Positions 1-64,000 of a stretch of 64,000 bases of DNA are shown one piece after another. The position numbers and the translations under genes are program-made. How positions within the stretch are numbered: position 1 is the stretch's first letter; each line of letters begins with the position of its first letter. The stretch comes from a candidate division TM6 bacterium GW2011_GWE2_36_25. Lineage in GTDB: Bacteria > Babelota > Babeliae > Babelales > UBA12409. The notes beneath the pieces are model-generated. The model made no database searches, was not told the DNA's origin, and worked only from the letters and a program-made list of their open reading frames with translations. The stretch covers positions 698 to 64,697 of the forward strand of contig LBRU01000009.1 of NCBI GenBank assembly GCA_000991575.1. Reading direction: 5' to 3'.

Positions 1-1110
1 GAGAGTAATGACATCACCTTCTCTTAAAGGCTCCTGCATGCTCCCCACATCGTGCGGCTCTAAACCAAGATAATGGCCAATACCATGCGTAAAATATTGT
101 GCATAACCCTTTTTTTCAAAAAATTCAACCGCGAGATGCTGCAATGATTCATGGGGCTTTTCTTTATTATTCAACCACATACCAGGCTTTACTAATGATG
201 CAATATAATCTTGGCATGCAAGTACTATCGCATAAATAGCACGTTGTCTTTGCGTGAATTTTCCTGAAATAGGAACCGTACGTGATAAATCAGCACAATA
301 ATGATTATATGATGCGCCGCAATCAATTAAAAGTAATTCATTCTTTTTCAACTGAGTATCACAATCAGCATAATGTAAAATCGTTGCGTTTTTGCCCGCA
401 GCAACAATCGAAGGAAAAGCTTCTCGTGCACCTCCAGCGATTATACCATACGTAAGGCCAGCAAGAACGTCACGCTCACAATCTTCTTCATTAATCAATT
501 CAGTCGCAGAAATAATCGCATCAGTCGTAATTCTGACTGCGTTAAAAATTTGAGCTACTTCATCTTTATCTTTTTCACGACGCATTTGGGCAACAATATC
601 ACTAATGTCAAGGATATTTTTCAATGAGTGCCATTGCTTTAAACGATCAATAAGTGACACCTGTTGAACATAATTAAATCCAGCTAATGGATAACAGGTA
701 AAAATATTTGGACTTTTTTCCAGCTCATGCAATAAATTTTTATATTCATTTTGAGCAAATAATGGAGAAAGCGCATAACCAGAAACATGTTCGCCAAAAT
801 ACTCTATTGCATCAACGCCAACGCGACGCGCTTCCCCATCAGTCTTTTCAATAACACCTGCCATCCACTGTTTTCTTTTACCATTGGTATCAGGAATAAA
901 CAACGTTGTTTTTCCATTGAAATCTATCTTGATCGCAAGCGCTGATTCAGAAATACCGGTAAAATAAAAGAATGTTGCGTCCTGACAAAAAGCTCCATGC
1001 GCCGATTCAAAGTGAGCCCATAAAAAAACAGCACCATCTTTTGATGAAAAACGAGTTTTTATCTTTTCAACTAATTGTTTTCGACGCTCAATAAATATTT
1101 CTTTATTCAT
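1..1110 (-). CDS. pepP: Xaa-Pro aminopeptidase (M24B), C-terminus cut by window edge
   Basis: Not in the ORF track because it runs off the window. Reverse translation from ATG at 1108-1110 gives MNKEIFIERRKQL... and, near the edge, ...THGIGHYLGLEPHDVGSMQEPLREGDVITL. This matches the HGxGHxLGLxxHD metal-site signature of M24 prolidases. The frame is exact (1110 nt = 370 codons). Confidence 0.8.
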   Translation of the reverse strand, partial: MNKEIFIERRKQLVEKIKTRFSSKDGAVFLWAHFESAHGAFCQDATFFYFTGISESALAIKIDFNGKTTLFIPDTNGKRKQWMAGVIEKTDGEARRVGVDAIEYFGEHVSGYALSPLFAQNEYKNLLHELEKSPNIFTCYPLAGFNYVQQVSLIDRLKQWHSLKNILDISDIVAQMRREKDKDEVAQIFNAVRITTDAIISATELINEEDCERDVLAGLTYGIIAGGAREAFPSIVAAGKNATILHYADCDTQLKKNELLLIDCGASYNHYCADLSRTVPISGKFTQRQRAIYAIVLACQDYIASLVKPGMWLNNKEKPHESLQHLAVEFFEKKGYAQYFTHGIGHYLGLEPHDVGSMQEPLREGDVITL

Positions 1111-1113
1111 TTT

Positions 1114-1716
1114 TTAAAACTCTTTTCGTTGTGCGACTGCTTTATACAAAGTAAGTCGATCCATAAATTCAAGTGATGAACCAACAGGCATTCCTTGTGC
1201 AAGACAGGTAATTTTGATGTTTTTATCACTTATTTTATCAGCGATATATGCAGCGGTTGTCTCACCTTCAGGTGTCTGGTTAAAAGCAAAAATAAGCTCT
1301 CGAATGTTTTCCAAACGTTTTATCAACAATGCAATAGATAATTGCTCGGCCCCAATACCATCAAGAGGACTTAAAACACCACCTAAAACATGATACAGCC
1401 CATTAAATGCCCCTGATTTTTCAATTGCCAAAATATCTTGCCATGATGCAACAATACAAATGAGCGTTTTATCGCGCCTTGCCGATGCACAAAACTGACA
1501 ACTACCATCTTTCTCTTGCCATGCCCAACAAATCGGACATTTAACAATCTGTTGCTGTGCATGTAATAGCAATGAACAAAACTCTTTCATCTGCTCATCA
1601 GACATCTGCAAAAAATGGGTCGCAACACGATAAAGATTTTTTGACGCCAAATAAGGCACTTTTTGCAACTGCCGTATCAACTTATTAAGTGAAGGCAACT
1701 GGTCTAATACATTCAT
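1114..1716 (-). CDS. recR: recombination protein RecR
   Basis: 200 aa with a C4 zinc finger (CPICWAWQEKDGSCQFC) followed by a Toprim-like region (LICIVASWQDILAIEKSG...). Length is typical of RecR. Confidence 0.9.
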   Translation of the reverse strand: MNVLDQLPSLNKLIRQLQKVPYLASKNLYRVATHFLQMSDEQMKEFCSLLLHAQQQIVKCPICWAWQEKDGSCQFCASARRDKTLICIVASWQDILAIEKSGAFNGLYHVLGGVLSPLDGIGAEQLSIALLIKRLENIRELIFAFNQTPEGETTAAYIADKISDKNIKITCLAQGMPVGSSLEFMDRLTLYKAVAQRKEF

Positions 1717-3251
1717 CTTTTAACTTTAATAAGCCAATTTTCTAAGCCGCCCATAAAAAAAGTCGTTACCATAAATAAAACAACACCCGATGCTAATCCC
1801 GTCATAAATGCGCCCATTATTAACGCAACGCCATACATGACAAATTGCTGCTGTTGCTTTTGTTTTTTGTTGGTTAATGAACTAACCAAAAAGCCAACCC
1901 CTGTTAAAATGGGTAAAATATAATAAGGATCTGGTGCTGACAAATTTGGAATCCATAAAAATGAAGCATGATATAATTCAATTGCAGAAGATAACAGACG
2001 ATTTAAAACAATAAAAACTGGCAACTGTAAAAAGAGGGGCAAACATCCTGCAGCCATCTTTCCAAAGCCATGTTTACGATATAACTCCGCCTGCTCTTGC
2101 CTGAATCGCTCAGGATCATTGTGATATTTTTGCTTAAGATATTGAGTCTTTTTTTGTAAATCAGCCTGACTCTTCATCGACTTTTCTAAATTAAGTTGTC
2201 CCTGAATGGTAAATGGCAATAAGAGCAACCGTATAAGCAATGTCAATAAAATAATCGCAATGCCATAATTTTTAATATATTTGTAGAAAAAATTAAGAAC
2301 AAGCAAAACAATCTTAATTAAAGGAGACAAAATACCATAATTTAACAACTGTTCAAGGCGTGGATCAACAGCGCCCATAATGGACGCTTGTTTTGGTCCA
2401 ACATAAAATTTCAAAAGCCATGAACCCGCACCCTTAATTTCAGCACTTTCAAGTTGCATCATCAAAATGTCTTGCGGTAAATCTGAATTAAATGCAGCAC
2501 GATAAACAAAATTATCTTGATCATGCGTCATTCCATGAACAAAAAACTGATCTGCTGCACCAAAAATAGATGGTTTGCGCCAGGTCTTATTCATTATTTC
2601 ATTTAATTTATTATAAACCTTTAATGTTTGAACATTTGTCACCTCATTAACAAATGCACAAACTTGATTCGCTTTCATACCGGTTACTTGTGGCGCAGGA
2701 AAAAAGAGGCGCATCTTACTCAAATCAGTTGCTTTTTTATCCAAAGCAATCTGCAAACTCATTTCTGGATACTTTTTGTTAATGGTAAAAATTTTATGAA
2801 CTAAATTGCCTTCAAAAGAAGCACTATAATTTAAAACAATAGACTCTTCCGTCTCTTTTTTTTCTTGCAAATTATAATAGAAAGGTGTCTTTCCATCAAA
2901 TGCAAGTAAGAATGCTTTTTGTTGACGATCCACGTTGTCAATGTCAATCAATGATTCTTTGCCATGTTTAAAAGAGATTTTATCTAAGACAGCACCCGCT
3001 GTTGAAAATGTTAATTGAGCATAATCGGTTTCAAATTGTACTTGATCAGCTGTTCTATCTTCATGTTCAATAAAATCAATATCCCACCGCAATGGAGCAA
3101 CTGCCTGTGGTTCATGTTTTACTTCATAAACTTGGCCTGAAGCAACCTCCTCTTGAGGAGCCTCTTTTGCTTTCCTTCCTAAAAAATAGTTAAAGCCAAT
3201 GGCAAAAAGAAGCGTTAAAAATAGAGGAACTATCAATCCCCGTATATTCAT
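1713..3251 (-). CDS. yidC: membrane protein insertase YidC
   Basis: 512 aa with an N-terminal TM, a large periplasmic domain and a C-terminal multi-TM core (GIAIILLTLLIRLLLLPF...QKYHNDPERFRQEQAELYRKHG) typical of YidC/Oxa1. It overlaps the recR start by 4 nt. Confidence 0.9.
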   Translation of the reverse strand: MNIRGLIVPLFLTLLFAIGFNYFLGRKAKEAPQEEVASGQVYEVKHEPQAVAPLRWDIDFIEHEDRTADQVQFETDYAQLTFSTAGAVLDKISFKHGKESLIDIDNVDRQQKAFLLAFDGKTPFYYNLQEKKETEESIVLNYSASFEGNLVHKIFTINKKYPEMSLQIALDKKATDLSKMRLFFPAPQVTGMKANQVCAFVNEVTNVQTLKVYNKLNEIMNKTWRKPSIFGAADQFFVHGMTHDQDNFVYRAAFNSDLPQDILMMQLESAEIKGAGSWLLKFYVGPKQASIMGAVDPRLEQLLNYGILSPLIKIVLLVLNFFYKYIKNYGIAIILLTLLIRLLLLPFTIQGQLNLEKSMKSQADLQKKTQYLKQKYHNDPERFRQEQAELYRKHGFGKMAAGCLPLFLQLPVFIVLNRLLSSAIELYHASFLWIPNLSAPDPYYILPILTGVGFLVSSLTNKKQKQQQQFVMYGVALIMGAFMTGLASGVVLFMVTTFFMGGLENWLIKVKR

Positions 3252-3407
3252 ACATCAGTCCTTATTTTTTATTAATAGAAACATTTTTTATCATTTTAAG
3301 ACTATCATACAAATTCAAAAAGAGCTAGCCAAAGCCTTTACGAAAAGATACCTTAATGATATAGTGAAGTTTCTGTAGTAAACCGAAAATCAAAGGGGAT
3401 CAAATCC

Positions 3408-3758
3408 ATGAGAATGCAGCCAGCTCATTTTCGCATCGGAGAACTCGCACAAAAAATTGGTGTTGAACGATTCGTTATCCGTTTTTGGGAAAAAGAATTT
3501 CAAATTAAATCTCATCGCTCAGATGGGGGACAACGATTCTTTACGCATAAAGAATTTGAAACATTTAAAACAATTAAACACCTTCTTTATGAGCAAAAAT
3601 TCACCATCGAAGGCGCAAAAAAAATCTTAAAAGATAACAAAAAATTGATTATCGGTTCCTACCGTACAACATTAAGCGCTCATGCAACAAATGATGAACT
3701 CTATTTAAAATTAAAAAAACTTCAAAGCCAATTAATTAAATTACGAGAAGTCCTCTAG
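3408..3758 (+). CDS. MerR-family HTH transcriptional regulator
   Basis: The N-terminal motif IGELAQKIGVERFVIRFWEKEF is a MerR-type winged HTH. The C-terminal part is coiled-coil-like. Confidence 0.65.
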   Translation: MRMQPAHFRIGELAQKIGVERFVIRFWEKEFQIKSHRSDGGQRFFTHKEFETFKTIKHLLYEQKFTIEGAKKILKDNKKLIIGSYRTTLSAHATNDELYLKLKKLQSQLIKLREVL

Positions 3759-3771
3759 CTATTTAACGACT

Positions 3772-5154
3772 ATGTACAAAAAAAAGGGACACATTCATTT
3801 TATGGGCATCGGCGGCATTGGCATGAGCGGTATCGCCAAAGTTCTCAAATGCCAAGGATACGAAGTTTCTGGCTGTGATCTTGATCATCAGCAAAAAAGT
3901 ATCTTTCAACTAAAAGAACTTGGATGCCCGATTGCTACTGCTCATCATTCTGAATTGTGTAAACAAGACAGTATCGATATTCTCGTCTATTCATCAGCAG
4001 TTTCAAAAAATCATCCAGAAATTATTCATGCGCAGCAACGAGGAATTCCCGTTATTCCGCGTGCGATTATGCTTGCAGAATTAATGCGCACCAAATATGG
4101 CATCGCCGTTGCAGGTGCTCATGGAAAAACGACAACCACATCCATGATTTCTCATATCTTAATGCAGGCACAATTACATCCAACGGTTATAATTGGTGGA
4201 CATTTAAAAAATATTTCAACCAATGCTCAATTAGGGAGTGGCAATTTTCTCGTCGCAGAAGCGGACGAAAGTGATCGCTCCCTGCTCAATTTGCACCCGA
4301 CACTAGCACTTGTTACCAATATCGATCTTGAACACTTGGATACCTACAAAGATCTTGATGATATCAAAGATACATTTAAGCAATTTTTAAACAATCTCCC
4401 CTTTTATGGAAAAGCATTTCTCTGCATAGATGATCCCGTTATTCGTTCTATTTTACCACTACCACACCTTAAAGTGATTACCTATGGACTTTCAGAAGAT
4501 GCTGATATGTGCGGCAAAGACCTTCAATTGGAAAAAACAACATCTCACTGTACCGTTTATGAAAAAAATAATAAACTTGGCACACTCGAACTCCCATTAG
4601 CAGGCGAACACAATATACAAAACGCATTGGGAGCTCTTGCCGTTGCATGCGATCTTGAAATTCCATTTTCTACGAGTGCTGATGCACTCAAAACATTACA
4701 AGGTATCGAAAGAAGATTTTCTTACCATGGAACGTACAAAGGGGCAGAACTTTTTGACGATTATGCCCATCATCCAAAAGAGATTGCAAGCATTCTTAAA
4801 GTTGCACGTCAACGGGCGCAAAAAAAATTGCATGTCGTTTTTCAACCACACCGTTTTTCACGCACGTATCATTTATGGAATGAATTTCTTAACACCTTCC
4901 TCACCAGTCAAATCGACAGTCTTATTATCACAGATATCTATCCGGCGAGCGAGGCCCCTATTCCGCACATTTCAAGCGAAAAACTCGTTGCAGCACTTCA
5001 ACAACAAAACCCTGCTTTTAAAACAACATATATTCCTTTGGATGATGAATTTAACGCAATCATTAAAAACCTCAATGAACACATCGAAAAGGATGACCTC
5101 ATTCTCTTTCTTGGTGCGGGCAAAGTTTATCAAATTCCTTACAAATTGAAATAA
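3772..5154 (+). CDS. murC: UDP-N-acetylmuramate--L-alanine ligase
   Basis: IHFMGIGGIGMSGIAKVL at the N-terminus, P-loop GAHGKTTTTSMI, and the Mur ligase middle and C-terminal domains. Length 460 aa. Confidence 0.95.
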   Translation: MYKKKGHIHFMGIGGIGMSGIAKVLKCQGYEVSGCDLDHQQKSIFQLKELGCPIATAHHSELCKQDSIDILVYSSAVSKNHPEIIHAQQRGIPVIPRAIMLAELMRTKYGIAVAGAHGKTTTTSMISHILMQAQLHPTVIIGGHLKNISTNAQLGSGNFLVAEADESDRSLLNLHPTLALVTNIDLEHLDTYKDLDDIKDTFKQFLNNLPFYGKAFLCIDDPVIRSILPLPHLKVITYGLSEDADMCGKDLQLEKTTSHCTVYEKNNKLGTLELPLAGEHNIQNALGALAVACDLEIPFSTSADALKTLQGIERRFSYHGTYKGAELFDDYAHHPKEIASILKVARQRAQKKLHVVFQPHRFSRTYHLWNEFLNTFLTSQIDSLIITDIYPASEAPIPHISSEKLVAALQQQNPAFKTTYIPLDDEFNAIIKNLNEHIEKDDLILFLGAGKVYQIPYKLK

Positions 5155-5212
5155 ATACTTGTTTTTAACTTTTTCTTTTTGTTAATCTAGTAATTAGAAA
5201 AGGAAAGGGAAA

Positions 5213-5476
5213 GTGATGAACAAATTTTTACTATTTTCACTTTTATTGCTCGTCAGCACTCATTTACTCAGCGTCCCTCGAGATGTAAGAGGTCGGCGAG
5301 GTGGACATGGGTGGCACCGCGGATATTATCCTGGTTGGCGAGGTGGTGCAGTAGCTCCTTATGCAGTAAATCCTTATTGGGGTTATAACCCGTGGTATTA
5401 CGGGGCTGGTCCTGGTGTTGGATTTGGTATCGGGGCGCCGAATGGTGGTTTTTATTTCAATATTCCCATTGATTAA
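5213..5476 (+). CDS. small secreted Gly/Tyr/Trp/Arg-rich protein
   Basis: Signal peptide MMNKFLLFSLLLLVSTHLLS. An AGGAAAGGGAAAG purine run lies upstream. The mature part is low complexity (GWHRGYYPGWRGG...GPGVGFGIG). Confidence 0.5.
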   Translation: MMNKFLLFSLLLLVSTHLLSVPRDVRGRRGGHGWHRGYYPGWRGGAVAPYAVNPYWGYNPWYYGAGPGVGFGIGAPNGGFYFNIPID

Positions 5477-5491
5477 AAAAGGAGTTGTGAG

Positions 5492-5782
5492 ATGAAAAAA
5501 CAGATATTTTTAATTTCATTGTTAGTTTTATTAATACCAATACATCAAGCAAAAGCTGGCGTTCATAGTGCGGCAGCAGTCGCTGGGGGCACTATTGGTG
5601 GTATCGCAGGTGGTATTTTAATTGGGTACCTCATTGGCAAACATGTTTCTAAAAAAAATAAAGAAGCAAAAACTGTACAAAAAACAACAAAAACAAACAA
5701 AAGTAAAAAGGCTAAAAAAACTAAAGCTGAGCCAGCAGTAATACAAACAACGGACGCAGCTCCCGAAGCAAAAGCTGCGTAA
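5492..5782 (+). CDS. small secreted/membrane glycine-zipper protein with Lys-rich tail
   Basis: RBS AAGGAG upstream, a signal peptide, a GGTIGGIAGGILIGYLIG glycine zipper, and then a KKNKEAKTVQKTTKTNKSKKAKK tail. Confidence 0.55.
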   Translation: MKKQIFLISLLVLLIPIHQAKAGVHSAAAVAGGTIGGIAGGILIGYLIGKHVSKKNKEAKTVQKTTKTNKSKKAKKTKAEPAVIQTTDAAPEAKAA

Positions 5783-5835
5783 ATAAAAAATGAGTGGGCA
5801 CTAAAAATGCCACCACTCAAAAATAGGAGGTTATC

Positions 5836-6111
5836 ATGAGAAAAATTTTAATCGTTACATTACTTTTAAGCACCCTCTCTCTTTCAGCTAAATACTCAAA
5901 TGATGACGAATACCCAAACACGCCACCCGTTGTAGGATCAGTTAAAGCTGCAGCTGAAGCACCTGCAGATATTGTCGCTGGATTAGGAGGCAAATCAATT
6001 TATGAAGATGAGGATGATCGCCTTCCAATTATTGGTGGTGTAGAAGCCGCCGGAGAAGGTGCAGCAAATATTGTTACAAGTTTTTTCGGAAAAGATATTC
6101 ATAAAAAATAA
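5836..6111 (+). CDS. small secreted protein with internal duplication
   Basis: RBS TAGGAGG upstream and signal peptide MRKILIVTLLLSTLSLSA. The motif VGSVKAAAEAPADIVAGLGGKSIYEDEDD is repeated as IGGVEAAGEGAANIVTSFFGKDI. Confidence 0.5.
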   Translation: MRKILIVTLLLSTLSLSAKYSNDDEYPNTPPVVGSVKAAAEAPADIVAGLGGKSIYEDEDDRLPIIGGVEAAGEGAANIVTSFFGKDIHKK

Positions 6112-6126
6112 TTATAAGGAGATATC

Positions 6127-6372
6127 ATGAAAAAGATTTTTATTTCATTACTTTTAATTATGTTATGTACCCCAAAACAAACTAAGCCTAACGGGGAAGG
6201 CCTTGGCATTGGTCTCGGCGTAGGCGCCTTAACCGGTATCGCCATTGGTGCCGCAGCTTCAAGATCTCGTGAACCAAAAGTAGTTTATGTAAGAGCGCCA
6301 GAAAACGATGAAGAAAATGATGAATACACTGATGACGATGATTACCAATCATTTGATGAACAAGATAATTAA
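6127..6372 (+). CDS. small secreted glycine-zipper protein with acidic tail
   Basis: RBS AAGGAG upstream, a signal peptide, a GLGIGLGVGALTGIAIGAAAS zipper, and an acidic C-terminus (ENDEENDEYTDDDDYQSFDEQDN). Its last codon and stop lie inside the repeat element beginning at about 6367. Confidence 0.5.
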   Translation: MKKIFISLLLIMLCTPKQTKPNGEGLGIGLGVGALTGIAIGAAASRSREPKVVYVRAPENDEENDEYTDDDDYQSFDEQDN

Positions 6373-6577
6373 GAACCTCGCAGCAAGCTACGAGGTATAA
6401 CGCTCGTATGGTTCGACTTGCTACATCCTGGGCAAAGTCGAAGGGTCACCACGAGCGCGCTCATCCTGATGCTTCGTCTGCGCTCAGCACTAAAGGCTGC
6501 GCTCATCCTGAGCTTGTCGAAGGATATGAGCGAATATAATGATTATGAAGCAAGCTTCGAGGAGTTTTACCTGTAAA
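6367..6577. repeat. composite hairpin-repeat element, family 1 (copy A, 211 bp, contains one 42-bp unit)
   Basis: It aligns end to end with the reverse complement of 20775-20943, with about 10 substitutions plus one extra 42-bp unit (TGCTTCGTCTGCGCTCAGCACTAAAGGCTGCGCTCATCCTGA). It contains the hairpin modules CGCTCGT...ACGAGCG and CGCTCAT-CCTGAG-CTTG-TCGAAGG-AT-ATGAGCG (6500-6532). Confidence 0.85.
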
Positions 6578-6595
6578 AAGAATTAAAGGGAAAAA

Positions 6596-6931
6596 ATGAA
6601 AAAATTATTTTTGTCGATCTTACTCTTAATTCCTTTGCAACAGTATGGTTGTTGTGGCGGCGATGGGTGGGGCTGGGGGCCTGCCGTTTTTGGCACAACG
6701 ATGGCAGCCGGTTTAACGGCAGCAGCAGTCTCTTCAAGCAACCGGCCTCAAACGGTTGTCATTGAAGAGCAACCAAAAAGAAGTGCAAAAAAAGAGATTA
6801 TGTATCTGCGCAAACAGATGAAAAAACTCATGGCGGATAATCAAAAAATGAATGAAATGATGCATGGGCTTCAGAAGGAAAATACGTCACTTAAAAAGGC
6901 GCTCAATCTGAGCCAAGCCACAGGTGCTTAA
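6596..6931 (+). CDS. small secreted protein (Gly/Trp N-terminal part, coiled-coil C-terminal part)
   Basis: Signal peptide MKKLFLSILLLIPLQQYG, then CCGGDGWGWGPAVFG, a hydrophobic stretch and a Lys/Met-rich helix. Confidence 0.5.
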   Translation: MKKLFLSILLLIPLQQYGCCGGDGWGWGPAVFGTTMAAGLTAAAVSSSNRPQTVVIEEQPKRSAKKEIMYLRKQMKKLMADNQKMNEMMHGLQKENTSLKKALNLSQATGA

Positions 6932-7320
6932 TTATTTTTGTGATGCACAACATCAACGCGGACTAAAGTAATATGTCGATGAGGACGAAGAGAAATAACG
7001 GCAACTCTGTATGGTTTTGCAAAAATCAAAACAGACTCATCTGAATTGTTTTCACCCGTTACATCCCACCCGAGACGCTCCATTTCAGCACGATAATACG
7101 TTGATAATTCGTCAACTGTTTTTGCGGTATTATAAGCGAAACTGGTCTCTGAAATCGATGCGCTCAATGGGCGACAATTTAATGGAATTGGAATATCTGA
7201 AAGGCGTGCCTCACATAATTGAATATCTATCGGGGCCCTTTTTTCTTTGAGGCAGCCCGTACATAGTAAACATAAAGCAGCCGTAATGAGAAATCTCATG
7301 ACGACTGCTTTATTCATCAT
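6928..7320 (-). CDS. possible lipoprotein, unknown function
   Basis: The N-terminal hydrophobic segment ends in LLCTGC, a loose lipobox. It converges on the previous gene with a 4-nt overlap. Confidence 0.45.
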   Translation of the reverse strand: MMNKAVVMRFLITAALCLLCTGCLKEKRAPIDIQLCEARLSDIPIPLNCRPLSASISETSFAYNTAKTVDELSTYYRAEMERLGWDVTGENNSDESVLIFAKPYRVAVISLRPHRHITLVRVDVVHHKNN

Positions 7321-7329
7321 ATCTTCTTT

Positions 7330-7791
7330 TTATTCTTGTTCAGTTGCTTCTGGCTGTTTTTCAACAACCTTTTTTACTGCAGTTTTTTTCTTTGAAGCAG
7401 CTGCTTCTTCTCGTTGTTTTTTAGTTAACATTTTTTCTTTAAAGCGAGCAACTTTACCAACACGATCACGCATATAATAAGCTTTTGCACGACGTGTTTT
7501 ACCTTGTCGCACAACATTGATGCTTTTAATTATTGGTGAGTAAAAAGGAAAAATACGTTCAACGGCCACATTATTTGCACCAATTTTACGCACAGTAAAA
7601 GTACTTGATGCACCTTTTTTGCGCATTGCAATAACATCACCTTTAAAAATTTGAACGCGTTCCTTATTTCCTTCTGCTTCAGGAACTAATTGATGAACCT
7701 CAATGGTATCACCGATCCAAAATTGAGGAAAGTCGCGCTCTGTCACGCCAAGATTTAGAATTGTCTCACTTGTTAATTTTTCCGCTCTCAT
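7330..7791 (-). CDS. rplS: 50S ribosomal protein L19 with Lys/Glu-rich C-terminal extension
   Basis: The core ...IGDTIEVHQLV..GNKERVQIFKGDVIAMRKKGASSTFTVRKIGANNVAVERIFPFYSPIIKSINVVRQGKTRRAKAYYMRD matches L19. About 35 extra C-terminal residues follow. Confidence 0.9.
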   Translation of the reverse strand: MRAEKLTSETILNLGVTERDFPQFWIGDTIEVHQLVPEAEGNKERVQIFKGDVIAMRKKGASSTFTVRKIGANNVAVERIFPFYSPIIKSINVVRQGKTRRAKAYYMRDRVGKVARFKEKMLTKKQREEAAASKKKTAVKKVVEKQPEATEQE

Positions 7792-8004
7792 TATAGTAGG
7801 CCTTTTAATATATTATAGAATAATCTTCGAAATTTTAGAGATCTTTCTTTTATTAATATAGCTAAAAAAGACCATTCTGCCAAGAAAAAAGTTATCGCTC
7901 TCGCCCAACGCAAATAAAATTTTATAATTGACAAAAATTGATAATTTGGCATACTTATAATACAAATAAAATATAAAAGAATTTTTCTAAATGGAGGCTA
8001 TCAA

Positions 8005-10305
8005 ATGAAAAGTTCACGTTTTTTGAGCATATTTTTATTATGCTCAACACTTCTTAATACTCAGATAACAACCGCAATGGATGGCGCTGATCAACAACAT
8101 CAAAGTACACAAAGCTCTTCCGAAACACACGTTTCAGAGGAACCCTCATCACCAGAGACACCCCCAATAGATGAACAAATTGAAACATCTTCAGAAACAC
8201 CTGTGTCAGAAGAGGCCGAAGAACTCGTATCACCAGAGAGATCCCAAATAGATCAACAAGTTGAAAACATTCCTTCAGAAACACATTTGGCACAAGAGGT
8301 TATTGAAGAAGATACATTTCATGAATCAGAAGCTGAAAGCGAAATGCCTGCAATTCAATTTGATGATGAACTTTCAGTATCGGATGAAAAGCCAAAACGA
8401 TCTATTCTATTTTCACTTCTATCTTCATTCATTAACTGGGGTGGTCATATCGTTGGAAACGCCCTGGCTGAAGGATTAGAAGAAGTAAGAAGAATGGTAA
8501 TTCAAGAAGCGGCACGAAGGGGTCAAAGATATGTTGCGGGCAAAGTAGTTACTTTAGCCCAAACCGCAGCACCCCATATTATGAACGCAACACACTCTAT
8601 TTATCGTAAATCATATGATTTTTCTGATAGGCACCCCGTTCTCTCATTATTCACACCTTCAACACTAGCAACTCTTTCTGGAATAACGGTCGCCTCCCTG
8701 GCCGCAAAAAGCGACTTAGTGCCAACCTGGGTAAAAGTTCTCGCTGTTGGTGGAGGAGCTTACTTTGGCGCACTTCAATTAGAAGCACCGTTTCAAGTTC
8801 TTCGTGGCAAACGCTTTTTCATACAACAAGATCATCAAGATTCTCCATCTCTTGAAGAAATCTTTCGATCACAACCAAGAATAATTACAAAAATTATTGA
8901 TACATTACGTGATCAAGATCTTTATGGTGGCTTTTATTATGAAACAAATGGCACAATCTCAGTCTACGGTGAAAATTCTTCAGCTGAAGATAAGCGCAAT
9001 GTTATCAGAGCAATTGCTCGAGAAGCAAACATACCCGTCTTCTTTATAACAAAAGAAGATTTTGAAAATTCTCCAGAAAATGCTCTTAATACCGTACTCA
9101 AAATCATTAAAAAAGCAGATGCCGCAGCTTTTGCTTATAATACCACCTGCTCATTTGTCTGTTTTGAGAACTTCATGGAATTGTTTAATGAATATGAAGA
9201 AATAAGAAACTTGATATCAAGCATTAGATTATGGAACCCATTATATTCTCTTCACCGCATCATATTTTGGGGCATAAATCAACAAGAATCACATGATGAA
9301 CGTCTGAGAGATCAGTTCTTCTCATTTAAATTACAGCTTACACAATCAAGCGAAGGCCATGAAGCAGCGGCCCCATCATTAAAAGTAATACCTCAACATA
9401 TTCCAACCTTTAAGCCAATTAATTTTAGGGAAGACAAGAAAAACGAATTACCATGTTATGAAGCTAGCGATTTAACACTCGAAGATATTACTGGCGGTTA
9501 TCCTGAAGCAATCGAAGTAATTGTTCATGAATTATCAACTCAGACCCCTGGCCAAGGTGCTGATGGAGTCTTATTATGGGGAAAACCCGGCACCGGAAAA
9601 ACAAGACTTGCTCGTGCATTAGCCGGAACATTTAATGTGCCCTTTTTTAACGTTAAGATTTCACGCGTATTACAAGAAGGAACAAACGCAGGAAACTTCA
9701 TCAATGCTCTTTTTGAAAATGCACATAAAAAAGCAATCAGTGATAAGTCAAAATATGCAATTATATTTTTTGATGAATGCGACAGTCTCTTGCAACCACT
9801 TTCTAAAATAACAGATCCAACTATACGATCAGCAAACGTTGCTCTTCGTTCACAATTGAGTGGTTTCACGCAAGACAAAAAAGTTATCTGTATTGCTGCT
9901 GCAAACTCATCACCGAATAAATTAGATGAAGCATTGCTTCGACCAGGAAGATTTGGCACCCACATTCACTTCAAATTACCCAATGCACAAGCTCGTCAAG
10001 AAGTACTGATTTATTACTTATCAGAAATGGAAGATCCTGCGGAAGCTCAAAGAATTGGGAAAAATTTTGTATACGATACCAAAGGGTTTTCTCAAGCAGA
10101 CCTTGAACAGCTCGTTAAAGATTCAAGACGATGGGCAGAAGCATTTGGCTCAACCATCGAAAAGCAACTACCAATCGTATTATCCAATATGAAAAAAAGC
10201 AAAAATCGTGTCACTAAAGACAGATTGGAAGATGAAGCTTATGCGTATTCATCATCAGAAGATGAGGATGATGTTTTAGGCACCGGCAAAGAAGAAGTAG
10301 AATAA
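8005..10305 (+). CDS. membrane-anchored AAA+ ATPase with signal peptide and acidic N-terminal repeats
   Basis: Walker A GKPGTGKT, Walker B IIFFDECD, and second region of homology ...LDEALLRPGRFGTHIHFKLP. There is an N-terminal signal peptide, about 2.3 copies of an ~80-bp acidic repeat (SSETHVSEE..PE..IDEQIE; 8110-8300) and two central hydrophobic segments. No protease domain is present. Confidence 0.8.
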   Translation: MKSSRFLSIFLLCSTLLNTQITTAMDGADQQHQSTQSSSETHVSEEPSSPETPPIDEQIETSSETPVSEEAEELVSPERSQIDQQVENIPSETHLAQEVIEEDTFHESEAESEMPAIQFDDELSVSDEKPKRSILFSLLSSFINWGGHIVGNALAEGLEEVRRMVIQEAARRGQRYVAGKVVTLAQTAAPHIMNATHSIYRKSYDFSDRHPVLSLFTPSTLATLSGITVASLAAKSDLVPTWVKVLAVGGGAYFGALQLEAPFQVLRGKRFFIQQDHQDSPSLEEIFRSQPRIITKIIDTLRDQDLYGGFYYETNGTISVYGENSSAEDKRNVIRAIAREANIPVFFITKEDFENSPENALNTVLKIIKKADAAAFAYNTTCSFVCFENFMELFNEYEEIRNLISSIRLWNPLYSLHRIIFWGINQQESHDERLRDQFFSFKLQLTQSSEGHEAAAPSLKVIPQHIPTFKPINFREDKKNELPCYEASDLTLEDITGGYPEAIEVIVHELSTQTPGQGADGVLLWGKPGTGKTRLARALAGTFNVPFFNVKISRVLQEGTNAGNFINALFENAHKKAISDKSKYAIIFFDECDSLLQPLSKITDPTIRSANVALRSQLSGFTQDKKVICIAAANSSPNKLDEALLRPGRFGTHIHFKLPNAQARQEVLIYYLSEMEDPAEAQRIGKNFVYDTKGFSQADLEQLVKDSRRWAEAFGSTIEKQLPIVLSNMKKSKNRVTKDRLEDEAYAYSSSEDEDDVLGTGKEEVE

Positions 10306-10309
10306 TTCG

Positions 10310-11686
10310 TCAATGATTGCGCTGTTGTAAACCGAGCCAACGATCAAGAATAACTGCAGCCGCTGATCTTACCGAGAGATGATTAAAATCAGACAGCCCT
10401 TTAATTGGCATCAAGAGATAATCACATCGTTTTAAGACCGCATCTGCTAACCCGGATGCGGTTCCTAATAATAAGAGAACGGGACGTTCTTGTTTCCAAA
10501 CTATCTGTTGATCATAAAAAGTAATTTGAGGAATTTCAGCATGCTTTTTCGCTGAAGTTGCAATCAGCAAAGGATCTTTCCCTGTCTCGTTCTTAATTTT
10601 TTCAATCGTCTCATCTAATGATATTGATAAATCAACCAGCTGTACCGCCCGATGACGATGCAGATTATATTCTTTACCTTTGGTTGCCCAAAAATCGAGC
10701 AATGTTTGCGTAATCTTCTGCTGATCTTCCAGAGGGGTCACAATAAAATATTTTTTTAATCCATACGTTGCGGCTGAACGAGCAATGTCATGAATATCGA
10801 GAGACGTCACAGAACTGGTGCCCACCCGGTTTTCTTTTAAATTCACATCAACATGCATCAATGCAAGATAATGTGGCGGAATAATTTTTTGTGCCTCACT
10901 AACAAGACGCTCATTCAAGTCAAAAGAACGAAACCATTCAAAATGCCCCCCTAACAGCGTTCGTTTAAGCGCTTGTTCTTCACGCCATTCTGAAATTTTT
11001 TGATGATTTCCGGACCTGATAATTTCGGGAACTTCCATTCCTTGCCACTTCAATGGCTCGGTATATTCTGGATAATCAACCAACGGCCCAGAAAATGAGT
11101 CTTTTTCAACTGATTCGTCTTTACCCACAACCCCTGGAACATAACGCAAAACCGCCTCTAAAAGAACCATTGCGGGCAAATCGCCACCCATTAAGACATA
11201 ATCACCAATCGAAATGATCTCGTCAGCATAATGTGCCTCAACCCGCGCGTCCATTCCTTCATAACGGGCTGGCAACAGCATAATGTGCTGTTTTTCCTGT
11301 AAAACTTGTGAGATTCGTCTCGCATGAAATTGATTTAAGGGTGTCCCATGGGGTGAAAAGAAAATCTTGTACGAGCGGCCAAATTTTTGCTCCTGAGAGG
11401 CAATTGCACGCTCTAGTATATCAGGCTTAATAAGCATTCCAGCCCCAGGGCCAAAAGTCGGTGCATCTATCCTTTTTTTAGGCGCTGCAAAAGAGAATAG
11501 ATCGGTCACTTCTGAGGTAAAAATACCTTTTTCTTGTGCCCGACCTATTAAACTTTCTTTAAGAAACGGCTTATATAATTCAGGGAATAACGTTAGAATT
11601 GAAACATTCACGGGCTTATTTTGCCTCTTTTTCTTCCTTTTCAACATGAAGCTTTTTGGAAGCTTTTTCAGCTTTTGGCTCAGCAA
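10310..11686 (-). CDS. trmD: tRNA (guanine37-N1)-methyltransferase TrmD fused to a second SPOUT-type (PF09936-like) methyltransferase domain
   Basis: The N-terminal half (VSILTLFPELY...GDYVLMGGDLPAMVLLEAVLRYVPGV...) is TrmD. The C-terminal ~190 aa (LALMHVDV...VTSLDIHDIARSAATYGLKKYFIVTPL...LLLLGTASGL...NHLSVRSAAAVILDRWLG) resemble the stand-alone SPOUT family often encoded next to trmD. The annotated ATG overlaps rpsP; the true start is probably ATG 11647 or GTG 11611. Confidence 0.8.
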   Translation of the reverse strand: MLSQKLKKLPKSFMLKRKKKRQNKPVNVSILTLFPELYKPFLKESLIGRAQEKGIFTSEVTDLFSFAAPKKRIDAPTFGPGAGMLIKPDILERAIASQEQKFGRSYKIFFSPHGTPLNQFHARRISQVLQEKQHIMLLPARYEGMDARVEAHYADEIISIGDYVLMGGDLPAMVLLEAVLRYVPGVVGKDESVEKDSFSGPLVDYPEYTEPLKWQGMEVPEIIRSGNHQKISEWREEQALKRTLLGGHFEWFRSFDLNERLVSEAQKIIPPHYLALMHVDVNLKENRVGTSSVTSLDIHDIARSAATYGLKKYFIVTPLEDQQKITQTLLDFWATKGKEYNLHRHRAVQLVDLSISLDETIEKIKNETGKDPLLIATSAKKHAEIPQITFYDQQIVWKQERPVLLLLGTASGLADAVLKRCDYLLMPIKGLSDFNHLSVRSAAAVILDRWLGLQQRNH

Positions 11687-12050
11687 CTTCTTCTTTTACT
11701 TCCACTGCTTCAACCTGAGCTTTTTTAGCTTTTTTTGTAGATTCTTCTGCTTTAACTTCTGTAGCTTCTGCAAGTAATTCTTCTACAACAATCTTTTCAG
11801 CTTTTGATTTTGAGCCTTGCTTAAATTTCTTATATAATTTTTTTACTGAATCGGATGGAACAGCACCCTTCTTAAGCCACTCATCAATGCGATCCACGTG
11901 AAACTGTACATATTCACCAGTCACTGGATTATAAGTGCCCAAGTTTTCTAAGTATTTGCCATCACGCATTTTACGTGAATCAATTGCTACAATACGAAAA
12001 ACTGGAGCATGTTTTTTTCCAAAAAGTGCCAATCGTAACCTAACTGCCAT
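11616..12050 (-). CDS. rpsP: 30S ribosomal protein S16 with long Lys/Glu/Ala-rich C-terminal extension
   Basis: MAVRLRLALFGKKHAPVFRIVAIDSRKMRDGKYLENLGTYNP... is canonical S16. About 60 extra charged residues follow. Confidence 0.9.
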   Translation of the reverse strand: MAVRLRLALFGKKHAPVFRIVAIDSRKMRDGKYLENLGTYNPVTGEYVQFHVDRIDEWLKKGAVPSDSVKKLYKKFKQGSKSKAEKIVVEELLAEATEVKAEESTKKAKKAQVEAVEVKEEVAEPKAEKASKKLHVEKEEKEAK

Positions 12051-12069
12051 ATAATCCTCAAATCACCTA

Positions 12070-13401
12070 TTATTTAAAAAAGTTTCCAAAAGACTTGTTC
12101 TTCTTTAAAAGTTTAACAAACTGTTTACTTTGTTCAAATTTTTCTAACAATGCGCGCACATCAGCTTGTGTCGCACCCGCACCTTTGGCAATACGAGCAA
12201 TGCGCGATTTGTCGATTATCGAAGGAGATCGACGCTCATCAGCTGTCATTGAATTGATAATGACGCGAAAACGCTTCATCTCTTGTTCGCCCTGAGCAAT
12301 CTTTTCTTTGCTCAATTGTCCAGTCATCCCACTCATGCCGGGCAAAAATTTAAGAATAGAGCTCAACGAACCAATCCGTTTCATCATGTCCATCTGTTTT
12401 GCAAAATCATCCAATGAAAATTCGCCACTCATAAACGCTTTTGCTGCAGCATCTTGTTCTTCTTTTTTAATCTGCTCATTTGCACGCTCCAAAAGCGTGT
12501 CAATATCGCCCATTCCCAAGATGCGCTTTGCTGCACGATCAGGATAAAATTGTGCTAATTCATCGACTTTTTCACCCGTGCCAACAAACAAAATCGGTTT
12601 TTTTAATGCGTAAGCAAAAGCAAAAGAAGCACCAGCACGTGTATCACTATCCGTTTTAGTAAGGAGCGCTCCATCAAAACCGACCGCCTGCTCAAATGCC
12701 TTTGCTACATTAAGTGATTCTTGTCCGGTCATTGCGTCAAGAACCAAGATTTTTTTTGATGGCTGAATAATCGCATCGAGATCTTTCAATTCTTGCAACA
12801 TCTGGTTATCAACATGTAAACGACCAGCAGTGTCAAGCATTAAGAGATCGTGTGAGCCCTCATTAAATTTTCGCTGAATTTCACGCGCAGCCTCAATTGG
12901 GTCAGTTGATTGCGCACGATAAAAATCAACGCCAACCTGCTTTGCTAAAATTTCAAGTTGATCAATAGCCGCAGGACGATAAAAATCTACTGATGCAACA
13001 AGAATATTTTTCTTTAAATCTTTTTTCTTTAAGAAATATGCTAACTTTGCAATACTCGTTGTCTTTCCCGAGCCTTGAAGTCCCATCACAAGAATCGTTG
13101 CGCGAGCAGGTAATGAAAACTGCGCTTGCTTATCAGCAACCGATAAAAAATTAACTAAACGATCATAAATAATTTTGATGAACTGATCAGCTGGATTAAG
13201 CGATTTTACCACCTTTTGACCAAGTGCCTCTTCTTTAACGTGCGCAATAAATTGCTGAACAATATCATAAGGTATATCTGCTTCTAATAATGAATCCTGC
13301 ACTTTGGAAATTGCTTCTTCAATATTATCCTCAGAAAGCTTATGTGTTCCCACAAGACGAGAAAATATGTTAGAAAATTTTTCAGATAAAAAATCAAACA
13401 T
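12070..13401 (-). CDS. ffh: signal recognition particle protein Ffh
   Basis: NG domain with GLQGSGKTTSIAKLA, DTAGR and TKTD motifs, plus a Met-rich M domain (FLPGMSGMTG). Confidence 0.95.
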   Translation of the reverse strand: MFDFLSEKFSNIFSRLVGTHKLSEDNIEEAISKVQDSLLEADIPYDIVQQFIAHVKEEALGQKVVKSLNPADQFIKIIYDRLVNFLSVADKQAQFSLPARATILVMGLQGSGKTTSIAKLAYFLKKKDLKKNILVASVDFYRPAAIDQLEILAKQVGVDFYRAQSTDPIEAAREIQRKFNEGSHDLLMLDTAGRLHVDNQMLQELKDLDAIIQPSKKILVLDAMTGQESLNVAKAFEQAVGFDGALLTKTDSDTRAGASFAFAYALKKPILFVGTGEKVDELAQFYPDRAAKRILGMGDIDTLLERANEQIKKEEQDAAAKAFMSGEFSLDDFAKQMDMMKRIGSLSSILKFLPGMSGMTGQLSKEKIAQGEQEMKRFRVIINSMTADERRSPSIIDKSRIARIAKGAGATQADVRALLEKFEQSKQFVKLLKKNKSFGNFFK

Positions 13402-13637
13402 GTAAATCCTTTTTAAGCCTCTTTATAAAATATATCATTTAAATGAAAAAATTTAAAGATAAGCCTTTCTCTAGGTTTTAAACAACCATTTCGAGTACCT
13501 CATTTCAGAATTTTAAAATGAGCAACAAAAGAGAGGTTTTCCCTTTTTGATTTACCATTAATTTTTAGAATCAATCTGCTAAACAACTCAATGGTTTAAG
13601 CCATTGAGTTGTTATTTTCAATTTCAAGAGAAATATT

Positions 13638-15101
13638 TTATTGCCAACTTTTTCTTAAGAAGTTTTTATATGCATCAAATATTTCTCGATTTTGGCTTAA
13701 CTTCTGCCTTATCTGTTTAAAGGCAAAACGCTTAATTTCTTCATTTTCTAATTTGAGAAATTCGGGCAAGAAATCAATAAACCTAATAGCATCTTCGGTA
13801 TAAACCGTCTGTTCTAATATAAAGCGTTTTATAAATTTTATCACACAAGACATTCTTCGGTCTTCTTGAATTTCATTTATATTTCTCACAATTTCATGAA
13901 CCATTTCCAGATTATTGTTTGAGTAAGCGTACTTTAACAAATCAATGAGAGATCGAGGGTTTATTTTTTCTGCTCCTTTTTTCATGAGTAAAAGAGCAAT
14001 TTTTATATTTCTGAGTGTATCACGATGGATTCCTTTTGTTGCAAAATCTAATACAGACCAACCTTCTGCATCGGTAAGAGTAATATTCGCCCGGAACCTT
14101 AGAAGCTCTTTGGCGGTTTTTCTATTTGCAGATAAAGCGGCGCTCATTAAAGCGGTAACGCCATCTCTGTTTGCTCGATTAATATCAGCACCATTTTCAA
14201 GAAGTAAACGAATAATTTCCGGAGTACCAAGTTCTGCGGCAAACATCAATGGTGATATTCCTGCTCGATAGACAAGAATATCACGTTCATATTTATAGGG
14301 ATCATTTGGATCCAGACCCTTTTTTATGAGCGCTTCAACAGCTATGACGTTATGAGAATGAATAGCAGTAAATAAAGGTGGTTCGCTATATGGCCCATGA
14401 GGAGTTCTAATATCGGCACCATGATTAATAAGAATTTGAACGATTTCGTTGTATCCATGCATTATAGCAAATTGTAAAAGAGTAAGGCGATCAGAGGAAA
14501 AAGAAGTGTCGTTGAGATTAAAACCAGGCATCATTACCAAATGTCTTGTTTGTTCTATATTGTTATTTTTTACTGCTTCGATTAATTGCATTTGACTATT
14601 AGAGGCACCATGATCGAGAAGAAGTTGTGCCATTTCAGTATATCCCTGAGCTCGTGCAAATTCTAAAAGAGTATGGCCTTCAAGCATTAACGACCAAATA
14701 TTGAGTTCTATACCGGGTATTGTTATAAGATCATGTGCACGATCTATATTGTTATTTTTTACTGCCTCAATTAATTTCATTTGACTATTATATGCACCGT
14801 GATCAAAAAGAAGTTGTGCGATTTCCGTATACCCATGACTTTGAGCAAATTCTAAAAGGGTAAGCCCTTCAATTGTTAAATAACAAGTATCGAGGTTAAT
14901 ACTTCCACTTGTGATAAGCTCCGATGCCTGCTTTACATTATTAGTTTTTATTGCTTCGATTAATTGTTCAGTGAGCCATTCGGTGGTGCGGAAAAATCTT
15001 GCAATTGATAAAGGCAGATGGTCCAAAAACTCAGCTTGTGCCGGCGATAAGCCCAAAAAATTATTGACAAAAAGGAGATTTTTAAAATTTTCATATCGCA
15101 C
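13638..15101 (-). CDS. ankyrin-repeat protein
   Basis: Multiple ANK consensus stretches (TPLMFAAELGTPEIIRLLLENGADINRANRDGVTALMSAA). In addition there are three ~62-aa tandem repeats (LIEAVKNNNI...LLEFA.A.GYTE.AQLL.DHGA). Confidence 0.85.
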   Translation of the reverse strand: MRYENFKNLLFVNNFLGLSPAQAEFLDHLPLSIARFFRTTEWLTEQLIEAIKTNNVKQASELITSGSINLDTCYLTIEGLTLLEFAQSHGYTEIAQLLFDHGAYNSQMKLIEAVKNNNIDRAHDLITIPGIELNIWSLMLEGHTLLEFARAQGYTEMAQLLLDHGASNSQMQLIEAVKNNNIEQTRHLVMMPGFNLNDTSFSSDRLTLLQFAIMHGYNEIVQILINHGADIRTPHGPYSEPPLFTAIHSHNVIAVEALIKKGLDPNDPYKYERDILVYRAGISPLMFAAELGTPEIIRLLLENGADINRANRDGVTALMSAALSANRKTAKELLRFRANITLTDAEGWSVLDFATKGIHRDTLRNIKIALLLMKKGAEKINPRSLIDLLKYAYSNNNLEMVHEIVRNINEIQEDRRMSCVIKFIKRFILEQTVYTEDAIRFIDFLPEFLKLENEEIKRFAFKQIRQKLSQNREIFDAYKNFLRKSWQ

Positions 15102-15272
15102 CCCTATTTACTATTTGTTTTTAATTATATCATAATTAATGATTTTTTCAATAAAATTCGTCTAAAACTTAAAGAATTTAAAACGATATTTTCATCTTTT
15201 TCTTCACAACCAAGCACCATTATCAATCTTTCAACTTTGGGAAAAAAAGACGAAAAGAATCAACACAATAGT

Positions 15273-16064
15273 TTAATCATTTTTTTGATCACTTTGTGCG
15301 TGATGATAACAACCCCTACCTTTTAACTTCTTTGCTATTTCAAGTATCTCTTCTTTACAGAGGTAACCATTTTGAAGATATTTTTTCCCTGAATCTGAAC
15401 ATCTTTTTGGCCTAAATTCAGCTATTTCTTTAACACAAAGCTCACATCCAGTTGCCAGAAACCCTTCAGTATCAGCTTTATATTCCTCTTTATGTCGAAA
15501 AAAATCTGTGACCTTCATATATAAAAAAATTGTCACAGGAAGGGATGCTAAAGTCAAATAGCCAGAATATCCTTTTGTTAATTCATAAAAACCTACAGAA
15601 CCCTGCAAGATGAAAGCGCCTATACCAGGCCAAATAAGATTCCATAGATCTCTATACCGATATTTTTTATGAACTGCTTCATGATGAAAACAACCATTTA
15701 GCGCCCCAAAAGGAATTTTTTCCATTCCTCTGAGGCAATAAATATGATGAGTAAAACAATTGTAATGGGCAGGGGAAACATTTATAACCTTCTCTGCAGA
15801 AAGCTCCTCTTTCTCTGAAGTAGTTGAAGGATGATCCTCCTCTTTGACTATGCTTACATTCCCAAAATAGTAAATATCCGATGGCTCAACGCCAACATCT
15901 TCTTGTGCTTTTTTTCCCATTTCTTGAAGTTCCTTTGAAGCTAACGGGGAACTTTTCAATCCCAAATAAAATTTTATCGAATCAAGCCATCCCGCTTGAA
16001 GAGGAAAAACTGATAATCCTAAACATAAAAAAATAATACTAAATTTCTTTTTAAACATAGCCAC
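15273..16064 (-). CDS. putative membrane-associated zinc metalloprotease-like protein (HExxH)
   Basis: Signal peptide, an HEAVH motif (FHHEAVHKKY) followed by two hydrophobic segments and a Cys-rich tail. I do not recognise the family. Confidence 0.35.
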   Translation of the reverse strand: MAMFKKKFSIIFLCLGLSVFPLQAGWLDSIKFYLGLKSSPLASKELQEMGKKAQEDVGVEPSDIYYFGNVSIVKEEDHPSTTSEKEELSAEKVINVSPAHYNCFTHHIYCLRGMEKIPFGALNGCFHHEAVHKKYRYRDLWNLIWPGIGAFILQGSVGFYELTKGYSGYLTLASLPVTIFLYMKVTDFFRHKEEYKADTEGFLATGCELCVKEIAEFRPKRCSDSGKKYLQNGYLCKEEILEIAKKLKGRGCYHHAQSDQKND

Positions 16065-16304
16065 CCCTCAAAAAATAATTTTCTATTATAAATATATCGA
16101 AATTGGTAATTTTTGCAAGTTTTTTACCCAAACAAAGCCATCAAGCCATCCACAAGTTTAAAAGTTAATAAATACTGAGCTGTATCGAAATATGAGCAGA
16201 AAGATCCTTGAGCATCATACATTTCAGCGACAGAAAATAAAAAAACTTACTTTTATGCATCTTTTCTACAAATACAATCCTTATGAGTTAATTTCAGAAA
16301 AAAA

Positions 16305-16727
16305 TTATCTTCTGAGTCTACGATCAAACAGTTTTTTTATGTCATCATCGGTAATATTTACTTTACCAATATAAAATTCACCAATTGGCGTAACCCACCG
16401 AGATGTCTCATGCTCAATAACCATCTCAGCAAAAACAGCAAATGCTCCAACTAATCGATCAACTGGATAAAAAGAAACTAAATTCTTGTAAGTAAAAATT
16501 CCCGAGACCTCCTCATTACAAGGAAATTCACTTCCTGGAACAATCATACAATAAAAAATTTGGCCATCACTTCTCAAAAAAGCTGGGTGCGCCCGAACAG
16601 TCATCCCCTCAACAATACCGGGCAATTCCATCATATTTTTTGCATAAATAATCTGCCATTCCGTCAAACCTGGTTGCATACCACAAAGATTGAACAAAAA
16701 AGAACACGCAATTAATAATTTTTTCAT
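16305..16727 (-). CDS. hypothetical secreted protein
   Basis: Signal peptide MKKLLIACSFLFNLCG. No family recognised. Confidence 0.4.
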   Translation of the reverse strand: MKKLLIACSFLFNLCGMQPGLTEWQIIYAKNMMELPGIVEGMTVRAHPAFLRSDGQIFYCMIVPGSEFPCNEEVSGIFTYKNLVSFYPVDRLVGAFAVFAEMVIEHETSRWVTPIGEFYIGKVNITDDDIKKLFDRRLRR

Positions 16728-16818
16728 AAATGCCCCCGCTATTTTTCATTTCCAATTTTACAAAAAAAACTCTTTAATAAGAATAAACAGAAGGAAAAAC
16801 TTACCTTTTCCTTAATTG

Positions 16819-16827
16819 TGCTATAAT
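16819..16827 (+). promoter_or_regulatory. extended -10 promoter element (TGcTATAAT) upstream of hflX
   Basis: TGCTATAAT lies at 16819-16827, about 27 nt upstream of the hflX ATG (16854). A GAGAGGAG RBS lies in between. Confidence 0.4.
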
Positions 16828-16853
16828 TTAGTCGAGAGGAGCCAGGCTTTATT

Positions 16854-17987
16854 ATGACAAAACCACAAAATATTGAAACCATCGCACACGTACCAACACT
16901 GATCATTGGCATTCAAGCACCATACAATGACACAGAAAACATCGATGCTTATTATGATGAATTTAAAAATTTACTCAAAACCAATGGGACCACATTTGAT
17001 GCTGAACATTTTATAAAGATTCGCGAAATAAACCAAAAAACATTCATCACACCTGGTAAACTTGAAGAAATACGCAAACTTTGTGAAAAGCACGCAATAG
17101 AAGAAGTCTACATCTCTGAACCAATTACAACGTTACAAGCAAAACATTTAGAAGATTATCTTAACTGCAAAGTATTTGATCGCACTGATCTTATTCTCGA
17201 AATTTTTAAAAAAGCAGCACAAACTGCCGAGGGAAAAACGCAAGTAGCAATCGCAACACTTGAACATGCCAAAACGCGTCTAGCCGGAAAAGGAATCTTT
17301 TTAGAACAGCAACGCGGTGGTGGTGGTGCCGGCACAAAAGGTGGGCCAGGAGAAACACTCAAAGAACGCGAAAAACGAGTCATTAATGCTAAAATTCAAC
17401 AACTGAGAAAACAACTTGAAACACTTCATCGTGCACGTGAAACACAACGCAAAAAAAGGATTGCAGCACACGTTCCCCAAATCTGCTTAATTGGATACAC
17501 TAATGCGGGCAAATCGACTATTTTAAATACGTTAACAAAAGCACAAGTCCTGGCTGAAAACAAACTTTTTGCAACGCTTGATACCACAACACGCGAATTA
17601 TATATTAATGGTATAAAAAAGGGCGTATTATCTGATACGGTCGGCTTCATTCAATATCTTCCACATAAATTAATTGACGCGTTTAAATCAACGCTTTCTG
17701 AACTTCAATATGCAGACCTTTTACTTGAAGTTGTTGATGCATCAGACCCTGACTGGAAAGCTCATATCGATGTTGTTCAAGACATTCTCGATGATCTTGA
17801 AGTAGAAAAACCGATTCTTTATGTCTTTAATAAGATTGATAAATGTTCTGAAGAAATAAAACAGAGACTTGAAGATGACGCACAAAAATATCAGCCCTAT
17901 GTCATTATCTCTGCAAAAGAACGCGAAACCATGAAACCACTTATTGATTTTCTTGATCAATGGAAAGTTGAAAAACTCCCATCATAA
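16854..17987 (+). CDS. hflX: GTPase HflX
   Basis: HflX N-terminal domain with a Gly-rich loop (GGGGAGTKGGPGETLKE), then G1 GYTNAGKST, G3 DTVGF and G4 NKID. Confidence 0.9.
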   Translation: MTKPQNIETIAHVPTLIIGIQAPYNDTENIDAYYDEFKNLLKTNGTTFDAEHFIKIREINQKTFITPGKLEEIRKLCEKHAIEEVYISEPITTLQAKHLEDYLNCKVFDRTDLILEIFKKAAQTAEGKTQVAIATLEHAKTRLAGKGIFLEQQRGGGGAGTKGGPGETLKEREKRVINAKIQQLRKQLETLHRARETQRKKRIAAHVPQICLIGYTNAGKSTILNTLTKAQVLAENKLFATLDTTTRELYINGIKKGVLSDTVGFIQYLPHKLIDAFKSTLSELQYADLLLEVVDASDPDWKAHIDVVQDILDDLEVEKPILYVFNKIDKCSEEIKQRLEDDAQKYQPYVIISAKERETMKPLIDFLDQWKVEKLPS

Positions 17988-18045
17988 AAAACATTTATTG
18001 AACAACTATCATTTCTGTTTAAAATAATAATTTTCGTACAAGTTC

Positions 18046-18480
18046 TTAGTTAACAAAGGGCAATTTATTCCAAATATGAGCAACACTAGATTTTACTTTA
18101 TCTCGCGTTTTCCAAAGTAATGGCATCGATGCCGTCACACATAATGCAGAAAGTGCATAAGGGTGTGTTTTGCAAAATTCAACAGTGCTTTTTGATGCAC
18201 GTAAAAGTGCATCTTGCGCATGGCTCATACCTTCTTTTGCTGACTTAACAACCGCACGCACCCCCTTTACTACTCTAATAGTGTGCCGCAACCTTCTTAC
18301 TTTTGTTGGTGCTTGAGCGATAAGGTGACCAACATTTTTCACGTGCTGCGGAACCTTTTTTATTGCCTCCTTCATCACAATCATTTTTTGGCGAACGGGA
18401 GCAATATTAATGGAATTACGAGCATCAATTGAAAAGAATAACAAACTAAAAAGCGAAAGAATAATTATCTTTCTGTCCAT
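18046..18480 (-). CDS. secreted paralog family A, member 1
   Basis: It has a signal peptide. The C-terminal half (AQDALLRASK...LLWKTRDKVKSSVAHIWNKLPFVN) is paralogous to 18546-18953. Confidence 0.5.
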   Translation of the reverse strand: MDRKIIILSLFSLLFFSIDARNSINIAPVRQKMIVMKEAIKKVPQHVKNVGHLIAQAPTKVRRLRHTIRVVKGVRAVVKSAKEGMSHAQDALLRASKSTVEFCKTHPYALSALCVTASMPLLWKTRDKVKSSVAHIWNKLPFVN

Positions 18481-18545
18481 AGAAGTTCCTCCATTATCAA
18501 TTCTTTTGAAGATAAAGGCCCCTCTACACGAGAGGCCTCATCATT

Positions 18546-18953
18546 TTATTTAACAAAAGGTAATTTCTTCCACATTTTTACAAATGCTGATTTTACCTTA
18601 TTTCTTGTCTTCCAAAGCACTGGTGTAGCTGCAGTAACAACGATGGCTGTTACGACACAACGAGGATGCTCGTAAAAAGCTCCGGCAACACGCCCGGAAG
18701 CAAACATTAATGCATCTTGAGCTTTTGCAAAACCATGTTTTGCTCCAGATATTACTTGTTTTGGAGCAGCATAAATTCCGCTCGCTATAGTGCGTGATGC
18801 ATTGGCAACATGATGAACGCGACTTTCGCAAAATTGAACCGTGCCATGAGCACCATTTTTGCAAGAAGAGATAACACCATCCAATGTAATGGCATTCAAT
18901 GATGAAAGTGATAATAAACTAACAACTGAGAGAACGATTGTTTTCTTATTCAT
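18546..18953 (-). CDS. secreted paralog family A, member 2
   Basis: I place the start at MNKKTIVLSV (ATG 18953), not at the track start 19007. The C-terminus ...AQDALMFASG...VLWKTRNKVKSAFVKMWKKLPFVK is paralogous to member 1. Confidence 0.5.
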   Translation of the reverse strand: MNKKTIVLSVVSLLSLSSLNAITLDGVISSCKNGAHGTVQFCESRVHHVANASRTIASGIYAAPKQVISGAKHGFAKAQDALMFASGRVAGAFYEHPRCVVTAIVVTAATPVLWKTRNKVKSAFVKMWKKLPFVK

Positions 18954-19016
18954 AATAATTCCTCCATAAAAAAACAAATTAATATTTTTAATCGCACATT
19001 GGAGCACAATAATTAT

Positions 19017-19310
19017 TCAAAAAACTAACTCCATTGGAATCAATTGGTTGCATTTCTGTTTGTACTTCAGCATCGACACAACGGGATTTTGCATAATCCA
19101 ACCCTTAAAATATGCTCGTCTATTTTTGAGTTTGATACATGCGGCCACCGTTAAAGCGCCACCACATGCAATATATCCTGCAAGTATTTTCAAACCATAA
19201 CGGTCTAAAAAACGCCCGCACTGAGCAAGAACCGGTTCACAAATACCTGCTTGTATTGAAGACAATGAAACTAAACTTAACAACGAAAGAATAAGTATTT
19301 TCTTATTCAT
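19017..19310 (-). CDS. secreted paralog family B, 46-bp-deletion variant (frameshifted C-terminus; possibly decaying)
   Basis: Start placed at MNKKILILSLL (ATG 19310). It is near-identical to 19345-19692 up to ...RRAYFKGW. After that a 46-nt deletion relative to the neighbour changes the frame. Confidence 0.45.
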   Translation of the reverse strand: MNKKILILSLLSLVSLSSIQAGICEPVLAQCGRFLDRYGLKILAGYIACGGALTVAACIKLKNRRAYFKGWIMQNPVVSMLKYKQKCNQLIPMELVF

Positions 19311-19344
19311 AATAATTCCTCCATAAAAAAACAAATTAATATTT

Positions 19345-19692
19345 TTAATCGCACAAAAAACTAATTCCATTGGAATCAATTGGTTGCGTTTCTGTTTGTA
19401 CTTCAGCATCGACACAACGGGATTTTGCATAATCAATCTCCATTTGCAACTTTTCCCTTCCATAGTTGTATCCTTCATTCCAACCCTTAAAATATGCTCG
19501 TCTATTTTTGAGTTTGATAACGGCGGCTAAAGCTAAAGCACCACCACACGCAACATATCCTGCAAGTATTTTCAAACCATTACGATCTAAAAAACGACCG
19601 CACTGAGCAAGAACCGGTTCACAAATACCCGCTTGCAATGAAGATAAAGACATTAAGCCTAAAAGAGATACTACCAAAGCCTTCTTATTCAT
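19345..19692 (-). CDS. secreted paralog family B, full-length member
   Basis: MNKKALVVSLLGLMSLSSLQAGICEPVLAQCGRFLDRNGLKILAGYVACGGALALAAVIKLKNRRAYFKGW... It has a signal peptide followed by a TM segment. Confidence 0.5.
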   Translation of the reverse strand: MNKKALVVSLLGLMSLSSLQAGICEPVLAQCGRFLDRNGLKILAGYVACGGALALAAVIKLKNRRAYFKGWNEGYNYGREKLQMEIDYAKSRCVDAEVQTETQPIDSNGISFLCD

Positions 19693-19710
19693 AATAATTC
19701 CTCCATGTTT

Positions 19711-20190
19711 TTAGCCAATATGACAATCCATAACGCCTGATTGCACCATGCAATACAGAGCCTCATTAACAAACTCATCGCTTTCCATAATTTGTTTCTC
19801 TAAATTTTTTAATTTTAGAGAAAAATCTTTCCATCTTTGTTCAAGAAAAAGATATTTATCGCTATACACATGCTTATTCAGATCACGCACACAAGCCAAT
19901 AATGGATAAAGCGAATGACTAAACTTTTTTTGTACAGCAAAAATAATGTGTGATGTTTTCTTTAGAGACAAAATTTTTTCATAGAATTTGTGCAAAGCTT
20001 CAAATTCTTTTCTCAATTGAACATGCTCGCGATGCAGTGATATGAAGGCACAAGAAAAGATAATTGCACATACGCTCGATGTACAAACTACTTCAGGAGC
20101 AAAACTTTCAAGAAAATCCCTAGATAATCCAGAATAATTAGATTGGAAAATAAATAAGAATAATACCATCAACCACTTTTTACTTATCAT
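19711..20190 (-). CDS. hypothetical protein with N-terminal hydrophobic segments
   Basis: 159-aa ORF in the same orientation as the surrounding cluster. No family recognised. Confidence 0.4.
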   Translation of the reverse strand: MISKKWLMVLFLFIFQSNYSGLSRDFLESFAPEVVCTSSVCAIIFSCAFISLHREHVQLRKEFEALHKFYEKILSLKKTSHIIFAVQKKFSHSLYPLLACVRDLNKHVYSDKYLFLEQRWKDFSLKLKNLEKQIMESDEFVNEALYCMVQSGVMDCHIG

Positions 20191-20230
20191 CTAAAAAACC
20201 TCTACTTAGGGAAATGGGTACAAACGCCAA

Positions 20231-20632
20231 TTATTTTTCAGAAACCGTCCCCTTTAACATATCAATTACATAGGTACCTGGTTTTTTTACCACTACTTTT
20301 ACTGAACGTTTATGTAAATATCCCAAACCAAAACCTGTTATTACACAAAGAACTTGCTGTTTCCATGGAGATAAAGCATCCCATTGTTTTTTATATTCGA
20401 TACTTTTTTCTTTGATATACGTACACCAATCACCCAAATCTTTTATTACTGATGAGGATGTAGGAAGAACTGCTCCTGAGGCAATTGAATTTATTTGTTC
20501 AGATACCTGAGATTCAGGCACAGACGCAAGAGATGCACCATCTTTATCTGACGAAGAACCATTTGGCACTTCAGCGTAAAGGGAAAGTGAAAAGAAAGAA
20601 CCTAAAAGAAGTGTCAATGAAATCTTATTCAT
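20231..20632 (-). CDS. secreted paralog family C, member 1
   Basis: It has a signal peptide and shares the motif W(D/N)xLSxxKQxxLCxxxGxxLG (QWDALSPWKQQVLCVITGFGLGYL) with 21242-21880. Confidence 0.5.
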   Translation of the reverse strand: MNKISLTLLLGSFFSLSLYAEVPNGSSSDKDGASLASVPESQVSEQINSIASGAVLPTSSSVIKDLGDWCTYIKEKSIEYKKQWDALSPWKQQVLCVITGFGLGYLHKRSVKVVVKKPGTYVIDMLKGTVSEK

Positions 20633-20774
20633 AAGTTTTCCTCCATTTGAAGTTATACTAATAGTTTACCTTTTTTTAAAAAAAACTCAAGAAAAACGGG
20701 GCTTTAAAAACCCCGAATAAAAGTGGTTAAAAACAACACAAATTTAATAAACGTTGAAATAGGCTATTTAATTG

Positions 20775-20943
20775 TTTATAGGTAAAATTCCTCGAAGCTT
20801 GCTTCGCAATCATTGTATTCGCTCATATCCTTCGACAGGCTCAGGATGAGCGCGCTCGTGGTGACCCTTCGACTTTGCTCAGGATGCAGCAAGTCGAACC
20901 ATACGAGCGTTATACCGCGTAGTTTGCTATGAGGTTCTTAATT
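20775..20943. repeat. composite hairpin-repeat element, family 1 (copy B, 169 bp, inverted relative to copy A, lacks the 42-bp unit)
   Basis: Its reverse complement aligns over its full length with 6367-6577, apart from the single 42-bp unit. Confidence 0.85.
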
Positions 20944-20960
20944 GGAAATAAAAACAAAGC

Positions 20961-21194
20961 ATTCACCATGAGCGAGCTTGAAACGGAGTGAAAAGTGAGT
21001 CGAATGGTTTTATCGAACGCTCTTCGTTAAACTTTCTTTGTAATTCAGAAAAATAGAAAACTTTATCGTGCGTTCGGTGAGACCCTTCGAGACACTCGCT
21101 ACGCTCGTTCCTCAGGGCGAACGCGTTAGGTAAAATGGTAAGAATGAAGAATGCGTTCGCCCTGAGCGAAGTCGAAGGGTTTTATCGAACGCGA
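20961..21194. repeat. cluster of three family-2 hairpin modules (fwd 20961-21020 degenerate, rev 21068-21125, fwd 21151-21194)
   Basis: The modules share GCGTTCG..CCTGAG..TCGAAGGG..CGAACGC with the arms at 28155-28300 and 32403-32763. For example, 21152-21192 reads TGCGTTCGCCCTGAGCGAAGTCGAAGGGTTTTATCGAACGC. Confidence 0.75.
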
Positions 21195-21241
21195 GAAGTA
21201 AAAATTATCTTAAAATAAGGATATCAACAATTATCGTAAAT

Positions 21242-21880
21242 TTATTTTTCTGATTTACCAGCTTCTTGAGAAGAAGCATTATCATCAGGTATAAACTTTT
21301 CCGATACTTCAGTTTCTTCTTTTCTCTCAGTTGAAATTTCTTCAGGTTTATAAAAGCTGCTCTCTTTAAAATCATCCCAAATATCTCGTCCAACCGCATA
21401 TAACCCGGCTAAGGTTGCACCCGCAACAGCCATTTTTACCGGAAATCGCGCAACTTTACCTAAAACAATGCCTGATCCTAAACACAAGAGATTTTGCTTC
21501 GTAGATGATAAACCATTCCAATACTGTTGTGCTCTTTTTCCACAAACAAGACTTTTACCTAAAAATTCAACGCTTTCTTTCTTGAATGATCGATAAAAAT
21601 TACGACTTTTCTCATTCAAAGATGTACAAATTTGACAACGCTCCACACTCACCTCAGGTGAAAAGTCGGTTAAAGGAATAACCAAATCTTCTCCTAACCC
21701 CATAGGCACAATACCGGTGCTTGGTAAAAATTCAATTGGTTCAACCTTTTGAGCTTCAGAAATCACTTGAACCTGAGAACCTTTAAAAAATCCTGATAAG
21801 TATTCAAGCGGATTGAAAGCCTGAATTGAAGAGAGTGAAAATAAGGTTAAAAGAGAGAAAACTAAAATTTTCTTATTCAT
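21242..21880 (-). CDS. secreted paralog family C, member 2
   Basis: Signal peptide MNKKILVFSLLTLFSLSSIQA and the motif YWNGLSSTKQNLLCLGSGIVLGKV. The C-terminal tail is acidic. Confidence 0.5.
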   Translation of the reverse strand: MNKKILVFSLLTLFSLSSIQAFNPLEYLSGFFKGSQVQVISEAQKVEPIEFLPSTGIVPMGLGEDLVIPLTDFSPEVSVERCQICTSLNEKSRNFYRSFKKESVEFLGKSLVCGKRAQQYWNGLSSTKQNLLCLGSGIVLGKVARFPVKMAVAGATLAGLYAVGRDIWDDFKESSFYKPEEISTERKEETEVSEKFIPDDNASSQEAGKSEK

Positions 21881-22099
21881 AAAGAACCCCCATTAAAAAT
21901 TTATATTTAACGTTTTCATTCTACCAAAACTGCCAAAAATTGCAAGAAGAATTTAAAGTTTTACTTTTAGTTTTTAGAGGATTGTCGAGATATCAAAATA
22001 TTTTCTTTGAAAAATATTCAAACACCTTTTTTAAAAAGTTTTTAAAATTTTGATGCAATACATTACTCCTGTTACACTAATTCTGCGTAAAGGAGTTTT

Positions 22100-24289
22100 A
22101 TGGATTTCGCTGAATTTTTATCAACCGAATTAAATAACGAACAACAAAAAGCGGTTAGGCATGCAAAAGGACCTCTTCTGGTTATTGCGGGTGCAGGCTC
22201 AGGCAAAACGCGTGTTATAACCAGTCGCATTATCAACCTTATACTCACCGAAAAAGTTACTCCAACTTCAATTATTGCATTAACGTTTACTAATAAAGCT
22301 GCCCAAGAAATGCGTGAACGCGTACAAAAAAGCATTGGCATACCGGCCACTCCTTTTAAAAATAACAGTTTTTTTATTGGAACTTTCCATTCTTATTGCT
22401 TGCGACTTCTTAAAAAAAATGCACACATTTTAAAACTCGATCATTTTTCCATTCTCGATGGCGATGATCAAATAAGCATGTTAAAGAAATTAGTTGATGC
22501 GCATTGCCCTAAAAAAATTCAACCACGCCAAGCTCTTTATCAAATATCCACCCTCAAAAACAATCTCCTCAACCAGCAAGAAACACTCATTGATCCTACC
22601 GTACAAGAACTTTATAATTTATATGAACACGAAAAAAGATTAAGCAACTGTTTAGATTTTGACGATTTACTCATTAAAGCACTTGAACTTTTCAGCTCAA
22701 AAAATTTTAAAACAGCACACCAAAATCATATTCGTCATGTTCTTGTTGATGAATATCAAGATACGAATGTTGTGCAAAATGAATTGCTCAAAGAAATGTG
22801 CCTCGATAAAAAAAAATTCATCATCGATTCACTCTGTGCCGTAGGAGATGAAGATCAATCTATTTACTCATGGCGTGGTGCAACGATTGATAATATGCTC
22901 AATTTCAAAAAAGATTTCCCCGGAACAACACTCATAAAAATTGAACAGAACTATCGCTCAGTAAAACCAATTCTTGAAGCGGCAAATCATATCATTAAAC
23001 ATAATCAAAATCGCCATCCGAAAAAATTGTGGTCAACACGTGAAGGCTCAAACAATATTTTGGAGCTTACGTGCATGTCCGGATTTCAAGAGGCGGATAT
23101 GATTGCGGCAAGTGCTTCATTGTTACAACAAAAAAATGAATTACAAAATTGTGCAGTCCTCTACCGCACCCATTTTCAATCACGTCTTATTGAAGAAGCA
23201 TTAATAAAAAAATCAATTCCGTACAAAATTATCGGCGGCATTCAATTTTATGAACGCAAAGAAATTAAAGACCTGCTCGCCTATTTACGTTTATTAATTA
23301 ATCCTTTTGATAGAATTGCGCTTTTTAGAATACTCAACTGCCCTCCTCGCAGATTGGGTGACAAATTCGCAGAACAATTTCAAAAAGCATGGGAACAAGA
23401 ACCATTTCAAACATTTACTGATATTGCACAAAAACTTTTAGAAGATTTAAAACCTCAACAAAAAAGCAACCTTGAAGATTTTATTAATATTTTCTCATCG
23501 ATAGATCTCTCTTTTTCCCCTGCGCACGCAATCAACCACATGAGCAAAAAATGTGGTTACCTCACTTATCTTAAGGAAGAGTACGAACCCCAAGAAGCAG
23601 AGGCACGCATTCAAAACATTCAAGAATTAATTAATGCTGCTCGCTATTTTGAAGAACAGGGATTAGAAACCACTGAACAATTTCTTCAAGAAATTGCCCT
23701 TTTACAAGATAAAATTAACCAAGAAAATAACACGAACGAACGCCTAACCCTCATGACTATTCACGCAGCAAAAGGACTCGAATTTGACACAATCATTCTT
23801 GCAGGGCTCGAAGAAGGACTCTTGCCCAGTTCAAAATCCCTCGAAAATGAGTCAAATATCGAAGAAGAGCGACGATTATTATATGTAGGTATCACAAGGG
23901 CACGCAAAAAATTAATTCTCTTACAAGCAGGATATCGACACACTTTCGGTTCTATGACTTATCAACAACCCTCTCGCTTCCTCAAAGAACTACCCAATAC
24001 GGGCATTCAGAGGGAAGATTGCTCATATTGGAAAGAATGTCAGACAATTCAATTTTTACGCAGTTTTTTCGGCATAATAGCACCAGAACAGTCAATCCAA
24101 ACCTTTGGCCCCGCAAAAAAATTTAAGGCAGCCTCTAAAAAAGATCTGCACTCGTATCCTTCGACAAGCTCAGGACGAGCGCAGCCTTTAGTGCTGAGCG
24201 AAGCCGAAGCATCAGGACGAGCGCAGCCTTTAGTGCTGAGCGAAGCCGAAGCATCAGGACGAGCGCAGCAGGACGAGCGCAGCCTTTAG
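22100..24289 (+). CDS. uvrD: UvrD/PcrA-family ATP-dependent DNA helicase, helicase core; reading frame terminated inside a repeat array
   Basis: Motif I GAGSGKT, motif II VDEYQDTN, YRS, and motifs V/VI (TIHAAKGLEF...YVGITRARKKL). The final ~45 aa are translated repeat (SGRAQPLVLSEAEA). The TAG stop at 24287-24289 is created by a 14-nt partial repeat unit. Confidence 0.9.
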   Translation: MDFAEFLSTELNNEQQKAVRHAKGPLLVIAGAGSGKTRVITSRIINLILTEKVTPTSIIALTFTNKAAQEMRERVQKSIGIPATPFKNNSFFIGTFHSYCLRLLKKNAHILKLDHFSILDGDDQISMLKKLVDAHCPKKIQPRQALYQISTLKNNLLNQQETLIDPTVQELYNLYEHEKRLSNCLDFDDLLIKALELFSSKNFKTAHQNHIRHVLVDEYQDTNVVQNELLKEMCLDKKKFIIDSLCAVGDEDQSIYSWRGATIDNMLNFKKDFPGTTLIKIEQNYRSVKPILEAANHIIKHNQNRHPKKLWSTREGSNNILELTCMSGFQEADMIAASASLLQQKNELQNCAVLYRTHFQSRLIEEALIKKSIPYKIIGGIQFYERKEIKDLLAYLRLLINPFDRIALFRILNCPPRRLGDKFAEQFQKAWEQEPFQTFTDIAQKLLEDLKPQQKSNLEDFINIFSSIDLSFSPAHAINHMSKKCGYLTYLKEEYEPQEAEARIQNIQELINAARYFEEQGLETTEQFLQEIALLQDKINQENNTNERLTLMTIHAAKGLEFDTIILAGLEEGLLPSSKSLENESNIEEERRLLYVGITRARKKLILLQAGYRHTFGSMTYQQPSRFLKELPNTGIQREDCSYWKECQTIQFLRSFFGIIAPEQSIQTFGPAKKFKAASKKDLHSYPSTSSGRAQPLVLSEAEASGRAQPLVLSEAEASGRAQQDERSL

Positions 24290-24644
24290 TGCTGAGCGAA
24301 GCCGAAGCATCAGGACGAGCGCAGCCTTTAGTGCTGAGCGAAGCCGAAGCATCAGAACGAGCGCAGCCTTTAGTGCTGAGCGAAGCCGAAGCATCAGGAC
24401 GAGCGCAGTCTTTAGTGTTGAGCGAAATCGAAGTATCCGCGCAACCCTCAAGAGAAAGCCATTTTTCAATTCAACATTCCTCTAACAAAAATTTCAATCA
24501 CCAAAAAATAAATTTTTCTGCGAAACACAATACTCCAATAAATAACGATCTAAAAAAGAATAGCAATTACCCCCATAATTCAATTAACACAAAATTAAAA
24601 ACGCACAACGACGCGCTCGTCCTGAGCTTGTCGAAGGATACGAG
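24151..24644. repeat. repeat-bounded insertion inside uvrD/pcrA: 32-bp perfect inverted repeats (24151-24182 / 24613-24644) enclosing a 42-bp tandem array and an AT-rich core
   Basis: Left arm CTCGTATCCTTCGACAAGCTCAGGACGAGCGC is the exact reverse complement of right arm GCGCTCGTCCTGAGCTTGTCGAAGGATACGAG. Both are family-1 hairpin modules. Confidence 0.85.
24171..24436 (+). repeat. 42-bp tandem repeat array (6 units plus one 14-nt partial unit at 24255-24268)
   Basis: The unit is CAGGACGAGCGCAGCCTTTAGTGCTGAGCGAAGCCGAAGCAT. Units start at 24171, 24213, 24269, 24311, 24353 and 24395 (the last is degenerate). Confidence 0.9.
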
Positions 24645-24828
24645 CACATCGATGTGCTTTCAAAAATGTGAATACTCATGGAAAAAGCATCAACCGGTTA
24701 CGCACAAAACATTTGGTGTTGGAGTAATTCAAGATGTAGAAAAAAGGCCGGATGGTTCAACACACATCACGGCCAAATTTAAAAATGGTATCAAAAAAAT
24801 TGATAGCAAATTTTTAGAAGCAGTTTAA
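24289..24828 (+). CDS. uvrD: detached C-terminal segment of the same UvrD/PcrA helicase (different frame)
   Basis: It ends in WKKHQPVTHKTFGVGVIQDVEKRPDGSTHITAKFKNGIKKIDSKFLEAV. This is the conserved PcrA/UvrD C-terminal Tudor-like domain (W..G..V.H..FG.G.V......V.F...G.K.L...F). It has no start codon or RBS of its own other than a GTG inside the repeat. Confidence 0.7.
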   Translation: MLSEAEASGRAQPLVLSEAEASERAQPLVLSEAEASGRAQSLVLSEIEVSAQPSRESHFSIQHSSNKNFNHQKINFSAKHNTPINNDLKKNSNYPHNSINTKLKTHNDALVLSLSKDTSTSMCFQKCEYSWKKHQPVTHKTFGVGVIQDVEKRPDGSTHITAKFKNGIKKIDSKFLEAV

Positions 24829-24873
24829 ATGAAACAATGAGAAGCATTCACACGCGGTCCCAATAAAATCAAT

Positions 24874-25884
24874 TCAATATTTTGTAACGGTAATAGTTGT
24901 CTCTTTTTCAATTTCACTGACATCTAGATGCGACGAAATTTGTAAATTTTTATTAATAATTCGTGCAATAACTTCACATTTACCAAGTGAATCAATAAAA
25001 AACAATTTATCTTCTTTTTCGTTTCGACACATATGAGATATATCAAAACGTGACATCCCCCGATTGAAAAATCTTCTCTTGGTTAAAAAAAGAGGTAAAT
25101 CTAAAGAAGGCAGATCAAAAACCTCATGCGTTTCTCGATTGAAATAAAAAAAGGGATCTCTTTCTCGTCTCATCTCACTTATTGAGTAAAAACCCCGTTC
25201 TTCCTCACTCAAAAGAGCCAAGAGCTCTCCTTTCTGGTCCCACGCCGGCATAGCAGAAGTACTCATTGCAGCAAAAATAGGATTGGAAACATTACATTCT
25301 TCAGTATCAATAATGAATCCTTGATAATTATAACGACATGGAAGCGGATGCTTATAACGAAAAAAAGCTAAATTACGATTATCTGAATTCCACGTTAATA
25401 GAGGAGGACGATCACATCCTATGCCAGGCACAATGATACTTTTTTGCAATGTTCCACGAAACAGTCCCTGTTTATAATGACCTCTTTTTAAACTTTCCTT
25501 ATCATAAATATAAACACGGTCTATAAAAGTTTTTTTATTACGTCCCACAATTGCAACATAATCACCACGCGGAGACCACTGTAATGCCACAATAAAATCA
25601 TCATCAAACATCCGCATCGGCCTAAAAAAATATTCTGGCCTACAAAGACTTTTTCCCATTCTACAACATCTCAAGTTATACAATCCTAACATTTGCGCAT
25701 GAAGCCCATCTTCCTTTTCTAGCTGCACAATATTAAGAAACAACGCTCCATCAGGAGAAAAGTCACCGTAAACAGAAGGATCAATTTGATAAAAACTATC
25801 CCCCATCGAAAAGAGATTATTTACCAAGGTTAAAAACACTAAAAAAAATATTTTTTTCATAATCTTTCCCATTTCCCCTTTCAT
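24874..25884 (-). CDS. secreted beta-propeller-like protein, paralog 1
   Basis: It has a signal peptide (likely start MKKIFFLVFL at 25860). The motifs DFSPDGALF, WSPRGDYVAIVG, LTWNSDNRNLAFFRY and AWDQKGELLALL resemble PD40/TolB-type blades. It is paralogous to the next gene. Confidence 0.5.
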   Translation of the reverse strand: MKGEMGKIMKKIFFLVFLTLVNNLFSMGDSFYQIDPSVYGDFSPDGALFLNIVQLEKEDGLHAQMLGLYNLRCCRMGKSLCRPEYFFRPMRMFDDDFIVALQWSPRGDYVAIVGRNKKTFIDRVYIYDKESLKRGHYKQGLFRGTLQKSIIVPGIGCDRPPLLTWNSDNRNLAFFRYKHPLPCRYNYQGFIIDTEECNVSNPIFAAMSTSAMPAWDQKGELLALLSEEERGFYSISEMRRERDPFFYFNRETHEVFDLPSLDLPLFLTKRRFFNRGMSRFDISHMCRNEKEDKLFFIDSLGKCEVIARIINKNLQISSHLDVSEIEKETTITVTKY

Positions 25885-25888
25885 GTTA

Positions 25889-27025
25889 TTAAACTTTTCT
25901 GCGACGCAAAGCAGGCATCAACTCAGCAATTTCTTCTTCTTCACTTTTTTCAAAAGAAAAAAAAGAACCGCGGCCCAGTGTAAGGCGTTTTCCTAATTGG
26001 CGCATTCTTATTTTGTTAAAAAGCTCTTTCAATAATGCTGGATGCCGTTCACATTTAACCTTAATTTCGCCATCCTTATACCCACCTTCTATTTCAATTT
26101 CGGCTGAAAGCATTCGTCCGATATCAATTTTTGCATCTCCTTCTTCAGCAAAAAAAACGAGATCAGAAGAAAAATTAAGTAATTCTGACCCATATGATGC
26201 CCAACAAACTTTCAAAGGAAAAATTTTTTTATGTAAAGCAGCGCTCAAAAATTCTTCCCCCTTCTCTATGCACGTCATTTGGTGATCAAAGACAAAGAAT
26301 TTTTTTATTATTTCATGAGAAAAAATTCCCTCCTCTTCATCATCTACTAAACCCAAAACTTCACCATTAACATCCCAAACTGGATCAAAAACAGACGTTT
26401 CAGCAAATTCAGTCTCAAATTTAAGCGGATTCTCAGATAAGACATCAGCAATTACAATGTTACAGTTGCCATCATAATTATAACGAAGCAAAGCTACATT
26501 GATGTTATTAGGATTCCAGGCAATTGTAGCAGATTTATATTCCCCAAGAGCGGGTAAACTTATAACATTGATGAGCTTCCCCTTTCCCTCTTCAAAAAAA
26601 CGACCTTTATAAACAAACAAAGCTTGATCGCCTGTTCCCTTACTTTGCACCAAGAAAACACAATATTCCCCATCCCATGACCACTGAAAAGATAAAATAT
26701 TCAAATTTTCAGGCGTTCCTTCAGGCCAAAAAATAGCATGTGGTTTTATAACCTGTTCACCTTTATCAACATAATCAATCAACGAATACCAGAAGAAACG
26801 ATCCCGACAAACAGTTGATCCATCACCATTTTGAATAGGCACAACCTTCACATCCAAAAACCCCTCTCCTGATGGATAAAAATCTCCATGAAGATCCTGT
26901 CTTCCCTCTAAATGATCATAAAACCAATCAAGCTGTTGAGCATCTGTACCCGCTGGAATCTGAAACATTCCATTCAGATGAGAAAAAACAATAAAAAATG
27001 AAAAAAATCTTAAAAACTTAACCAT
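25889..27025 (-). CDS. secreted beta-propeller-like protein, paralog 2
   Basis: Start placed at MVKFLRFFSFFIVF (ATG 27025), which is preceded by GAGGGGGAT. The track start at 27112 has no RBS. Motifs WSWDGEYCVFLV, IAWNPNNINVALLRY and VWDVNGEVLGLV parallel paralog 1. Confidence 0.55.
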   Translation of the reverse strand: MVKFLRFFSFFIVFSHLNGMFQIPAGTDAQQLDWFYDHLEGRQDLHGDFYPSGEGFLDVKVVPIQNGDGSTVCRDRFFWYSLIDYVDKGEQVIKPHAIFWPEGTPENLNILSFQWSWDGEYCVFLVQSKGTGDQALFVYKGRFFEEGKGKLINVISLPALGEYKSATIAWNPNNINVALLRYNYDGNCNIVIADVLSENPLKFETEFAETSVFDPVWDVNGEVLGLVDDEEEGIFSHEIIKKFFVFDHQMTCIEKGEEFLSAALHKKIFPLKVCWASYGSELLNFSSDLVFFAEEGDAKIDIGRMLSAEIEIEGGYKDGEIKVKCERHPALLKELFNKIRMRQLGKRLTLGRGSFFSFEKSEEEEIAELMPALRRRKV

Positions 27026-27209
27026 ATCCCCCTCACTATCTAACTTCTTATGCGCTTGAAGCAAAATTAAACAACTCCAATAAAAAATGAGGACTTTTAG
27101 AAAAACAAACATTCTAAAAGAACCATCCTCACATTATTTTAGAATAACAAAATCAAAATTTTTGTCAATTAGAAAATAATCAAAAAAATGAGATAAAAGC
27201 GAGAAAAGT

Positions 27210-27227
27210 GGCCCGCGGATGCGGGCC
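27210..27227 (-). terminator. GC-rich hairpin, probable intrinsic terminator of 27249-27878
   Basis: GGCCCGC-GGAT-GCGGGCC lies 22 nt downstream of the stop. On the minus strand it is followed by ACTTTTCTCGCTTTT. Confidence 0.5.
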
Positions 27228-27248
27228 TAAAAGGAGTACTAAAAATCT

Positions 27249-27878
27249 TTAACGATGCGTTAGTATTGCAACGGCAAGCGGTTTGCCCGCTTTATTGAGA
27301 AGTGTTCCATCTTCAATCAGCGCATTAATATCAGTCTCTTTGTCAAAAATGAGATCTTTTCCAACGACCATACCATTACTTAACTTAACCCCATTACCAG
27401 GAACCAAGAAATATCCTTTATTCGTTCGAATAATTTCATAGTATTTTGTTTGAATTGTTGGATTATCTTGCAGATAAGGGCCACCCCATTCTTGAGGATT
27501 GCGCAGATTCATCGCCCCAACTTCAGAACCAACGAATGAACCAACGGTCAAAAAATCTACATAATTTACATCATGCTCAAAATCTAAAATGCCACATTTT
27601 TCATTAATCAATTCAAAAACTTGTCCCATCTCTTCAACATGGCGCCCAATAATGCGACTGGTAGACATCTTAGCATTGTAAAGTAAAACACCAATTGTTA
27701 TCGCCAATAAAAGAACGAGAATGCCGGCCGTTGAAAATTGCCACCAACGACGCGACATCTTATATTTTTTGATTGAAAATTTACGCGATGAATGTTTTGA
27801 ACTTTCACGCACAACTTTACGTGGTTTCATGTGTCGTAATTTTGCTTGTGCCATATTCTCCTCCATTTCCTCCATCAC
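27249..27878 (-). CDS. hypothetical single-pass membrane protein
   Basis: Basic N-terminus, one TM (FSTAGILVLLLAITIGVLLY) and a globular C-terminal domain. No family recognised. Confidence 0.45.
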   Translation of the reverse strand: MMEEMEENMAQAKLRHMKPRKVVRESSKHSSRKFSIKKYKMSRRWWQFSTAGILVLLLAITIGVLLYNAKMSTSRIIGRHVEEMGQVFELINEKCGILDFEHDVNYVDFLTVGSFVGSEVGAMNLRNPQEWGGPYLQDNPTIQTKYYEIIRTNKGYFLVPGNGVKLSNGMVVGKDLIFDKETDINALIEDGTLLNKAGKPLAVAILTHR

Positions 27879-28154
27879 ACTCGATCTTCTTCTACATTAG
27901 CAAAATTCATTTTTGAAAATAAATAGTTTTAAAAAAATAATCTTATTTATTCGACTCAGTGATTGTTATTCAAAATATAATTATGAAAGAACTTTTAAAA
28001 ATTTCGGGTTTAATAAATACGTTATCATAGACCTCTTCCGAAACAATAAAGCACTCAAACGTTTTTAACGTTGCCCCTATTAATGCTTATATTGATAATC
28101 AAGAAGTTATTCACCATAAATAAATTTGATAATAAAGGTTGAATTTGACTTCAC

Positions 28155-28300
28155 GCATTCGCCATGAGGAACGAGCATAGCGAGTGTCTCGAAGGGTTTT
28201 GCCGAACGCACTTATTAAGATAAATCCATAATGTTACTCAGTGTACGTGTTCGATGAGACCCTTCGAATCGCCATTATAATGGCTCCCTCAGGGCGAACG
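28155..28300. mobile_element. MITE-like internal-deletion derivative of the GIY-YIG element (two inverted family-2 arms, 29-bp core)
   Basis: The arms are 28155-28211 and 28241-28300. The core TTATT/AAGATAAATCCATAATGTTACTCAG matches the first 5 nt (32463-32467) and the last ~30 nt (32674-32702) of the interior of the 32403-32763 element. Confidence 0.7.
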
Positions 28301-28377
28301 GAAGAAAAGCACCTTAATATAAAACAATCGAATATTAACCTGACTTAAATTTCATTGTCTCGGAAGAGATCTCATCT

Positions 28378-29508
28378 TTAATGAAACATAGTATTATAAA
28401 AACATTCTTTAATAGATTGTTGAACCTTTAAGTCTTTTGCATCAGCGATCAACTTATCAACAAACAGATCTTGTGCACTTTTTTCTTCGGGCTCAAGAAT
28501 CTGATGACGGAACACCTTAAAATTTTCATTTGGCTCACAAACTACTTCTGGATCCATCACAATACGTTTTTCAACTAAACCAACTCCCGTTATCTTCTCA
28601 ATTATCGCTGCTAAAGGCTTCCATAGCCGATGATGTTCTAGAGGGGTCCCGCCCGAAATAGCTGTATAAACCAATTGAGGAATTAACTCATTTTGTATAA
28701 GAAAATGCAAAAATAAACCATTTTTTATTCTTGGTATCTCAGTATCAGGAAAAGACAAATTATAATCACTAAGTAAAGATTTTAATAAAGTCCTAAGTGG
28801 AAGATTCACTGATCGACTTTTCGTATAAAGATGAAGGAAAAAATAAAACCATGGCTCCCTGGCAGCTGAAAGAATTTCTGTCCGTACAAAATCATCAGCA
28901 TCATGTATTCTACCAGGCCTCATCTTTTTGTATTCTTCCACGGTCATTCCTCTTAAATGTTCTACTTTTTTACGCGAACGAAGAAATTCAAAATCCTTAG
29001 GCTCCACCCCAGTCTGTAATTGATAAAGCTTTTTTTGCAAGTCTAATAAAAGAGCAATTCTGCCATCTGCAGCATGAAAAAATGATGTATAACCCGGATA
29101 TTTAACCTCGGTTTCAATTATTTGGGCAATTAATTCTGTAACATTTTCATAATGCTTAGGCTTAAGTAAACATGGATGCTTAATCAAAGAAAGAAATCTA
29201 AGAGCAGACAACAATGGTAATTGCATTTTTATAAATTCGCGAAGGTTGAACTTTTTACATCGAAAAGGAGACGCAATCAACCAAGGGAACAATCCTTTCT
29301 CATACAAAAGATTAAATCTTCCCACCTTTTCAACTAATCGACGATATGTTGTCGAACATTGTTCAAGTTCATCACTTTTTTGTTTATCTTTAATTGCCTG
29401 AAACAATCGCAATCCGGCCCCGGCACGATATAATCCACCAAACATCCCATAAGATTGTGGCACTAATAATAAAAGTCCTAAAAATATAAAACGGAAAATC
29501 ATGTTCAA
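28378..29508 (-). CDS. hypothetical secreted protein
   Basis: Signal peptide MNMIFRFIFLGLLLLVPQSYG. Length 376 aa. No family recognised. Confidence 0.45.
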   Translation of the reverse strand: MNMIFRFIFLGLLLLVPQSYGMFGGLYRAGAGLRLFQAIKDKQKSDELEQCSTTYRRLVEKVGRFNLLYEKGLFPWLIASPFRCKKFNLREFIKMQLPLLSALRFLSLIKHPCLLKPKHYENVTELIAQIIETEVKYPGYTSFFHAADGRIALLLDLQKKLYQLQTGVEPKDFEFLRSRKKVEHLRGMTVEEYKKMRPGRIHDADDFVRTEILSAAREPWFYFFLHLYTKSRSVNLPLRTLLKSLLSDYNLSFPDTEIPRIKNGLFLHFLIQNELIPQLVYTAISGGTPLEHHRLWKPLAAIIEKITGVGLVEKRIVMDPEVVCEPNENFKVFRHQILEPEEKSAQDLFVDKLIADAKDLKVQQSIKECFYNTMFH

Positions 29509-29620
29509 ACCTCCAATTCCATTTAGAAATCAACCAAATATAATTATATACAAATAGAAATTTTTGTCAATTAAAGTGCACAAAATTTTGTATCTATCAA
29601 GGTAAAAAAAGAAACAGAAC

Positions 29621-29986
29621 TCATCTATCTGAACAGCTTTTTTCATGCCTTAAACAGTGATAAAGATCATAAAATCCACTCTTGCAAAATCTACAGAAAA
29701 AATTTTTCTTTTGCAGATGAACTCTTTCAATGTGTGGCCATACATCTCGGGCTCTTGAAAGCATTTTTTTACACATAAGACATTGTCTGGGAGAGAATTC
29801 ATCAACCTTTTCAATTTTGAGTAACTCAGCCCAAAATGAAGAATGTCTTTTAATTTTTATCATTAAATAAGTTTTTATCTCGGGAGACAACAAATCTTCT
29901 TCTTGAGAATTTTCTGATCGATCCATTGCACACGCGCAGGAAACCAAATATAAAAAAAATAAAAATCGATTTCTCATATGAAACAC
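29621..29986 (-). CDS. secreted protein with two eukaryote-type C2H2/C2HC zinc fingers
   Basis: It has a signal peptide. Finger 1 is CLMC-x12-H-x4-H (CLMCKKMLSRARDVWPHIERVH). Finger 2 is CRFC-x12-H-x3-C (CRFCKSGFYDLYHCLRHEKSC). Confidence 0.6.
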   Translation of the reverse strand: MFHMRNRFLFFLYLVSCACAMDRSENSQEEDLLSPEIKTYLMIKIKRHSSFWAELLKIEKVDEFSPRQCLMCKKMLSRARDVWPHIERVHLQKKNFFCRFCKSGFYDLYHCLRHEKSCSDR

Positions 29987-29989
29987 AAA

Positions 29990-30379
29990 TTATCTTTGAT
30001 GCACAAATTCATGCGCATCCCGATTGTACTTTGTGCTATAGAATTTTTCACAAAAGTGACATTTAAAGGGTTTTAATTTTTGATGAGTCCTTTCATGCCG
30101 TTCACACTTTGATCTAATGTCAAAAATTTTACCACATACGGAACATGCAAAGGGCACTTTCTCACATTTTTGCGTACACAACTTCGGCCCTTCACCCACC
30201 TTGTCAGTATCAATCATTTTTCGTCTTTTTTCAGGTTTTTCTTCATGTGCTGCACGAGAAAACATTACTAAACTTTCGGCTGCACGAACATCATGTGATG
30301 TAAGCCTTGTATCTCGTTTCTCCATAGCATTAACTGAAAATACGGCGTAAAATAACATTAAAATAATATTTTTTTTCAT
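29990..30379 (-). CDS. secreted protein with two classical C2H2 zinc fingers
   Basis: It has a signal peptide. CSVCGKIFDIRSKCERHERTH and CHFCEKFYSTKYNRDAHEFVH both fit C-x2-C-x12-H-x3-H exactly. They are joined by a TGEKP-like linker (HQKLKPFKC). Confidence 0.7.
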   Translation of the reverse strand: MKKNIILMLFYAVFSVNAMEKRDTRLTSHDVRAAESLVMFSRAAHEEKPEKRRKMIDTDKVGEGPKLCTQKCEKVPFACSVCGKIFDIRSKCERHERTHQKLKPFKCHFCEKFYSTKYNRDAHEFVHQR

Positions 30380-30443
30380 AATTATAAATCCTTATTTTCT
30401 TTTTCTTTTTTTACATAACTGCAAGTCTTTTTCATAAAAACGC

Positions 30444-31190
30444 TCATTTAAATCTTCCTCTTAAAATGGCAACTTGAATTGCAAATCGAACGCTCTTACC
30501 TATTTTCAACTTCAAGGCTTCAAGGCTTCCTTTTATATTAAGATTGAGTTTTTTCTCATGAGAAACTAACACTCGCAACTCTTCAAAAATACGCATGTCT
30601 TTTATAACCACATTAAATTGAGTCCGAGGATTAGAACTTACAATAGTCCCCCGAGCAAAAAGCCAAAGAGGAGGATGTTTAATACATTCAAACGCTTCGA
30701 CTATGCTGTTTCTCAGGTGTTCTACAATGACCGGATCATCGGTAGTTTTCAAAATGTGATCTATTTGTTTTACAATCAATCGCACAAGCATGTGATCTTT
30801 TTCGCAAACCACACGCTCCAGATGATTAATACCTATATCTGAAATGATACGAGCCCCTTTATCAAGAAGAAATTTAACTAGGTGATAATTTTTTTGACTA
30901 ATAGCGATCGCTAAAGGAGTTTCACCTCTTCCATCTATCGCATTAACATCAGCCCCTTTTTGCACAAGCACCCGCGCCATATCATACTGCTTATTCTCAA
31001 TAGCACATATCAATACAGTTATTCCATTTTGCTGAGACTCTAACAAAGATCTATCTTGTTCATACTGAGCGATTACGCTCTCAATATTTCCATTTTTAAT
31101 AGCTTCAAAAAATACTATTCTTGATTCCATTGCAGAACAACAGAAAGCAAAAAATAAAACAGATACAAATAGCAGTTTGCACAATTTCAT
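30444..31190 (-). CDS. secreted ankyrin-repeat protein
   Basis: Signal peptide plus ANK repeats (GITVLICAIENKQYDMARVLVQKGADVNAIDGRGETPLAIAISQKNYHLVKFLLDKGA). Confidence 0.8.
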   Translation of the reverse strand: MKLCKLLFVSVLFFAFCCSAMESRIVFFEAIKNGNIESVIAQYEQDRSLLESQQNGITVLICAIENKQYDMARVLVQKGADVNAIDGRGETPLAIAISQKNYHLVKFLLDKGARIISDIGINHLERVVCEKDHMLVRLIVKQIDHILKTTDDPVIVEHLRNSIVEAFECIKHPPLWLFARGTIVSSNPRTQFNVVIKDMRIFEELRVLVSHEKKLNLNIKGSLEALKLKIGKSVRFAIQVAILRGRFK

Positions 31191-31279
31191 AAAACCTCCA
31201 ATCTAAAAATCAATTTTTTCAAATATATAGTGTTTTATAAATCTAACAAAAATTTTACTATTTGTCAAAAAACTTAGGG

Positions 31280-32287
<1,008 letters not shown>

Positions 32288-32399
32288 TCAATTAAGATTT
32301 TTTATTTAGTATAACATGCGCATAAGAAAATGAAGCGCTTGACTGCTTTTAAACCTTTCACATATCAATGTTCATATTGATAATAAACAGTGTATTTGA

Positions 32400-32766
32400 T
32401 TTCTCGCGTTCGCCCTGAGGGAGCCATTGTAATGGCGATTCGAAGGGTTTTATCGAACGCACTTATTTCATAAAACCAGTCCACCCAAACATAATAAGTC
32501 GTTCTTTTTTTTGACGGGTCCATTTTTTTATTTTTCGTTCTGCTGCTAAGACTTCTAATCTTGAAGTAAATTTTTCTGCATAAACAAGTTTAAGTGGCCT
32601 GCGATTAAAAGTATAACATTTATATAAACCCATATTGTGCTCAGAAATGCGTATCATTGCATTTTAAAATATAAAGATAAAATTCCATAACATTACTTCA
32701 GGTGCGCGTTCGATAAAACCCTTCGAATCGCCATTACAATGGCTCCCTCAGGGCGAACGCGAGAAA
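32400..32766. mobile_element. GIY-YIG nuclease remnant framed by perfect ~60-bp inverted repeats (family-2 hairpin arms)
   Basis: 32403-32460 is the exact reverse complement of 32706-32763 (58/58 by manual comparison; 61 nt including the flanking TTT/AAA). The only cargo is the ORF 32463-32657. Confidence 0.75.
32463..32693 (-). pseudogene. decayed stand-alone GIY-YIG (URI/COG2827-type) endonuclease
   Basis: The ORF reads ..ISEHNMG..RRPLKLVYAEKFTSRLEVLAAERKIKKWTRQKKERLI, which matches the C-terminal two-thirds of small GIY-YIG proteins. The same frame upstream reads MLWNFIFIF-stop-NA-MIRIS. This gives an in-frame TAA (32664-32666) and loss of the GIY/YIG segment. Confidence 0.6.
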
Positions 32767-33056
32767 GAAAATTCACTATAAACTACTATAAATCCATCTA
32801 AAGTATATATTATTTTGTTAAGTTTCAGAATTAAAAATTTTTATTGCCTCGAACACATTGGATAAATGCGAGAGAAGGTTGCGTCAAATAAACTGGACAA
32901 CCTATTCAACAAAGTTTTGGCAACGCGTGAAATCTTCTCGTCTCCATCCATTGCTAAAAGCACGATGGTATTAGACGACGGAAAATAAAAAAAAGAATTA
33001 CCAATTTGCAAGCACGCCACATTCCGTGGTAAAAAATAAAAAAATGGGAATCGCTC

Positions 33057-34364
33057 ATGAAATCAATTTCTTCCACAATCACAACAAAAAAACCGACCAA
33101 AAAAATTACTCATCTTTTAACAGAGGAACAAAAAATTTTACAAGCAACATTTGATTTAAGAGAAACTCCCCAAAAATATGATACTGATTATGCAAGTATC
33201 AATGTTCCTTTTGATGAAAGCATCATTAAAAAAGTAAAAAAAATTATTATTGAAAAACAAAAACTTTCGATTGATAGCCTTGTTGTTATCGGCATCGGCG
33301 GGTCAAATCTCGGCACACTTGCGATTCATCAAGCGCTTAACGGACTTTTATATAATGATCAAAACAAAATACCATCTATTTATTTTGCAGATACCACTGA
33401 TCCACACTATCTTACGCAACTCATTACCATCCTAGAAAATAAACTCAAAAACCATAAAAACATTCTTTTAAACATCGTGACTAAATCCGGTTCAACTGTT
33501 GAAACACTCACTAATTTTCACATACTCATCGAGCTGTTAAAAAAATATCAACTTGATTACAAAAAATATATCGTCGTTACCACTGATCAAAATTCATCAC
33601 TTGATCAATGGGCACAGCATGAAGATATAACCTGTTTGCACGTTCCAGCTTTAGTTGGTGGTCGTTATTCTGTTTTTAGTGAAGTTGGACTCTTTCCTCT
33701 CGGCTTTATAGGTATTGACATTGAACACCTGCATACAGGTGCTCGTGATGCTGTTGAAGCAGCATTAAAAAAAGAAAATGACGTAATCAAAGGCGCACTC
33801 GCCATTTATCATGCTTATCAAGATGGATTAATTATTCACGACCTTTTTATCTTTGCATTAGAACTGGAAGGTTTAGGAAAATGGTATCGCCAACTTTCGG
33901 GAGAAAGCTTGGGCAAACCCTTAAAAGATAATCCTCAAACGCGCTGTATTTTAACGCCAACACTTTCAATAGGAAGTGTTGACTTACACTCAGTTACACA
34001 ACTCTATTTAGGTGGATTACCACCAACATTCACCACATTTATCGGTATTCAGCAATGGAATAAAACAATAAAAATACAAAAAGACAAGACGCTCACATCG
34101 CTTAATAACACCATCCAAGGAAAAACGGTTAATGAAATAATGGATGCTATTTTTTATGGAACGATTGCCGCGTATAAAAAACAGAAAAAACAATTCACCA
34201 TTTTTATGCTTCCACAGATCAATGAATACTCTCTCGGTTATTTAATGCAAACATTCATGATCCAAATGATGTATCTTGGAAAATTATGTAATGTAAATCC
34301 ATTCAATCAACCTCAAGTAGAACTTTATAAAAAAGAAACAAAAAGGATATTAACCCATGCGTGA
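33057..34364 (+). CDS. pgi: glucose-6-phosphate isomerase (short bacterial form)
   Basis: SIS-domain motifs (VVIGIGGSNLG, VTKSGSTVET) and GGRYSVFSEVGL. Length 435 aa. Confidence 0.85.
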   Translation: MKSISSTITTKKPTKKITHLLTEEQKILQATFDLRETPQKYDTDYASINVPFDESIIKKVKKIIIEKQKLSIDSLVVIGIGGSNLGTLAIHQALNGLLYNDQNKIPSIYFADTTDPHYLTQLITILENKLKNHKNILLNIVTKSGSTVETLTNFHILIELLKKYQLDYKKYIVVTTDQNSSLDQWAQHEDITCLHVPALVGGRYSVFSEVGLFPLGFIGIDIEHLHTGARDAVEAALKKENDVIKGALAIYHAYQDGLIIHDLFIFALELEGLGKWYRQLSGESLGKPLKDNPQTRCILTPTLSIGSVDLHSVTQLYLGGLPPTFTTFIGIQQWNKTIKIQKDKTLTSLNNTIQGKTVNEIMDAIFYGTIAAYKKQKKQFTIFMLPQINEYSLGYLMQTFMIQMMYLGKLCNVNPFNQPQVELYKKETKRILTHA

Positions 34365-35727
34365 TTGCATTCTTATTTTATTTGGTGCCTTGGGTGATTT
34401 GGCAAAGAAAAAAATTATTCCGGCGCTCTATTCACTAGTACACAAAGAGCAGCTCGACAATTTACACATCATCGGCACTGATTTAGCAAATATCTCAAAA
34501 CATAACATGCTCAAAGCTGCACAAGAACTTTTGCCTGAAATCGATGAAAAAACATGGCATGCATTTGAACAAATTACACATTATCAGCAACTCGATATTA
34601 ATAATTTAGAAGACTTTAAAAAACTAAAAGAATTTATTGAGGTTATAGAAAAGAAACACAATCTTTCTGGAAATCGATTAATATATTGTGCGACACCATC
34701 AGATCTTTTTAGCACGATTACCAAACAGAGTCATGCTGCCCGCATTATTACCTGCACGTCAATTGAAGAAAGACCATGGCAACGCATTATTTATGAAAAA
34801 CCTTTCGGGCGTGATTACACATCGGCAAAAAAACTTAATAAAGAAATTCACAATTGCCTCAATGAGACACAAGTTTATCGCGTTGATCATTATCTCGCAA
34901 AAGAGCTTATTGCCAATATCACGTTACTGAGATTCACCAATCGAATGCTTGAACCGCAATGGAATCATCATGACATTGCATCGGTAGAAATTATTTTAGA
35001 TGAAGAAATCGGTGTAGCACATCGTGGAAATTATTATAATCAAACAGGCGCTCTTCGCGATGTGGTACAAAATCACATATTTGAACTTCTTGCGTTAGTA
35101 AGCATGGAACCACCGACGACTATTACCGGATCAGACTTACAAGAAAAACGTGCTGAGGTTCTCAAAAATCTTTCTTTCGACAGCGGCATTCTCGGACAAT
35201 ATGAAGGATTTCGTACAATCGATGGTGTAAAAAAAGATTCTATGACAGAAACGTTTGCAGCTCTAAAACTCTTTGTTAATAACGAACGCTGGAAAGGTGT
35301 TCCTTTTTACATTCGTACGGGCAAATGTTTACAAAAAACTAAAAAATTAATTCATCTCAATTTTAAACCAGAACATTGTCGTTTAATCGCCGGCTGTCCA
35401 TTACCCGCAAACCGTTTAACCATTGCTATTGAACCTCACGCAGGATTTTCGCTTGAACTTAATGCAAAAAAACCTGGTTACACAACTACCGTTGTTCCTA
35501 TCACGATGGAATTTTGTCATGAATGTTTATTCGGCGTTTATACACCTCAGGCATATGAAGTAATTTTATTAGAAGTCATTGATGGCGACCAAGGAATCTC
35601 GGTCCGCTTTGATGAAATTGAATACAGCTGGAAAATTATTGATGAAATTTATCGCAAACAATTACCTCTCTATTTTTATAAATGCGGAAGCAATGGACCA
35701 GATGAAGAATTTGAGGGAAAAATATGA
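34357..35727 (+). CDS. zwf: glucose-6-phosphate 1-dehydrogenase
   Basis: N-terminal LFGALGDLAKKKIIPALY, the active-site motif RVDHYLAKE, and EKPFG. It overlaps pgi by 8 nt. Confidence 0.9.
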   Translation: MRDCILILFGALGDLAKKKIIPALYSLVHKEQLDNLHIIGTDLANISKHNMLKAAQELLPEIDEKTWHAFEQITHYQQLDINNLEDFKKLKEFIEVIEKKHNLSGNRLIYCATPSDLFSTITKQSHAARIITCTSIEERPWQRIIYEKPFGRDYTSAKKLNKEIHNCLNETQVYRVDHYLAKELIANITLLRFTNRMLEPQWNHHDIASVEIILDEEIGVAHRGNYYNQTGALRDVVQNHIFELLALVSMEPPTTITGSDLQEKRAEVLKNLSFDSGILGQYEGFRTIDGVKKDSMTETFAALKLFVNNERWKGVPFYIRTGKCLQKTKKLIHLNFKPEHCRLIAGCPLPANRLTIAIEPHAGFSLELNAKKPGYTTTVVPITMEFCHECLFGVYTPQAYEVILLEVIDGDQGISVRFDEIEYSWKIIDEIYRKQLPLYFYKCGSNGPDEEFEGKI

Positions 35728-36716
35728 AGATCGGCATCATTGGTTTAGGAAAAATGGGAAGCGCAATTGCCACACGACTTGCACAAGGAGATCATGATGT
35801 TATTGGTTATGATCCACATGTAAAAATAACCATTAACCGGGTAAAACAAGTTGACGCACTCCAAGCAATCACTCAACAAGAGATTATTTGGCTTATGGTT
35901 CCTGCAGAAGCCATTGATAAAATCTTGCAAGAACTTACACCCCATTTAATTGAAAAAAACATATTGAAAGGCTGCGCTCGTCCTGATGCTTCGTCTACGC
36001 TCAGCACTAAAGGCTGCGCTCGTCCTGATGCTTCGTCTACGCTCAGCACTAAAGGCTGCGCTCGTCCTGAGCTTGTAATTATTGATGGCGGAAACAGTTT
36101 TTATAAAGATTCTAAAAGACGTGCAAGCACATTGGCAAAATCAAACATTTTTTATCTTGATTGTGGAACCTCTGGTGGCATTCATGGATTAAAAGATGGT
36201 TTTTGTTTAATGATCGGTGGCAATGAAGATGCATTTAAAAAAGCAGAACCCATTTTCGAAACAATTGCAGCAAAAGATGGTTATGCCCTAGTTGGTCCTT
36301 CTGGCGCAGGTCATTATGTCAAAATGGTGCATAATGGAATTGAATACGCGTTACTCCAAAGTTATGCAGAGGGCTTTTCAATTTTACACGCAAGCCGACA
36401 ATTTCCCCATTTAAATTTAGAACAAATAAGTGGCTTATGGATGCATGGTTCAATTATACGTTCCTTTTTACTTGAATTAACTCATGAAATTTTTAAAGAA
36501 AAAATAGATTTTAACAAAATTAAAGGAATAATTGGAGAAAGTGGCACTGGTAGATGGGCACAAGAAGAAGCAAATTTATTAGGCCTTAATACACCGGCGC
36601 TTGAAAGTGCTTTGAAAACGAGAAAAGAATCACAGATAAAGGGCGACTCGTTTACCATGAAACTCATCGCCCTTTTACGAAATAAATTTGGTGGCCATCC
36701 TGTTGAAAAAGAATAA
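35724..36716 (+). CDS. gnd: 6-phosphogluconate dehydrogenase (short, YqeC/Gnd-like form) carrying an in-frame repeat insertion
   Basis: MKIGIIGLGKMGSAIA Rossmann start, IIDGGNS, GTSGG and GAGHYVKMVHNGIEYA. A 36-aa insert (KGCARPDASSTLST x2 plus KGCARPEL) sits directly before IIDGGNS. Confidence 0.85.
   Translation: MKIGIIGLGKMGSAIATRLAQGDHDVIGYDPHVKITINRVKQVDALQAITQQEIIWLMVPAEAIDKILQELTPHLIEKNILKGCARPDASSTLSTKGCARPDASSTLSTKGCARPELVIIDGGNSFYKDSKRRASTLAKSNIFYLDCGTSGGIHGLKDGFCLMIGGNEDAFKKAEPIFETIAAKDGYALVGPSGAGHYVKMVHNGIEYALLQSYAEGFSILHASRQFPHLNLEQISGLWMHGSIIRSFLLELTHEIFKEKIDFNKIKGIIGESGTGRWAQEEANLLGLNTPALESALKTRKESQIKGDSFTMKLIALLRNKFGGHPVEKE
35967..36076 (-). repeat. 42-bp unit array (about 2.6 units) inside gnd, opposite orientation to the uvrD array
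   Basis: ATGCTTCGTCTACGCTCAGCACTAAAGGCTGCGCTCGTCCTG occurs at 35986-36027 and 36028-36069, with partial units on both sides. It is the reverse complement of the 24171-24436 unit with 3-4 substitutions. Confidence 0.85.
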
Positions 36717-36720
36717 AATC

Positions 36721-37620
36721 TTACATAAATTTTCTAAATAATTTGCGTAATACACAAAAAGAACCATAGAGTACTGCAGGATACAAAAATGTATGCACCT
36801 GCTCCACACGACGCACCTGTTTAAATGCGTCCTCAAATTGTTCAAACGGTGGTTGAAATGACGTTAAATCTACTTCTTCTGATTTAGCAGATGCTGTTAA
36901 TAACCCATGTTTCTGAAGAATTGTACTCATGACTCTATCTTTGTATGGTCTCAAATATAAATGACGACTACTGTCATCATGAACAAAATAAACATTTTTA
37001 TTGCCATTTTTTTTCAATGCATAATATAACGCTTTTGCATGTACATCAGGTAAAATACAATCTCTCATTGCATGCATGATAACAATAGGACACTCGGTAC
37101 TAATTCTTGAGACTGATTTTATCGGTTGCCTTCCAATGGGACGATAAAACGGATGCCATAATTTTACGATATAAGGCATCCAATATGCCGATAATGGTAA
37201 TTTTGGCAATCCAACTAAAAAGCTTTCTGAAACATCTTTTATTGCCAAATTAGCAGAAGCAAAGGCTCCTTCTAAAAAGACTCCTTTTATACGAGCATCA
37301 TCTTGATGATCAGCAAAAAAATTGAGTGCGGTTGCACCACCATTGCACACGCCATAAATTATGCCCTCTTTTGAAATATCAGAACTCAACCTGCGTCCAC
37401 TCCAAAACTGTCCTAAATCTTTTAGAAACAATGGAAAACTCTCAACAAAAATTATATCAGTTTTATCAGAATCCAATGTTTTTTTTAAATAGGATGTAAA
37501 CTCCCTAAATCTGTCTCCTCTACACCCAGGAGCCGCATACACAGTCAATTTTTTTGAGTCTTTTTCCATTCCAAAGAGACTGCATGAAAAAAGTAAAATG
37601 GAAACTAAATATTTTTTCAT
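36721..37620 (-). CDS. secreted alpha/beta hydrolase, dienelactone-hydrolase-like (G-x-C-x-G nucleophile elbow)
   Basis: Start placed at MKKYLVSILLFSCSLFG (ATG 37620), preceded by GGAGGTTAAT. The track start 37716 overlaps the upstream gene. The GVCNGG elbow suggests a Cys nucleophile as in dienelactone hydrolases. Confidence 0.45.
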   Translation of the reverse strand: MKKYLVSILLFSCSLFGMEKDSKKLTVYAAPGCRGDRFREFTSYLKKTLDSDKTDIIFVESFPLFLKDLGQFWSGRRLSSDISKEGIIYGVCNGGATALNFFADHQDDARIKGVFLEGAFASANLAIKDVSESFLVGLPKLPLSAYWMPYIVKLWHPFYRPIGRQPIKSVSRISTECPIVIMHAMRDCILPDVHAKALYYALKKNGNKNVYFVHDDSSRHLYLRPYKDRVMSTILQKHGLLTASAKSEEVDLTSFQPPFEQFEDAFKQVRRVEQVHTFLYPAVLYGSFCVLRKLFRKFM

Positions 37621-37639
37621 ATTAACCTCCAAATTGTCA

Positions 37640-38680
37640 TTAGCTAGGACGACATCCTGGAAGACCATGATCATCTTCATGATCGCGCTCTCGAGACTCC
37701 GGTTCTCGACCATCAAAAATTCTCTCTAACGCTTCAAGCCTATGACGCAGTTCTATCGCCGCAACGAGCTCACGCGCACGAGCATAAACTCGGTCACGCT
37801 CTGTAAGCGCATGAACAAGTGACAACATTGAACCCAAAATCTCATTATCAGCTGAAGCTTCTTCATGCCCTGCTCGGCCAACAAAACTACTGCGCGGTTC
37901 TTCGGAATTTCGATTTGAAGATAATCCTCTAACAAATCCGCTTGCAAACCTTCTTTCCGCATCTCTACGTCGTGCAGCTAAACCAATTTCTTCAGTTCTG
38001 CCGCGTTCGGATAAATCATTTCTAGCAACTGATCGAGAACTCTCTTCCAATGCAGCTTCCAAATCACGTTCTTCAGCTCTCTCTGAACGATGATCCCCCA
38101 AACCAAAAAATCCTCTTGCAAATCTTCTTTCTGCAGCCCTGCGACGCTCAGCTAAATCACGAGCTTCTGCATCTCTGCGGCTCTCAGCCAATATACGCAC
38201 AAAATCGTGATCGTGGGGATATGATTCATCACTTTCTAATTCATCGTGAGCCGAAGGCCTCACAAGTATTATACCAGGACCTACTTCTCTTACTTCACGT
38301 CCTTCTGAGGCAAATATTGAAAGAAGCGTCGGCAAATCTAATCCATGATCATCATCTGAACGAACACGCACATACTCTTTCTCTAACTCATCTTTAAGTG
38401 GCTTACGGCATACTGGACACCCATAAACACCAACGCCCTCTTTAAGTTGCCTTGTCAAACATTCCTTGTGAAAAATATGTCTTGCGTCACCATCTTCACA
38501 TAATTCTTCACATGTAAGAATAGCTTCCGACGGTTCAATATCACTTAAACAAATTGGACATGTAGCGGTCTTAACTTCTTCAACTTCCGCTGGAATCTCT
38601 TTTTTACCATCAACCTCTTTTTCTTTCCTTGCGTTAATGGAAAAAATTAATAACAACATACAAATAGATAACTTTTTCAT
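37640..38680 (-). CDS. secreted RING-like (RING-H2-type) zinc-finger protein with Arg/Glu-rich repeat tail
   Basis: It has a signal peptide. The motif CPIC-x12-C-x3-C-x6-H-x2-H-x2-C-x13-CPVC resembles a cross-brace RING. The C-terminal half contains the duplicated segment RRRAAERRFARGF / RRRDAERRFASGF and is visibly more GC-rich than its surroundings. Confidence 0.55.
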   Translation of the reverse strand: MKKLSICMLLLIFSINARKEKEVDGKKEIPAEVEEVKTATCPICLSDIEPSEAILTCEELCEDGDARHIFHKECLTRQLKEGVGVYGCPVCRKPLKDELEKEYVRVRSDDDHGLDLPTLLSIFASEGREVREVGPGIILVRPSAHDELESDESYPHDHDFVRILAESRRDAEARDLAERRRAAERRFARGFFGLGDHRSERAEERDLEAALEESSRSVARNDLSERGRTEEIGLAARRRDAERRFASGFVRGLSSNRNSEEPRSSFVGRAGHEEASADNEILGSMLSLVHALTERDRVYARARELVAAIELRHRLEALERIFDGREPESRERDHEDDHGLPGCRPS

Positions 38681-38778
38681 AAAATTCCTTTTTAAAAAAT
38701 AAACATTAAAATCATCATTTAGAATAGCAGAATTGACAGAATTGTCAAATAGAAATTATAAAGATTTGCACATTTAGA

Positions 38779-39078
38779 TTAAAAATTTAAGAAGGCCGCT
38801 AGCGGAATGAGTTCTTGATCAATTCGCTTTTTAAACGAATTATCAATTTTATTGTATTGAATAATGTCCACCGTGAAAGGAAGATCACTTTCTTCAAATT
38901 TTTCTTTGAGAAGTTCATATTCGTAATCAGATATATCACTTTTAAGACAAATATCTAAATCTGAAAAAGGTCTCTGTGTCCCCTTTGCTCTTGAACCAAA
39001 CACATAAACCTGATCGTAATCTTTTAAAATAGTACGAAGAATATCAATGTCTTCAGAGGATATGCCATGTTTTTTCAT
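38779..39078 (-). CDS. minimal nucleotidyltransferase (MNT/MntA-type antitoxin)
   Basis: VYVFGSRAKGTQRPFSDLDI matches the GSxxxG...DxD NTase signature. It is 99 aa long and overlaps the upstream HEPN gene by 4 nt. Confidence 0.8.
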   Translation of the reverse strand: MKKHGISSEDIDILRTILKDYDQVYVFGSRAKGTQRPFSDLDICLKSDISDYEYELLKEKFEESDLPFTVDIIQYNKIDNSFKKRIDQELIPLAAFLNF

Positions 39079-39536
39079 AAATTTTTAATCTGATCTATTA
39101 TTTTTGATAACTGCTTTTGAAAATGAGGCAAAAATTCAAAAATCTCTTTCGCATACATCTCACTATAAATATGCGTCGTCATATTACGTTTTTTTATTAC
39201 CTCAAACCAAATTTTAGGATCTTCAATTAGATGTTCTTTTGCTGCTTCACGAAAAACATCACGCGGATTATTAATATTCAAGCCTTTAAATGCAAGAACT
39301 TTTTTGAGCATCTTCCATAATAATTCATAGGTAAACTCAAATCGCTGAATTGCCCCATCTCGTTCCAATTGCGTTTGAGCCTTAGCGACAGCTTCATCAA
39401 ATGCTCGTTGCGCTTTTATAAGCGGCGCAATATTAATTTTTCCATTCAAAATAGTTATTTCATCCGTCACAGAACCCCTCAAATTATTATCATAATGATC
39501 AGCGTAACAGGAACAAAAAAGAAAACAACTTGGCAA
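39075..39536 (-). CDS. HEPN-domain protein (HI0074/NTase-substrate-binding family; HepT-type toxin)
   Basis: It carries the R-x4-H-x-Y motif (KKRNMTTHIYS) and the FEFTYELLWKMLKKVL helix typical of the HI0074 family. The true start is probably downstream of the annotated ATG. Confidence 0.7.
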   Translation of the reverse strand: MPSCFLFCSCYADHYDNNLRGSVTDEITILNGKINIAPLIKAQRAFDEAVAKAQTQLERDGAIQRFEFTYELLWKMLKKVLAFKGLNINNPRDVFREAAKEHLIEDPKIWFEVIKKRNMTTHIYSEMYAKEIFEFLPHFQKQLSKIIDQIKNL

Positions 39537-39577
39537 AATTGTAGCGGCTTGATAAAAATAAATAAATAAAGGAGTTA

Positions 39578-40402
39578 ATGATGCATCATTATTTCTCTCT
39601 TCTTCATATTTTTTCTTGGTTAGATTGCGTTGAAATTTTGTTTTTCACATTTATCATCTTCAAATTTAGTCGATGGTTGCGACAAGATCAACGAAGTAAT
39701 CTGCTCGGTTATTTTTATTTGGGTGCAACAGGACTTCTCTTGGCACACTTATTTGACCTGGAAGCTATCAAACAATTTTATCAGATAAGCTGGCCTATTA
39801 TGTTGATGATTTTCATCATAATTCATCAAAAGAGTCTACAAAAAAATTTCGTTGCTGCACGAACGTTGACGCCAGCTAAATATCCGGAGCAAGGTTCCTG
39901 GCTCTCATTAATCATGGGCGCTGCATTCAAAGGACTTCAACATAAAAAAAATCTTACCTTTGTTATTGAAGGAAAAGATGAACTTGAAGAATTCATTAAT
40001 AAACCCATTACCGTTAATAGCCCTATTCAAGAATCACTTCTCAATATGATCATCGAAAGTTCAATTACTCAATCAGAAACCATGATATTACTCACCCATT
40101 ATGGAAAATTAATCGGACTCAATGGCTCTTGGCAAAAAGAAATCGATCCACTCTGGTTAGATAAAAAATATGAAACGTACGAAATATGGGAACAAGGAGC
40201 TCTTTATTGGAGTCATCACATTGATGCACTCGTTTTTCAAGCTGATCCATTAACAAAAACAATTACGCTTATTGCCCGCGGAACGAGGGTTCCTCTGCTC
40301 ACCAGTGATAAAGCGACTTCAATCATTGAACAATATATCCGCAAAAACCAATTACCACCCCTACAAAAAAAGACACAATCGCAAGAAGGAGCTCTTTCAT
40401 GA
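39578..40402 (+). CDS. CdaA-like membrane protein (diadenylate-cyclase fold, catalytic motifs not conserved)
   Basis: The 3-TM N-terminus aligns with CdaA (VEILFFTFIIFKF... IIIHQKSLQKNF versus B. subtilis VDILLVWYVIYKL... IIIFQPELRRAL). In the C-terminal domain, the positions of DGA and RHR read SET and SHH. Confidence 0.45.
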   Translation: MMHHYFSLLHIFSWLDCVEILFFTFIIFKFSRWLRQDQRSNLLGYFYLGATGLLLAHLFDLEAIKQFYQISWPIMLMIFIIIHQKSLQKNFVAARTLTPAKYPEQGSWLSLIMGAAFKGLQHKKNLTFVIEGKDELEEFINKPITVNSPIQESLLNMIIESSITQSETMILLTHYGKLIGLNGSWQKEIDPLWLDKKYETYEIWEQGALYWSHHIDALVFQADPLTKTITLIARGTRVPLLTSDKATSIIEQYIRKNQLPPLQKKTQSQEGALS

Positions 40403-40749
40403 ACAATCTTAAATCTATTTTATGCTCAAATTATGTTACCTTTGCGTGCGCATTAATCTTGGGTTACAGTTTATGGCTCATGTTATCTCACAATCAAATT
40501 ATTCAACAAAAAATTACTATTCCCGTAACGATTTACAAAACAAAGAACACGGTAGATATCACCACCTCGATTGAAGCCATGATTGAAGGAGCTCGTCATC
40601 AACTCAGATCAATGTATTATCATCCACCAAAAGTGGCCATTTATCGCGATGAACGCCCCGGAAATCCTGTTCAAATTTATGCAGATGATATTTTGTTACC
40701 TGAAACTTTAAGCGTCATCAATTATTGGCCACACGAAATTACAAACTAA
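40399..40749 (+). CDS. short YbbR/CdaR-like membrane protein
   Basis: There is a 4-nt overlap with the CdaA-like gene. An N-terminal TM (FACALILGYSLWLML) is followed by a beta-rich segment (ITIPVTIY), the usual CdaA-CdaR arrangement. Confidence 0.35.
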   Translation: MNNLKSILCSNYVTFACALILGYSLWLMLSHNQIIQQKITIPVTIYKTKNTVDITTSIEAMIEGARHQLRSMYYHPPKVAIYRDERPGNPVQIYADDILLPETLSVINYWPHEITN

Positions 40750-40837
40750 ATTTATGAGCACATAAAATTTCTTCTTCGGTAGTGTGAAGATTTTTTCTAT
40801 GTTCATCAAAATAATTTAAAAATGATAAATCACCAAA

Positions 40838-41932
40838 TTATAAACCTAAGCGTGCAGATAAAGAACATACCAATGGAATAGAAACCAAAGTCAAGCCGTA
40901 ATTTATCAAATCAACTCCAAGATTAGGTGAAATTTTCGCTGAAATAAAACCAGAAGAGAATGCATAAAGACCTATTATTAGAAAAGTAGATTTACTTGGT
41001 ACATCGAATATCTGATGCATCCCTAAAGCAAATTCTCTTTGAACATAACCTCTTAATGTTAATCGCCTATCGGTTTGAATACCAATCGAACTTCCTTCTC
41101 GTGCTAACACTGAATATAAGGATGATGCAAACATAGGAAACCTAACTGCAAAATCACATTCAGTCATTTGATCACGTTTATCAGCAAGTTCCTTGCCCAA
41201 ATATCTCAGAACATCATATTCAGCAAATTCCTTAAAAAGAGTGTCAAAATCTTGATAATTCAAAGAATTAATCAATCCTTCCCTCAAACTATGTATTACT
41301 AAAAATTGTCCTATTGTTCTCACTGTTACCGAAGGTACTCGTAAACCCTCCAGACTGAAATCTTCCACCATTGGTTGACATGGCAATAATAAATTGCGCT
41401 CAAAACGCTTCTTTAAAAAACCATCAACAAGAAATTTAAGACCCTTTTTTTCACATTGTGCATAAGATTCTTTTGTGCAACGCATTAACTGTCTATATCT
41501 TTTTACAAATTCTTGTAAACAAGAAAGCGCTCTTAAAATATCCAAAATCTCATCCTTAATAAGTTGCATACAAAAATAATCTGCAAGACGATAACACTCT
41601 AAAAGATTTTCTAAACTCATCTTAGACATCTGAGATTTTCTACTTGTTGAATCATTCAGCAATGAAACAAATAATTCAATTATCTCTGAAGGTGCATCAA
41701 CATCAAGGCATTCATCTTTAAACAAAGGTAATGTTTCACGAGCAAGCGTTCCTGATTCAAAAAGCTCTCTCCCCTCTGATTGAAATGCCGTTCGTGGTAA
41801 AAAACTATCAAAAAGAACAGCATCAACTACAAATTCTTTTCCATCAGAACTCTTTAATTTAATGTCATTGGCATCTAAACCAAATATAGTTAAACATCCC
41901 AACCAAAGCGCCAATATATTATATTTTTTCAT
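40838..41932 (-). CDS. secreted/membrane protein with N-terminal Skp1/BTB-POZ-like domain
   Basis: Start placed at MKKYNILALWLG (ATG 41932), preceded by AGGGGTGAT. IKLKSSDGKEFVVD... strongly recalls the Skp1 N-terminus (IKLQSSDGEIFEVD). There are hydrophobic C-terminal segments. Confidence 0.4.
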   Translation of the reverse strand: MKKYNILALWLGCLTIFGLDANDIKLKSSDGKEFVVDAVLFDSFLPRTAFQSEGRELFESGTLARETLPLFKDECLDVDAPSEIIELFVSLLNDSTSRKSQMSKMSLENLLECYRLADYFCMQLIKDEILDILRALSCLQEFVKRYRQLMRCTKESYAQCEKKGLKFLVDGFLKKRFERNLLLPCQPMVEDFSLEGLRVPSVTVRTIGQFLVIHSLREGLINSLNYQDFDTLFKEFAEYDVLRYLGKELADKRDQMTECDFAVRFPMFASSLYSVLAREGSSIGIQTDRRLTLRGYVQREFALGMHQIFDVPSKSTFLIIGLYAFSSGFISAKISPNLGVDLINYGLTLVSIPLVCSLSARLGL

Positions 41933-42172
41933 AATCACCCCTAAAATCTTTGTAAACTTCATACAATCAATTATAGTTAAAAATTTATGTTTGTCAATTT
42001 TTTTAATGATTTTGATGAAGCAAAATTCTCAATGAGCATTTAATCAAAAATATATTCTAACACCCAGATAAGATAGCTTGCTTTTTCATTATCGGGTAAA
42101 CTAGTCTCATAAAGATATTTTTACTATTTATGTAATTTTTAAGATAAGCTCGAAATAAAACCGAAGGTAATT

Positions 42173-42808
42173 ATGATAAAAAAAGTTAAAAGAACCATTT
42201 TAGAGCAGTTACAGTCGCTCTTTCTTAATGGTTTATTTATGTTACTTCCCGTTACCATAACATTTTATCTTTTCAAATTCGCCTTCAGAATTATACAATC
42301 ATGGATTGAACCATTGCGAAGCATCGAACCCGAATATTTGCGCGCCATTCCTTATCTTGAATTTGCACTCGCACTCAGCCTCATTCTTCTTCTTGGGTTA
42401 ATTTCGCGCAATTTTATATTTAAGCAACTCATGCATTATGCAGAAAAAGTCATCTTAAAAATACCACTCATTCGCCCTGTCTATAATGGCTCTAAACAAA
42501 TTGTTCATGCATTCACTCACAACGATAAGACCAGCTTTCAACAAGTCATTTTTATAGAATTTCCACGAAAAGGGGTCTACTCACTCGGATTTCTGACAAG
42601 TGAATTAAAACCAGAATTTGCTCCACATAATGGTGACGACATTTATTACAATGTTTTTATACCCACAACACCAAATCCGACAACGGGCTATTACATTATC
42701 GCAAAAAAAGATGATTTTAAGTTGGCAAACCTCACACGCCAAGAAGCAATGAGCCTAATCATCTCCGGTGGTATTATTCAACCAGAAAGGCCTTTCGAAG
42801 AAGCTTAA
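42173..42808 (+). CDS. DUF502-family membrane protein
   Basis: Two N-terminal TMs (FMLLPVTITFYLFKFAF), the conserved IPLIRPVY and PTTPNPTTGYY motifs. Confidence 0.65.
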   Translation: MIKKVKRTILEQLQSLFLNGLFMLLPVTITFYLFKFAFRIIQSWIEPLRSIEPEYLRAIPYLEFALALSLILLLGLISRNFIFKQLMHYAEKVILKIPLIRPVYNGSKQIVHAFTHNDKTSFQQVIFIEFPRKGVYSLGFLTSELKPEFAPHNGDDIYYNVFIPTTPNPTTGYYIIAKKDDFKLANLTRQEAMSLIISGGIIQPERPFEEA

Positions 42809-42831
42809 AATAGATTCTTCAGGCAATCTTG

Positions 42832-43764
42832 TCATGTGTAAAATAATAAAAAGACTTGCTCAAGCATTATTTCAGATCCCCCATTTTTTAAATTAAAGTC
42901 AATGTCGACTATTCGTTGATGAGCATCTTGAAAAATAGACTGCTCCCATTTTTTCCAATCTTTCTGCAAAAAAGAAAAAGGTAACCGAAAACCAATTTTA
43001 CGCGCTTCAATATGGTTATTGTTTTTTTTACAGGAGATGTAATAATATGCACGGAAAAATTGTTCAGAAAAATAACTCATCCAAAAGGGAAATTCATAAT
43101 CTTTTTGCAACTGACGCCATTGCTTCAAAAAACTCCGTTTATCTCCGGCAAATAATGCGCCACTCAAATTAAAGAGAGAGGATTCAGGCTTAATAATTGA
43201 AGTTAACCAATCATTCAAAAAGGAGCTTCGTGCAGAACCAAGCACCTGTGCATATTCCACCATTTGCATCACGTGATCTAACGAAAGGACACCCACTTTT
43301 TTAAAGATTAATTCAGCAGTATAACGTAACCGTTCACGGTCTTCTGGTGACCATAATGATAAAAGATCTTTGAAAAAAATATAATCAATCTGTTCGGGCA
43401 AAGAAATCAATTTCATATTTTTATCTGAAAATTCTTTAGTAGTAAAAAATAAAATGGAGTGGGGCCCTTTATAATTAGATAAATAAGTCATCCACTGCAT
43501 ATAATTTTTTAATGATAAAGTTGAAAGATCTCCCAACCAATAGATATTTTGGTGTCCTAAAAAACTCATTTCCAATTGTGCACGAATCTGTGCTAATTCA
43601 GCATCTTGCATATCAATGTAGAGCATTTTTAATCCACACTGCAACTGAATATAATCACGAATTTTTTTTAGAAAAAGCAAAGGATAACTGGTTCCAGCAA
43701 AACCAATCATAAAAGAATTTTTTATATATTTTTCAGGAGCTTCAATTAATTGTTTAAGATTCAT
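42832..43764 (-). CDS. holA: probable DNA polymerase III delta subunit
   Basis: The 310-aa size and pattern (...QLEMSFLGHQNIYWLGDL...) resemble HolA domain I. The assignment is weak. Confidence 0.4.
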   Translation of the reverse strand: MNLKQLIEAPEKYIKNSFMIGFAGTSYPLLFLKKIRDYIQLQCGLKMLYIDMQDAELAQIRAQLEMSFLGHQNIYWLGDLSTLSLKNYMQWMTYLSNYKGPHSILFFTTKEFSDKNMKLISLPEQIDYIFFKDLLSLWSPEDRERLRYTAELIFKKVGVLSLDHVMQMVEYAQVLGSARSSFLNDWLTSIIKPESSLFNLSGALFAGDKRSFLKQWRQLQKDYEFPFWMSYFSEQFFRAYYYISCKKNNNHIEARKIGFRLPFSFLQKDWKKWEQSIFQDAHQRIVDIDFNLKNGGSEIMLEQVFLLFYT

Positions 43765-43811
43765 AAAAAATTTCTCTAAAAAAATCAGATTTTTCTTTTT
43801 ATCAGAAAATA

Positions 43812-44528
43812 TTAAAGAGTCCGTTCCTTAATAAATGAACACAATTCCTGAATGCCTTTTTGAGCAAGTGCGCGCATTTCGTCAAACTGTTGCCATGAAA
43901 CAGTTCCTAATTCAGCAGTTCCCTGAATTTCAACAATTTCATCATGATCAGTAAGAATAAAATTAAAATCGCTATCAATATTATTATCTTCAAAGGCATT
44001 CAGATCAAGAATGGCTGTCCCATCAAAGGCGCCTGTTGAAACCGCGGCAACTTGATTCTTAATAATTGATTGTTCAATAAATTTTACATCAAGCCAATAT
44101 TGTACCGCTAAATTCAATGCAGACTGCGCACCACACACCGCAGCACATCGCGTACCTCCATCGGCTTGCAAAACATCACAATCAACCATAATAGTATTTT
44201 CGCCAAAACGAGATAAATCAACAACTGACCGTAAAGCTCTTCCAAGAATACGAGAAATCTCTATTGAACGCCCATTACGCTTAAATGAGGAAGACTCGCG
44301 CGGCGAACGTGTCACTGTTGCTGCTGGTAACAATGCGTACTCTGCCGTCAACCATCCAGTTCCTTTACCACGTAAAAAAGGCGGAACACCTTCTGCAAGT
44401 GTCACCGCACATAAAACTTTCGTTTTTCCTATTTCGAATAAAACCGAACCGGGAGCATATTCAAAAATACCTTTCGTGATCTTCAATTCACGAAGTTGAT
44501 CTAACGCTCTCCCATCAGCTCGTTTCAT
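43812..44528 (-). CDS. rph: ribonuclease PH
   Basis: MKRADGRALDQLRELKITKG..., GTGWLTAEYALLPAAT and DCDVLQADGGTR are canonical RNase PH motifs. Confidence 0.95.
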   Translation of the reverse strand: MKRADGRALDQLRELKITKGIFEYAPGSVLFEIGKTKVLCAVTLAEGVPPFLRGKGTGWLTAEYALLPAATVTRSPRESSSFKRNGRSIEISRILGRALRSVVDLSRFGENTIMVDCDVLQADGGTRCAAVCGAQSALNLAVQYWLDVKFIEQSIIKNQVAAVSTGAFDGTAILDLNAFEDNNIDSDFNFILTDHDEIVEIQGTAELGTVSWQQFDEMRALAQKGIQELCSFIKERTL

Positions 44529-44707
44529 AATATTCCTTGTAATTTTCTTTAAAATCTATTTTTTTATTATACCACGAAACAACATTTCACGCAGCCGTCC
44601 ATCTCCTCATTCTTAAAAAATCATTCATTTTTTTATTCTTTCTTCCCTGGCTAATATCAATTCACAAAATCTCAAAAAACCCATTCTAAAATTTATTTAT
44701 AAAACTC

Positions 44708-44737
44708 TTGCAATAATAACAATAACAATAATATACT
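44708..44737 (+). promoter_or_regulatory. candidate sigma70-type promoter (TTGCAA-N18-TATACT) for 44776-45198
   Basis: TTGCAA at 44708-44713 and TATACT at 44732-44737. AAAGGAGG RBS at about 44762-44770. Confidence 0.3.
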
Positions 44738-44775
44738 TAAAGTGTAAGTTTAACTTCTTCAAAAAAGGAGGAATT

Positions 44776-45198
44776 ATGAAGAAGATATTATTAGTACTCT
44801 TACTTTCAAATACCGCCTCAATCTTTGGTTTAAGTGGCAAACTTGGGGAAAACATGAATGATAAACTAAGATACGGTGGTGATTTGGACAAATATATGAC
44901 TGGAGACTACAACATGAAACGAGAAGCGCTAACATTGTTTCAGAGATTACTCAGAAACGGTCTCGTTCCCCTATCTGCAACAGGACGTGAATATGTTATG
45001 GGGCCTTGTCTGGTTATTGGAAAGGACGATAAAGGTAAATATCAAATATTTTTGGGCACATCAGCTGAAGGAATAAGTAGACCTAGTAATGGACGTTACC
45101 AGATAAGTATTGGAAATGGAAAATTCATCGAAACTATCGAATCAGATATATTTGTACCTAATCCAATGGAAAAGGGTAAATTAGAAATACAAAGCTAA
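44776..45198 (+). CDS. hypothetical secreted protein
   Basis: Strong RBS and signal peptide MKKILLVLLLSNTASIFG. No family recognised. Confidence 0.5.
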   Translation: MKKILLVLLLSNTASIFGLSGKLGENMNDKLRYGGDLDKYMTGDYNMKREALTLFQRLLRNGLVPLSATGREYVMGPCLVIGKDDKGKYQIFLGTSAEGISRPSNGRYQISIGNGKFIETIESDIFVPNPMEKGKLEIQS

Positions 45199-45221
45199 AA
45201 TCTATCAATTTATAACTTGAA

Positions 45222-45251
45222 AAAAGGCTCCTTTTCAAAAAGGAGCCTTTT
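45222..45251. terminator. bidirectional intrinsic terminator between convergent genes
   Basis: AAAAGGCTCCTTTT-C-AAAAAGGAGCCTTTT is a perfect hairpin flanked by A and T runs on both strands. It lies between 44776-45198 (+) and pnp (-). Confidence 0.7.
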
Positions 45252-45270
45252 AATTCTTAATAAAAGAATA

Positions 45271-47373
45271 TTATTTTTTATGTTCTTTTTTTTCAGTATC
45301 AGCAAGACCTAAACGAATTCTTCCAGTTTCAGGATCATAATCCAAAACTTTAACGCGCAATGTTGAACCTATTGGATAATCTTTTGCTATCGTGCGTTGC
45401 TTATCTTTAGGAATTGCTGAGATGTGTAAAAGACCAGCTTGCCCTGGAACTAAATCTACAAAAATACCAAAATCTGCGATTCGGGCAACGGTTCCATTAA
45501 AGAATTCACCTGCAGTAATTTGTCCCGCAATAACTTTAACCCAGTTAATTGCTTTTTCAATATCTGCTTCAGGGCCACCAAAAATATTAACGCGACCACT
45601 TTCATCGATATCAATGGTTGTCTTGGTTTTATCGATAATCTCTTTAATAACCTTGCCACCACCACCAATAACAGCACCAATCTTATCTGGATTAATTTGT
45701 ATTGAAATAATTTTTGGAACTAACGGTGAAAGTTCTGGACGAGGTTCTTTCATAACTTTTTGCAGTTCATCAAGAATATGCAAACGACCTTGACGTGCTT
45801 GCTCTAAAGCTTGCTCAAATACCTCTCGAGGAAAACCACCACGATACTTAATATCCATCTGAATAGCGGTAATACCATCTTTAGTACCCGCAACTTTAAA
45901 ATCCATCAAACCATAGGCATCTTCAAAGCCAGTCAGATCGGTTAATACTTGGAATCTCCCTTTTGAGCTCATCAACAATCCCATAGCAACACCGCTCACC
46001 ATCGATGAAATAGGAACGCCTGCATCCATCAATGCCATCGTTGAACCACAAACGGTCGCCATAGAACTTGAGCCATCAGAAGATAAAATATCGGTCAAAA
46101 TACGTATCGTATACGGAAAATCATTTTTATCAGGCAAAACAGGCAACAAAGCTGTTTCAGCTAAATTACCATGTCCAACTTCACGTCTTCCAGGACCACG
46201 CATTGGACGAACTTCACCAACCGAAAATGGTGGAAAATTATAATGCAACATAAACGGTTTATTTGAATCTTCGTCAATTAACAACTCGGTACGCGGCTCA
46301 TCTTGCGCACTTCCCAATGTCGCAGACGTCAATGCCTGTGTTGAACCACGTTGAAATAACGAAGAACCATGAACATCAGGCAATAAACCAACAGAGGTAC
46401 TTATTTCACGAACTTGTGTAAAAGAACGACCATCAATTCGCTTACCGTCAGCAAAAATCAAATCAGTAGCTTTAGGTTTTAATTCTTGTTCTAAAACATA
46501 TTCAATAAAATTGTCAGGGATCTCTTTTTCTTCAATAATCGCTTTGTATTCTTGAAGAAATCCTTCTTTCAACGCTGCCATAGCCTCAGAACGTTCTTTT
46601 TTATCTTTTTTACACAAGCTTCGCACACGCTCTTCAGTCAAATAATCAGCAGCTCTTTTTTGCCAAGCATCCCAATCAAATGGCAATTCAATTGCATCTT
46701 TTTTTACAGAAAGATCTTTAACAATCTCTTCTTGCCAGGCAACTTGTTCTTTAATAACTTCATGACCAAGAAACAGCGCTTCAATTAAATCTTTTTCTGA
46801 CAATTGATTCGCCGCACCCTCAACCATATTGATACCTTCTTTGGTACCTGAAATCAAAAATTTAATATCCGATTGCAAACGTTCTTCATGCAATGGGTTA
46901 ACTTTAAACTTGCCATTAATGCGTGCAATCTCTACCGTACCAATTGGTCCCATAAATGGAACTGGGGAGGTGCTTAATGCAATGGAAGTTGCCAACGATG
47001 CAAGCGGCGCAGGAGAATGCTTTCCATCATATGACAAGAGAAGGATGTATATTTGTACTTGATTAAAATAACGTTCGGGAAAAAGTGGACGAATTGCACG
47101 ATCAATTAAACGCGCTGTTAAAATTTCCTTATCGGTCCATTTACCTTCACGCTTAAAGTAACCGCCTGGAATTTTACCTGCCGCAGAAAATTCTTCTCGA
47201 TAATCAACGGTTAACGGCAAAAAGCCTGGAAAATCTTTGGCTTCAGACTGAACAACGGTTGCTAATACAATAGTTCCACCTTGTTGCAACCAAGCAGCAC
47301 CGGCTGCCTGTTGTGCATATTTACCAAGTTCAACTGAATACCCAAGACTATTTAATGTAAATTTTTTTGACAT
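45271..47373 (-). CDS. pnp: polyribonucleotide nucleotidyltransferase (PNPase)
   Basis: Two RNase PH-like domains followed by KH (GGGGKVIKEI) and S1 (GTVARIADFGIFVDL) domains. Length 700 aa. Confidence 0.95.
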   Translation of the reverse strand: MSKKFTLNSLGYSVELGKYAQQAAGAAWLQQGGTIVLATVVQSEAKDFPGFLPLTVDYREEFSAAGKIPGGYFKREGKWTDKEILTARLIDRAIRPLFPERYFNQVQIYILLLSYDGKHSPAPLASLATSIALSTSPVPFMGPIGTVEIARINGKFKVNPLHEERLQSDIKFLISGTKEGINMVEGAANQLSEKDLIEALFLGHEVIKEQVAWQEEIVKDLSVKKDAIELPFDWDAWQKRAADYLTEERVRSLCKKDKKERSEAMAALKEGFLQEYKAIIEEKEIPDNFIEYVLEQELKPKATDLIFADGKRIDGRSFTQVREISTSVGLLPDVHGSSLFQRGSTQALTSATLGSAQDEPRTELLIDEDSNKPFMLHYNFPPFSVGEVRPMRGPGRREVGHGNLAETALLPVLPDKNDFPYTIRILTDILSSDGSSSMATVCGSTMALMDAGVPISSMVSGVAMGLLMSSKGRFQVLTDLTGFEDAYGLMDFKVAGTKDGITAIQMDIKYRGGFPREVFEQALEQARQGRLHILDELQKVMKEPRPELSPLVPKIISIQINPDKIGAVIGGGGKVIKEIIDKTKTTIDIDESGRVNIFGGPEADIEKAINWVKVIAGQITAGEFFNGTVARIADFGIFVDLVPGQAGLLHISAIPKDKQRTIAKDYPIGSTLRVKVLDYDPETGRIRLGLADTEKKEHKK

Positions 47374-47395
47374 ATTAAAACCTAAAATAAAGGAC

Positions 47396-47656
47396 TTATT
47401 TTCTTAACCCTAATTCTTTTACAAGTCCTTTATATATTTCCTCGTTATTTTTTTTAAGGTATTGCAAAAATCTTTTGCGTTGATTAACTTTCGTTAACAA
47501 CCCACGTTTGCAACTAAAATCTTTCATATTAACCTGACAATGTTCATGTAGTTTATTAATTTCATCAGTCAGTGTAATAACTTGTAATTCAACAGATCCT
47601 GTATCTTTCTCATGCTTCTTAAATTTATCGATAAGCGAAGCAACTTTGTTTACCAT
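47396..47656 (-). CDS. rpsO: 30S ribosomal protein S15
   Basis: 86 aa with ...HEKDTGSVELQVITLTDEINKLHEHCQVNMKDFSCKRGLLTKVNQRKRFLQYL, located upstream of pnp as usual. Confidence 0.9.
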   Translation of the reverse strand: MVNKVASLIDKFKKHEKDTGSVELQVITLTDEINKLHEHCQVNMKDFSCKRGLLTKVNQRKRFLQYLKKNNEEIYKGLVKELGLRK

Positions 47657-47688
47657 ATCAGTTTAAAACCTCTTAAGATTAATGTAAA

Positions 47689-47763
47689 TGGTAGGCGCGA
47701 GCGGAATTGAACCGCTGACCCTTGCTACGTCAAAGCAATGCTCTACCCCTGAGCTACGCGCCT
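47689..47763 (-). tRNA. tRNA-Val (anticodon GAC), CCA encoded
   Basis: Manual cloverleaf: AGGCGCG-TA-GCTC-AGGGGTA-GAGC-A-TTGCT-TTGACGT-AGCAA-GGGTC-AGCGG-TTCAATT-CCGCT-CGCGCCT-A-CCA. Confidence 0.85.
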
Positions 47764-50700
47764 ATGCTAATTTCTTCCTCAGCTTCTCTTTTCTCCTGCT
47801 CAGCAGCCATCTTTTCCAATTCAGATATATCTTCACCGATATATTTCTCACGGAAAGACTTTATGCCGGTTCCAGCTGGTATTAATTTACCAATACTGAC
47901 ATTTTCTTTCAAGCCGTAAAGATGATCAACAATACCCGCAACAGCAGCTTCACTTAAAATACGTGTTGTTTCTTGGAAAGATGCCGCCGAAATAAAGCTT
48001 TCTGTATCCAACGATGCCATCGTAATACCCATCAATACAGATTTAGCAACAGCAACTCGCTTGCCTTCTTCTTTTAATGATTGGTTGACCATTTTAAAAT
48101 GAATCTTGTCAACACGATCACCAACTAAAAAGTCTGAATCACCTGCATTAACAACACGAACCTTGCGCATCATTTGGTGTACGATAACTTCAACGTGTCG
48201 ATCATCAACATCAATACCATGCAAACGATAGATAATCTGAATTTGATTAACCAAATATTTTTGCAAAGCCGTTGGACCTAAAATACGTAAAACATCATGC
48301 AGCACTGGTTCACCAGATGTTAATGGATCACCTGCCGAAACATGTTCACCATTAATAACATTAAGCTGCTGACCACGTGGTATAAAGTAATCAAATTTAT
48401 TCTTTCCAGAAACAACGCTTACTTTAATCATTCCACGATGCACACCGCCGAGAACAACTTCACCATCAATATCTGAAATAATCGCGGGATCTTTTGTTAC
48501 ACGTGCTTCAAAAAGTTCTGCAATGCGGGGCAAACCACCGGTAATATCTTTTGCTTTTGCCGCTTGCTGCGGAATCTTAACTAAAACATCACCGATACCA
48601 ACTTTTTTATTTGGATCAACAACTAAATAAGCTCCCGCAGGTAAATAATACTGTGCAATTTCAGTCCCCGCATCATCAATAATGCTCAAAGCTGGTTGAT
48701 AACGATCACCTTTTTGCTCAAGAATTACACGCTGCATTTTATTTGCTGTCTCATCAAAACGTTCTTGCAGCGTTATATTTTCAATTAAATCAATATATTT
48801 AACCGCACCAGCCTTCTCAGTCAAAATAACCTTGTTATCTGAATCCTGTTCAAAAAGCTTGGTACCCTTCTTAACCTGTTGTCCATCAGCAACAAAAATT
48901 TGTGCACCATATTGAAGCGTATACTCTTGAAGTTCTCGTCCTTCAGGAGAAAGAATACTTAACTTTGATTTTCTACTCATCACAATAGTGCTATCATCGC
49001 GTCTTTGAACAATACGCGCACCACTCAATTTAACAATACCATCTTGTTTAGCTTTATATGTTTGTTCAATCAAACCACTAACCGCGCCACCAACGTGGAA
49101 GGTTTTCATGGTAAGCTGCGTTCCTGGCTCACCAATTGATTGTGCAGCGATAACACCAACCGCTTCTCCCGTAGCAACAAAAGCACCACGAGAAAGATCC
49201 ATGCCGTAACAATGCGCGCAGACACCTCGACGAGCTTGACACAAAAGAACAGAACGAACTTTAATTTTAGAAACAGCTGAGTCACCAATTACTTTCACCA
49301 AGTCTCTATCAACAAGCGTTCCTTGCTTTGCAAGTAATTCACCTGAAATAGGATCCTTCAAATCTTCTGCCAAGACTCTACCATATGCACGTCGAGCAAC
49401 GGGGCAAATAATATCACCCGATTCACGAAGATCTTCTAGCTCAATATAACCTAATGTTTGACAATCACGCATGGTAATAATAACGTCTTGCGCAACATCA
49501 ACTAAACGTCGTGTCAAGTAACCAGAGTTTGCCGTTTTTAACGCGGTATCTGCCTGACCTTTACGGGCACCGTGTGTAGAAATAAAGTACTCAAAAACGC
49601 TTAAACCTTTTTTAAAGTTACTTTTGATTGGCGTTTCCATAATCTCGCCTGAAGGCTTAGCCATCAAACCACGCATACCAACTAACTGTTTAACCTGCTC
49701 TTTGGTACCCTTTGCACCAGAGTCAAGCATCATAAACACTGAGTTAAATGGGGTAAATTTATTATCTTTATTTTCAAACGCAGTCTTGTCTTGCTGTTCT
49801 AATTCTTGTTGCATTTGTCCGGCAACATCAGCCGTTGCCTGACCCCAAATGCTAATTACTTTACTATGTCGCTCACCATCAGTAATTGCACCTTCACGAT
49901 ACAATTTTTCAACACGTTGCACTTCTTTTTCGGCTTTATCAAGAATTTCTTCTTTCTTTTGAGGAATAATCAAATCTTCAATACCAAAAGAAGTTCCCGA
50001 TGACGTTGAATAGGTAAAGCCAAGCTTTTTAATGTTATCAAGCATGACGACCGTCTTTTCACGACCAAATGCATAGTAAATTTTTTCAATTAAACGCGCA
50101 ACGTCACTCTTCTTAACAACATGGTTAATCCAAGAAAAATCAGCGCCATCTGGCAATGCACGATAAAGAATCACACGACCAACCGTTGTCGATATAATTT
50201 CTCCAGATTCTAAGCGAACCTTAATTTGAGCATGTAAAGCTGCAGCCCCAGTTTGAAATGCTGAAACAACTTCATTCGTACTTGCAAAGACTATACCTTC
50301 ACCCTGGGCACCACGACGTAGTTTTGTCATGTAATAAAGACCGAGTACCATATCTTGTGATGGAACGGTAATTGGACGTCCATTAGATGGAGAAAGTAAA
50401 TTTTTACTCGAAAGTATCAATTCTCGCGATTCAGCCTGAGCCTTAATACTGAGTGGTAAGTGAACTGCCATTTGGTCACCGTCAAAGTCAGCGTTAAATG
50501 CAGCGCAAACTAATGGGTGAATAGAAATAGCTTTACCTTCAATAAGCACAGGGAAGAACGCTTGGATGCCCAATCTATGCAATGTTGGTGCACGATTTAA
50601 AAGAACAGGGCGTTCTTTAACAACTTCTTCAAGAACATCCCAAACAACATCTTCATTCTCTTCAACTAATCTTTTTGCAGCCTTCAAATTAGGTGCATTT

Positions 50701-51875
50701 TCACACCGAACAAGTTCGGCTAAAACGTAAGGCTTAAATAATTCAAGCGCAATAATTTTTGGCAAACCACATTGGTCCATCTTTAATTCTGGATCAACAA
50801 CAATTACTGAACGACCAGAATAGTCAACACGTTTACCAAGTAAGTTCTGACGGAAACGGCCTTGCTTACCACGAAGCATTTCACTCAAAGATTTAAGTGG
50901 TCGCTTACTTGAGCCACGAACAGGTTGTCCACGACGGCCATTATCAATTAATGCATCAACTGACTCTTGAAGCATCCGTTTTTCATTTTTAATAATGACT
51001 GACGGTGCTTCAATATCAATTAAACGTCTTAAACGAATGTTGCGATTAAGAACCCGACGATAAAGCTCATTCAAATCTGAACTTGCGAACCTACCACCTT
51101 CAAGTGGAACTAATGGTCGCAAATCTGGTGGTAAAACGGGCAAAACTTCCAAAATCATTAAATTTGGTGTTAAACCAGCGTTAAGCAAATCAGAAAGAAT
51201 CTTTACACGACGCATTAATTTGTGACGAGTCGTTACCGATGTTGATTTCTCATACTCTTTCTTTAAGATACTCAATTCAAGGGCAAGATCCATCTTAGAA
51301 AGCACTTCACGCACAACTGCCGCACCCATATCAGCTTTAAATCCTGTATCCTCTGGATGAGCAATGCAATAATCTTCATATTCGGTGCTTGTTAAAACTG
51401 TTTTCATCGGATAAGGAGAATTACCTTGATTAATAACCATGTAGGCGTCAAAATAAGTAACGCGTTCCAAATCTTTAACAGCTAAATCCATAATTATGCT
51501 TAAATAACTTGGAATGCCTTTGAGATACCAAATATGCGAAACCGGTGCAACAAGTTCGATATGTCCCATGCGTTCACGACGAACACGTGCTTGGATAACT
51601 TCAACACCACATTTTTCACACGTCACACCACGATGTTTCATTCGCTTGTATTTGCCACAGTTACATTCCCAATCTTTAACTGGACCAAAAATTCGTGCGC
51701 AAAAAAGACCATCTTTTTCTGGTTTTAATGTTCGATAGTTAATCGTTTCAATCTTTTTTACTTCGCCATAAGAAAGCGAACGAATTTTTTCAGGAGAAGC
51801 GAGTGATAAACGAACAGCATTAAATTGTGCAGCATTAACATACTCCTTAAACCGTGCAAGCATCTGACTATTCAC
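47754..51875 (-). CDS. rpoC: DNA-directed RNA polymerase subunit beta'
   Basis: Zn-binding CNCGKYK...C..C, catalytic NADFDGD, 1373 aa. The stop TAG (47754-47756) lies inside tRNA-Val. Confidence 0.97.
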
Positions 51876-54800
51876 TTATTTCCTCCCTGCTTCCCTTAAA
51901 TAAATCAACTTGTAAAGCTAAACTTTGAAGTTCCTTAATCAAGACATTAAACGATTCTGGTAATCCTGGATCCGGAATCTCTTTGCCATCACCGCGAACA
52001 ATCGTTTCATACACTCTATGACGACCCGTAACATCGTCAGATTTATACGTCAACATTTCTTGTAACGTATATGCTGCACCATATGCTTCAAGAGCCCAAA
52101 CTTCCATTTCACCAAAACGTTGACCACCAAACTGAGCCTTACCTCCAAGAGGTTGTTGTGTTACTAATGAGTAAGGACCAACAGAACGAGCGTGCAATTT
52201 GTCATCAACCATATGATTCAATTTCATCATATAAATTGAACCGATTGTTACTGGTTGTTCAAAATATTCACCCGTACGGCCATCGCGCACAACATAAGCT
52301 CCTGATTGCGTCAAATTAAGCTCTTTTAATAAAGGCGAAATGTCTTCATCAAATGAAGCACCATCAAAAACTGGCGTTGCAAAAGAAAGACCCTTTTCAG
52401 CAGTACGTTCAGCAAGCTCGAGAATTGCGCGTTTTCCGTAGGCTTCTTCGTATTCTTTCATAAACGATTTACCATACCATTTTTCTAATTGGGAAATCGC
52501 CTGATCCATACGCTTTTCTTCAATGAGTTCCCGCAATTGACGTCCAGCCTGAATGCCTGCAAAACCAAGTATTGTTTCTAAAATTTGGCCAACATTCATA
52601 CGCGAAGGAACACCGATAGGATTAAGCACAACGTCAACAGTTCTTCCATCATCGAGATACGGCATATTTTCACGTTGAACAACCGTGGAAACCACACCTT
52701 TATTACCATGGCGCCCTGCCATCTTATCACCAACTTGTACATGTCGTTTAGATGCAACATATACCTTAATCATTTTGATAACGCCAGAAGGCAATGGGTC
52801 GCCCTTCTTTAACGAGCTAATACGTTCTTTTCTTAAATTTTCTAAAATAGAAAGTTGCGTCTCATAAGTTTGCAACAGACGATTTAACTTATCATTAGTA
52901 GTTTCGTCATCGGTTTTTAGAGCAAGCAACTTTTCTGGCGCAAGTTCACGCAAAGCATCAACATCAAACGTTTTCTTATTTTTTAGAAGCTTTGCACCAA
53001 TTTTTGCGGCAGGCCCCTGCTTTTTCATTAATGCTATAGCTCTATCTGAAACCATTTCACCCAAAATGCGTAATTGCTTTTCATGTTCTGAATCAAACTT
53101 TGCCGTTTGAGCGGTTACAACATCTTTATAACGCCTATCCTTACGAATGCCGCTTCGAGAAAAGACTTTAACATCAACAACCGTTCCATCAATTCCTGGT
53201 GGCACGCGCAATGAAGTATCACGAACTTCACGCGATTTTTCACCAAAAATAGCACGGAGCAATTTTTCTTCTGGGGAATATTGCACATCACCTTTAAGCG
53301 TAACTTTGCCGACTAAAATATCTCCCGGTCGCACACGACTACCAATGAGCACAACCCCGTCTTCATCAAGTGCACTTAATGCTTTTTCACTTACATTAGG
53401 AATGTCGCGAGTAATTTCTTCAGGGCCAAGCTTTGTATCACGCGCCTCAGCAATGTATTCATCAATGTGAACCGACGTCATAACATCTTCAGCAACGAGT
53501 CGCTTATTCAATACAATAGCATCTTCAAAATTATAACCATGCCATGGCATAAATGCGACTAAAAGATTCGATCCCAATGCAAGCTCTCCATTGGTAATTG
53601 CAGTACCATCAGTTAATATCTGACCTTTTTCAATGCGATCACCAACACTCACAATCGGTTTTTGGTGAATCCAGGTACTATAACTGGAGCGTTCAAATTT
53701 TCGTAAATGATAAACATCAACACCGCCAGCTAACCACGCATCAGTCGTCGTGAACGATGCTTCATCGGCACGAACAATAATTTTTTCTGATGAGACATAT
53801 TCAACCACACCCGCATGCCTTGCGCTAATAACTGCGCCTGGCGAAGCTTTACATACTTCTTTTTCCATGCCAGTACCAACCAATGGTGTTTGGCAACGAA
53901 TAAGAGGAACAGCCTGCCGTTGCATATTCGCACCCATTAACGCACGACTCGCATCGTCATGTTCTAAGAATGGAATTAATGCAGATGCAACCGAAACTAA
54001 CTGTTTTGGTGATAAATCTATATAGGTAATATTATCAAGATCGGTATACAAAAAGTTACCTTGGTAACGAGCAAGCACCGTATCTTTTTCAATTTTGTTT
54101 CCAGTTTTATCAACTGCATCAGCCTGTGCAATATATTTGTCTGACTCTTGGAATGCATCAAGAAAAATAACTTCATCAAGAAGTTTACCACCCTTAACAG
54201 GTCGATATGCTGTTTCAATAAAACCTAAATCGTTCACCATCGCATAGGTTGCCAATGACGAAATCAGACCAATCGTTTGACCTTCAGGTGTTTCGATTGG
54301 ACAAATACGACCGTAGTGAGAGGTATGAACGTCGCGAATCTCGTAGGTCGCGCGATCTTTCATAACACCACCAGGTCCCAATGCAGATAAACGTCGCTTA
54401 TGAGCCAATTCTGAAAGCGGATTTGTCTGATCCATAAACTGTGACAGCTGCCCCGTTCCAAAAAATTCACGCATAACAGCAGCTAATGGTTTTACATTCA
54501 AGAAATCTTGTGGCATCAATGATGCATTTAAATCTTGAACTCTAAATCTTTCACGAACAATACGTTCAATACGAGAGAAACCAACATAAAATTGATTACT
54601 CAAAAGTTCACCAACTAAACGTACACGACGATTACCCAAATGATCAATATCATCAAGCTCACCCTCGCCACGTTCACGCATATTCACCAAATAACGCACG
54701 GTCGCGATAATATCTTCAATTGTCAAAGTTGTTATATCTTCTGCAACAGTTAAACCTAATTTTCTATTCATGCGCAAACGACCAACCTTAGTTAAGTCAT

Positions 54801-56205
54801 ATACGCGGGGAGAGAAAAGCATGGTTTCTAAACGTTTAAGAATGTCTTTTATTGATGCGCTATCACCAGGCCATACCTTATAATGCAACTCTTTAAGTGC
54901 TTGATCTTGCGTCATGCAACTATCATGAGCAAGCGTCAACGCAATTGTTGGTTGGAAAACGTATCCGTATGAAGCGATCAACTCAAAAGAAAGACCTTCA
55001 TGTTTCTTGAATTTATCAAAATGATCTTCAGTAAATGGTTCACCTTGACCGGCTAAAACTTCACCGGTTTCGGTATCAACAACATCCTTTGAAAAAACTT
55101 TATTTAAAAGTAGATTTTTTTTGAGTTCTAAATGATCAATTTTAGCTTCATGCAATTGCTTGAGAAGATTTTTTGTGATACGACGGCCAACAAAACCTTC
55201 AAATGATTTGGGCAACATATCTGCTTCTAAACGCTGGCCAATCAAATTATCATTTAATTTCTTTTTAAATGAATCTTTTTCAACATAAATTGCATCTGAA
55301 CTGTAGAACTTAGAAATAATCTCATCGCGAGGAATACCAAGTGCTTGTAAAAATGTCGTAACAAGCAACTTTTTCCTCTTATCAATTCGAACATAAAGCA
55401 AATCATTGTTGTCGAATTCAAAATCAATCCATGACCCACGCATTGGAATAATACGCGCAAGATAATAAGGACGACCACGCAAATCACTTGCTTTTTTGCT
55501 CTGTGAAAAAACAACACCAGGCGATCTATGCAACTGACTTACAACAACACGATCAACGCCATTGATTAAGAAGGTCCCCTGATCACCTAATTTATAACGA
55601 CCCTCATCTTCATAAAGATCTGCCATAACAGGAATATCAGCTAAGAAAATATCCTGTTCTTTAATATCACGAACAGACCTGCTTCCCTCAACATCAACAT
55701 TCCAGCCAATTAATTGAACAGTTATACGAAGAGGAAGTGCAAACGTTTGCCCACTTGAACGACATTCATCAACTGTCATTGGCAACTTCAAGCAAACCCT
55801 TGTTAAGCACGCTGGACATACTCTGTAACGTACAACATCATCTTTTTTACATTTTGGACATTGCATATGTTCATTAATCCTGGAACAACCAGAAGCCTTA
55901 CATGCCAAACAAGTCCAAGAATAACGATTAACAATTCCAGTTAATTTGCCACAGGTACACGCCCAATCACCTAACTGATAACTGACATATTCAAGTGACA
56001 TTTTTCCTTCATAATCAATAGGAAAAATGTCACGTAATACTTTTTCAAGTCCCGTCGGAAACCGCTCTTCTGGAAGATAATCAAGCTGCACAAAATCATT
56101 AAATGATTTTGACTGCACCTCAATTAAATTCGGAACCGGAACAATATCTTTCAGCTTGCCAAATGATTTACGAACAACCTGCTTACTTCGATCCAAGTAA
56201 GACAT
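51868..56205 (-). CDS. rpoB: DNA-directed RNA polymerase subunit beta, with Cys-rich N-terminal insertion
   Basis: Canonical beta motifs are present throughout. The start is placed at MSYLDRSKQVVRKSFGK (ATG 56205), preceded by GGGAGGTG. The track start 56232 is 8 nt from the rplL stop. It overlaps rpoC by 8 nt. Confidence 0.95.
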   Translation of the reverse strand: MSYLDRSKQVVRKSFGKLKDIVPVPNLIEVQSKSFNDFVQLDYLPEERFPTGLEKVLRDIFPIDYEGKMSLEYVSYQLGDWACTCGKLTGIVNRYSWTCLACKASGCSRINEHMQCPKCKKDDVVRYRVCPACLTRVCLKLPMTVDECRSSGQTFALPLRITVQLIGWNVDVEGSRSVRDIKEQDIFLADIPVMADLYEDEGRYKLGDQGTFLINGVDRVVVSQLHRSPGVVFSQSKKASDLRGRPYYLARIIPMRGSWIDFEFDNNDLLYVRIDKRKKLLVTTFLQALGIPRDEIISKFYSSDAIYVEKDSFKKKLNDNLIGQRLEADMLPKSFEGFVGRRITKNLLKQLHEAKIDHLELKKNLLLNKVFSKDVVDTETGEVLAGQGEPFTEDHFDKFKKHEGLSFELIASYGYVFQPTIALTLAHDSCMTQDQALKELHYKVWPGDSASIKDILKRLETMLFSPRVYDLTKVGRLRMNRKLGLTVAEDITTLTIEDIIATVRYLVNMRERGEGELDDIDHLGNRRVRLVGELLSNQFYVGFSRIERIVRERFRVQDLNASLMPQDFLNVKPLAAVMREFFGTGQLSQFMDQTNPLSELAHKRRLSALGPGGVMKDRATYEIRDVHTSHYGRICPIETPEGQTIGLISSLATYAMVNDLGFIETAYRPVKGGKLLDEVIFLDAFQESDKYIAQADAVDKTGNKIEKDTVLARYQGNFLYTDLDNITYIDLSPKQLVSVASALIPFLEHDDASRALMGANMQRQAVPLIRCQTPLVGTGMEKEVCKASPGAVISARHAGVVEYVSSEKIIVRADEASFTTTDAWLAGGVDVYHLRKFERSSYSTWIHQKPIVSVGDRIEKGQILTDGTAITNGELALGSNLLVAFMPWHGYNFEDAIVLNKRLVAEDVMTSVHIDEYIAEARDTKLGPEEITRDIPNVSEKALSALDEDGVVLIGSRVRPGDILVGKVTLKGDVQYSPEEKLLRAIFGEKSREVRDTSLRVPPGIDGTVVDVKVFSRSGIRKDRRYKDVVTAQTAKFDSEHEKQLRILGEMVSDRAIALMKKQGPAAKIGAKLLKNKKTFDVDALRELAPEKLLALKTDDETTNDKLNRLLQTYETQLSILENLRKERISSLKKGDPLPSGVIKMIKVYVASKRHVQVGDKMAGRHGNKGVVSTVVQRENMPYLDDGRTVDVVLNPIGVPSRMNVGQILETILGFAGIQAGRQLRELIEEKRMDQAISQLEKWYGKSFMKEYEEAYGKRAILELAERTAEKGLSFATPVFDGASFDEDISPLLKELNLTQSGAYVVRDGRTGEYFEQPVTIGSIYMMKLNHMVDDKLHARSVGPYSLVTQQPLGGKAQFGGQRFGEMEVWALEAYGAAYTLQEMLTYKSDDVTGRHRVYETIVRGDGKEIPDPGLPESFNVLIKELQSLALQVDLFKGSREEISE

Positions 56206-56240
56206 CAAGCGGCACCTCCCACTATCATTCAAAAAACAAC

Positions 56241-56630
56241 TTATGCTAATTCTACTTTTGCGCCAGCTTCTTCTAGCATCTTCTTCATCTTCTCTGCTTC
56301 TTCTTTAGGCGCTGCCTCAGCGATAACTGTTGGTGCGCTTTCAGCTTTTTCTTTAGCTTCAGTTAAACTCAAGCCATTAATTAATGCACGAAGCGCTTTA
56401 ATTACCTTGATCTTTTCTGGGCCAGCGTCTTTTAATGTAACTTTATATTCAGTCTTCTCTTCAGCAGGAGCTGCAGCACCAGCGGCGGCACCAGCTACAG
56501 GTGCGGCTGCAACAGGCATTGCTGCAGAAACACCAAACTCTGCTTCGAGCGTCTTCACTAAATCAGCAAGATCTTTTACTGACATTCCAGATATTTGCTT
56601 TACAATATCTTCTGTTCCTTTAGATGGCAT
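56241..56630 (-). CDS. rplL: 50S ribosomal protein L7/L12
   Basis: Ala-rich hinge and C-terminal domain [25 protein letters not shown].... Confidence 0.95.
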
Positions 56631-56665
56631 AGTAGTACTCCAATTATGTTAATTGTACAACAATG

Positions 56666-57193
56666 TTATGCTTCTTTCTCTTTTTTTTCAGCAATTTGCT
56701 TAAGCACGACAAGAAGCCGAACAAGCATCATATTAAGCACGCCCACAAACTGTGTAATAGGCATTTGCATTGTTCCAACAACTTGCGCAAGCAAAATTTC
56801 TCTTGATGGCAAGGTCGCCAAATACTTAACAGTATCAGCATCCAAATACTCTTTTTCAACATAGCCAAGAACAATGTCAAAGTTTTCATTATCTTTTACA
56901 AAATCATGTAAAACTTTTGCAACGGCAGTTGGCTCTTGTTGAGCAAAAATAACACCTCGCTCTTCATGCAGATAAGGCATAAAACCTTCATAGGCAGCAT
57001 TATCACTTAGTGCACGTTTTACCAGTCGCATTTTTGCAACCTTAAGTCGCGCACCTTTACCACGCAACTTACTGCGCAAATCTTGCATCACATTAACTGA
57101 TAATCCGCTGCACCCAACCAAAAAAGCTGCTTCAGCCTGATCAAAATTTTTTCTTAATGAATCAACTAATGCTTCTTTCTCTTGACGATTCAT
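56666..57193 (-). CDS. rplJ: 50S ribosomal protein L10
   Basis: MNRQEKEALVDSLRKNFDQAEAAFLVGCSGLSVNVMQDLRSKLR... Position in the rplKAJL operon supports the call. Confidence 0.9.
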   Translation of the reverse strand: MNRQEKEALVDSLRKNFDQAEAAFLVGCSGLSVNVMQDLRSKLRGKGARLKVAKMRLVKRALSDNAAYEGFMPYLHEERGVIFAQQEPTAVAKVLHDFVKDNENFDIVLGYVEKEYLDADTVKYLATLPSREILLAQVVGTMQMPITQFVGVLNMMLVRLLVVLKQIAEKKEKEA

Positions 57194-57201
57194 GAATTAT
57201 C

Positions 57202-57900
57202 CTACACCTTAAACATATCATCAATAGCAATTTCTATACCAGGCCCCATGGTAGATGAAATAGCAACCTTCTTAATAAACCTTCCTTTTGCTGCCGCAGG
57301 ACGTGAAGCAACAACCGATTTCATAAGTGCCAAAAAATTCTCATGAAGTTTTTGTTCTTCAAAGGATTTTTTTCCTATTGGCACATGAAGCAATCCGGTG
57401 CGATCACTCTTAAAAAATGTTTTACCTTTTTTAAGTTCAGCAACAATCGAACCAACATCGAAGGTGACGGTGCCAACTTTTTTATTTGGCAACAGACCAC
57501 GCGGACCCAACAATTTTGCTAATTTTCCAACAGCACCCATCATATCGGGTGTAGCAACAGCATTGTCAAATTCAAGCCAACCACCAAGAACCTTTTCAAT
57601 CAAGTCCTCGGCACCAACAAAATCTGCACCTGCTTTCTCTGCTTCATCAGCGTATTTGTCTTTAGCAAAAACAACCACACGCGATTTTTTACCAACCCCA
57701 TGCGGATACATCACTGAACCACGAACAGCTTGTTCGGATTTTCCTGCATCAATTCCCAAATTAATATCAACACCAACGGTTTCATCAAATTTGGCATAAG
57801 CTACTTTTTTAACTTCACTTATGGCTTCTTGTGCAGCCACTTTTTTATGACCACCAAGCACCTTAATCGCAGTTTTATATTTTTTACCTCGCGTTGCCAT
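57202..57900 (-). CDS. rplA: 50S ribosomal protein L1
   Basis: ...KFDETVGVDINLGID...RGSVMYPHG.GK..RVVVFA... is typical of L1. Confidence 0.95.
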   Translation of the reverse strand: MATRGKKYKTAIKVLGGHKKVAAQEAISEVKKVAYAKFDETVGVDINLGIDAGKSEQAVRGSVMYPHGVGKKSRVVVFAKDKYADEAEKAGADFVGAEDLIEKVLGGWLEFDNAVATPDMMGAVGKLAKLLGPRGLLPNKKVGTVTFDVGSIVAELKKGKTFFKSDRTGLLHVPIGKKSFEEQKLHENFLALMKSVVASRPAAAKGRFIKKVAISSTMGPGIEIAIDDMFKV

Positions 57901-57908
57901 ATGTGTCC

Positions 57909-58331
57909 TTAATCTTTTACCTCAATACCCATACTTCGAGCGCTACCAGCAATAATTTTTTTTGCTTGTTCAACATCAAATGCATTTAAATCTGCCATTT
58001 TAGCTTGAGCAATTTCCTCGACATCTTTCCAGGTAATGCTCGCAATTGGACCCGTATGAACAGCCGCTCCCTTACCTACTTTCGCCTTCTTCTTAATCAG
58101 TTCAGATGCTGGTGGCGTCTTGGTAACAAAACTAAAACTACGATCCGTATAAACGGTAATAGCTACAGGAACTGTTTCACCTTTGCGACTTGCTGTTTCA
58201 GCATTGAAACGCTTGCAAAAGTCCATGATATTTACACCATGCTGACCAAGAGCTGAACCGACTGGTGGCGCAGGAGTCGCAGCACCACCGTGAATTTGTA
58301 ACTTTATCAATGTCTTAATTGGTTTTGCCAT
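57909..58331 (-). CDS. rplK: 50S ribosomal protein L11
   Basis: [35 protein letters not shown] is canonical L11. Confidence 0.95.
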
Positions 58332-58342
58332 TGTGCAACCTA

Positions 58343-58864
58343 TTAATGTTTAACCTGATCAAAACTTAACTCTACCGGTGTCATCCGACCAAAAATACTG
58401 ACCATTATTTTAAGTCGCTCATTTTCTGCATCAACCTCTTCAATAACACCAACAAAACCTGCAAATGGGCCCCCTGTTATATCAACCTGGCTTCCCACCG
58501 CAAATTCTGGCGTCTCACTTTTAACAACCACTTCTCCTTTAATTGTCTTAATAACACGATCAATCTCTTTTTGAGAAAGCGCCATAGGCTCTTTACCGCC
58601 TAAAAATTTTAAAACACGGGGAGCGCTATTCACCAATTGATATGTTTCAGGATTTTGCTCCATTTCAATTAAAATATACCCAGGGAACAATCTTTGATCT
58701 TTTGCTTCCTGAGCAGAAAAAATTTCTTTTACTTGCGTTGATGGAATCAGAATATCACCAAAAGAATCAGTTAATCCCTTTTCCTTAATCCATCGCTCAA
58801 GATCAGCTTTTACCTGATCTTCATAGCCAGCATAAACTTGGATCACATACCATCGTTTCATCAC
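58343..58864 (-). CDS. nusG: transcription termination/antitermination factor NusG
   Basis: NGN domain ([18 protein letters not shown]) plus KOW ([22 protein letters not shown]). Confidence 0.95.
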
Positions 58865-58894
58865 AAGTCCCTGTCCTCGGTTTCCCTATCCCAA

Positions 58895-59089
58895 TCACTG
58901 TGCATAAATAAATTCACTTAACAACCTTAAGCCAAAATCAATTGCACCAAGATAAACAGCAAACGCCGCAATAATGATCAAAACCACTATCGTCGAACCA
59001 ATAAATTCGTTAAAATTTGGCCACGCAACCTTTGCAAGCTCTTGTCGCACTTCTTTAAAAAAAGATATCATTTTTACCATTTTTAACAC
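58895..59089 (-). CDS. secE: preprotein translocase subunit SecE
   Basis: 64 aa with FFKEVRQELAKVAWP followed by a single TM. It lies upstream of nusG. Confidence 0.85.
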   Translation of the reverse strand: MLKMVKMISFFKEVRQELAKVAWPNFNEFIGSTIVVLIIIAAFAVYLGAIDFGLRLLSEFIYAQ

Positions 59090-59133
59090 CTAACACGTCA
59101 ATCTTTCAAACTCCATAATCTGCTTTTTGAGCT

Positions 59134-59210
59134 TGGCAGGCCAGGAGGGATTCGAACCCCCAACCGTCAGATTTGGAGTCTGTCGCTCTACCATTTCGAG
59201 CTACTGGCCT
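59134..59210 (-). tRNA. tRNA-Trp (anticodon CCA), CCA encoded
   Basis: AGGCCAG-TA-GCTC-GAAATGGTA-GAGC-G-ACAGA-CTCCAAA-TCTGA-...-GGGGG-TTCGAAT-CCCTC-CTGGCCT-G-CCA. It sits in the conserved position upstream of secE. Confidence 0.85.
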
Positions 59211-59282
59211 CGAACATCTGCGACATCCACGTCGCCCATTATTTCATCTCTTTTTTTGAGACCACTCTCAAAACTCAGCTTC

Positions 59283-59358
<76 letters not shown>

Positions 59359-59528
59359 CTCTGATACTACTAACAACCTTACATCTTATCTATAAGGTTA
59401 AATTAAAAAAAGAGAAAATACAAATTATATCGTGCTCAGTCAACTTTTCTAACGCTCATTTTTCAACAAAAATTGAATTGTTGAAAAATGCCCTTAAAAA
59501 TAAATATCAAAGTACCATTAACATAAAA

Positions 59529-59604
59529 TGGAGCTGGCGGTCGGACTTGAACCAACGACCTGCTGATTACAAATCAGCTGCTCTACCAACTGAGCTACGC
59601 CAGC
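59529..59604 (-). tRNA. tRNA-Thr (anticodon TGT), CCA encoded
   Basis: GCTGGCG-TA-GCTC-AGTTGGTA-GAGC-A-GCTGA-TTTGTAA-TCAGC-AGGTC-GTTGG-TTCAAGT-CCGAC-CGCCAGC-T-CCA. Confidence 0.85.
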
Positions 59605-59774
59605 AGTTTTACGTTTAAAAGTAAACTGTTTCAATCCATTATATATTAATGTAGTGATTTTTTTAAGATTTTCAACTTTTTTATGTTCTGCATCCAAAAA
59701 AGATATTTTTCGCGCAAACAGCGAACCATTCACATAAAATTTATGTTGTTAAAACCAAGTTAAATAGACAAATT

Positions 59775-59851
59775 TGGAGCGGGAAACGGGATTCGAACCC
59801 GCGACCTACAGCTTGGAAGGCTGTCGCTCTAGCCAACTGAGCTATTCCCGC
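59775..59851 (-). tRNA. tRNA-Gly (anticodon TCC), CCA encoded
   Basis: GCGGGAA-TA-GCTC-AGTTGGCTA-GAGC-G-ACAGC-CTTCCAA-GCTGT-AGGTC-GCGGG-TTCGAAT-CCCGT-TTCCCGC-T-CCA. Confidence 0.85.
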
Positions 59852-59862
59852 ATAACGAAAAC

Positions 59863-59947
59863 TGGTGGCGAGGGTAGGATTCGAACCTACGAAGGCTGAG
59901 CCAACGGATTTACAGTCCGTCCCCTTTGACCGCTCGGGAACCTCGCC
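59863..59947 (-). tRNA. tRNA-Tyr (anticodon GTA), long variable arm, CCA encoded
   Basis: GGCGAGG-TT-CCCGAGCGGTCAAAGGGG-ACGGA-CTGTAAA-TCCGT-TGGCTCAGCCTTC-GTAGG-TTCGAAT-CCTAC-CCTCGCC-A-CCA. Confidence 0.85.
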
Positions 59948-60083
59948 ATACATGTCAATGTCGACAGTATAAGGATAATAGATTTTTCGCTATTTTCAAC
60001 TTTTAACACTTCATTTAATAAAAAACTGACAGACAATTTTATAAATCCCCCGAAAAGACCCGTAAAATCATAAAAAAAGAGAG

Positions 60084-60572
60084 TTATTTAGAATCAATAA
60101 TGATTATGCGTTTTTTAGGATTATCCTCAACATAATCGAGTTTTATGTCGAGTGTCTCACGCGGCAAAATGGACAGTACAATCTCGGGCCATTCAATGAG
60201 CACTTTACATTGTGGCAAGTAAAAATGTTCGTCAAAGCCAGATTCATAAAATTCATTTATTGATTTTAGACGGTATAAATCAAAATGATAAACACATTTA
60301 CTATCAGGCATGTGATACGTAACAAAATACGCAAATGTTGGACTTGTTATGCGGTCTTTAATCCCAAGTTCTTTCGCCAACGAACGAATTAATGTTGTTT
60401 TTCCTGCACCAAGGGGACCAGTAAATGTAACAATTCGCGCCTCTTTAACGTAAGGCAGCAGTTCTTGTGCAACCTTTGGCACATCCTTGAGACCGAACTC
60501 TTTCTTTACCTTTATCATAATGATCAGTATAAAAGGTTCTTTATAAAGCGCAAGTTGCCCCATTTTGCACAT
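60084..60572 (-). CDS. tsaE: tRNA t6A37 biosynthesis ATPase TsaE
   Basis: P-loop GPLGAGKTTLIRSLAKELGI, SPTFAY and HFDLYRL motifs. The start is either a TAATG overlap with the upstream gene (60572) or the internal MIKVKKEF (60518). Confidence 0.85.
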   Translation of the reverse strand: MCKMGQLALYKEPFILIIMIKVKKEFGLKDVPKVAQELLPYVKEARIVTFTGPLGAGKTTLIRSLAKELGIKDRITSPTFAYFVTYHMPDSKCVYHFDLYRLKSINEFYESGFDEHFYLPQCKVLIEWPEIVLSILPRETLDIKLDYVEDNPKKRIIIIDSK

Positions 60573-61156
60573 TAATCTAATCTATCAATCAACTTTTTCC
60601 GCTTACGTTCTTGTTTAGAAAGTTTCTGTGCCGGCTTGTGACGCGGAATCCCTTTTTCAGAAAAATCATCCTTTTTTATTTCCAGATCTTTCGATGCTTC
60701 CATCATAAGATTATCAAGTTCTACAGAAGAATCTGCAGACAACTTAAAAAGCGTTTGATCTCCCGATAGCCCCACAGGCTGCGGTTTTTTTTCTAAATAT
60801 GTATAATAAAATTCAGGCGCCTTCATCGTCTGCTTACCGAGCGTTTCTGCATAGTGCCGCACCGCCCGATCAGAAGAAACAACTAAAATTTGGTACTCAC
60901 GATGTTCTTGTAAGTATTGCGCAATTACCTCATCAGCCGTTTCTTTATAACCAGAATAAATAATAGTTAGTCCACCTTTTTTTTCTTGAAAAGGATAATT
61001 TGATTCTCCACCATCAAAAACAATGATCCCTTGCAATTTTCGCTTCCTAAAATAACCACCAAGTTGCATAATAAATTCATCTCTTTGACGTTGCGATACC
61101 CGCTTTGTTCCCAAAACCTGCTTAATTAAATTATAACCATCAATAACTACGATCAT
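60572..61156 (-). CDS. YacP/Rae1-like NYN-domain protein
   Basis: MIVVIDGYNLIKQ...GIIVFDGG...VVSSDRAV matches the YacP-type NYN (PIN-like) ribonuclease pattern. Confidence 0.65.
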   Translation of the reverse strand: MIVVIDGYNLIKQVLGTKRVSQRQRDEFIMQLGGYFRKRKLQGIIVFDGGESNYPFQEKKGGLTIIYSGYKETADEVIAQYLQEHREYQILVVSSDRAVRHYAETLGKQTMKAPEFYYTYLEKKPQPVGLSGDQTLFKLSADSSVELDNLMMEASKDLEIKKDDFSEKGIPRHKPAQKLSKQERKRKKLIDRLD

Positions 61157-61180
61157 CAGGAATCCTTTTCAACCTCTTTT

Positions 61181-61399
61181 TTAAGATAAGGTTTCAAAGG
61201 AATAGCCTTGAGCGCTCGTGTCAACACGTAAAGCTCTCCACCTCGTTCTTCCCAAGAAAAAAGTCATCTTTTGCAACCAATCGGGCAATTTTTTAAACCA
61301 CCACTCCGTTTTTGGATCTGGAAAATCTTCTTCACAATTCTTCATTGCAGATAAATGCGAAATGAAAAAAATTAAAAGTAAAAATTTTAAACCCCACAT
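61181..61399 (-). CDS. small hypothetical secreted protein
   Basis: Likely start MWGLKFLLLIFFISHLSA (ATG 61399). No family recognised; weak call. Confidence 0.3.
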   Translation of the reverse strand: MWGLKFLLLIFFISHLSAMKNCEEDFPDPKTEWWFKKLPDWLQKMTFFLGRTRWRALRVDTSAQGYSFETLS

Positions 61400-61541
61400 A
61401 TAATCCTTTCTTAAATTACCTCTTTCCCAAAGTATGCCATAAATAGTCTTCAAATTAAAAAGATCATTTTATACAACTTTTGAAAAGAAAATGAGTTATT
61501 GCTAAGCTAAAATTAATCTTCTAAATAAAAAGGGGTCATAT

Positions 61542-62387
61542 ATGTCCCAACTGATTCAAATGAATCAACGCATCAATGCGATAGAAACAATCAAAAAAAT
61601 CACCCATGCAACACGACTTATCGCCATGTCCTCTCATACACGGTTAGCAAACAAAGAACCAATTTTAACCCATTATAAAAACAAAATCACTCAACTTTTT
61701 GCACAACTGATCAATTATAAAAAAGACTTTTATAAAACACTTTTCAATTTTTCACCTACCGCAAATGGCTCTCTTATTATCTTAGTCGGCTCACAAAAAG
61801 GCTTTTGTGGAACCTTTAATGTTATGTTATTCAAATTTTTTGAATCAAAATTTTCTCATTTAACAAAAGATGATGGAATCATTGCCATTGGTAAAAAAGC
61901 TGCAGATTATTTAAAGAAAAAAAAGATTCAACCACTGGAAATATTCAGCAACTTATCAAGCACTACTCTCAACAATATTACCGACCTCATTTCCGAATTT
62001 ATTGAACAACAAATTCCGAATTACAAAGAAGTTATCATTATCAGCAATGAGCCTAAATCATTTTTTCTGCAAAAACCTCATCTAACTATGCTCCTCCCCA
62101 TTGCACCATTACCAGAAAAAAAACAACTTCCGTTTGATACCTATATCTGGCCAGAATCAGAACAACAGATTTTAAAAAATCTTGGCAACCTTTATCTCAG
62201 CGTCAATCTTAATGCAATCTTATTCTCTTCACTTGTTTCAGAACAAGCTGCACGCTTCCAATCAATGGATAATGCCACACGAAACGCAGAAGAATTGCTC
62301 GATGTCATGCGCCGTGATTACAATAAATTACGTCAAACAAAAATAACACGAGAACTTATTGAATTAACCAGCAGTTTCGAACGTTAA
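61542..62387 (+). CDS. atpG: F-type ATP synthase gamma subunit (isolated from other atp genes)
   Basis: The N-terminal helix (RINAIETIKKITHATRLIAMS) and the C-terminal helix (ARFQSMDNATRNAEELLDVMRRDYNKLRQTKITRELIEL) match the gamma-subunit signatures. Confidence 0.8.
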   Translation: MSQLIQMNQRINAIETIKKITHATRLIAMSSHTRLANKEPILTHYKNKITQLFAQLINYKKDFYKTLFNFSPTANGSLIILVGSQKGFCGTFNVMLFKFFESKFSHLTKDDGIIAIGKKAADYLKKKKIQPLEIFSNLSSTTLNNITDLISEFIEQQIPNYKEVIIISNEPKSFFLQKPHLTMLLPIAPLPEKKQLPFDTYIWPESEQQILKNLGNLYLSVNLNAILFSSLVSEQAARFQSMDNATRNAEELLDVMRRDYNKLRQTKITRELIELTSSFER

Positions 62388-62447
62388 AAACTGACAAACT
62401 TTTCCTTTTATGCTACAATGATAACAACTTAGTGGAGGTTAAAATAA

Positions 62448-62864
62448 ATGAAAAAATTAATTCAATTAGCATTCCTAATAACGCTCTTGAATGTTTCAAC
62501 CGTAAAACCGTTCAGCAGCCTCAGGCTTTTTTTAGGTACAACGGCTCTCGTTACAACAACAGCAATTGCTTATCATATCTGGACTCATTACAATGTTACG
62601 CGCACACTTAAACGCCTTTTTAACAGACGATGTGATGAATTAGATCAAAAACTAACTGGCATAAAAAAAGACACCGAAGATCTCAAACTTGATTCAGCCG
62701 AGAACAAAGAGCTTTTAAAGCGTTTACAAGAAGCTACCGGCGAAACTAAACAAATGCTCCTTTTATTGCTTCAAATGCAGTTTTCTCATTTATCTGATGC
62801 TCAAAAACGTGCGTGGCGCCCAATTTTAGAACAAATTGGCGCTCCTCAGATTAACGCTCAATAG
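62448..62864 (+). CDS. hypothetical secreted/membrane coiled-coil protein
   Basis: RBS GGAGG, a signal peptide, a TM segment and a coiled-coil. Its 3' end overlaps murA by 14 nt. Confidence 0.45.
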   Translation: MKKLIQLAFLITLLNVSTVKPFSSLRLFLGTTALVTTTAIAYHIWTHYNVTRTLKRLFNRRCDELDQKLTGIKKDTEDLKLDSAENKELLKRLQEATGETKQMLLLLLQMQFSHLSDAQKRAWRPILEQIGAPQINAQ

Positions 62865-64000
62865 TTTCAATCAAGCATTCTTGTTCATTGCCTAACGCCA
62901 AAATGGTTTCTGACTCTATGCGCATGCAAGCACCAAGGCCGATCAATTTTTCTTCAAGCTTGTCATAACCTCGGCGCCAATGACTGATACCAGTCATCAC
63001 CGTCTTCCCCTTGGCAGCAAGACCTGCTAAAACCAAGGCACATGAAGCACGAATATCAGTTGCGATTACATGAGTACCATAAAGTGCCTCCACTCCTTTT
63101 ACTTGCACCTTATCGCCAAAAATAAATTTTACTTGGGCTCCCATTTTGAGCAATTCACGCACATGTAAAAAGCGATTTTCAAAAACTGTCTCATGAATTT
63201 CACACGTTCCTGCTGCTAAACATTGGGCAACCATCATAGGAGATTGCAAATCTGTTGGAAATCCTGGATATGGTCCCGTCTTAAAAGAGACTGCTTCTGG
63301 CAATGGGGTTGCTTCAATGCGCACACCAACACCATTGTGACCAATTTCAATATGATGCCCCATCTCTTCAAGTTTCATCAAAAAAACATCCATATCATAA
63401 GCACGCGCATTTGTTACAAAAATATCACCCCCTGTTATTGCTCCAGCTAATAACAGGGAACCTGCCTCAAGGCGATCGGCAAGTACTTCATGTTCATATG
63501 GATGCAAAGAAGAAACACCGGTAATTTCGATGGTCGCTGGTGGAAGAATATTTATTTTTGCACCCATCTTTTTAAGAACGACTATTAAATCTAAAACTTC
63601 TGGCTCCAGCGCTGCATTAACAATTGATGTTGTTCCTTCAGTTAAGGTGGCCGCCATCAGAATATTTTCAGTTGCGCCCACACTTGGATATTCAAGCGCT
63701 ATGCGCCCTGCTTGTAATTTCTTTGTTGTTGATTGTAACTCTTCATCAATAAAGTGAATCTCAACCCCCATCTTTTTGAAATTTTTTAAATGGTAATCGA
63801 TCGGCCGTGCACCAATCAAACAACCACCAGGAAAAACAATGTGTGCTCGCTGAAAACGCGCTAACAGAGGACCCATCACCAAAACTGAGGCACGCATTTT
63901 TTTCATAAGTTCGGGACTTACGGTAAATTTGTTTACCGTTCTCGTATCAACCGTCAACCGTTTTAATTCTTGATCAAATGATACTGATGCTCCCAATTCT
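62851..64000 (-). CDS. murA: UDP-N-acetylglucosamine 1-carboxyvinyltransferase, N-terminus beyond window
   Basis: ...RASVLVMGPLLARF..., the GGCLIGARPIDYHL active-site Cys loop, and GATENILMAATLTEG. The frame remains open to the window edge. Confidence 0.93.
   Translation of the reverse strand, partial: ELGASVSFDQELKRLTVDTRTVNKFTVSPELMKKMRASVLVMGPLLARFQRAHIVFPGGCLIGARPIDYHLKNFKKMGVEIHFIDEELQSTTKKLQAGRIALEYPSVGATENILMAATLTEGTTSIVNAALEPEVLDLIVVLKKMGAKINILPPATIEITGVSSLHPYEHEVLADRLEAGSLLLAGAITGGDIFVTNARAYDMDVFLMKLEEMGHHIEIGHNGVGVRIEATPLPEAVSFKTGPYPGFPTDLQSPMMVAQCLAAGTCEIHETVFENRFLHVRELLKMGAQVKFIFGDKVQVKGVEALYGTHVIATDIRASCALVLAGLAAKGKTVMTGISHWRRGYDKLEEKLIGLGACMRIESETILALGNEQECLIETIER

Follow-up and report, generated by a model that had tools for sequence, protein, structure and literature searches.

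A short terminal-inverted-repeat-bounded locus in a Dependentiae (TM6) genome, probably a gene-less deletion copy of a small transposable element carrying a GIY-YIG nuclease gene

At positions 28029-28372 of the stretch of DNA that we analyzed (64,000 nucleotides; referred to here as the window) lies a 344-bp locus bounded by 18-bp terminal inverted repeats (TIRs), whose longest ORF encodes 35 amino acids and which contains no transposase ORF. Within it, two arms of one hairpin repeat family (family 2) stand in inverted orientation, 29 nt apart; their positions in the initial annotation of the window, 28155-28211 and 28241-28300, were confirmed. The features of the locus and of its relatives are listed in Table 1.

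Table 1. Features of the short locus, related repeats in the window, and loci elsewhere with a GIY-YIG gene next to hairpin arms
Feature	Position	Strand	Remarks
Target-site duplication (TSD), left copy, CAT	28026..28028	.	Directly outside the TIR
Outer TIR, AGACCTCTTCCGAAACAA	28029..28046	+	Right end in the orientation of the lost gene; exact match to AGAYCTCTTCCGARACAA
Flank between TIR and downstream arm, GAAGTCAAATTCAAC...TTGATTATCAATAT...	28047..28153	-	Collinear with full copies L129 and L131
Downstream arm	28154..28211	-	Abuts the stop codon; core GAGACACTCGCTATGCTCGTTCC; hairpin degraded
29-nt core	28212..28240	-	Spacer sequence TTATTAAGATAAATCCATAATGTTACTCA
Stop-codon remnant in core	28212-28216	-	AATAA on the - strand, TTATT on the + strand
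Start codon and four codons in core	28217-28229	-	ATGGATTTATCTT
Leader remnant in core	28230-28240	-	
Upstream arm	28241..28306	-	Core GCCATTATAATGGC; inverted pair I13
Flank between upstream arm and TIR	28307..28354	-	Collinear with L129 and L131
Outer TIR, AGATCTCTTCCGAGACAA	28355..28372	-	Left end in the orientation of the lost gene; exact match to AGAYCTCTTCCGARACAA
TSD, right copy, CAT	28373..28375	.	2 nt before the stop codon of ORF 28378-29508(-)
ORF-less inverted arm pair	20962-21020 / 21068-21125	+	47-nt spacer; collinear with the short element, score 113
Third arm of that cluster	21143-21195	+	Cluster 20962..21195; no TIRs nearby
Related long copy, upstream flank type 'X'	32389..32777	-	Arms 32389-32460 / 32706-32777, inverted pair I8
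Arm stem sequence			CCCTGAG/TCGAAGGG
GIY-YIG gene and arm loci	L001:9470-9860; L133:1335-1915; L136:1415-1858; L137:1300-2340; L140:1425-1960		
GIY-YIG gene and arm loci	L170:930-1320; L171:900-1320; L172:840-1320; L173:460-910; L032; L098; L115		

The window is AT-rich, with about 36% G+C, and its TrpRS protein is identical on groundwater-metagenome contigs and in the Candidatus Dependentiae (TM6) assemblies GCA_003511635.1 and GCA_000991385.1; all of the evidence on the element comes from metagenome assemblies. Among the neighboring genes are some for ankyrin proteins and others for small proteins that match C2H2 zinc fingers weakly, a gene content that fits an intracellular lifestyle. Next to an ankyrin-repeat protein (30444-31190) lie two adjacent small ORFs at 29621-30379 (minus strand), with hydrophobic N-termini and C2H2 zinc-finger-like motifs. 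These ORFs may encode eukaryote-like effectors; their Pfam matches (zf-H2C2_2 and zf-C2H2_4) fall below the curated cut-offs. Elsewhere in the window, we noticed five paralogous small minus-strand genes with conserved 5' ends (TCTTATTCATAATAATTCCTCCAT) at 18419-21925 and a 189-nt tandem repeat of 2.2-3 copies within a coding region (14407-14966).

Read on the minus strand, the core between the arms consists of a leader remnant, followed by ATGGA-TTTATCTT and then AATAA, which represents the last 2 nt of a gene and its stop codon. The string AAGATAAA(AT)TCCAT in the core is the reverse complement of the true gene start ATGGAATTTTATCTT, taken from an intact 87-amino acid GIY-YIG gene in sister assemblies; the core codons read MDLS* here versus MEFYL in the intact gene. 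The core string reported initially runs one nucleotide too far, into the G at 28241, which is a trivial difference. When the core was compared by Smith-Waterman with both strands of the entire window, its best non-self match was 32661-32705 (score 30; background mean 11.6, sd 2.5), and the next-best unrelated match scored 25. As had been proposed, the core resembles both inner edges of the GIY-YIG element at 32.4 kb, the MAFFT alignment showing one large internal gap, and 0 of 5000 shuffles of the edge matched in the scan reached the observed score, so the core is closer to that edge than to shuffled sequence. The earlier deletion estimate of ~206 bp is correct relative to the long copy in the window. 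Relative to the intact gene, about 244 bp of the 264-bp gene are missing; the two values differ because the long copy in the window itself lacks 38 nt.

The TIRs, TSDs, and flanks are outer features that lie beyond the arm-to-arm boundaries drawn initially. Only two exact matches to the TIR consensus AGAYCTCTTCCGARACAA occur in the window, and these bracket the short locus; the two TIRs are identical to each other at 16 of 18 positions. Another TIR-like match, at 8115-8126, lies inside a coding region and was rejected as a chance occurrence. The TIR pair is present at every locus with a complete copy of this type (L124, L129, and L131, all on other contigs). Flanking direct repeats, which the initial annotation had left as a point to check, were found at the short locus (CAT/CAT), and the other copies have their own, AAT/AAT for L124 and L129 and TAGT/TAGT for L131, the latter being a duplication of 4 bp instead of 3 bp.

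A different contig of the same assembly carries a paralogous copy, L124, and L129 is its intact counterpart in a sister strain; both are homologous to the 28-kb locus well past both arms, until the 18-bp inverted repeats are reached. The intact element, 575 bp in L129, is composed of an 18-bp TIR, ~60 nt, a hairpin arm, a 13-17-nt leader, the gene, a second arm located directly 3' of the stop codon of the 87-amino acid gene, ~110 nt, and an 18-bp TIR. L131 measures 548 bp from TIR to TIR, and its gene has decayed through deletions; L129 and L131 are 97% identical. The short copy is collinear with both from TIR to TIR and, over shared columns, 88-90% identical to them. The 344-bp sequence of the window recurs without any difference in four other assemblies, produced by different pipelines, in the same gene context.

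The two arms of the short copy have unlike cores, a feature that had been attributed to local recombination between sub-variants. This explanation fails, as the same pair is already present in L129 and L131 (a GCCAT..ATGGC inner hairpin upstream and ACACTCGCTATGCTCG downstream), and the short copy therefore inherited its mixed cores. Recombination among copies does occur in the family, since some members are mosaics: in L132, the left TIR is found with other arm types, and in the 32.4-kb copy, an upstream flank of the second type is joined to a downstream flank resembling that of the TIR-bounded copies. The L132 copy (L132:7800-8280) is 5'-truncated and interrupted downstream, and the adjoining ORF, beginning MDDFCKFLSKETR..., encodes what we take to resemble an IS982-type transposase.

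The arms of the short copy fold no better than shuffled sequence (z = +0.8 for the single-stranded downstream arm). They are degraded, and the copy may be inert; both its divergence and its lost arm folding mark it as an old copy. One copy of the short form is known; a metagenome scan with the stop-codon/arm junction returned four loci, all of which carry the gene. Given this single example, decay in place is as possible as amplification as a MITE, and we regard it as equally possible that the short copy moved after the deletion.

The element at 32.4 kb had been taken for the autonomous parent of the short locus. Our comparison does not support that assignment, as this copy holds a frameshifted pseudogene (32463-32688) between its arms (72 nt, 96% complementary), has another upstream flank, and lacks the TIR pair. 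Compared with L001 to L003, it is missing 38 nt (GAATCTTATTATATTGGGCACACAGAAAATCTTGAAAA), a loss that shifts the frame and removes the YIG motif. The same loss is found in GCA_000991385.1 (L128), where no intact GIY-YIG copy was seen, and it is absent from three near-identical sister assemblies. In sister assemblies, the 32.4-kb locus holds an intact 87-amino acid counterpart (L001:9550-9813), which starts with ATGGAATTTTATCTT and ends in AAATAA against the downstream arm. The 64-amino acid ORF reported initially (32463-32657) is an out-of-frame remainder, with a Pfam match limited to positions 26-76 of the 78-position GIY-YIG profile. Both arms of the 32.4-kb copy are of the GCCATTGTAATGGC type, and its upstream flank is common to L130 and to an interrupted copy in L129. 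We conclude that the 32.4-kb copy is a cousin of the short copy and not its parent; the true parent type is seen on other contigs only (L129 and L131).

The intact 87-amino acid protein matches Pfam GIY-YIG (PF01541) at 1.7e-19, with no match to Y1_Tnp, and is similar over residues 1-79 to the UPF0213 structures 1ywl (EF2693; 6e-15) and 1zg2 (BH0048; 9e-14). It has the YYIG, Arg-26, Glu-29, and Glu-62 motif positions, whereas the long copy in the window is without the YIG segment. The protein consists of the catalytic domain only, with no DNA-binding domain; its single GIY-YIG domain, its size, and its similarity place it among the Slx1-like (UPF0213) proteins. The structures 1ywl and 1zg2 have been assigned to the bacterial Slx1 family, described as minimal, stand-alone, and mainly vertically inherited, with selfish GIY-YIG enzymes derived from the other (UvrC+) lineage (PMC1564403). 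Searches of the intact protein against PADLOC gave nothing meaningful and against NCBIfam no match; PHROGs gave a weak match (2.5e-4 over 27 residues), and a protein scan of viral contigs found no relatives. Among intact copies at three loci, dN/dS is 0.08-0.15, and the protein is therefore under purifying selection. Single copies decay quickly, as seen in the 38-nt frameshift in the window, the deletions in L131, the 5' truncation in L132, and, in L124, the truncation of an arm and an in-frame loss of 27 nt. Purifying selection together with fast decay of individual copies is the pattern of a selfish gene.

A nested insertion bears on the mobility of the parent type. One 575-bp TIR-bounded copy lies within the ORF of another GIY-YIG copy, in the opposite orientation and with ATT as its target duplication (L129:4780-5354; also L124:1139-1662). 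Excising it together with one ATT gives ATGGAATTTTATCTTTATATTCTTAAATGCATGGATGAATCTTATTACATCGGACAC..., which reads MEFYLYILKCMDESYYIGHTENLAKR and aligns without gaps to intact genes; the restored site acts as a paralogous empty site. The interrupted copy around the insertion also has a large 3' deletion that extends into its arm. Because removing the nested copy and one ATT restores the reading frame, the parent type transposes. Full-length homology, TIRs with TSDs, and transposition of the parent type are established by these comparisons.

Seven arms at three loci in the window (~21.0, 28.2, and 32.4 kb) match TCGAAGGGTYTYRYCGAAC with at most 3 mismatches, where 0.12 are expected by chance. 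Arms that are well preserved form hairpins (z = -2.7 and -2.95), with GCGTTCG/CGAACGC and CCCT/AGGG stems closing a variable inner hairpin; the single-sequence fold statistics are modest overall, with z ranging from 0 to -4.8. At other loci, the boxes CGTTCGCCCTGAG and TCGAAGGGT surround unrelated inner hairpins (TTTTTGC/GCAAAAA, TCCTAC/GTAGGA, GCCGC/GCGGC, and CCCGC/GCGGG), indicating that the structure is kept while the inner sequence is replaced. At gathering thresholds, Rfam returned tRNAs only across the window, a search of 27950-28450 gave nothing at E ≤ 1, and promoter and terminator scans of the element did not rise above shuffles. The window also contains a second GC-rich repeat family (6367-6577, 20775-20943, 24128-24645, and 35967-36090) that includes 42-nt tandem units, with up to ~7 tandem copies of the unit at 24.1-24.4 kb. 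Its box TCCTGAGCTTGTCGAAGGA is also that of the arms beside GIY-YIG genes in Proteobacteria; the window contains no GIY-YIG gene of the proteobacterial-arm type.

The layout of a GIY-YIG gene between hairpins recurs elsewhere. At 16 of 16 loci examined, spanning two phyla (Dependentiae and Alpha-, Beta-, and Gammaproteobacteria), an Slx1-like (UPF0213) GIY-YIG gene adjoins hairpin arms with the boxes CGTTCGYCCTGAG...TCGAAGGRT, and at most of them inverted arm copies bracket both sides of the gene. The Dependentiae-like, low-G+C loci are L133, L136, L137, L140, L125, and L134. The arms are 127 nt and 91% complementary in L133, where the 3' arm begins at the stop codon, and 39 nt and 97% complementary in L136; L134 has a pair of arms upstream, and L125 has the downstream arm only and adjoins a second gene fragment between copies of another repeat family. 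This fragment (L125:2488-2768) encodes 46 amino acids of a different GIY-YIG subfamily (YVYILCSK...GTLYIGVTNN) and is bracketed by the inverted repeat TCCTGTCATCCTTGCGTAAGCGAGGATCC (38 nt, 95% complementary), a hint that repeat families may differ with protein subfamilies.

Several proteobacterial loci were picked by protein alone, namely those of Ca. Nitrotoga arctica, Methylobacter sp. YRD-M1, CP024202, and a Sphingomonas plasmid; the proteobacterial protein query returned 3692 clusters at E ≤ 1e-10. The arm motif alone led to three further loci (L032, L098, and L115; 3 of 119 loci among the matches listed), each with arms on both sides of the gene within ~100 nt. At proteobacterial loci, overlap of the 3' arm with the ORF end is common. 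A scan of genome contigs with the arm pattern TTCGCCMTGAGN{5,35}TCGAAGGGT, which is too loose, gave mostly GC-rich genomes among the matches listed. The arm motif also occurred in 26 viral contigs, in none of which the gene lies close to it. The arm-gene-arm module is also found with other flanks in related genomes.

We consider it probable (about 0.72) that 28029-28372 is a complete, TSD-flanked and TIR-bounded copy of a small Dependentiae (TM6) transposable element that lost its only gene through a 244-bp deletion. The initial description of the locus as a MITE-like internal-deletion derivative of a GIY-YIG-carrying element is borne out and is strengthened by the TIRs, the TSD, and the collinearity with full copies. 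It had, however, been combined with a model in which the GIY-YIG protein is the transposase, so that the full copy would be autonomous and the short copy its non-autonomous MITE. That model can draw on GIY-YIG being the sole credible ORF in the 575-bp TIR-bounded unit, on the two TIRs that the short copy shares, and on a protein that is held under purifying selection while its copies decay, as is the case for IS transposases; we nevertheless regard it as unlikely. An 87-amino acid bare catalytic domain that lacks a DNA-binding domain is a poor candidate for a transposase. GIY-YIG enzymes are hydrolytic nucleases, and we know of none that performs strand transfer. In addition, the module of gene and arms is found without these TIRs in many genomes, which places the TIRs outside the conserved unit.

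The remaining explanations concern how the arm pair itself came about. If the short form were an ancestral empty arm pair and the GIY-YIG gene had entered such pairs by homing, the locus would be a target and not a derivative, with the arms offering homology for gene conversion; ORF-less arm pairs at 20962-21125 in the window, whose 47-nt spacer is weakly similar to the gene start, and at L063 could be read in this way. We find this very improbable, as the core holds an ATG with four codons and a stop codon. Those codons specify the first strand of the GIY-YIG fold, and homologues in unrelated contexts have conserved them (FYLYILKC in L136); they therefore belong to the gene and not to a target. 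Two arms that landed head to head independently, in a REPIN-like manner, might also produce such a locus, given that the arms occur singly and clustered and that the genome is AT-rich enough for a coincidental core similarity. This is ruled out by the shuffle test, the best match of the core in the window being the edge of the gene, and by the collinearity with full copies, which reaches ~110 nt and ~60 nt past the arms to the shared TIRs. Finally, a repeat collapsed during assembly deserves mention because the source is a groundwater metagenome-assembled genome and such repeats often break assemblies, but the identity of the 344-bp copy in five assemblies excludes an artefact, and its 10-12% divergence from the full copies means that it is not a collapsed version of them.

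The deletion-derived copy that we favor is a new variant of known non-autonomous elements. Like MITEs and the internal-deletion derivatives of insertion sequences, it is small, has TIRs and a short TSD, lacks a transposase ORF, and derives by internal deletion from a longer copy with identical ends. It differs in that the longer copy has no recognized transposase, its only gene encoding the 87-amino acid GIY-YIG nuclease; no known type of IS transposase (DDE, HUH, serine, or tyrosine) was found in the 575-bp unit. A partner IS with the same ends is not known, and one short copy has been seen. Mobile insertion cassettes, such as MIC231 of Bacillus cereus, are TIR-bounded and carry passenger genes but no transposase.

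The arm-gene-arm module, in turn, resembles the REP/REPIN and RAYT systems, in which a small nuclease-type gene lies between inverted GC-rich hairpin repeats and the repeat is also found singly, as inverted pairs, and in tandem clusters, as are the arms described here. A REPIN consists of two inverted hairpin repeats and a short spacer, an arrangement that the short locus reproduces with its 29-nt spacer. In contrast to RAYTs, the enzyme is a GIY-YIG (Slx1-like) hydrolase and not an HUH Y1 transposase, genomes hold several decaying gene copies instead of one domesticated copy, and the module also rides, in this lineage, in a transposon with TIRs and target duplications. The gene shares with the free-standing GIY-YIG homing endonucleases (I-TevI and T4 Seg) the GIY-YIG domain, a selfish character, and multiple, often decaying copies, and by analogy spread by breakage and recombination would be plausible for the module as well. 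Unlike those enzymes, it has no NUMOD-type DNA-binding domain, belongs to the Slx1-like/UPF0213 branch, and is chromosomal in bacteria, not located in a phage or an intron. The module is also reminiscent of IS200/IS605, where imperfect palindromes, potential single-stranded hairpin signals, lie on either side of a small gene; those elements use an HUH transposase and have neither TIRs nor target duplications, whereas the copies described here have both.

These comparisons suggest the following model. The parent inserts at AT-rich sites with 3-4-bp target duplications. TIRs combined with a target duplication are the signature of staggered-cut transposases, and their presence here points to a putative transposase acting in trans. 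The TIR-defined unit was most likely moved by such an enzyme encoded elsewhere; among the copies examined, no transposase with the same TIRs was seen. The arm-nuclease-arm module may be a separate selfish cassette that landed in this TIR vehicle. By analogy with Slx1, the nuclease could be structure-specific and cut the hairpins or cruciforms formed by its own arms, and the module might then spread or persist by break-induced, homing-like recombination between arm copies. In the short copy, the deletion would have taken out all that lay between codon 5 and the final 2 nt ahead of the stop codon, leaving the two inverted arms 29 nt apart. Because it has kept its TIRs, this copy could still be moved in trans, although it makes no nuclease.

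The parent family, an undescribed element, and the association of GIY-YIG genes with hairpin repeats across phyla are the more interesting lead. We found no account of this association in the literature, the scope of our search leaving out subscription-only papers. We propose tentatively, as a possibility somewhat short of an even chance, that Slx1-like (UPF0213) nucleases are the protein partners of widespread GC-rich hairpin repeats and form a second REP/RAYT-like system, based on a GIY-YIG hydrolase and extending from Dependentiae to Alpha-, Beta-, and Gammaproteobacteria. UPF0213 GIY-YIG nucleases have so far been regarded as housekeeping repair proteins, and we know of no earlier link between this minimal Slx1-like family and mobile repeats. 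If the nuclease acts on the hairpins, this would account for a very common class of intergenic repeats in bacteria, which yield spurious 'PELVEG' and 'FDKLRAN' peptides in annotations, and would provide a function for thousands of genes annotated as 'GIY-YIG nuclease family protein.' Were the proposal to hold, the 28-kb locus would be a snapshot of a gene-less inverted-repeat pair born from a gene-carrying unit. The locus is in itself a clean case of a two-inverted-repeat element derived from a gene-carrying one, as the lost gene can still be recognized by its start and stop codons.

Follow-up and report, generated by a model that had tools for sequence, protein, structure and literature searches.

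What kind of genetic element leaves a broken nuclease gene between two perfect inverted hairpins at the trpS-pgi site of this Dependentiae genome? The earlier note on this DNA, the window of 64,000 nucleotides analysed here as a whole, took the 367-bp unit for the candidate founder of an undescribed family of mobile elements. The architecture has been on record since 2025, when small ssDNA nucleases (Ssn), proteins of about 94 aa made up of a single GIY-YIG domain, were reported by Chenal et al. (Nat Commun 2025) together with the cognate hairpin repeats (NTS/SRM) on both sides of their genes; Ssn cuts ssDNA beside the hairpin repeats that bracket its own gene, and the IS-like layout of the NTS-ssnA-NTS cassettes was remarked on by the authors (PMC11893778). 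The question is therefore how the locus is built, whether its arms are the ends of anything, and how it relates to systems of this kind.

Read base by base, the two arms are perfect reverse complements over 61/61 positions (32400-32460 and 32706-32766), as had been claimed, and the inverted repeat grows to 72 nt at 96% complementarity (32389-32460 and 32706-32777). Their 55-nt core, GCGTTCG...CGAACGC, has two exact occurrences in the window with 0 mismatches, the chance expectation being 0 (Table 1). Separate folds of the arms give -23.3 and -18.4 kcal/mol as RNA (z -3.6 and -2.8) and -11.5 and -10.8 kcal/mol as ssDNA (z about -2.7), which bears out the reading of each arm as a hairpin. In the upstream module the tag CGTTCG is followed by the stem CCC/GGG with the loop TGAGG-[GAGCCATTGTAATGGCGA]-TTCGAA and then by TTTTAT and CGAACGC, the latter closing an outer stem of 7 bp. 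This module is placed and oriented alike in three other loci (L002, L011 and L020), and the leader GCACCTGAAGTAATGTT is unchanged in L002 and L010-L013, while the derivative at 28 kb keeps the diverged form ACGTACACTGAGTAACATT. At the M24 locus a module with another loop stands at the position of the downstream arm, so that the identity from arm to arm is specific to the trpS-pgi copy.

Table 1. Features of the trpS-pgi locus and of related modules, in window positions
Feature	Position	Strand	Remarks
Upstream hairpin module (55-nt core)	32706..32760	(-), gene strand	exact match; module pattern match at 32719-32759 (-); fold
Downstream hairpin module (55-nt core)	32406..32460	(+), opposite strand to gene	exact inverted copy of upstream module
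GIY-YIG pseudogene	32463..32688	(-)	codons 1-12 (MEFYLYILKCND), 38-nt frameshifting deletion, then 64-aa ORF 32463-32657
Leader, 17 nt, GCACCTGAAGTAATGTT	32689..32705	(-)	between upstream module and ATG; conserved in other copies
Flank outside upstream arm	32761..32868	(-)	repeated-unit sequence homologous to L002 3528-3632
Flank outside downstream arm	32340..32405	(-)	homologous to interior of terminal-repeat-bounded unit (BLAST of L002 unit against window)
Gene-deleted derivative of 575-bp unit (344 bp)	28029..28372	(-)	terminal inverted repeats and modules
Terminal inverted repeats of derivative	28029-28047 and 28354-28372
Modules of derivative	28156-28196 and 28260-28300	(+) and (-)
Gene-less cluster of three modules	20960..21193		20960-21007 (+), 21083-21123 (-), 21154-21179 (+)
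Short canonical module	6500..6524	(+)	CGCTCATCC-TGAGCTTGTCGAA-GGA
Further short canonical modules	20828-20852, 24157-24181, 24614-24638	(-), (-), (+)

The gene between the arms has decayed. Its 64-aa minus-strand ORF matches PF01541 (E 5e-9, profile positions 26-76 of 78) and corresponds to the C-terminal two-thirds of a GIY-YIG domain, as had been recognised from the letters; 2 nt separate its stop codon from the left arm. MLWNFIFIF was mistaken for a remnant of the first β-strand; the true N-terminus MEFYLYILKCND survives in another frame (32688-32653). Compared with the intact allele of sister strains, a 38-nt out-of-frame deletion takes out ESYYIGHTENLEK, including the YIG motif, and tblastn of the intact protein P0001 against the window recovers residues 26-87 at 95% identity together with residues 1-15. 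The deletion end points follow GAAAA, at cassette positions 146/147 and 222-224. P0001 itself has 87 aa and matches PF01541 over residues 3-74 (E 5e-19). Such intact genes, which the earlier note had suggested seeking, occupy the same trpS-pgi site in strains with identical trpS (L011-L013, L017), and three alleles are known there: intact, with a 30-nt deletion and with the 38-nt deletion. The copy in the window, broken recently, is a null allele specific to its strain. In this Dependentiae lineage the gene is found at no fewer than four or five loci at unrelated sites, and its null alleles differ from strain to strain. Between two intact paralogues dN/dS is 0.08 at a dS of 0.23, and the protein was therefore under purifying selection. 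As the 87 aa comprise the catalytic domain alone, the protein has no DNA-binding domain.

The same arms bracket the gene at further loci and in other genomes (L002, L020/L021, L024 and L134), in line with the expectation that they would flank GIY-YIG genes elsewhere, and a 74%-identical gene in a different genomic context has the same altered loop stem in both arms. The window also holds modules that have no gene between them. The arms said to recur at 20961-21194 and 28155-28300 are present there as related modules (20960-21193 and 28156-28300), but they are 79-92% similar and not identical. The latter pair belongs to the gene-less derivative, which retains only ATGGAT..AATAAGT of the gene and has the direct repeat CAT adjoining both of its ends (28026-28028 and 28373-28375). 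Many modules are single or arrayed away from any gene, modules also occur within coding regions, and the short module form also occurs beside GIY-YIG homologues of other phyla.

These copies bear on the proposal that an autonomous IS-like transposon spans the 367 bp, with arms of about 58 bp as its ends, the GIY-YIG protein as its transposase and the gene-less arm pairs as non-autonomous derivatives. The gene does sit between inverted repeats, there are multiple copies including one from which the gene has been deleted, and an IS-like layout was also noted by the Ssn authors (PMC11893778). In addition, the lineage contains a cassette-bearing unit of 575 bp with 19-bp terminal inverted repeats (18/19 matching, AGAYCTCTTCCGAAACAAT at both ends) and target duplications of 3-4 bp at four sites (AAT, TAGT, ATG, AAT), the sole ORF of which is the GIY-YIG nuclease, with no transposase of a recognisable class encoded. 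One insertion of this unit interrupts another copy of the gene, and taking it out restores a colinear sequence. The arms, however, do not mark the ends of the repeated unit: copies stay homologous for about 65-105 nt past them, and the 575-bp unit is bounded by its 19-bp terminal inverted repeats instead. At the trpS-pgi copy, the flank outside the upstream arm matches the stretch of L002 that adjoins the older, interrupted copy (BLAST 80.7% over 181 columns), and outside the downstream arm the terminal repeat of the unit is absent or decayed. The 19-bp termini that carry the insertion signatures are not those of the arms and are missing from the trpS-pgi copy, no direct repeats were found next to its arms on reading the sequence, and many modules lie far from any gene. 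GIY-YIG enzymes hydrolyse DNA, and enzymes of this fold are not known to carry out strand transfer. Mobilisation of an autonomous element by its own GIY-YIG protein is not supported, and a transposon with the arms as its ends is an improbable account of the locus.

The DDE transposase in L134 is part of another IS, which has different termini and has inserted into the 575-bp unit. A terminal-repeat scan of metagenomes returned three true copies and chance matches with no transposase-bearing relative among them, and no transposase was seen whose terminal repeats match. An empty trpS-pgi site, for which the earlier note proposed to check relatives, is not among the 10 related contigs, all of which carry the cassette and come from near-identical strains with identical trpS. 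A pattern scan of metagenome contigs for an empty M24 site found nothing, and a comparison of paralogues in other genomes did not resolve the unit boundaries there.

The association of gene and module extends well beyond this lineage. In all, 541 relatives were recovered, in Sphingomonas, Dehalococcoidia, Legionella, Babeliales, Geobacteraceae and others, and in 80 homologous loci the module pattern has 211 matches compared with 2 in shuffles. A module on the (+) strand lies upstream of the gene in 44/80 loci and one on the (-) strand downstream in 42/80; 33/80 have both, with the (+) module 13-70 nt upstream and the (-) module just downstream of the gene. Across phyla, hairpin repeats bracket the gene in 33-41/80 loci. 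When the pattern was searched with the stem left free, 118 of the 123 matches had perfectly complementary stems, against 31% after shuffling. The inner pairs of the stem hold in 59-60 of the 60 sequences, and double changes number 14-27; the covariation score is 0.415 versus 0.217, and 0/500 shuffles score as high as the module. The module is a hairpin of the ssDNA type, made up of the conserved 5' tag CGTTCG, a stem of free sequence whose two sides always pair, and a TGAG..TCGAA loop that is conserved and has room for an extra stem-loop.

The hairpins could also act in RNA, as structures of the 5' and 3' UTRs that make the nuclease mRNA more stable or as terminators or regulators of transcription, the spread of the modules being secondary. 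This agrees with the positions of the arms in the 5' leader and at the immediate 3' end of the gene, with their strong RNA folds, and with stems that accept G-U pairs at G-T/G-U-compatible positions (pair 9-29: GU 24, GC 22, AU 11). It is hard to reconcile with the strands, since the arms lie on opposite strands and the tagged strand would appear in the mRNA from one arm only, or with the modules that are found within coding regions and far from the nuclease gene. Neither a T-run nor a terminator-like site was found at the locus, and the arms match no Rfam family, whether the whole window is scanned at gathering thresholds or the stretch 32250-32900 at E<=10. A role in RNA is unlikely. A hammerhead-like reading of CUGAG..CGAAG was dropped because there is no Rfam match and the core nucleotides are unsuitable.

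Less likely still is that a REP-associated tyrosine (Y1) transposase has spread the hairpins as REP/REPIN-type repeats, with the GIY-YIG gene as a merely frequent neighbour. L001/L002 have a Y1_Tnp gene of 161 aa (PF01797, E 4e-44) at a distance of 1.2 kb from the cassette, and the modules form inverted pairs and arrays that resemble BIMEs; the Y1 gene, however, is bracketed in L002 by unrelated hairpins of the GGCTTTTAAGCC and CCCCATGG types, and the RAYT idea was rejected for this reason. The module also lacks the GTAG tag that is typical of RAYT-associated REPs (PMC3733652), and the arrangement of modules and gene is fixed in 33/80 loci across phyla, which chance co-location would not be expected to give. 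Finally, an ordinary housekeeping gene of the UPF0213/YazA type, placed by chance where intergenic repeats are abundant and functionally unconnected with them, is scarcely credible even though its best structural and named matches are UPF0213 proteins, as the gene is multi-copy at unrelated sites, has null alleles that vary between strains and keeps its arrangement with the hairpins across phyla, while true UPF0213 loci (B. subtilis yazA and a Legionella plasmid gene) have no modules.

The region is probably a copy of a nuclease-plus-hairpin cassette, consisting of a gene for a single-domain GIY-YIG protein of ~87 aa that is preceded on its own strand by one module and followed by another in inverted orientation, in which the arms would be cognate ssDNA sites and which, as part of the Dependentiae unit, would be mobilised in trans. 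By analogy with Ssn/NTS, the nuclease would recognise the hairpin in single-stranded DNA and cut beside it; it is this likeness to a characterised system that leads us to take the arms for cognate sites of the enzyme and not for transposon ends. Repeated cutting followed by recombinational repair between the inverted arms may place the same loop variant in both arms of a copy, which would explain why arms are alike within a copy while copies differ among themselves, and could also help to account for the dispersed gene-less modules. In the Dependentiae lineage, the 575-bp cassette unit has entered four or more sites, presumably mobilised by a separate transposase. A more far-reaching version, which can be put forward only tentatively, is that the CGTTCG hairpin and its GIY-YIG clade are an undescribed sister of Ssn/NTS that spans phyla, in which the nuclease itself spreads and homogenises the hairpins and its own cassette. 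If this were true, the nuclease would supply the mobilising enzyme so far missing from a very widespread class of REP-like repeats and, in Dependentiae, might also be responsible for the terminal-inverted-repeat unit with 3-bp target duplications.

Small GC-rich hairpin repeats rank with the commonest features of bacterial genomes that lack an explanation. In 2013, a review of tagged REPs left one large class without a dedicated enzyme (PMC3733652), and the Ssn work of 2025 linked that class to a tiny GIY-YIG ssDNA nuclease (PMC11893778). The present data suggest that the principle is broader, in that a second protein clade goes with a second hairpin type, a pairing conserved from Dependentiae to Sphingomonas, Legionella and Dehalococcoidia. 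The lineage is also natural material for the study of how such cassettes move and die: strains that are otherwise identical have either an intact or a broken allele, a cassette-bearing unit shows clear signs of insertion, and the two arms of a copy remain identical to each other. If cleavage specificity tracks the hairpin type, new sequence specificities would become available to the ssDNA-nuclease toolbox that has been proposed for Ssn.

Among known proteins, the highest-scoring named relatives are those of UPF0213 (40-48% identity, E 1e-14 to 1e-22; P0001 and UPF0213/YazA share 48% identity at 73 bits), which also provide the matches to solved structures (Enterococcus faecalis EF2693, PDB 1ywl, 4e-15; Bacillus halodurans BH0048, PDB 1zg2, 2e-14). 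The nuclease resembles B. subtilis YazA and its kin in size and fold family. In context it does not, being multi-copy with strain-varying null alleles and modules on both sides, whereas modules are absent from the UPF0213-type loci examined: yazA of B. subtilis, which lies between trmNF and rsmI, and a GIY-YIG gene on a Legionella plasmid. In the tree UPF0213 groups apart from the module-flanked clade with 88% bootstrap and includes the Legionella plasmid gene; the module-flanked clade itself has a neighbour-joining bootstrap of only 65%.

Like REP, REPIN and BIME sequences (PMC2817692, PMC3116915, PMC3733652), the modules are short GC-rich extragenic hairpins that often occur in inverted pairs or arrays, with a dedicated enzyme gene that is itself bracketed by the repeats and probable recognition as ssDNA. 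The enzyme differs, being an HUH/Y1 transposase in REP/RAYT and a GIY-YIG hydrolase here, as does the tag, which is CGTTCG here and GTAG or CGTC in REPs. With bacterial MITEs and small IS elements, the 575-bp unit shares terminal inverted repeats, short target duplications, nested insertion and an internally deleted copy of 344 bp, but unlike small IS elements its sole ORF is a GIY-YIG nuclease, and the trpS-pgi copy is without these termini. GIY-YIG homing endonucleases such as I-TevI and the Seg proteins have the catalytic domain in common with the nuclease and a selfish-like pattern of multiple copies and repeated decay; unlike them, the nuclease has no DNA-binding domain and is chromosomal and intergenic, not in an intron or phage. 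Its TIGR01453 score is 15 bits, with a cut-off of 56.

The closest comparison is with Ssn. Members of that family are defined by the cd10448 clade or by BLASTP E<1e-10 to N. meningitidis SsnA (CAX49033.1), and their repeats by the SRM search pattern HGTCWYN(0-2)YYVSBRHN(0-5)WNVSBRGN(0-2)RNCYNB (PMC11893778). This pattern does recover SRMs around Azospirillum and Shinella genes, and SRM-flanked reference Ssn genes were obtained (L111, L114); it has 0 matches in the 64-kb window, none near the gene in L002, L020, L021 and L023, and none near the gene in 78 of the 80 homologous loci, so that any match is seen in only 2/80. P0001 has about 34% identity (47 bits) to an SRM-flanked Ssn, used as a proxy for N. 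meningitidis SsnA, a lower score than with UPF0213/YazA, and the SRM-flanked references form a clade of their own with 100% bootstrap, outside of which the window-type protein falls. NCBIfam has no model that tells Ssn from UPF0213, and a PDB search with an SRM-flanked Ssn as query found no Ssn structure. Literature searches on GIY-YIG with REP, MITE or Dependentiae and on COG2827/YhbQ/UPF0213 returned nothing on the CGTTCG hairpin, nor did a search for the module sequence itself. No description of a unit like the one present here, bounded by terminal inverted repeats and target duplications, was found for Ssn in PMC11893778. Both systems have a single-domain GIY-YIG protein of about 90 aa, hairpin repeats on both sides of the gene that are also dispersed in the genome, repeats in which a conserved 5' tag precedes the hairpin (CGTCAT in Ssn, CGTTCG here), enrichment in intracellular or symbiotic bacteria, and an IS-like layout. 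The trpS-pgi cassette thus shows a gene-plus-hairpin layout already described for Ssn/NTS and, judged by its sequence, appears to be a sister variant of it with another protein branch and another hairpin.

In the window the gene is a null allele, part of a nuclease-hairpin cassette whose kind is already known; here a small GIY-YIG gene has one hairpin module (CGTTCG tag, TGAG..TCGAA loop) upstream on the gene strand and another downstream on the opposite strand. A pattern search of the window found the core of the two arms with 0 mismatches and 0 occurrences expected by chance, the match being perfect over 61 nt and 96% complementary over 72 nt, and either arm is predicted to fold into a hairpin both as RNA and as ssDNA. 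The ORF between them matches PF01541 (E 5e-9) over profile positions 26-76 of 78 only. Together with the related modules elsewhere in the window, this confirms the observation of the earlier note, which had reported perfect inverted hairpin arms, their recurrence and a decayed GIY-YIG gene; its interpretation is supported in part.

The decay of the window copy is recent. All contigs with an identical TrpS protein, which come from several samples, have the cassette in the trpS-pgi interval, flanked by these same perfect arms, and four of them carry the intact gene sought by the earlier note. Between the intact paralogues at the trpS-pgi and M24 loci dN/dS is 0.08 at a dS of 0.23, which shows that purifying selection acted on the protein until recently. 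The window hardly differs from candidate division TM6 (Dependentiae) bacterium GW2011_GWF2_36_131, with 0 mismatches to LBRK01000009.1 over 7,996 nt and an 8-nt gap within the GIY-YIG gene as the sole exception. It also covers sequence split over two contigs of that assembly (LBRK01000009.1/LBRK01000015.1; L026, L010), relative to which these 8 nt are an extra deletion in the pseudogene, and therefore derives from a near-identical strain with a more contiguous assembly. The 38-nt deletion in the window copy takes out ESYYIGHTENLEK, YIG motif included, while the true N-terminus, MEFYLYILKCND, persists in another frame; the β-strand remnant MLWNFIFIF proposed earlier was a frame error. Deletions predominate in strains otherwise without point differences over 8 kb, and independent alleles have right-hand end points in common, both sites lying directly after a GAAAA run. 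A site that is fragile or cleaved could account for this, as could stepwise one-sided erosion.

The cassette is multi-copy, as it occurs at a second, third and fourth locus. Alignment of the cassette loci revealed a repeated unit that is sharply bounded at unrelated sites. Its two ends carry AGAYCTCTTCCGAAACAAT, forming terminal inverted repeats of 19 nt with 18/19 matching, and are adjoined by the direct repeats AAT, TAGT, ATG and AAT. In the M24-locus contig L002, the unit is inserted within another, older copy of this GIY-YIG gene that has decayed, and without the unit and one AAT the sequence is colinear with the intact gene, which gives a reconstructed empty site. The trpS-pgi copy of the window is without the 19-nt termini. 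An autonomous transposon bounded by the arms, with the GIY-YIG protein as transposase, is less well supported. The gene-less derivative that the earlier note called for does exist, as a 344-bp copy in the window; the ~58-bp arms, however, were taken for element ends, and homology of the window copy to other copies extends ~105 nt past one arm and ~65 nt past the other. The arms are therefore internal to the repeated units. REP/RAYT repeats are likewise the weaker explanation. The Y1 transposase gene of L002, flanked by another hairpin family of GGCTTTTAAGCC and CCCCATGGTTTTTAAACCTGGGG types, may itself represent a RAYT with REPs of its own.

Coordinates and alleles of the cassette and of neighbouring features
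Feature	Locus	Position	Remarks
55-nt core GCGTTCGCCCTGAGGGAGCCATTGTAATGGCGATTCGAAGGGTTTTATCGAACGC	window	32406-32460 (+), 32706-32760 (-)	
Truncated GIY-YIG ORF	window	32463-32657 (-)	64 aa
Related modules	window	20960-21193	
Related modules	window	28156-28300	
Repeated unit	L002	2855-3429	575 bp
344-bp copy of unit	window	28029-28372	both termini and both modules kept, 244 nt of gene lost
Second cassette locus	L001-L009, L025, L026		adjoins M24 peptidase gene
Third cassette locus	L024, L126		adjoins rtcB
Fourth cassette locus	L134		adjoins cmk-like gene
Intact allele	L011-L013, L017		87-aa protein (P0001)
30-nt deletion allele	L010		junction creates TAA
38-nt deletion allele	window		frameshift
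Deletion end point	L010, window, L134	cassette 146/147	before ACGCATTTCTGAG; window junction 32651-32653
Deletion end point	L024, L025, L026	cassette 222-224	before TTACTTCAAG
Loop variant	window		GCCATTGTAATGGC, both arms identical
Loop variant	L134		GCCATATTTGGC, both arms identical
Loop variant	L020		GCCAGTTTTGGC upstream, GCTATTTTTGGC downstream; closely similar
IS200-like Y1 transposase gene	L002 (also L001)	1303-1788	161 aa; PF01797, E 4e-44; 1.2 kb from M24-locus cassette
IS interrupting cassette unit	L134	7111-8643	286-aa DDE transposase (PF13612, E 2e-57); own termini GCGAGTTCGATAATT, flanking 9-bp duplication GTTAAATAC
P0009 gene	L023 (L022/L023)	239-559	
GC-rich array	window	35967-36074	42-nt repeat, 2.6 copies, composed of module parts
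6-phosphogluconate dehydrogenase ORF	window	35724-36716	contains the GC-rich array
Larger array, same 42-nt unit	window	24128-24450	3' tail of UvrD-like helicase ORF 22100-24289
Inverted pair of short modules	window	24151-24182, 24613-24644	32 nt, 100% complementary, 430 nt apart; orientation opposite to modules around GIY-YIG gene
Eukaryote-like genes	window	29990-30379, 30444-31190	adjoin trpS
Tandem small paralogous genes	window	18046-20632, 21242-21894	minus strand
tRNA genes	window	59137-59947	five, clustered, minus strand
tRNA gene	window	47692-47763	sixth

The GC-rich array splits the NAD_binding_2 match of its host ORF in two and so resembles an intragenic repeat insertion that stayed in frame. 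Of the genes beside trpS, one encodes a secreted-looking protein of 129 aa whose C2H2 zinc-finger matches stay under the Pfam cut-offs and the other a 248-aa ankyrin-repeat protein, which fits an intracellular lifestyle. The tandem paralogues have conserved starts and upstream regions in common (repeat families D2, D3, D5, D7, D11), and Pfam gave 0 matches for the two members tested.

The hairpin is conserved along with the protein clade. When one genome per species was scanned, 541 relatives emerged, among others in Sphingomonas, Dehalococcoidia, Legionella, Babeliales, Geobacteraceae and Ignavibacteriales. In the best 80 of the 541 loci, the module pattern (tag CGYTNR, 3-nt stem, YGAS..YCGAV, complementary stem) gave 211 matches versus 2 in shuffles. 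A gene-strand module lies at most 150 nt upstream in 44 of these 80 loci, an opposite-strand module directly downstream in 42, and both in 33. With a stem-free pattern, stems were perfectly complementary in 118 of 123 matches compared with 31% after shuffling, the types including CCC/GGG, TCC/GGA, TGC/GCA and TGG/CCA. Of 60 aligned sequences, 59-60 form the three inner pairs, with 14-27 double changes, and the covariation score of 0.415 compares with 0.217 in shuffles (0/500 as high) and at most 0.175 with the partners slid. Long module variants, including that of the window, have an additional stem-loop between TGAG and TCGAA. As loop variants tend to match between the arms of one copy and differ from copy to copy, this points to homogenisation of the arms within a copy. 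A 50%-identical homologue, P0009, whose contig does not look AT-rich by eye, has a different flanking hairpin in both orientations, TCAGAGT-GAGCGAAGCCGAA-CTCTGA, which keeps the GAGCGAAGYCGAA loop on a different stem without the CGTTCG tag.

That the hairpins act as RNA-level UTR structures is less well supported than a role in DNA, in which the nuclease would recognise the tagged hairpin in ssDNA and cut beside it. Cutting and repair would then keep the arms within a copy identical and may help to seed gene-less modules, and the terminal-repeat unit would be moved in trans by a putative separate transposase. A housekeeping UPF0213 gene is also a less well supported reading. P0001 scores 73 bits (48% identity) against the UPF0213 protein YazA; against the Azospirillum Ssn the score is 47 bits (34%). 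A neighbour-joining tree with bootstrap places P0001 with P0005, P0009, Sphingomonas and others in a module-flanked group (65%); the other two groups are a UPF0213 group of YazA, EF2693, BH0048 and plasmid genes of Legionella, Xanthomonas and Variovorax (88%) and an SRM-flanked group of Azospirillum, Shinella and the not SRM-flanked Planktothrix (100%).

The closest described system is Ssn/NTS. SsnA of N. meningitidis, a single-domain GIY-YIG protein of 94 aa (CDD cd10448), binds its hairpin repeat (NTS) and cuts ssDNA directly upstream of it, but neither dsDNA nor RNA; SRM repeats lie on both sides in 42% of its homologues, and the NTS-ssnA-NTS arrangement resembles an insertion sequence (Chenal et al. 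2025, PMC11893778). These cassettes pre-empt the headline novelty of an undescribed architecture. Two plasmid loci were recovered here as Ssn references under the operational criteria of that paper, Azospirillum lipoferum AZO_p3 (L111), where CGTCATCCCCGCGAAGGCGGGGATCCAG surrounds the gene in four copies, and Shinella pShin-01 (L114). The published SRM pattern matches these references, whereas it has 0 matches in the window and, of 80 homologous loci, 78 lack any beside the gene. A description of the present hairpin was not found in the literature searched, and this variant form of the cassette appears to be previously undescribed. The useful new leads are a second hairpin type across phyla, explicit insertion signatures and a strain-level allelic series. 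The locus is thus probably comparable to Ssn/NTS in its working, yet a distinct variant with a different hairpin type, its protein probably belonging to a sister clade.

Follow-up and report, generated by a model that had tools for sequence, protein, structure and literature searches.

A palindromic-repeat family member carried in frame, with a tandem array of variable copy number, by the 6-phosphogluconate dehydrogenase gene of a candidate division TM6 bacterium

The window analyzed here, a 64-kb stretch of DNA from a candidate division TM6 metagenome-assembled genome (MAG), contains a gnd gene with a tandem array inside its reading frame. The gene and the parts of its array are as follows.

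35724..36716, + strand: gnd, short-chain decarboxylating 6-phosphogluconate dehydrogenase (6PGDH), 330 aa, KKQ02851.1 (candidate division TM6 MAG) by exact protein look-up
35967..36008, + strand: B unit 1, 42 nt, KGCARPDASSTLST
36009..36050, + strand: B unit 2, same sequence as unit 1
36051..36076, + strand: last part of the 30-nt loop insert (AAAGGCTG), followed by the C hairpin's left arm and half of its loop (CGCTCGTCCTGAGCTTGT)

The original prediction placed 2.6 copies of a 42-bp unit in frame in gnd at 35967-36076. Tandem Repeats Finder and the ORF agree, the former with period 42, 2.6 copies and 98% matches at 35967-36074, the latter reading ...KNILKGCARPDASSTLSTKGCARPDASSTLSTKGCARPELVIIDGGNS. 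Left arms of the hairpin start at 35975, 36017 and 36059, and the array ends in CCTGAGCTTGT, a truncated form of the hairpin CGCTCGTCCTGAGCTTGTCGAAGGATACGAGCG. By itself the array folds no better than shuffles (z +1.8 and +0.6).

Pfam models PF03446 and PF00393, matched on Gnd relatives, mark the Rossmann NAD(P)-binding and 6PGD helical domains of a short-chain 6PGDH. The best PDB match to Gnd is 4e21 (E 4e-56), one of three entries (4e21, 8ihe and 6vpb) that all score E 1e-54 to 1e-56, and Foldseek gives TM scores of 0.74-0.76 to the solved short 6PGDHs 4e21 and 10gw. Residues 80-117 of Gnd have no counterpart in 4e21, whose residues 109 and 110 follow each other directly across the gap. The insert had been called extra and lineage-specific; the 4e21 gap bears this out, as do the orthologues, the majority of which have no insert at the loop and others of which have different versions of it. 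It had also been expected to form a surface loop just before the IIDGGNS motif. AlphaFold2 supports this, with pLDDT below 50 at residues 84-101 and 105-109, between helix 61-83 and strand 118-121, and a core at 90.4; the insert is predicted to be a disordered surface loop immediately before the IIDGGNS strand, with the fold intact.

Gnd looks functional. In addition to the confident core and the TM scores to solved 6PGDHs, 49 of 49 invariant alignment columns are retained despite the insert, and dN/dS is 0.18 against the homolog at locus L001 and 0.27 against that at L002, which indicates purifying selection. Decay of gnd into a pseudogene, in a genome that is reduced and host-dependent and with the repeat marking erosion, is very unlikely. 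Dependentiae metabolism is reduced, and in a sister MAG, GCA_000991965.1, a 122-nt deletion at the hairpin divides gnd into pieces of 139 and 168 aa; against this, the window and at least nine other contigs have an intact ORF, and pgi, zwf and gnd form a conserved, intact gene cluster. Gnd is presumably made with the repeat peptide in place, and the tryptic peptide predicted from the insert is GCARPDASSTLSTK.

Further members of the repeat family lie elsewhere in the window. The 42-nt unit is found at 6 places at three or fewer mismatches, compared with 0 in 100 shuffles, and repeat-family sites number six in the 64 kb. Those outside gnd, with the uvrD reading frames that contain some of them, are listed below.

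6367..6587, + strand: full intergenic composite element, with A hairpin 6401-6457, one B unit 6458-6499, C hairpin 6500-6532 and flanking modules
20771..20944, - strand: full intergenic composite without B unit, with A hairpin 20853-20909 and C hairpin 20820-20852
22100..24289, + strand: uvrD/pcrA helicase core ORF, 729 aa, Pfam UvrD-helicase and UvrD_C over residues 11-608
24149..24437, - strand: reverse-orientation element in the uvrD linker, with complete C hairpin 24149-24181, then about 6.5 B units, read as VLSEAEASGRAQPL
24256..24269, no strand assigned: 14-nt partial unit that shifts the uvrD frame, coinciding exactly with N runs in sister assemblies L067 and L068
24289..24828, + strand: ORF with the remaining array, an AT-rich linker, a second C hairpin and the PcrA/UvrD C-terminal Tudor-like domain
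24614..24646, + strand: lone C hairpin within the uvrD linker, with translation LVLSLSKDTS

The A and C hairpins are adjacent and are approximate reverse complements of each other. The composite at 6367..6587 forms two adjacent hairpins (fold z -4.1) and is 94% identical to positions 9700-9920 of L062; that at 20771..20944 folds with z -3.6. B copy number varies from 0 (20771-20944) through 1 (6367-6587), 1.6-2.6 (gnd) and 2 (L002, LigT) to 6.5 or more (uvrD). The core hairpin is 33 nt long, CGCTCRTCCT-GAGCTTGTCGAA-GGATAYGAGCG, and 33-nt hairpins have folding energies of -7.5 and -6.7 kcal/mol (z -2.6 and -2.7). Across 87 distinct copies, stem pairing holds in 73.8% of cells, versus 60.8% in shuffles and 32-47% in slid controls, and the stem covariation score is 0.373 versus 0.187, a value reached in 0 of 500 shuffles. 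The mobile-looking unit is this 33-nt hairpin, inside a modular A-B(n)-C element. The 42-nt unit, which had been taken for the inserted element, is only a sub-part of it, the 12-nt left hairpin arm plus the 30-nt loop insert, multiplied in place. Units are identical inside one array and different between loci, as expected for amplification in place.

Such amplification, and the identity of the array units, would also suit a native low-complexity linker born by duplication within gnd and unrelated to any dispersed element. This reading is scarcely credible. The unit is 93-95% identical to the uvrD arrays, to a copy in a ligT/2H-phosphoesterase gene and to intergenic composites with flanking hairpin modules, copies that refute a native origin, and its GC content is 57% versus roughly 31-43% in the window. 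The suggestion that the unit was selected for coding compatibility also fails: four of its six frames are open, a result equaled or bettered by 54% of 5000 composition-matched shuffles.

In uvrD the same unit is read from the other strand, as the original prediction stated, with 2-3 base differences from the gnd unit; Tandem Repeats Finder calls this reverse-complement array at 24166-24437. ORF 22100..24289 terminates within the array, after the 14-nt partial unit. The ORF that follows matches the C-terminus of P0124 (51% identity over 47 aa, E 6e-16), where relatives have PF21196, and is 165, 179 or 193 aa long within one population. Because the break falls at the N-run position of two sister assemblies, it is probably an assembly collapse. 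The claim that the unit entered two genes without breaking them is not supported: uvrD is split in the window, and the split gives no proof in either direction. A biological frameshift was dropped as unproven, given N runs in L067 and L068 at the exact point. A programmed frameshift, or a phase-variable mutator uvrD, found no support, since gain or loss of units leaves the frame unchanged and the 14-nt glitch is linked to assembly.

The Gnd loop carries different alleles in different relatives. The gnd of L001, 79% identical to the window in amino acid sequence, has the hairpin alone, and that of L002 has A + 2 B + C. The gnd of L003 is empty at the loop, yet it is 99.3-99.9% identical to L002 on both sides; the two differ by a 260-nt versus 56-nt recombination patch with diverged flanks and show no clean insertion. 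No de novo transposition event is documented. A distant homolog, P0050, has a different hairpin (A-type, nested) at the same loop. Repeated targeting of the loop could mean target preference instead of a selective filter. Within one population, gnd carries 1.6 or 2.6 units, with products of 329 and 343 aa that differ by one unit, and four of five gnd structural variants are in frame. As in a coding VNTR, copy number is polymorphic among close strains and the frame is preserved.

The truncated end module noted in the original prediction is present as CCTGAGCTTGT, in the window's assembly only. The right arm of the C hairpin is absent at 36051..36076; comparison with L072, L074, L071 and L073 shows 39 nt deleted relative to the common allele, with GAGCTTGT joined directly to AATTATTG. 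This right-hand junction occurs in one public contig, versus a complete hairpin in seven other contigs of the same population.

A dispersed repeat spliced into gnd by mis-assembly would make the whole insert an artefact, and several observations point that way. L004, which was considered as a diverged gnd allele and rejected because its left half is a ligT copy, is a demonstrable gnd/ligT chimera joined within the element. Five of ten contigs end in the array, three MAGs of one project each have a different hairpin deletion (39, 30 and 122 nt), the window's allele is found in a single contig, and the uvrD glitch matches the N-gaps of sister assemblies. Three TM6 MAGs, those of KKQ02851.1, KKP95064.1 and KKQ19504.1 (the last in GCA_000991965.1), derive from groundwater metagenomes. 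An artefactual insert is nevertheless improbable: insert and both gnd flanks occur together in at least ten contigs from NCBI, JGI, ENA and Logan assemblies, two further species (L001 and L002) share the insert, every one of these gnd copies except that of GCA_000991965.1 has it in frame, and a de Bruijn join needs common k-mers, which the flanks lack. What mis-assembly probably explains is detail, namely the truncated end, the frameshift in uvrD and perhaps the exact number of copies, and not the insertion. The L004 chimera, the split gnd, the N-gaps and the probably spurious uvrD frameshift all occur at the repeat in short-read metagenome assemblies. The repeat breaks or mis-joins such assemblies, and calls of pseudogenes and of insertions in MAGs at these sites need read support.

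We think it likely that the gnd array is a tolerated in-frame insertion of a palindromic repeat in a loop of the protein, which became a coding VNTR by in-place duplication. This reading builds on the anatomy of the insert, its family membership, absence from orthologues, polymorphism and loop position, and on purifying selection. A member of the family, whose 33-nt hairpin resembles REP/BIME elements and whose A-B(n)-C build resembles BOX, would have landed in the gnd loop between the last Rossmann helix and the IIDGGNS strand, in an ancestor of the present TM6/Dependentiae lineage. It would have survived because it was in frame, had no stops in that frame and occupied a surface loop that is permissive. 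A 42-nt segment within the C hairpin, comprising the 12-nt left arm CGCTCGTCCTGA and the 30-nt loop insert, would have duplicated head to tail. Expansion would likely have proceeded by replication slippage or unequal recombination, with slippage the presumed cause. Copy-number changes keep the frame because 42 = 14 x 3, and the array would thereby act as a coding VNTR, extending an otherwise normal enzyme by a disordered 14-residue repeat. This process would also have given rise to the arrays in the uvrD linker (opposite strand), the ligT/2H-phosphoesterase gene and the intergenic copies. The repeat peptide in Gnd is presumably neutral.

The loop might instead have been gained adaptively, giving Gnd, UvrD and LigT a new function (interaction, regulation or localization in the host cell) tuned by copy number. 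Retention of the frame across the 79%-identical window and L001 sequences, the independent hit on the same loop in the distant lineage of P0050 and the four of five in-frame structural variants would fit such a gain. It is quite improbable, given that the peptide is wholly different by strand and frame (KGCARPDASSTLST versus VLSEAEASGRAQPL), that the near-identical strain L003 lacks the insert, that the length of the insert varies freely, that it is modeled as disordered, that the same DNA is common between genes, and that the peptide is present in only four proteins among 1.84 billion representatives. The repeat peptides matched no Pfam family, and the uvrD-frame peptide had no match in 5.8 billion proteins, possibly a result of the low-complexity bias correction in HMMER.

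Under the reading favored here, a tolerated palindromic insertion, the repeat would have been mobile. A search of the 64-kb window and locus fragments found no transposase or RAYT for the family. L001 has an IS200-type gene three genes away from gnd, and a link to this Y1 transposase was rejected, as there are no hairpins at its ends and it is absent from the window; its TnpA had no tblastn match in the window or loci L001-L060 (64 kb plus fragments, with RAYTs divergent). As in a MITE, the A and C hairpins provide terminal inverted repeats; direct repeats that would mark target-site duplication were not seen at the junctions of the L002 gnd, LigT and intergenic copies.

The phenomenon is already known from Rickettsia RPEs and from REPs inside genes, and the gnd array is a fresh example. 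RPEs (Ogata et al. 2000, reviewed in PMC3184786 and PMC3733652) are small palindromic repeats that occur in intergenic regions and in frame in housekeeping genes, where they are tolerated; RPE clusters encode 43-82 aa (PMC3733652). The TM6 repeat is like them in being a small palindromic repeat of a host-dependent bacterium, as RPEs are of an obligate intracellular one, and in its tolerated in-frame insertion, here in the gnd loop, a GT4 linker, and TamB-like, heparinase-like, MurG-like and LigT genes. It differs in its 33-nt core hairpin, its modular build and its 42-nt tandem array, the last not described for RPEs. The phylum also differs, and since the host is a member of TM6/Dependentiae, RPE membership is not claimed; the likeness is one of description, with no claim of sequence relatedness. 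The RPE-type phenomenon, selfish palindromes translated in essential proteins, would extend to the uncultured, amoeba-associated phylum Dependentiae.

REP/BIME elements, including intragenic REPs (Di Nocera et al. 2013, PMC3733652) and REPINs (PMC3116915), are 20-40-nt imperfect GC-rich palindromes with stem covariation, found as two subtypes in inverted pairs, mostly at gene ends and sometimes inside ORFs. The TM6 family is alike: a short palindromic stem-loop, dispersed, mostly extragenic and in inverted pairs. Replication and repair genes hold many of the intragenic REPs (PMC3733652), a parallel to the uvrD copy. REP superfamilies are defined by GTAG or CGTC tags, whereas the TM6 hairpin consensus has the ends CGCTC...GAGCG and neither tag, and no RAYT was found in the 64 kb plus fragments searched. 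Pneumococcal BOX elements, boxA-boxB(n)-boxC (Croucher et al. 2011, PMC3049150), resemble the TM6 repeat in build, with two terminal modules of inverted similarity (here A and C) and a middle module of about 42-45 nt (here B) in 0 to several tandem copies. Both vary in copy number between strains and allow ORFs on both strands. BOX elements, however, are rarely translated inside essential enzymes and come from an unrelated host with unrelated sequence, and the TM6 middle module includes one arm of a terminal hairpin; the likeness is again descriptive, and no homology is claimed. The Coxiella burnetii elements QMITE1 and QMITE2 (Wachter et al. 2018, PMC5896051) measure 150-400 bp and are bounded by direct repeats, with a GTAG REP in QMITE2. 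Like the TM6 repeat, they are non-autonomous, belong to an intracellular bacterium and overlap annotated ORFs, with possible changes to the proteins; in contrast to them, the TM6 repeat shows no direct repeats. Finally, coding minisatellites or intragenic VNTRs share with the TM6 array head-to-tail units, a length that is a multiple of three, strain copy-number variation and homogenization. The TM6 coding VNTR differs in that its unit comes from a dispersed palindromic element and not from a host gene, and it would illustrate one route from dispersed repeat to coding minisatellite in a housekeeping enzyme.

No relevant literature was found on the repeat sequence, its peptides, or palindromes or in-frame repeats in Dependentiae. 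Rfam returned only tRNAs at gathering level, and no credible match emerged when the full element was scanned by E-value. An exact 22-mer of the B unit had no match in 185,579 species-representative genomes, and the viral contigs searched for the hairpin, as a possible vector, had none. Metagenomes hold further copies, in a LigT gene and at intergenic sites. The terminal module was collected from 56 loci, about 33 of them from at least nine Dependentiae/Babeliales MAGs, and about 5 of these 33 copies lie deep within long Pfam-confirmed ORFs. The hosts among long ORFs are genes for a GT4 glycosyltransferase (interdomain linker) and TamB-like, heparinase-like and MurG-like proteins. The collected loci contain 129 matches to the hairpin core, the majority at ORF ends.

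Classical REPs are, to our knowledge, species-specific, whereas the 21-nt core of the TM6 hairpin is identical across phyla. We tentatively raise the possibility, which we hold to be less than even, that the 33-nt hairpin is an undescribed REP-like element common to several phyla, one that colonizes coding sequences and seeds coding VNTRs in core enzymes of the host-dependent Dependentiae. If so, the hairpin would be either horizontally mobile between phyla or bound by a widely conserved factor, and the sharing of its core is the part most worth following. The identical 21-nt core occurs in Dependentiae, at 36-46% GC, and, contrary to expectation, in Dehalococcoidia/Chloroflexota, at 55-65% GC, with single matches in other phyla, and the hairpin loop carries nested insertions.

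Tandem Repeats Finder, run on the window, places an array with a period of 42 nt (2.6 copies, 98% matches) at 35967-36074 and the reverse-complement array of the same unit at 24166-24437; the unit has six matches in the window at three or fewer mismatches, against none in 100 shuffles. These results confirm the original prediction that one 42-bp unit occurs in frame in gnd and as its reverse complement in uvrD, and its anatomy of the gnd array was good. The gnd gene, a member of a pgi-zwf-gnd cluster, encodes a short-chain decarboxylating 6-phosphogluconate dehydrogenase (PDB matches 4e21, 8ihe and 6vpb, E 1e-54 to 1e-56), identical to NCBI KKQ02851.1 from a 71-kb MAG contig of TM6/Dependentiae. 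Residues from about 80 to 117 have no counterpart in the solved enzymes in the PDB alignment. Typical orthologues, 290-305 residues long, lead from a helix straight into (I/V)IDGGNS with no insert, so that the segment is extra, as had been expected.

Repeat copies and host reading frames in the window
6367-6587: complete intergenic composite, A and C hairpins with one 42-nt unit within the C hairpin
20771-20944: complete intergenic composite, A and C hairpins, no 42-nt unit
22100..24289: uvrD reading frame, UvrD helicase core at residues 11-608 (Pfam)
24149-24181: complete C hairpin in uvrD, element in reverse orientation, from residue ~685
24289..24828: downstream uvrD reading frame; remainder of the array, AT-rich linker, second C hairpin, conserved C-terminal Tudor-like domain
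24614-24646: the second uvrD C hairpin, read as LVLSLSKDTS
35724..36716 (+): gnd with the array, 330 aa, reading ...KNILKGCARPDASSTLSTKGCARPDASSTLSTKGCARPELVIIDGGNS

The dN/dS ratio of gnd is 0.18 against locus L001 and 0.27 against locus L002, both from relatives, and the protein keeps 49 of the 49 invariant columns in a 54-sequence alignment. Its AlphaFold2 model (mean pLDDT 90.4, pTM 0.85) reaches TM scores of 0.74-0.76 with solved short 6PGDHs. The model leaves the insert unstructured; it runs between helix 61-83 and strand 118-121, and residues 84-101 and 105-109 score a pLDDT below 50. The predicted structure thus puts the insertion point in a surface loop before the IIDGGNS strand. The loop leads into the strand at its N-terminal end, the side that faces away from the cofactor in Rossmann folds. 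The gnd insert is a real, tolerated, in-frame palindromic repeat that has turned into a coding VNTR; it occupies a surface loop, and the enzyme looks active.

GC-rich repeats occur at six sites of the window, in a background of roughly 31-43% GC. Five belong to the hairpin family of the gnd array, two of them as complete intergenic composites, whose A hairpin is CGCTCGTATGGTTCGAC...CACCACGAGCG and whose C hairpin is CGCTCATCCT-GAGCTTGTCGAA-GGATATGAGCG. Written out with one unit, the C hairpin becomes CGCTCATCCTGA | TGCTTCGTCTGCGCTCAGCACTAAAGGCTG | CGCTCATCCTGA | GCTTGTCGAAGGATATGAGCG; the 42-mer is therefore a repeat of two pieces, the 12-nt left arm of the C hairpin and a 30-nt loop insert. 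Both complete composites (6367-6587 and 20771-20944) fold as two neighbouring hairpins, much more stably than shuffles do (z -4.1 and -3.6). The gnd array by itself folds no better than shuffles (z +1.8 and +0.6), as it lacks the right arm. Layout and folding together give the build A-B(n)-C, where B is the 42-nt unit and n is 0, 1, 1.6-2.6 (gnd), 2 (L002 gnd and a ligT gene) or at least 6.5 (uvrD). The sixth site, at approximately 21040-21190, is a related GC-rich palindromic repeat that shares its intergenic region with the 20771-20944 composite; its core differs, being CCCTTCGACTTCGCTCAGGGCGAACGC / GCGTTCGCCCTGAGGAACGAGCG...TCTCGAAGGG. The composite at 6367-6587 is placed between two of a run of five to six small ORFs (5213-6931; 81-111 aa), each of which begins with a signal-like segment and continues as a body rich in Gly/Ala or Gly/Trp/Tyr.

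Among contigs whose Zwf proteins are identical, the gnd array ends on its right side in five different ways.

Structures of gnd among contigs with identical Zwf
L072: Gnd 343 aa; complete, 2.6 units, full hairpin and YRSELDNPII
L074: Gnd 329 aa; one unit fewer
L071: Gnd 333 aa; 30-nt deletion following GAGCTTGT
Window: Gnd 330 aa; 39-nt deletion following GAGCTTGT
GCA_000991965.1: Gnd 139 + 168 aa; 122-nt deletion splitting gnd

Seven contigs, drawn from four sources, have the 343-aa form. The three deletion forms have one contig apiece, all out of one MAG project, and five of ten contigs terminate within the array. The contig of GCA_000991965.1 (LBSN01000008.1; L066/L073) matches the window at 100% identity for 3371 + 5054 nt flanking the junction; its 122-nt deletion begins directly after the hairpin (3550-3580), and its first 264 nt, an inverted copy of window 32389-32652, look like a hairpin-type assembly artefact. 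In ENA ERZ909580 contig k127_52957 (L004), a ligT copy is joined to gnd via the element: ~300 nt at its start encode the N-terminal half of ligT, with that gene's element copy, the remainder is gnd 100% identical to the window, and the whole is annotated as one 333-aa protein (P0002). This contig is a chimera joined through the common repeat. From the comparison of alleles across contigs, the insertion in gnd itself is solid. The truncated CCTGAGCTTGT module said to end the array is indeed present in the window, on one contig only against seven with the complete form, and may reflect a rare allele or else have arisen in assembly or curation.

Among close relatives, variation in Gnd is confined to the loop before IDGGNS. 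L001 (~82-86% identity to the window Gnd over aligned columns, 79% by BLASTP) has AAAGGCTG and a complete C hairpin, then ECKSEPDNP, and no more at the loop. In L002 the loop holds A, two B and C, 68 extra codons, while in L003, with flanks 99.3-99.9% identical to those of L002, the site is empty. The two differ by a 260-nt versus a 56-nt patch whose immediate flanks have diverged; this is therefore allelic replacement via recombination and not the clean footprint of a transposition. At the same loop, a distant Dependentiae Gnd (P0050, 49% identity) bears an A-type hairpin with a nested insert, a different member of the family, so that independent hits on the loop number at least two. It is either a preferred target or, more simply, one of the few sites where insertion survives. 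L001 also encodes, at 3439-3876, an IS200-type Y1 transposase with its own, different subterminal palindromes; the syntenic window position lacks this gene.

Neither the claim that both host genes remain unbroken nor that of selection for coding compatibility is supported. The uvrD gene as written in the window is split, its frame running into a stop after a 14-nt partial unit at 24256-24269. The downstream reading frame retains the Tudor-like domain (51% identity over 47 aa to the C-terminus of protein P0124, E 6e-16). In two sister assemblies from this population, L067 (GCA_000991965.1) and L068, N runs lie within the array exactly at the frame break, two more contigs terminate there, and the downstream ORF has 165, 179 or 193 aa depending on the sample. 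These signs make a collapsed assembly, of an array exceeding the read span, the most likely cause of the frameshift. As to compatibility, the unit is open on both strands as proposed, in four of six frames, two on each strand (KGCARPDASSTLST, KAALVLMLRLRSAL, SAERRRSIRTSAAF, VLSVDEASGRAQPL), but 54% of 5000 shuffles with the same bases have four or more open frames. Openness on both strands is therefore at chance level for a 42-mer of 57% GC and no evidence of selection.

The unit itself, judged by its few matches, is private to this TM6/Dependentiae lineage, its parent hairpin being widespread. An exact 22-mer of it has no match in 185,579 representative genomes, and a 23-nt pattern, fixed at 22 bases with R at the other, finds four metagenome loci. 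Two are copies of a LigT/2H-phosphoesterase gene with A, a spacer, two B and C in frame between the gene's halves, the third is a short intergenic array, and the fourth is a contig with the full composite and a variant array of 56-nt period. The variant array, at 5430-5700 of metagenome locus L062 and apparently intergenic, has four copies of its 56-nt period, the unit being B with an extra CGCTCATTTCTCGCTTG. A search of 1.84 billion representative proteins with the gnd-frame peptide gives no matches beyond fragments of Gnd, the chimera, the LigT protein and a single intergenic ORF of 60 aa.

When species-representative genomes were scanned for the 21-nt C core GAGCTTGTCGAAGGATAYGAG, 56 loci came up, ~33 of them from at least nine Dependentiae/Babeliales MAGs and 19 from Dehalococcoidia/Chloroflexota MAGs, complete chromosomes among them. 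Other phyla gave seven single matches versus ~2 expected by chance; single matches are in Saccharibacteria, Mesorhizobium alhagi, Novosphingobium, Propionibacteriaceae and a Bacteroidetes MAG. With core and stems repeated in Dehalococcoidia/Chloroflexota, the family is common to very distant phyla. The latter MAGs (loci L010, L014, L020, L023, L025, L027, L029-L033, L038, L040, L041, L047, L055, L057-L059) have 55-65% GC, matching stems, and A-type hairpins paired with the core. This sharing of the core by several phyla is the most interesting loose end. The encoded peptides PELVEG, LSLSKD, FDKLR and VRQAHHER presumably recur in "hypothetical proteins" of many phyla, which would fit a very wide distribution.

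Covariation was measured on 87 distinct copies, obtained by collecting all 34-mers around TTCGAYNNGCTY, the loop core by itself. Stem pairing holds in 73.8% of cells versus 60.8% in shuffles (32-47% in slid controls), and the covariation score is 0.373 versus 0.187, observed values reached by none of 500 shuffles. A and C types are roughly mutual reverse complements with compensatory differences (TCC/GGA versus TGG/CCA; A-T versus G-C at stem position 6; CGCTC/GAGCG versus CGTTC/GAACG), and many copies hold nested loop inserts. About five of the ~33 Dependentiae matches lie deep within long ORFs of genes confirmed by Pfam: a GT4 glycosyltransferase (interdomain linker) and TamB-like, heparinase II/III-like and MurG-like genes. 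Most others lie at ORF ends, like REPs. Taken over the Dependentiae loci, each of the hairpin's five open frames is translated somewhere.

In behaviour the repeat resembles Rickettsia palindromic elements (RPEs) and intragenic REPs, which are tolerated in-frame insertions with clusters encoding 43-82 aa and, for intragenic REPs, a noted bias towards replication and repair genes (PMC3733652, PMC3184786). Its A-B(n)-C build with strain-variable B number parallels pneumococcal BOX elements (PMC3049150), a likeness of build, and Coxiella QMITEs are a further intracellular analogue (PMC5896051). Neither GTAG nor CGTC, the tags of the REP superfamilies, is present. A tblastn search of the window and loci L001-L060 with the L001 IS200-type TnpA found no RAYT or parent IS, RAYTs being divergent, and junctions of the L002 gnd, LigT and intergenic copies have no target-site duplication. 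Rfam holds no family for it, and the literature search returned no paper with its sequence strings or peptides and nothing linking Dependentiae to palindromic or in-frame repeats. We assign it to none of the RPE, REP, BOX or QMITE families; the coding-VNTR insert in gnd is a further case of a known phenomenon.

Adjoining the gnd region is a nucleotidyltransferase/HEPN-like (NTase_sub_bind) pair (39075-39536, minus strand, and upstream; L066 6183-6874), a toxin-antitoxin-type module. At 37640-38680 (minus strand), a 346-aa protein has a signal-like N-terminal segment, a RING finger (PF13639, E 9e-7), then acidic and arginine-rich internal repeats; it resembles a eukaryote-like E3 ligase effector, and the syntenic region of L001 lacks the gene. 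Other tandem repeats lie at 14554-14966 in ORF 13638..15101 (minus strand, 487 aa; period 189 nt, 2.2 copies, 76% matches), neighboured by a 248-aa gene at 30444..31190 (minus strand) with ankyrin repeats annotated in sister assembly L067, and near the start of ORF 8005..10305 (plus strand, 766 aa), an 81-nt (27-codon) duplication at 8148-8299 (1.8 copies, 83% identity). Five tRNA genes cluster in 0.8 kb at 59137-59947 (minus strand), and an isolated one at 47692-47763 (minus strand) lies upstream of rpoB/rpoC-sized ORFs.

Follow-up and report, generated by a model that had tools for sequence, protein, structure and literature searches.

Does a bacterial gene for a RING-finger protein with a signal-peptide-like N-terminus encode a ubiquitin ligase meant for the host cell? 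The gene lies in a metagenome-assembled genome of Candidatus Dependentiae, a phylum whose members parasitise protists and are obligately intracellular (PMC4378268, PMC6561590), and an original prediction made from the DNA letters had proposed that its product takes part in manipulating host ubiquitination. Within the window (the whole 64,000-nucleotide stretch of DNA analysed here) the gene is:

37640..38680, minus strand: the whole RING-H2 gene (from the open reading frame listing), encoding a 346-residue protein made up of signal peptide, RING-H2 domain, repeat tail and CaaX-like end

Our preferred reading, to which we give a probability of about 0.55, is that the gene encodes a host-directed, eukaryote-like ubiquitin ligase effector that is exported by Sec and type II secretion, prenylated by the host and tethered to a membrane. 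From the sequence, a role in host ubiquitination is supported as one that fits an organism of an intracellular-parasite phylum.

The peptide quoted in the original prediction matches the translation of this frame exactly, and NCBI lists the identical 346-residue protein, as a hypothetical protein of Candidatus Dependentiae, on 21 contigs. Gene DNA is identical in all nine sister loci (9/9), which therefore say nothing on selection. An NCBIfam search gave no match for this protein, for the hydrolase-like protein encoded downstream or for a Skp1-like protein encoded nearby. Word-indexed protein searches, whether started from the full protein, from the RING region or from the family alignment, brought back essentially nothing but the query, the low-complexity tail crowding the candidates.

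A RING-H2 domain resembling those of eukaryotic ligases

38408..38560, minus strand: RING-H2 domain, residues 41-91 (Pfam PF13639, PDB profile matches, AlphaFold and Foldseek)

Where eight or more Cys/His residues in a RING-H2-like order had been predicted, we found nine (C41, C44, C57, C61, H68, H71, C74, C88 and C91). The eight-ligand order C-C-C-H-H-C-C-C is complete (C41, C44, C57, H68, H71, C74, C88, C91), with a spacing, read from the sequence, of C-x2-C-x12-C-x10-H-x2-H-x2-C-x13-C-x2-C. The zf-RING profile check proposed in the original prediction returned zf-RING_2 (PF13639) over residues 40-92 at 29.5 bits (E = 9.3e-7), above the gathering cutoff of 27.3. A profile of the protein's family matched 128 PDB sequences; all of the top ones are RING E3s, led by RNF4 (9.5e-20) and Arkadia (2.9e-13), then RNF165 and RNF126.

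The AlphaFold model of the domain is confident (pLDDT 89.9) and has the strand-strand-helix order of a RING, so that this part of the proposed structural check came out as expected; the model data cover fold and confidence, with zinc-site geometry outside their reach. Searched against the PDB with Foldseek, the model retrieved nearly only RING E3s as top matches, with probabilities up to 1.00, target-normalised TM scores of 0.5-0.76 and rmsd of 2-3.5 Å; the small size of the domain keeps the E-values modest (7.9e-3 or weaker). The assignment to a non-RING fold such as a zinc ribbon, which had been named as the result that would speak against a RING, did not arise. In a Foldseek search of BFVD, giant-virus RING proteins came out on top.

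The positions that contact E2 enzymes, and that of the linchpin, are known from established RING-E2 structures; sequence comparison places I43, P89 and V90 at the former and R92 at the latter. Taken together, profile matches, these residues and the model support the view that the RING-H2 fold is genuine, E2-contact residues included, and that the domain is no plain zinc ribbon.

A charged tail ending in a conserved cysteine

38084..38191, minus strand: tail repeat copy 1, residues 164-199, LAESRRDAEARDLAERRRAAERRFARGFFGLGDHRS (self-alignment; DNA repeat D3)
37907..38014, minus strand: tail repeat copy 2, residues 223-258, LSERGRTEEIGLAARRRDAERRFASGFVRGLSSNRN (self-alignment; 174-nt period)
37643..37654, minus strand: CRPS, a CaaX-like box, residues 343-346 (Cys at -4, kept in relatives), after the acidic stretch ERDHEDDHGLPG

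Beyond the RING lies a tail (residues 116-346) rich in R (17%), E (15%), A (11%) and D (7%). The duplication predicted within it was borne out: a 36-residue self-alignment scores 67, as compared with 32.6 +/- 6.1 (maximum 61) in 1,000 composition-preserving shuffles, and in the DNA a 55-nt pair with 80% identity is spaced by 174 nt, or 58 codons. The window's 42-nt GC-rich minisatellite was considered as a source of the tail and rejected, the alignment score of 16-17 equalling the shuffled mean of 17.1. No homologues of the tail were detectable; the phmmer matches of close relatives lie within residues 1-121.

The protein ends in GLPGCRPS followed by the stop codon, which puts Cys343 exactly four residues from the C-terminus, a motif overlooked in the original prediction. 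Cysteine at -4 is kept in 7/10 close relatives whose tails otherwise cannot be aligned, the endings being CRPS, CQIQ, CSIM, CSIL (twice), CHMQ and CPIQ, and an acidic G-x-P/G-x-C context before it is conserved as well. Across 99 open reading frames of the clade, cysteine stands at -4 in ten where 1.4 are expected (P = 1.4e-6), with counts of only 0-4 at each of the other nine terminal positions; leaving out the RING family, it is found in 6/95 (P = 0.002). It is also enriched among the neighbouring signal-peptide proteins. One further CaaX candidate, the reading frame at 29621-29986, was rejected: its ending, CSDR, breaks the rules of farnesyltransferase, and the cysteine is probably part of a zinc-finger-like C/H cluster at the terminus.

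It is possible, though we consider it unlikely, that the protein is a RING-H2 effector in which CRPS is no working prenylation site, with any membrane targeting coming, for example, from the charged and aromatic RRFxxGF repeats; cysteine at -4 would then, just as doubtfully, matter for the relatives alone. CRPS is indeed the least canonical box of the family, having R and P where aliphatic residues would stand at a1 and a2, while a2 in the relatives is I or M (CSIM, CSIL, CQIQ, CPIQ, CHMQ). Three relatives depart from the pattern: P0006, whose last residues are GCPR, has its cysteine at -3, and a terminal cysteine is missing from P0005 and P0008. In the supplements of a farnesyltransferase screen we found no entry for the relatives' motifs or for CRPS, and so no direct score for the latter. 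What speaks for a functional box is the retention of both the cysteine and its acidic context in tails that have otherwise diverged beyond alignment, the specificity of the enrichment for -4, and the enzyme itself: yeast farnesyltransferase tolerates most CXXX sequences except those with D, E, K or R at a2 and K, P or R at X (PMC10320760), so that CRPS, with P at a2 and S at X, falls outside these blocking rules and is not excluded.

A family-specific insertion and the question of catalysis

38480..38509, minus strand: family-specific insertion between C3 and H4, residues 58-67 (EELCEDGDAR, with the auxiliary C61), from alignment with canonical RING-H2 domains
38363..38404, minus strand: conserved extension after the RING, residues 93-106 (KPLKxELExxYxR), P and R being nearly invariant in family alignments

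The spacing between the third and fourth ligands had been called atypical, and it is: C57-x10-H68 (or C61-x6-H68) lies outside the canonical C3-x(1-3)-H4 range. The insertion, modelled by AlphaFold as a short helix and loop between two strands, is common to the Dependentiae family and missing from canonical RING-H2 rows of the alignment. As far as these alignments reach, C3-x10-H4 is a trait of a small family restricted to Dependentiae. An exhaustive phmmer search gave 34 matches, seven of them close (45-52% identity) and aligned only within residues 1-121; a four-sequence family alignment searched against contigs found one locus in genome contigs and 14 in metagenome contigs, of which 3-4 are true family members.

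Could such a domain have lost its activity? A pseudo-E3 that binds host E2s or other proteins without catalysis, as an E2 trap or scaffold, would follow if the insertion and variable ligands had degraded the enzyme; we judge this improbable. Besides the atypical insertion, its case draws on variation in the family, in which seven of the eight zinc ligands are invariant or nearly so while most members have C57 and about half have C61: C3 is wholly absent from two relatives, P0004 and P0006, and the linchpin position is N, S or G in some paralogues. The query itself has Gln78 at the Trp position of the E2-binding helix (C6+4). Yet it retains all eight ligands together with I43, P89 and R92, its model is confident, and RNF4, which matches it best in sequence, is active as an E3 despite a polar Ser at that same position.

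A plausible export signal and the neighbouring genes

38630..38680, minus strand: signal-peptide-like N-terminus, residues 1-17 (MKK, 13 hydrophobic residues, INA|RK), from hydropathy, conserved in family members
36721..37620, minus strand: downstream signal-peptide gene resembling alpha/beta-hydrolases (GVCNGG nucleophile elbow; Pfam hydrolase matches weak, below cutoff)
40838..41932, minus strand: nearby signal-peptide protein whose N-terminal domain is Skp1-like and whose C-terminal part has two hydrophobic segments (motif, low-confidence model with Foldseek, hydropathy)

A signal peptide was among the original predictions, and the pattern of MKK, 13 hydrophobic residues and INA|RK makes a plausible export signal as judged from the sequence. 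Strongly hydrophobic 11-residue windows start only at residues 2-8, and no 17-residue window at the N-terminus reaches transmembrane level; the 13-residue stretch is too short for a transmembrane helix. Type II secretion genes belong to the core of TM6 genomes (PMC4776705), and in Babela type II is the sole secretion system found, its signal-peptide ankyrin proteins being thought to reach the amoeba cytoplasm (PMC4378268); in C. destructans 44% of coding sequences carry signal peptides (PMC6561590). A counterpoint to export is that the zinc finger has to pass through the periplasm, and a vacuolar membrane would also have to be crossed.

The hydrolase-like gene follows the RING-H2 gene after a gap of 19 nt that holds a GGAGG Shine-Dalgarno sequence, and we found no terminator-like site between the two; from this arrangement, they are probably co-transcribed. 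The protein at 40838..41932 had been predicted to be Skp1/BTB-like. It has a 14-residue match, IKLxSSDGxxFxVD, to the N-terminus of human SKP1, and all of its top 50 Foldseek matches are Skp1 or Elongin C, the query there being a low-confidence, single-sequence AlphaFold model (pLDDT 43); it matched no Pfam family and no PDB sequence. On this model the neighbour is probably Skp1-like. For the proposed manipulation of host ubiquitination, the RING-H2 fold and the fit to a parasitic phylum hold up, and the Skp1-like partner depends on that low-confidence model. A comparison of this 374-residue protein with the 376-residue product of 28378-29508 revealed no paralogy.

The signal peptide leads into the periplasm, and prokaryotic RING families exist. 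One might therefore assign the protein to the envelope of the bacterium itself, where it would bind zinc in the periplasm or from a membrane anchor, or serve in a prokaryotic RING system, and never touch the host ubiquitin machinery. We consider this very improbable. Prok-RING_1 and Prok-RING_4 (PF14446, PF14447), which like the query are bacterial RING-like zinc-binding domains, score only 10.1 bits against a cutoff of 29.1 and 17.1 against 27, whereas the eukaryotic-type zf-RING_2 model passes its cutoff. The neighbours of the gene include no E1, E2 or JAB-like genes; they are instead signal-peptide proteins with eukaryote-like ankyrin, C2H2 and Skp1-like domains. We also know of no bacterial role for a Cys(-4) motif.

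Base composition and ancestry

38721..38748, minus strand: promoter-like site TTGACA-16-(TG)TATTCT, lying some 40 nt ahead of the ATG of the RING-H2 gene (consensus match only)

The gene is richer in GC than its neighbours, as the original prediction had remarked (43.3% against 31-41% in 30 other genes and about 36% in the surroundings, with some 200-nt windows up to 49.5%), but the foreign origin read from this fails. GC at third codon positions is 0.24 against a background of 0.21-0.36, and the proposed codon-usage check disclosed no foreign signature, Arg codons being used much as in neighbouring genes; the surplus comes from codon positions 1 and 2, which stand at 0.66 and 0.50 in the tail, and is caused by the R, E, A, G and D codons that the amino-acid composition demands. 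Relatives are also syntenic: in related Dependentiae genomes P0005 and P0008 share this neighbourhood, and P0006 fills the corresponding slot, behind two small genes (in the window, a nucleotidyltransferase pair) and ahead of PGI. Although the GC content and the ultimately eukaryotic type of the RING-H2 domain might suggest that the gene was recently acquired from a eukaryote by horizontal transfer, or that it is eukaryotic contamination of the assembly, this is scarcely credible given the background-like codon usage, the syntenic relatives, the recurrence of the identical gene on bacterial contigs from several samples, its bacterial Shine-Dalgarno sequence and the promoter-like site, which matches 10/12 consensus positions plus an extended -10 TG and is the best match of the region.

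Discussion

We propose that the protein acts as an exported, host-prenylated ubiquitin ligase, in three steps. The N-terminal Sec signal peptide would carry it out of the bacterial cytoplasm, with release perhaps through the phylum's type II secretion system or vesicles. In the host cytosol, judging by fold and residues, the RING-H2 domain would engage a host E2~ubiquitin by way of I43, P89/V90 and the linchpin R92, and may promote ubiquitin transfer. Host farnesyltransferase would prenylate Cys343 of CRPS, as the conservation of cysteine at -4 in relatives suggests, and thereby anchor the protein to a host membrane. The RING would then sit on a charged, fast-evolving tail of roughly 230 residues that probably serves for spacing, substrate contacts or both.

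Legionella, Salmonella and Chlamydiae offer well-known cases of eukaryote-like E3 effectors and of effectors lipidated by the host, which in these bacteria are injected by type III or type IV systems. The domain itself is closest to eukaryotic RING-H2 E3s (RNF4, Arkadia/RNF111, RNF165/Ark2C, RNF126 and EL5), with which it shares the C3H2C3 order, the predicted beta-beta-alpha fold, Ile after C1, Pro after C7 and the linchpin Arg after C8; it differs from them in its 10-residue C3-H4 insertion, its bacterial gene with a Sec-type signal peptide, its non-homologous R/E-rich repeat tail and its CaaX-like C-terminus. In bacteria the nearest parallels are ones of design. Legionella pneumophila AnkB (F-box, ankyrin and CaaX) hijacks host ubiquitination and is anchored to the host or vacuolar membrane by host farnesylation (PMC2916131, PMC7830128). 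It follows a similar logic without homology: AnkB is a type IV-injected F-box adaptor that needs host Skp1-Cul1-Rbx1, whereas the protein described here has its own RING and a Sec signal. Legionella GobX, a U-box E3 that host S-palmitoylation directs to the Golgi (reviewed in PMC7830128), resembles the proposed design in packing an E3 effector into one polypeptide and in relying on lipidation by the host to reach its membrane; it is not homologous, its U-box is zinc-free, it is palmitoylated instead of prenylated and it is a Dot/Icm substrate.

RING-type domains read as E3 mimics have also been noted in other obligate intracellular, amoeba-associated bacteria: a RING finger protein in Babela massiliensis, of the same phylum (PMC4378268), and the RING/U-box proteins of the Neochlamydia NEX1b family, which carry LRRs and type III secretion signals (PMC4209131). 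Our comparison with these is by description; they were noted at the level of domain annotation only. The present locus adds a true RING-H2 domain in a phylum that seemingly relies on Sec and type II secretion. To our knowledge, no CaaX motif has been reported for the Babela protein or NEX1b. Hijacking of host ubiquitin is a known strategy, probably met here in a new lineage and arrangement, a RING-H2 domain with a CaaX-like end in Dependentiae.

More tentatively, and as an idea we would not yet bet on, Dependentiae may use a general two-part effector address, in which an N-terminal signal peptide provides the exit from the bacterium while a CaaX box at the C-terminus, lipidated by the host, determines placement on host membranes. 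The RING-H2 family with C3-x10-H4 spacing would then be the first known case of a self-contained RING E3 tethered in this way and, with the Skp1-like neighbour, taken to be secreted and membrane-anchored, would form a membrane-bound toolkit that rewires host ubiquitination. Should the CaaX reading fail, the gene would still be a clean, if unsurprising, bacterial RING mimic. If it is true, the two-part address would provide a simple sequence rule for spotting Dependentiae effectors, and this locus a concrete example of uncultured parasites placing enzymes on host membranes.

A predicted RING-H2 domain in a small Dependentiae family

The peptide quoted in the original prediction matches exactly a 346-aa ORF (37640-38680), whose product is identical to an NCBI "hypothetical protein" of Candidatus Dependentiae (TM6) MAGs; the identical protein is present in NCBI, JGI and ENA assemblies, on 21 contigs in all, groundwater metagenomes included, and its DNA does not differ across all nine sister loci. 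The window is a stretch of ordinary Dependentiae chromosome (rpoB/rpoC, pnp, RNase PH, holA, PGI, G6PD, YidC, RecR, TrmD), in which genes for numerous signal-peptide proteins with domains of eukaryotic type (ankyrin and C2H2, for example) are scattered.

Genes around the RING gene
36721-37620, minus strand: alpha/beta-hydrolase-like gene with signal peptide, 19 nt downstream of the RING gene
37640-38680, minus strand: RING protein gene
38779-39536, minus strand: overlapping nucleotidyltransferase (NTP_transf_2/Polbeta) and substrate-binding/HepT-like genes, immediately upstream of the RING gene
39578-40749, plus strand: CdaA-like protein, very divergent (TIGR00159 score 23 bits, cutoff 189), then a small protein
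40838-41932, minus strand: "Skp1/BTB-like" signal-peptide protein, Skp1-like N-terminal part and two C-terminal hydrophobic segments

Residues 40-92 match Pfam zf-RING_2 with a score of 29.5 bits, which exceeds the gathering threshold of 27.3; the prokaryotic RING models of Pfam score far below their own thresholds. By sequence, the zinc ligands are C41, C44, C57, H68, H71, C74, C88 and C91, with an extra C61, spaced C-x2-C-x12-C-x10-H-x2-H-x2-C-x13-C-x2-C; the C3-H4 gap, flagged early on as atypical, is 10 residues against a canonical 1-3. Alignment with canonical RING-H2 proteins showed that this insertion is common to the protein's small family, in which C57 is the usual C3, C61 occurs in about half of members, and two members (P0004 and P0006) have neither. 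Exhaustive searching of 1.84 billion representatives with phmmer returned only 34 matches at E <= 1e-3, none of which passes residue 147, leaving the tail with no detected homologue; seven are close (45-52% identity) and confined to residues 1-121, having in common the signal peptide, the RING and a conserved KPLKxELExxYxR extension.

A family profile matched 128 PDB sequences, the top ones all RING E3s (RNF4, 9.5e-20; Arkadia, 2.9e-13; then RNF165, RNF126, RNF24 and RLIM). The AlphaFold model of the RING region, from 28 aligned sequences, is confident (pLDDT 89.9) and has the expected strand-strand-helix order, the insertion forming a short helix and loop. With this model, Foldseek retrieved almost exclusively RING domains from the PDB (RNF4, RNF126, AO7, Arkadia, RNF165, RMR1, EL5, RNF12 and RNF13) at probabilities up to 1.00, target-normalised TM of 0.5-0.76 and rmsd of 2-3.5 Å, with E-values that are modest because the domain is small; giant-virus RING proteins ranked first in BFVD. 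As Pfam, AlphaFold and Foldseek all indicate a RING, and the non-RING fold that would have spoken against the original prediction did not appear, we conclude from sequence and model that the predicted domain is a RING.

E2-contact positions hold I43 (the Ile after C1) and P89-V90 (the Pro-Val after C7), and the linchpin Arg after C8 is present (R92); the helix Trp position is Gln78, and Ser in RNF4. A rival reading of the domain is a RING that binds E2 without catalysis.

A signal-peptide-like N-terminus

The protein begins with MKK, 13 hydrophobic residues and INA|RK; the 11-residue hydropathy peak lies solely at this extreme N-terminus, and transmembrane level is not attained in any window of 17 residues. 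This profile is more in keeping with a cleavable signal peptide than with a membrane anchor. Genes for type II secretion belong to the core of TM6 genomes (PMC4776705); type II is the sole secretion system identified in Babela, whose signal-peptide ankyrin proteins are suggested to enter the cytoplasm of the amoeba (PMC4378268); in Chromulinavorax, 44% of CDS have signal peptides and vesicles were observed budding from the bacterium (PMC6561590). Babela encodes "a RING finger domain protein" and an expanded family in which signal-peptide AAA proteins are joined to Ulp1-like peptidases (PMC4378268). The rival here is a purely bacterial envelope role for the exported protein.

Other window genes for signal-peptide-like proteins
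8005-10305, plus strand: 766-aa protein, signal-peptide-like N-terminus and C-terminal AAA ATPase domain
29621-29986, minus strand: small Cys/His-rich signal-peptide protein, cluster 29621-31190
29990-30379, minus strand: C2H2-type zinc-finger signal-peptide protein, same cluster
30444-31190, minus strand: ankyrin-repeat signal-peptide protein, same cluster

The AAA protein gene contains an 81-nt tandem repeat (8148-8299), and the P0006 contig has an ankyrin-to-C2H2 gene order similar to that of the cluster. Many signal-peptide-like N-termini end in a conserved small-residue-Met-acidic junction (FAME, FAMD, SAME, CAMD, FGME), among them window ORFs 29990, 30444, 29621 and 36721 and family members P0004-P0013; the junction might serve as a cleavage or sorting motif specific to this lineage, or mark an internal start. 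The RING protein has INA-RK in its place.

A recurrent CaaX-like C-terminus

Despite divergent tails, the C-terminus is kept as an acidic run followed by G-x-P/G-x-C-x-x-X, placing a cysteine four residues from the end (-4, the CaaX position) in 7 of 10 close family members. The endings are CRPS in our protein, CQIQ (P0004), CHMQ (P0013), CSIM (P0007), CSIL (P0036/L013 and one paralogue on the related locus L010) and CPIQ (a split copy on L010); the exceptions are P0006, which ends GCPR with its stop codon verified in the DNA, and P0005 and P0008, without a terminal Cys. Classical farnesyl/geranylgeranyl determinants comprise an a2 residue of I or M and an X residue of Q, M or L; CSIM is the prelamin A box. 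CRPS is a non-canonical box, yet breaks none of the restrictive rules of yeast farnesyltransferase (D/E/K/R at a2, K/P/R at X; PMC10320760); that it is non-functional is a rival explanation.

Among 99 non-overlapping ORFs of at least 100 aa from the window and three related loci (L010, L011, L027), Cys stands at -4 in 10, against 1.4 expected (P = 1.4e-6); for the nine remaining terminal positions the counts run from 0 to 4 (0 at -3, -5, -6 and -7). With the RING family left out the count is 6 of 95 (P = 0.002), and several ORFs with Cys at -4 also have signal-peptide-like N-termini. This sequence pattern suggests that CaaX boxes are in wider use across the clade; our literature search found no paper linking Dependentiae to CaaX or prenylation.

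Examples of ORFs with Cys at -4
Window 19711-20190: ends CHIG
L010 5490-6482: ends CASI
L010 5003-5611: ends GCQLC
L011 7992-8366: ends CFGV

Composition, ancestry and tail

As predicted, the gene is more GC-rich than its neighbours (43.3% against 31-41% in 30 other genes; local windows up to 49.5%). GC at codon position 3 is 0.24, in line with the 0.21-0.36 of background genes; positions 1 and 2 account for the excess (tail values 0.66 and 0.50) because the tail is rich in R (17%), E (15%), A (11%), G (7%) and D (7%). Relatives occupy the same conserved neighbourhood in related Dependentiae genomes: P0006 is preceded by two small genes, which take the place of the window's nucleotidyltransferase pair, and followed by PGI; P0005 adjoins a CdaA/YbbR-like pair; and P0008 adjoins DUF502 on a 609-kb contig. 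The high GC is therefore no evidence of recent foreign origin, and recent transfer or contamination is effectively excluded. The RING type is ultimately eukaryotic, but the gene is long resident in the clade.

On L010, four or five family paralogues stand in tandem, together with a frameshift-split copy.

RING-family array
L010 3074-3568 and 8518-10746: among its members are a C-terminal fragment, two copies with CaaX ends and the frameshift-split copy

The split copy comprises P0003 and a 126-aa ORF ending GCPIQ, with a tail resembling those of P0004 and P0006; pseudogene decay or an indel in the assembly could explain the split.

The tail duplication was borne out as a 55-nt pair (80% identity, 174-nt or 58-codon spacing); self-alignment over 36 aa, core LAxRRRxAERRFAxGF, scored 67 against 32.6 +/- 6.1 (maximum 61) in 1000 shuffles. 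Among the closest relatives, tails vary in length (whole proteins 182-346 aa) and are barely alignable.

A GC-rich 42-nt tandem repeat, unit GCATCAGGACGAGCGCAGCCTTTAGTGCTGAGCGAAGCCGAA, occurs twice in the window in opposite orientations; derivation of the tail from it was rejected, the two being unrelated.

Minisatellite arrays
24166-24437: about 6.5 copies, spanning the junction between ORFs 22100-24289 and 24289-24828
35967-36074: about 2.6 copies, in-frame within the 6-phosphogluconate-dehydrogenase-like gene 35724-36716

That gene's product has 329, 333 or 343 aa, or is split, in sister contigs, so repeat copy number may differ between samples.

Neighbouring genes

The RING gene is preceded, some 40 nt upstream, by a promoter-like site (TTGACA-16-TG-TATTCT). 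Given the 19-nt gap, in which no terminator-like site was seen, and the GGAGG Shine-Dalgarno sequence before the hydrolase-like gene, the two are probably co-transcribed. The nucleophile elbow of the hydrolase-like protein, GVCNGG (Gly-x-Cys-x-Gly), recalls dienelactone hydrolases; the protein's C-terminus is hydrophobic, then basic (...FLYPAVLYGSFCVLRKLFRKFM), and its Pfam matches all fall below cutoff. The upstream overlapping pair is arranged like a toxin-antitoxin system of the MNT-HEPN type, and the CdaA-like and small proteins (about 271-279 and 115-120 aa) recur in all related loci, adjoining variable effector-like genes.

The neighbour proposed to be Skp1/BTB-like gave no sequence match in Pfam or the PDB; it has IKLxSSDGxxFxVD in common with the N-terminus of human SKP1. 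Its single-sequence AlphaFold model is poor (pLDDT 43), and the best 50 Foldseek matches to this low-confidence model are all Skp1 or Elongin C (probabilities 0.69-0.99), making a Skp1-like fold likely.

A candidate host-directed E3

We favour, at a probability of about 0.55, a reading in which the protein would be exported via Sec/type II, its RING-H2 E3 would recruit host E2~Ub, host prenylation of Cys343 would tether it to a host membrane, and the fast-evolving charged tail would serve as spacer and/or substrate-binding region. A host-directed RING E3-like effector, taken alone, is more probable than this full chain. The original observation is confirmed and its interpretation partly supported: the RING holds, export and manipulation of host ubiquitin are plausible, and GC content as evidence of foreign origin falls. 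Legionella AnkB (F-box and CaaX; PMC2916131) and GobX (U-box and palmitoylation; PMC7830128) are functional parallels, not homologues; Neochlamydia also has RING/U-box proteins (PMC4209131). For a bacterium, a Skp1 mimic that is secreted and anchored in a membrane would be unusual. The pairing of CaaX-like ends with signal peptides is the most interesting lead.
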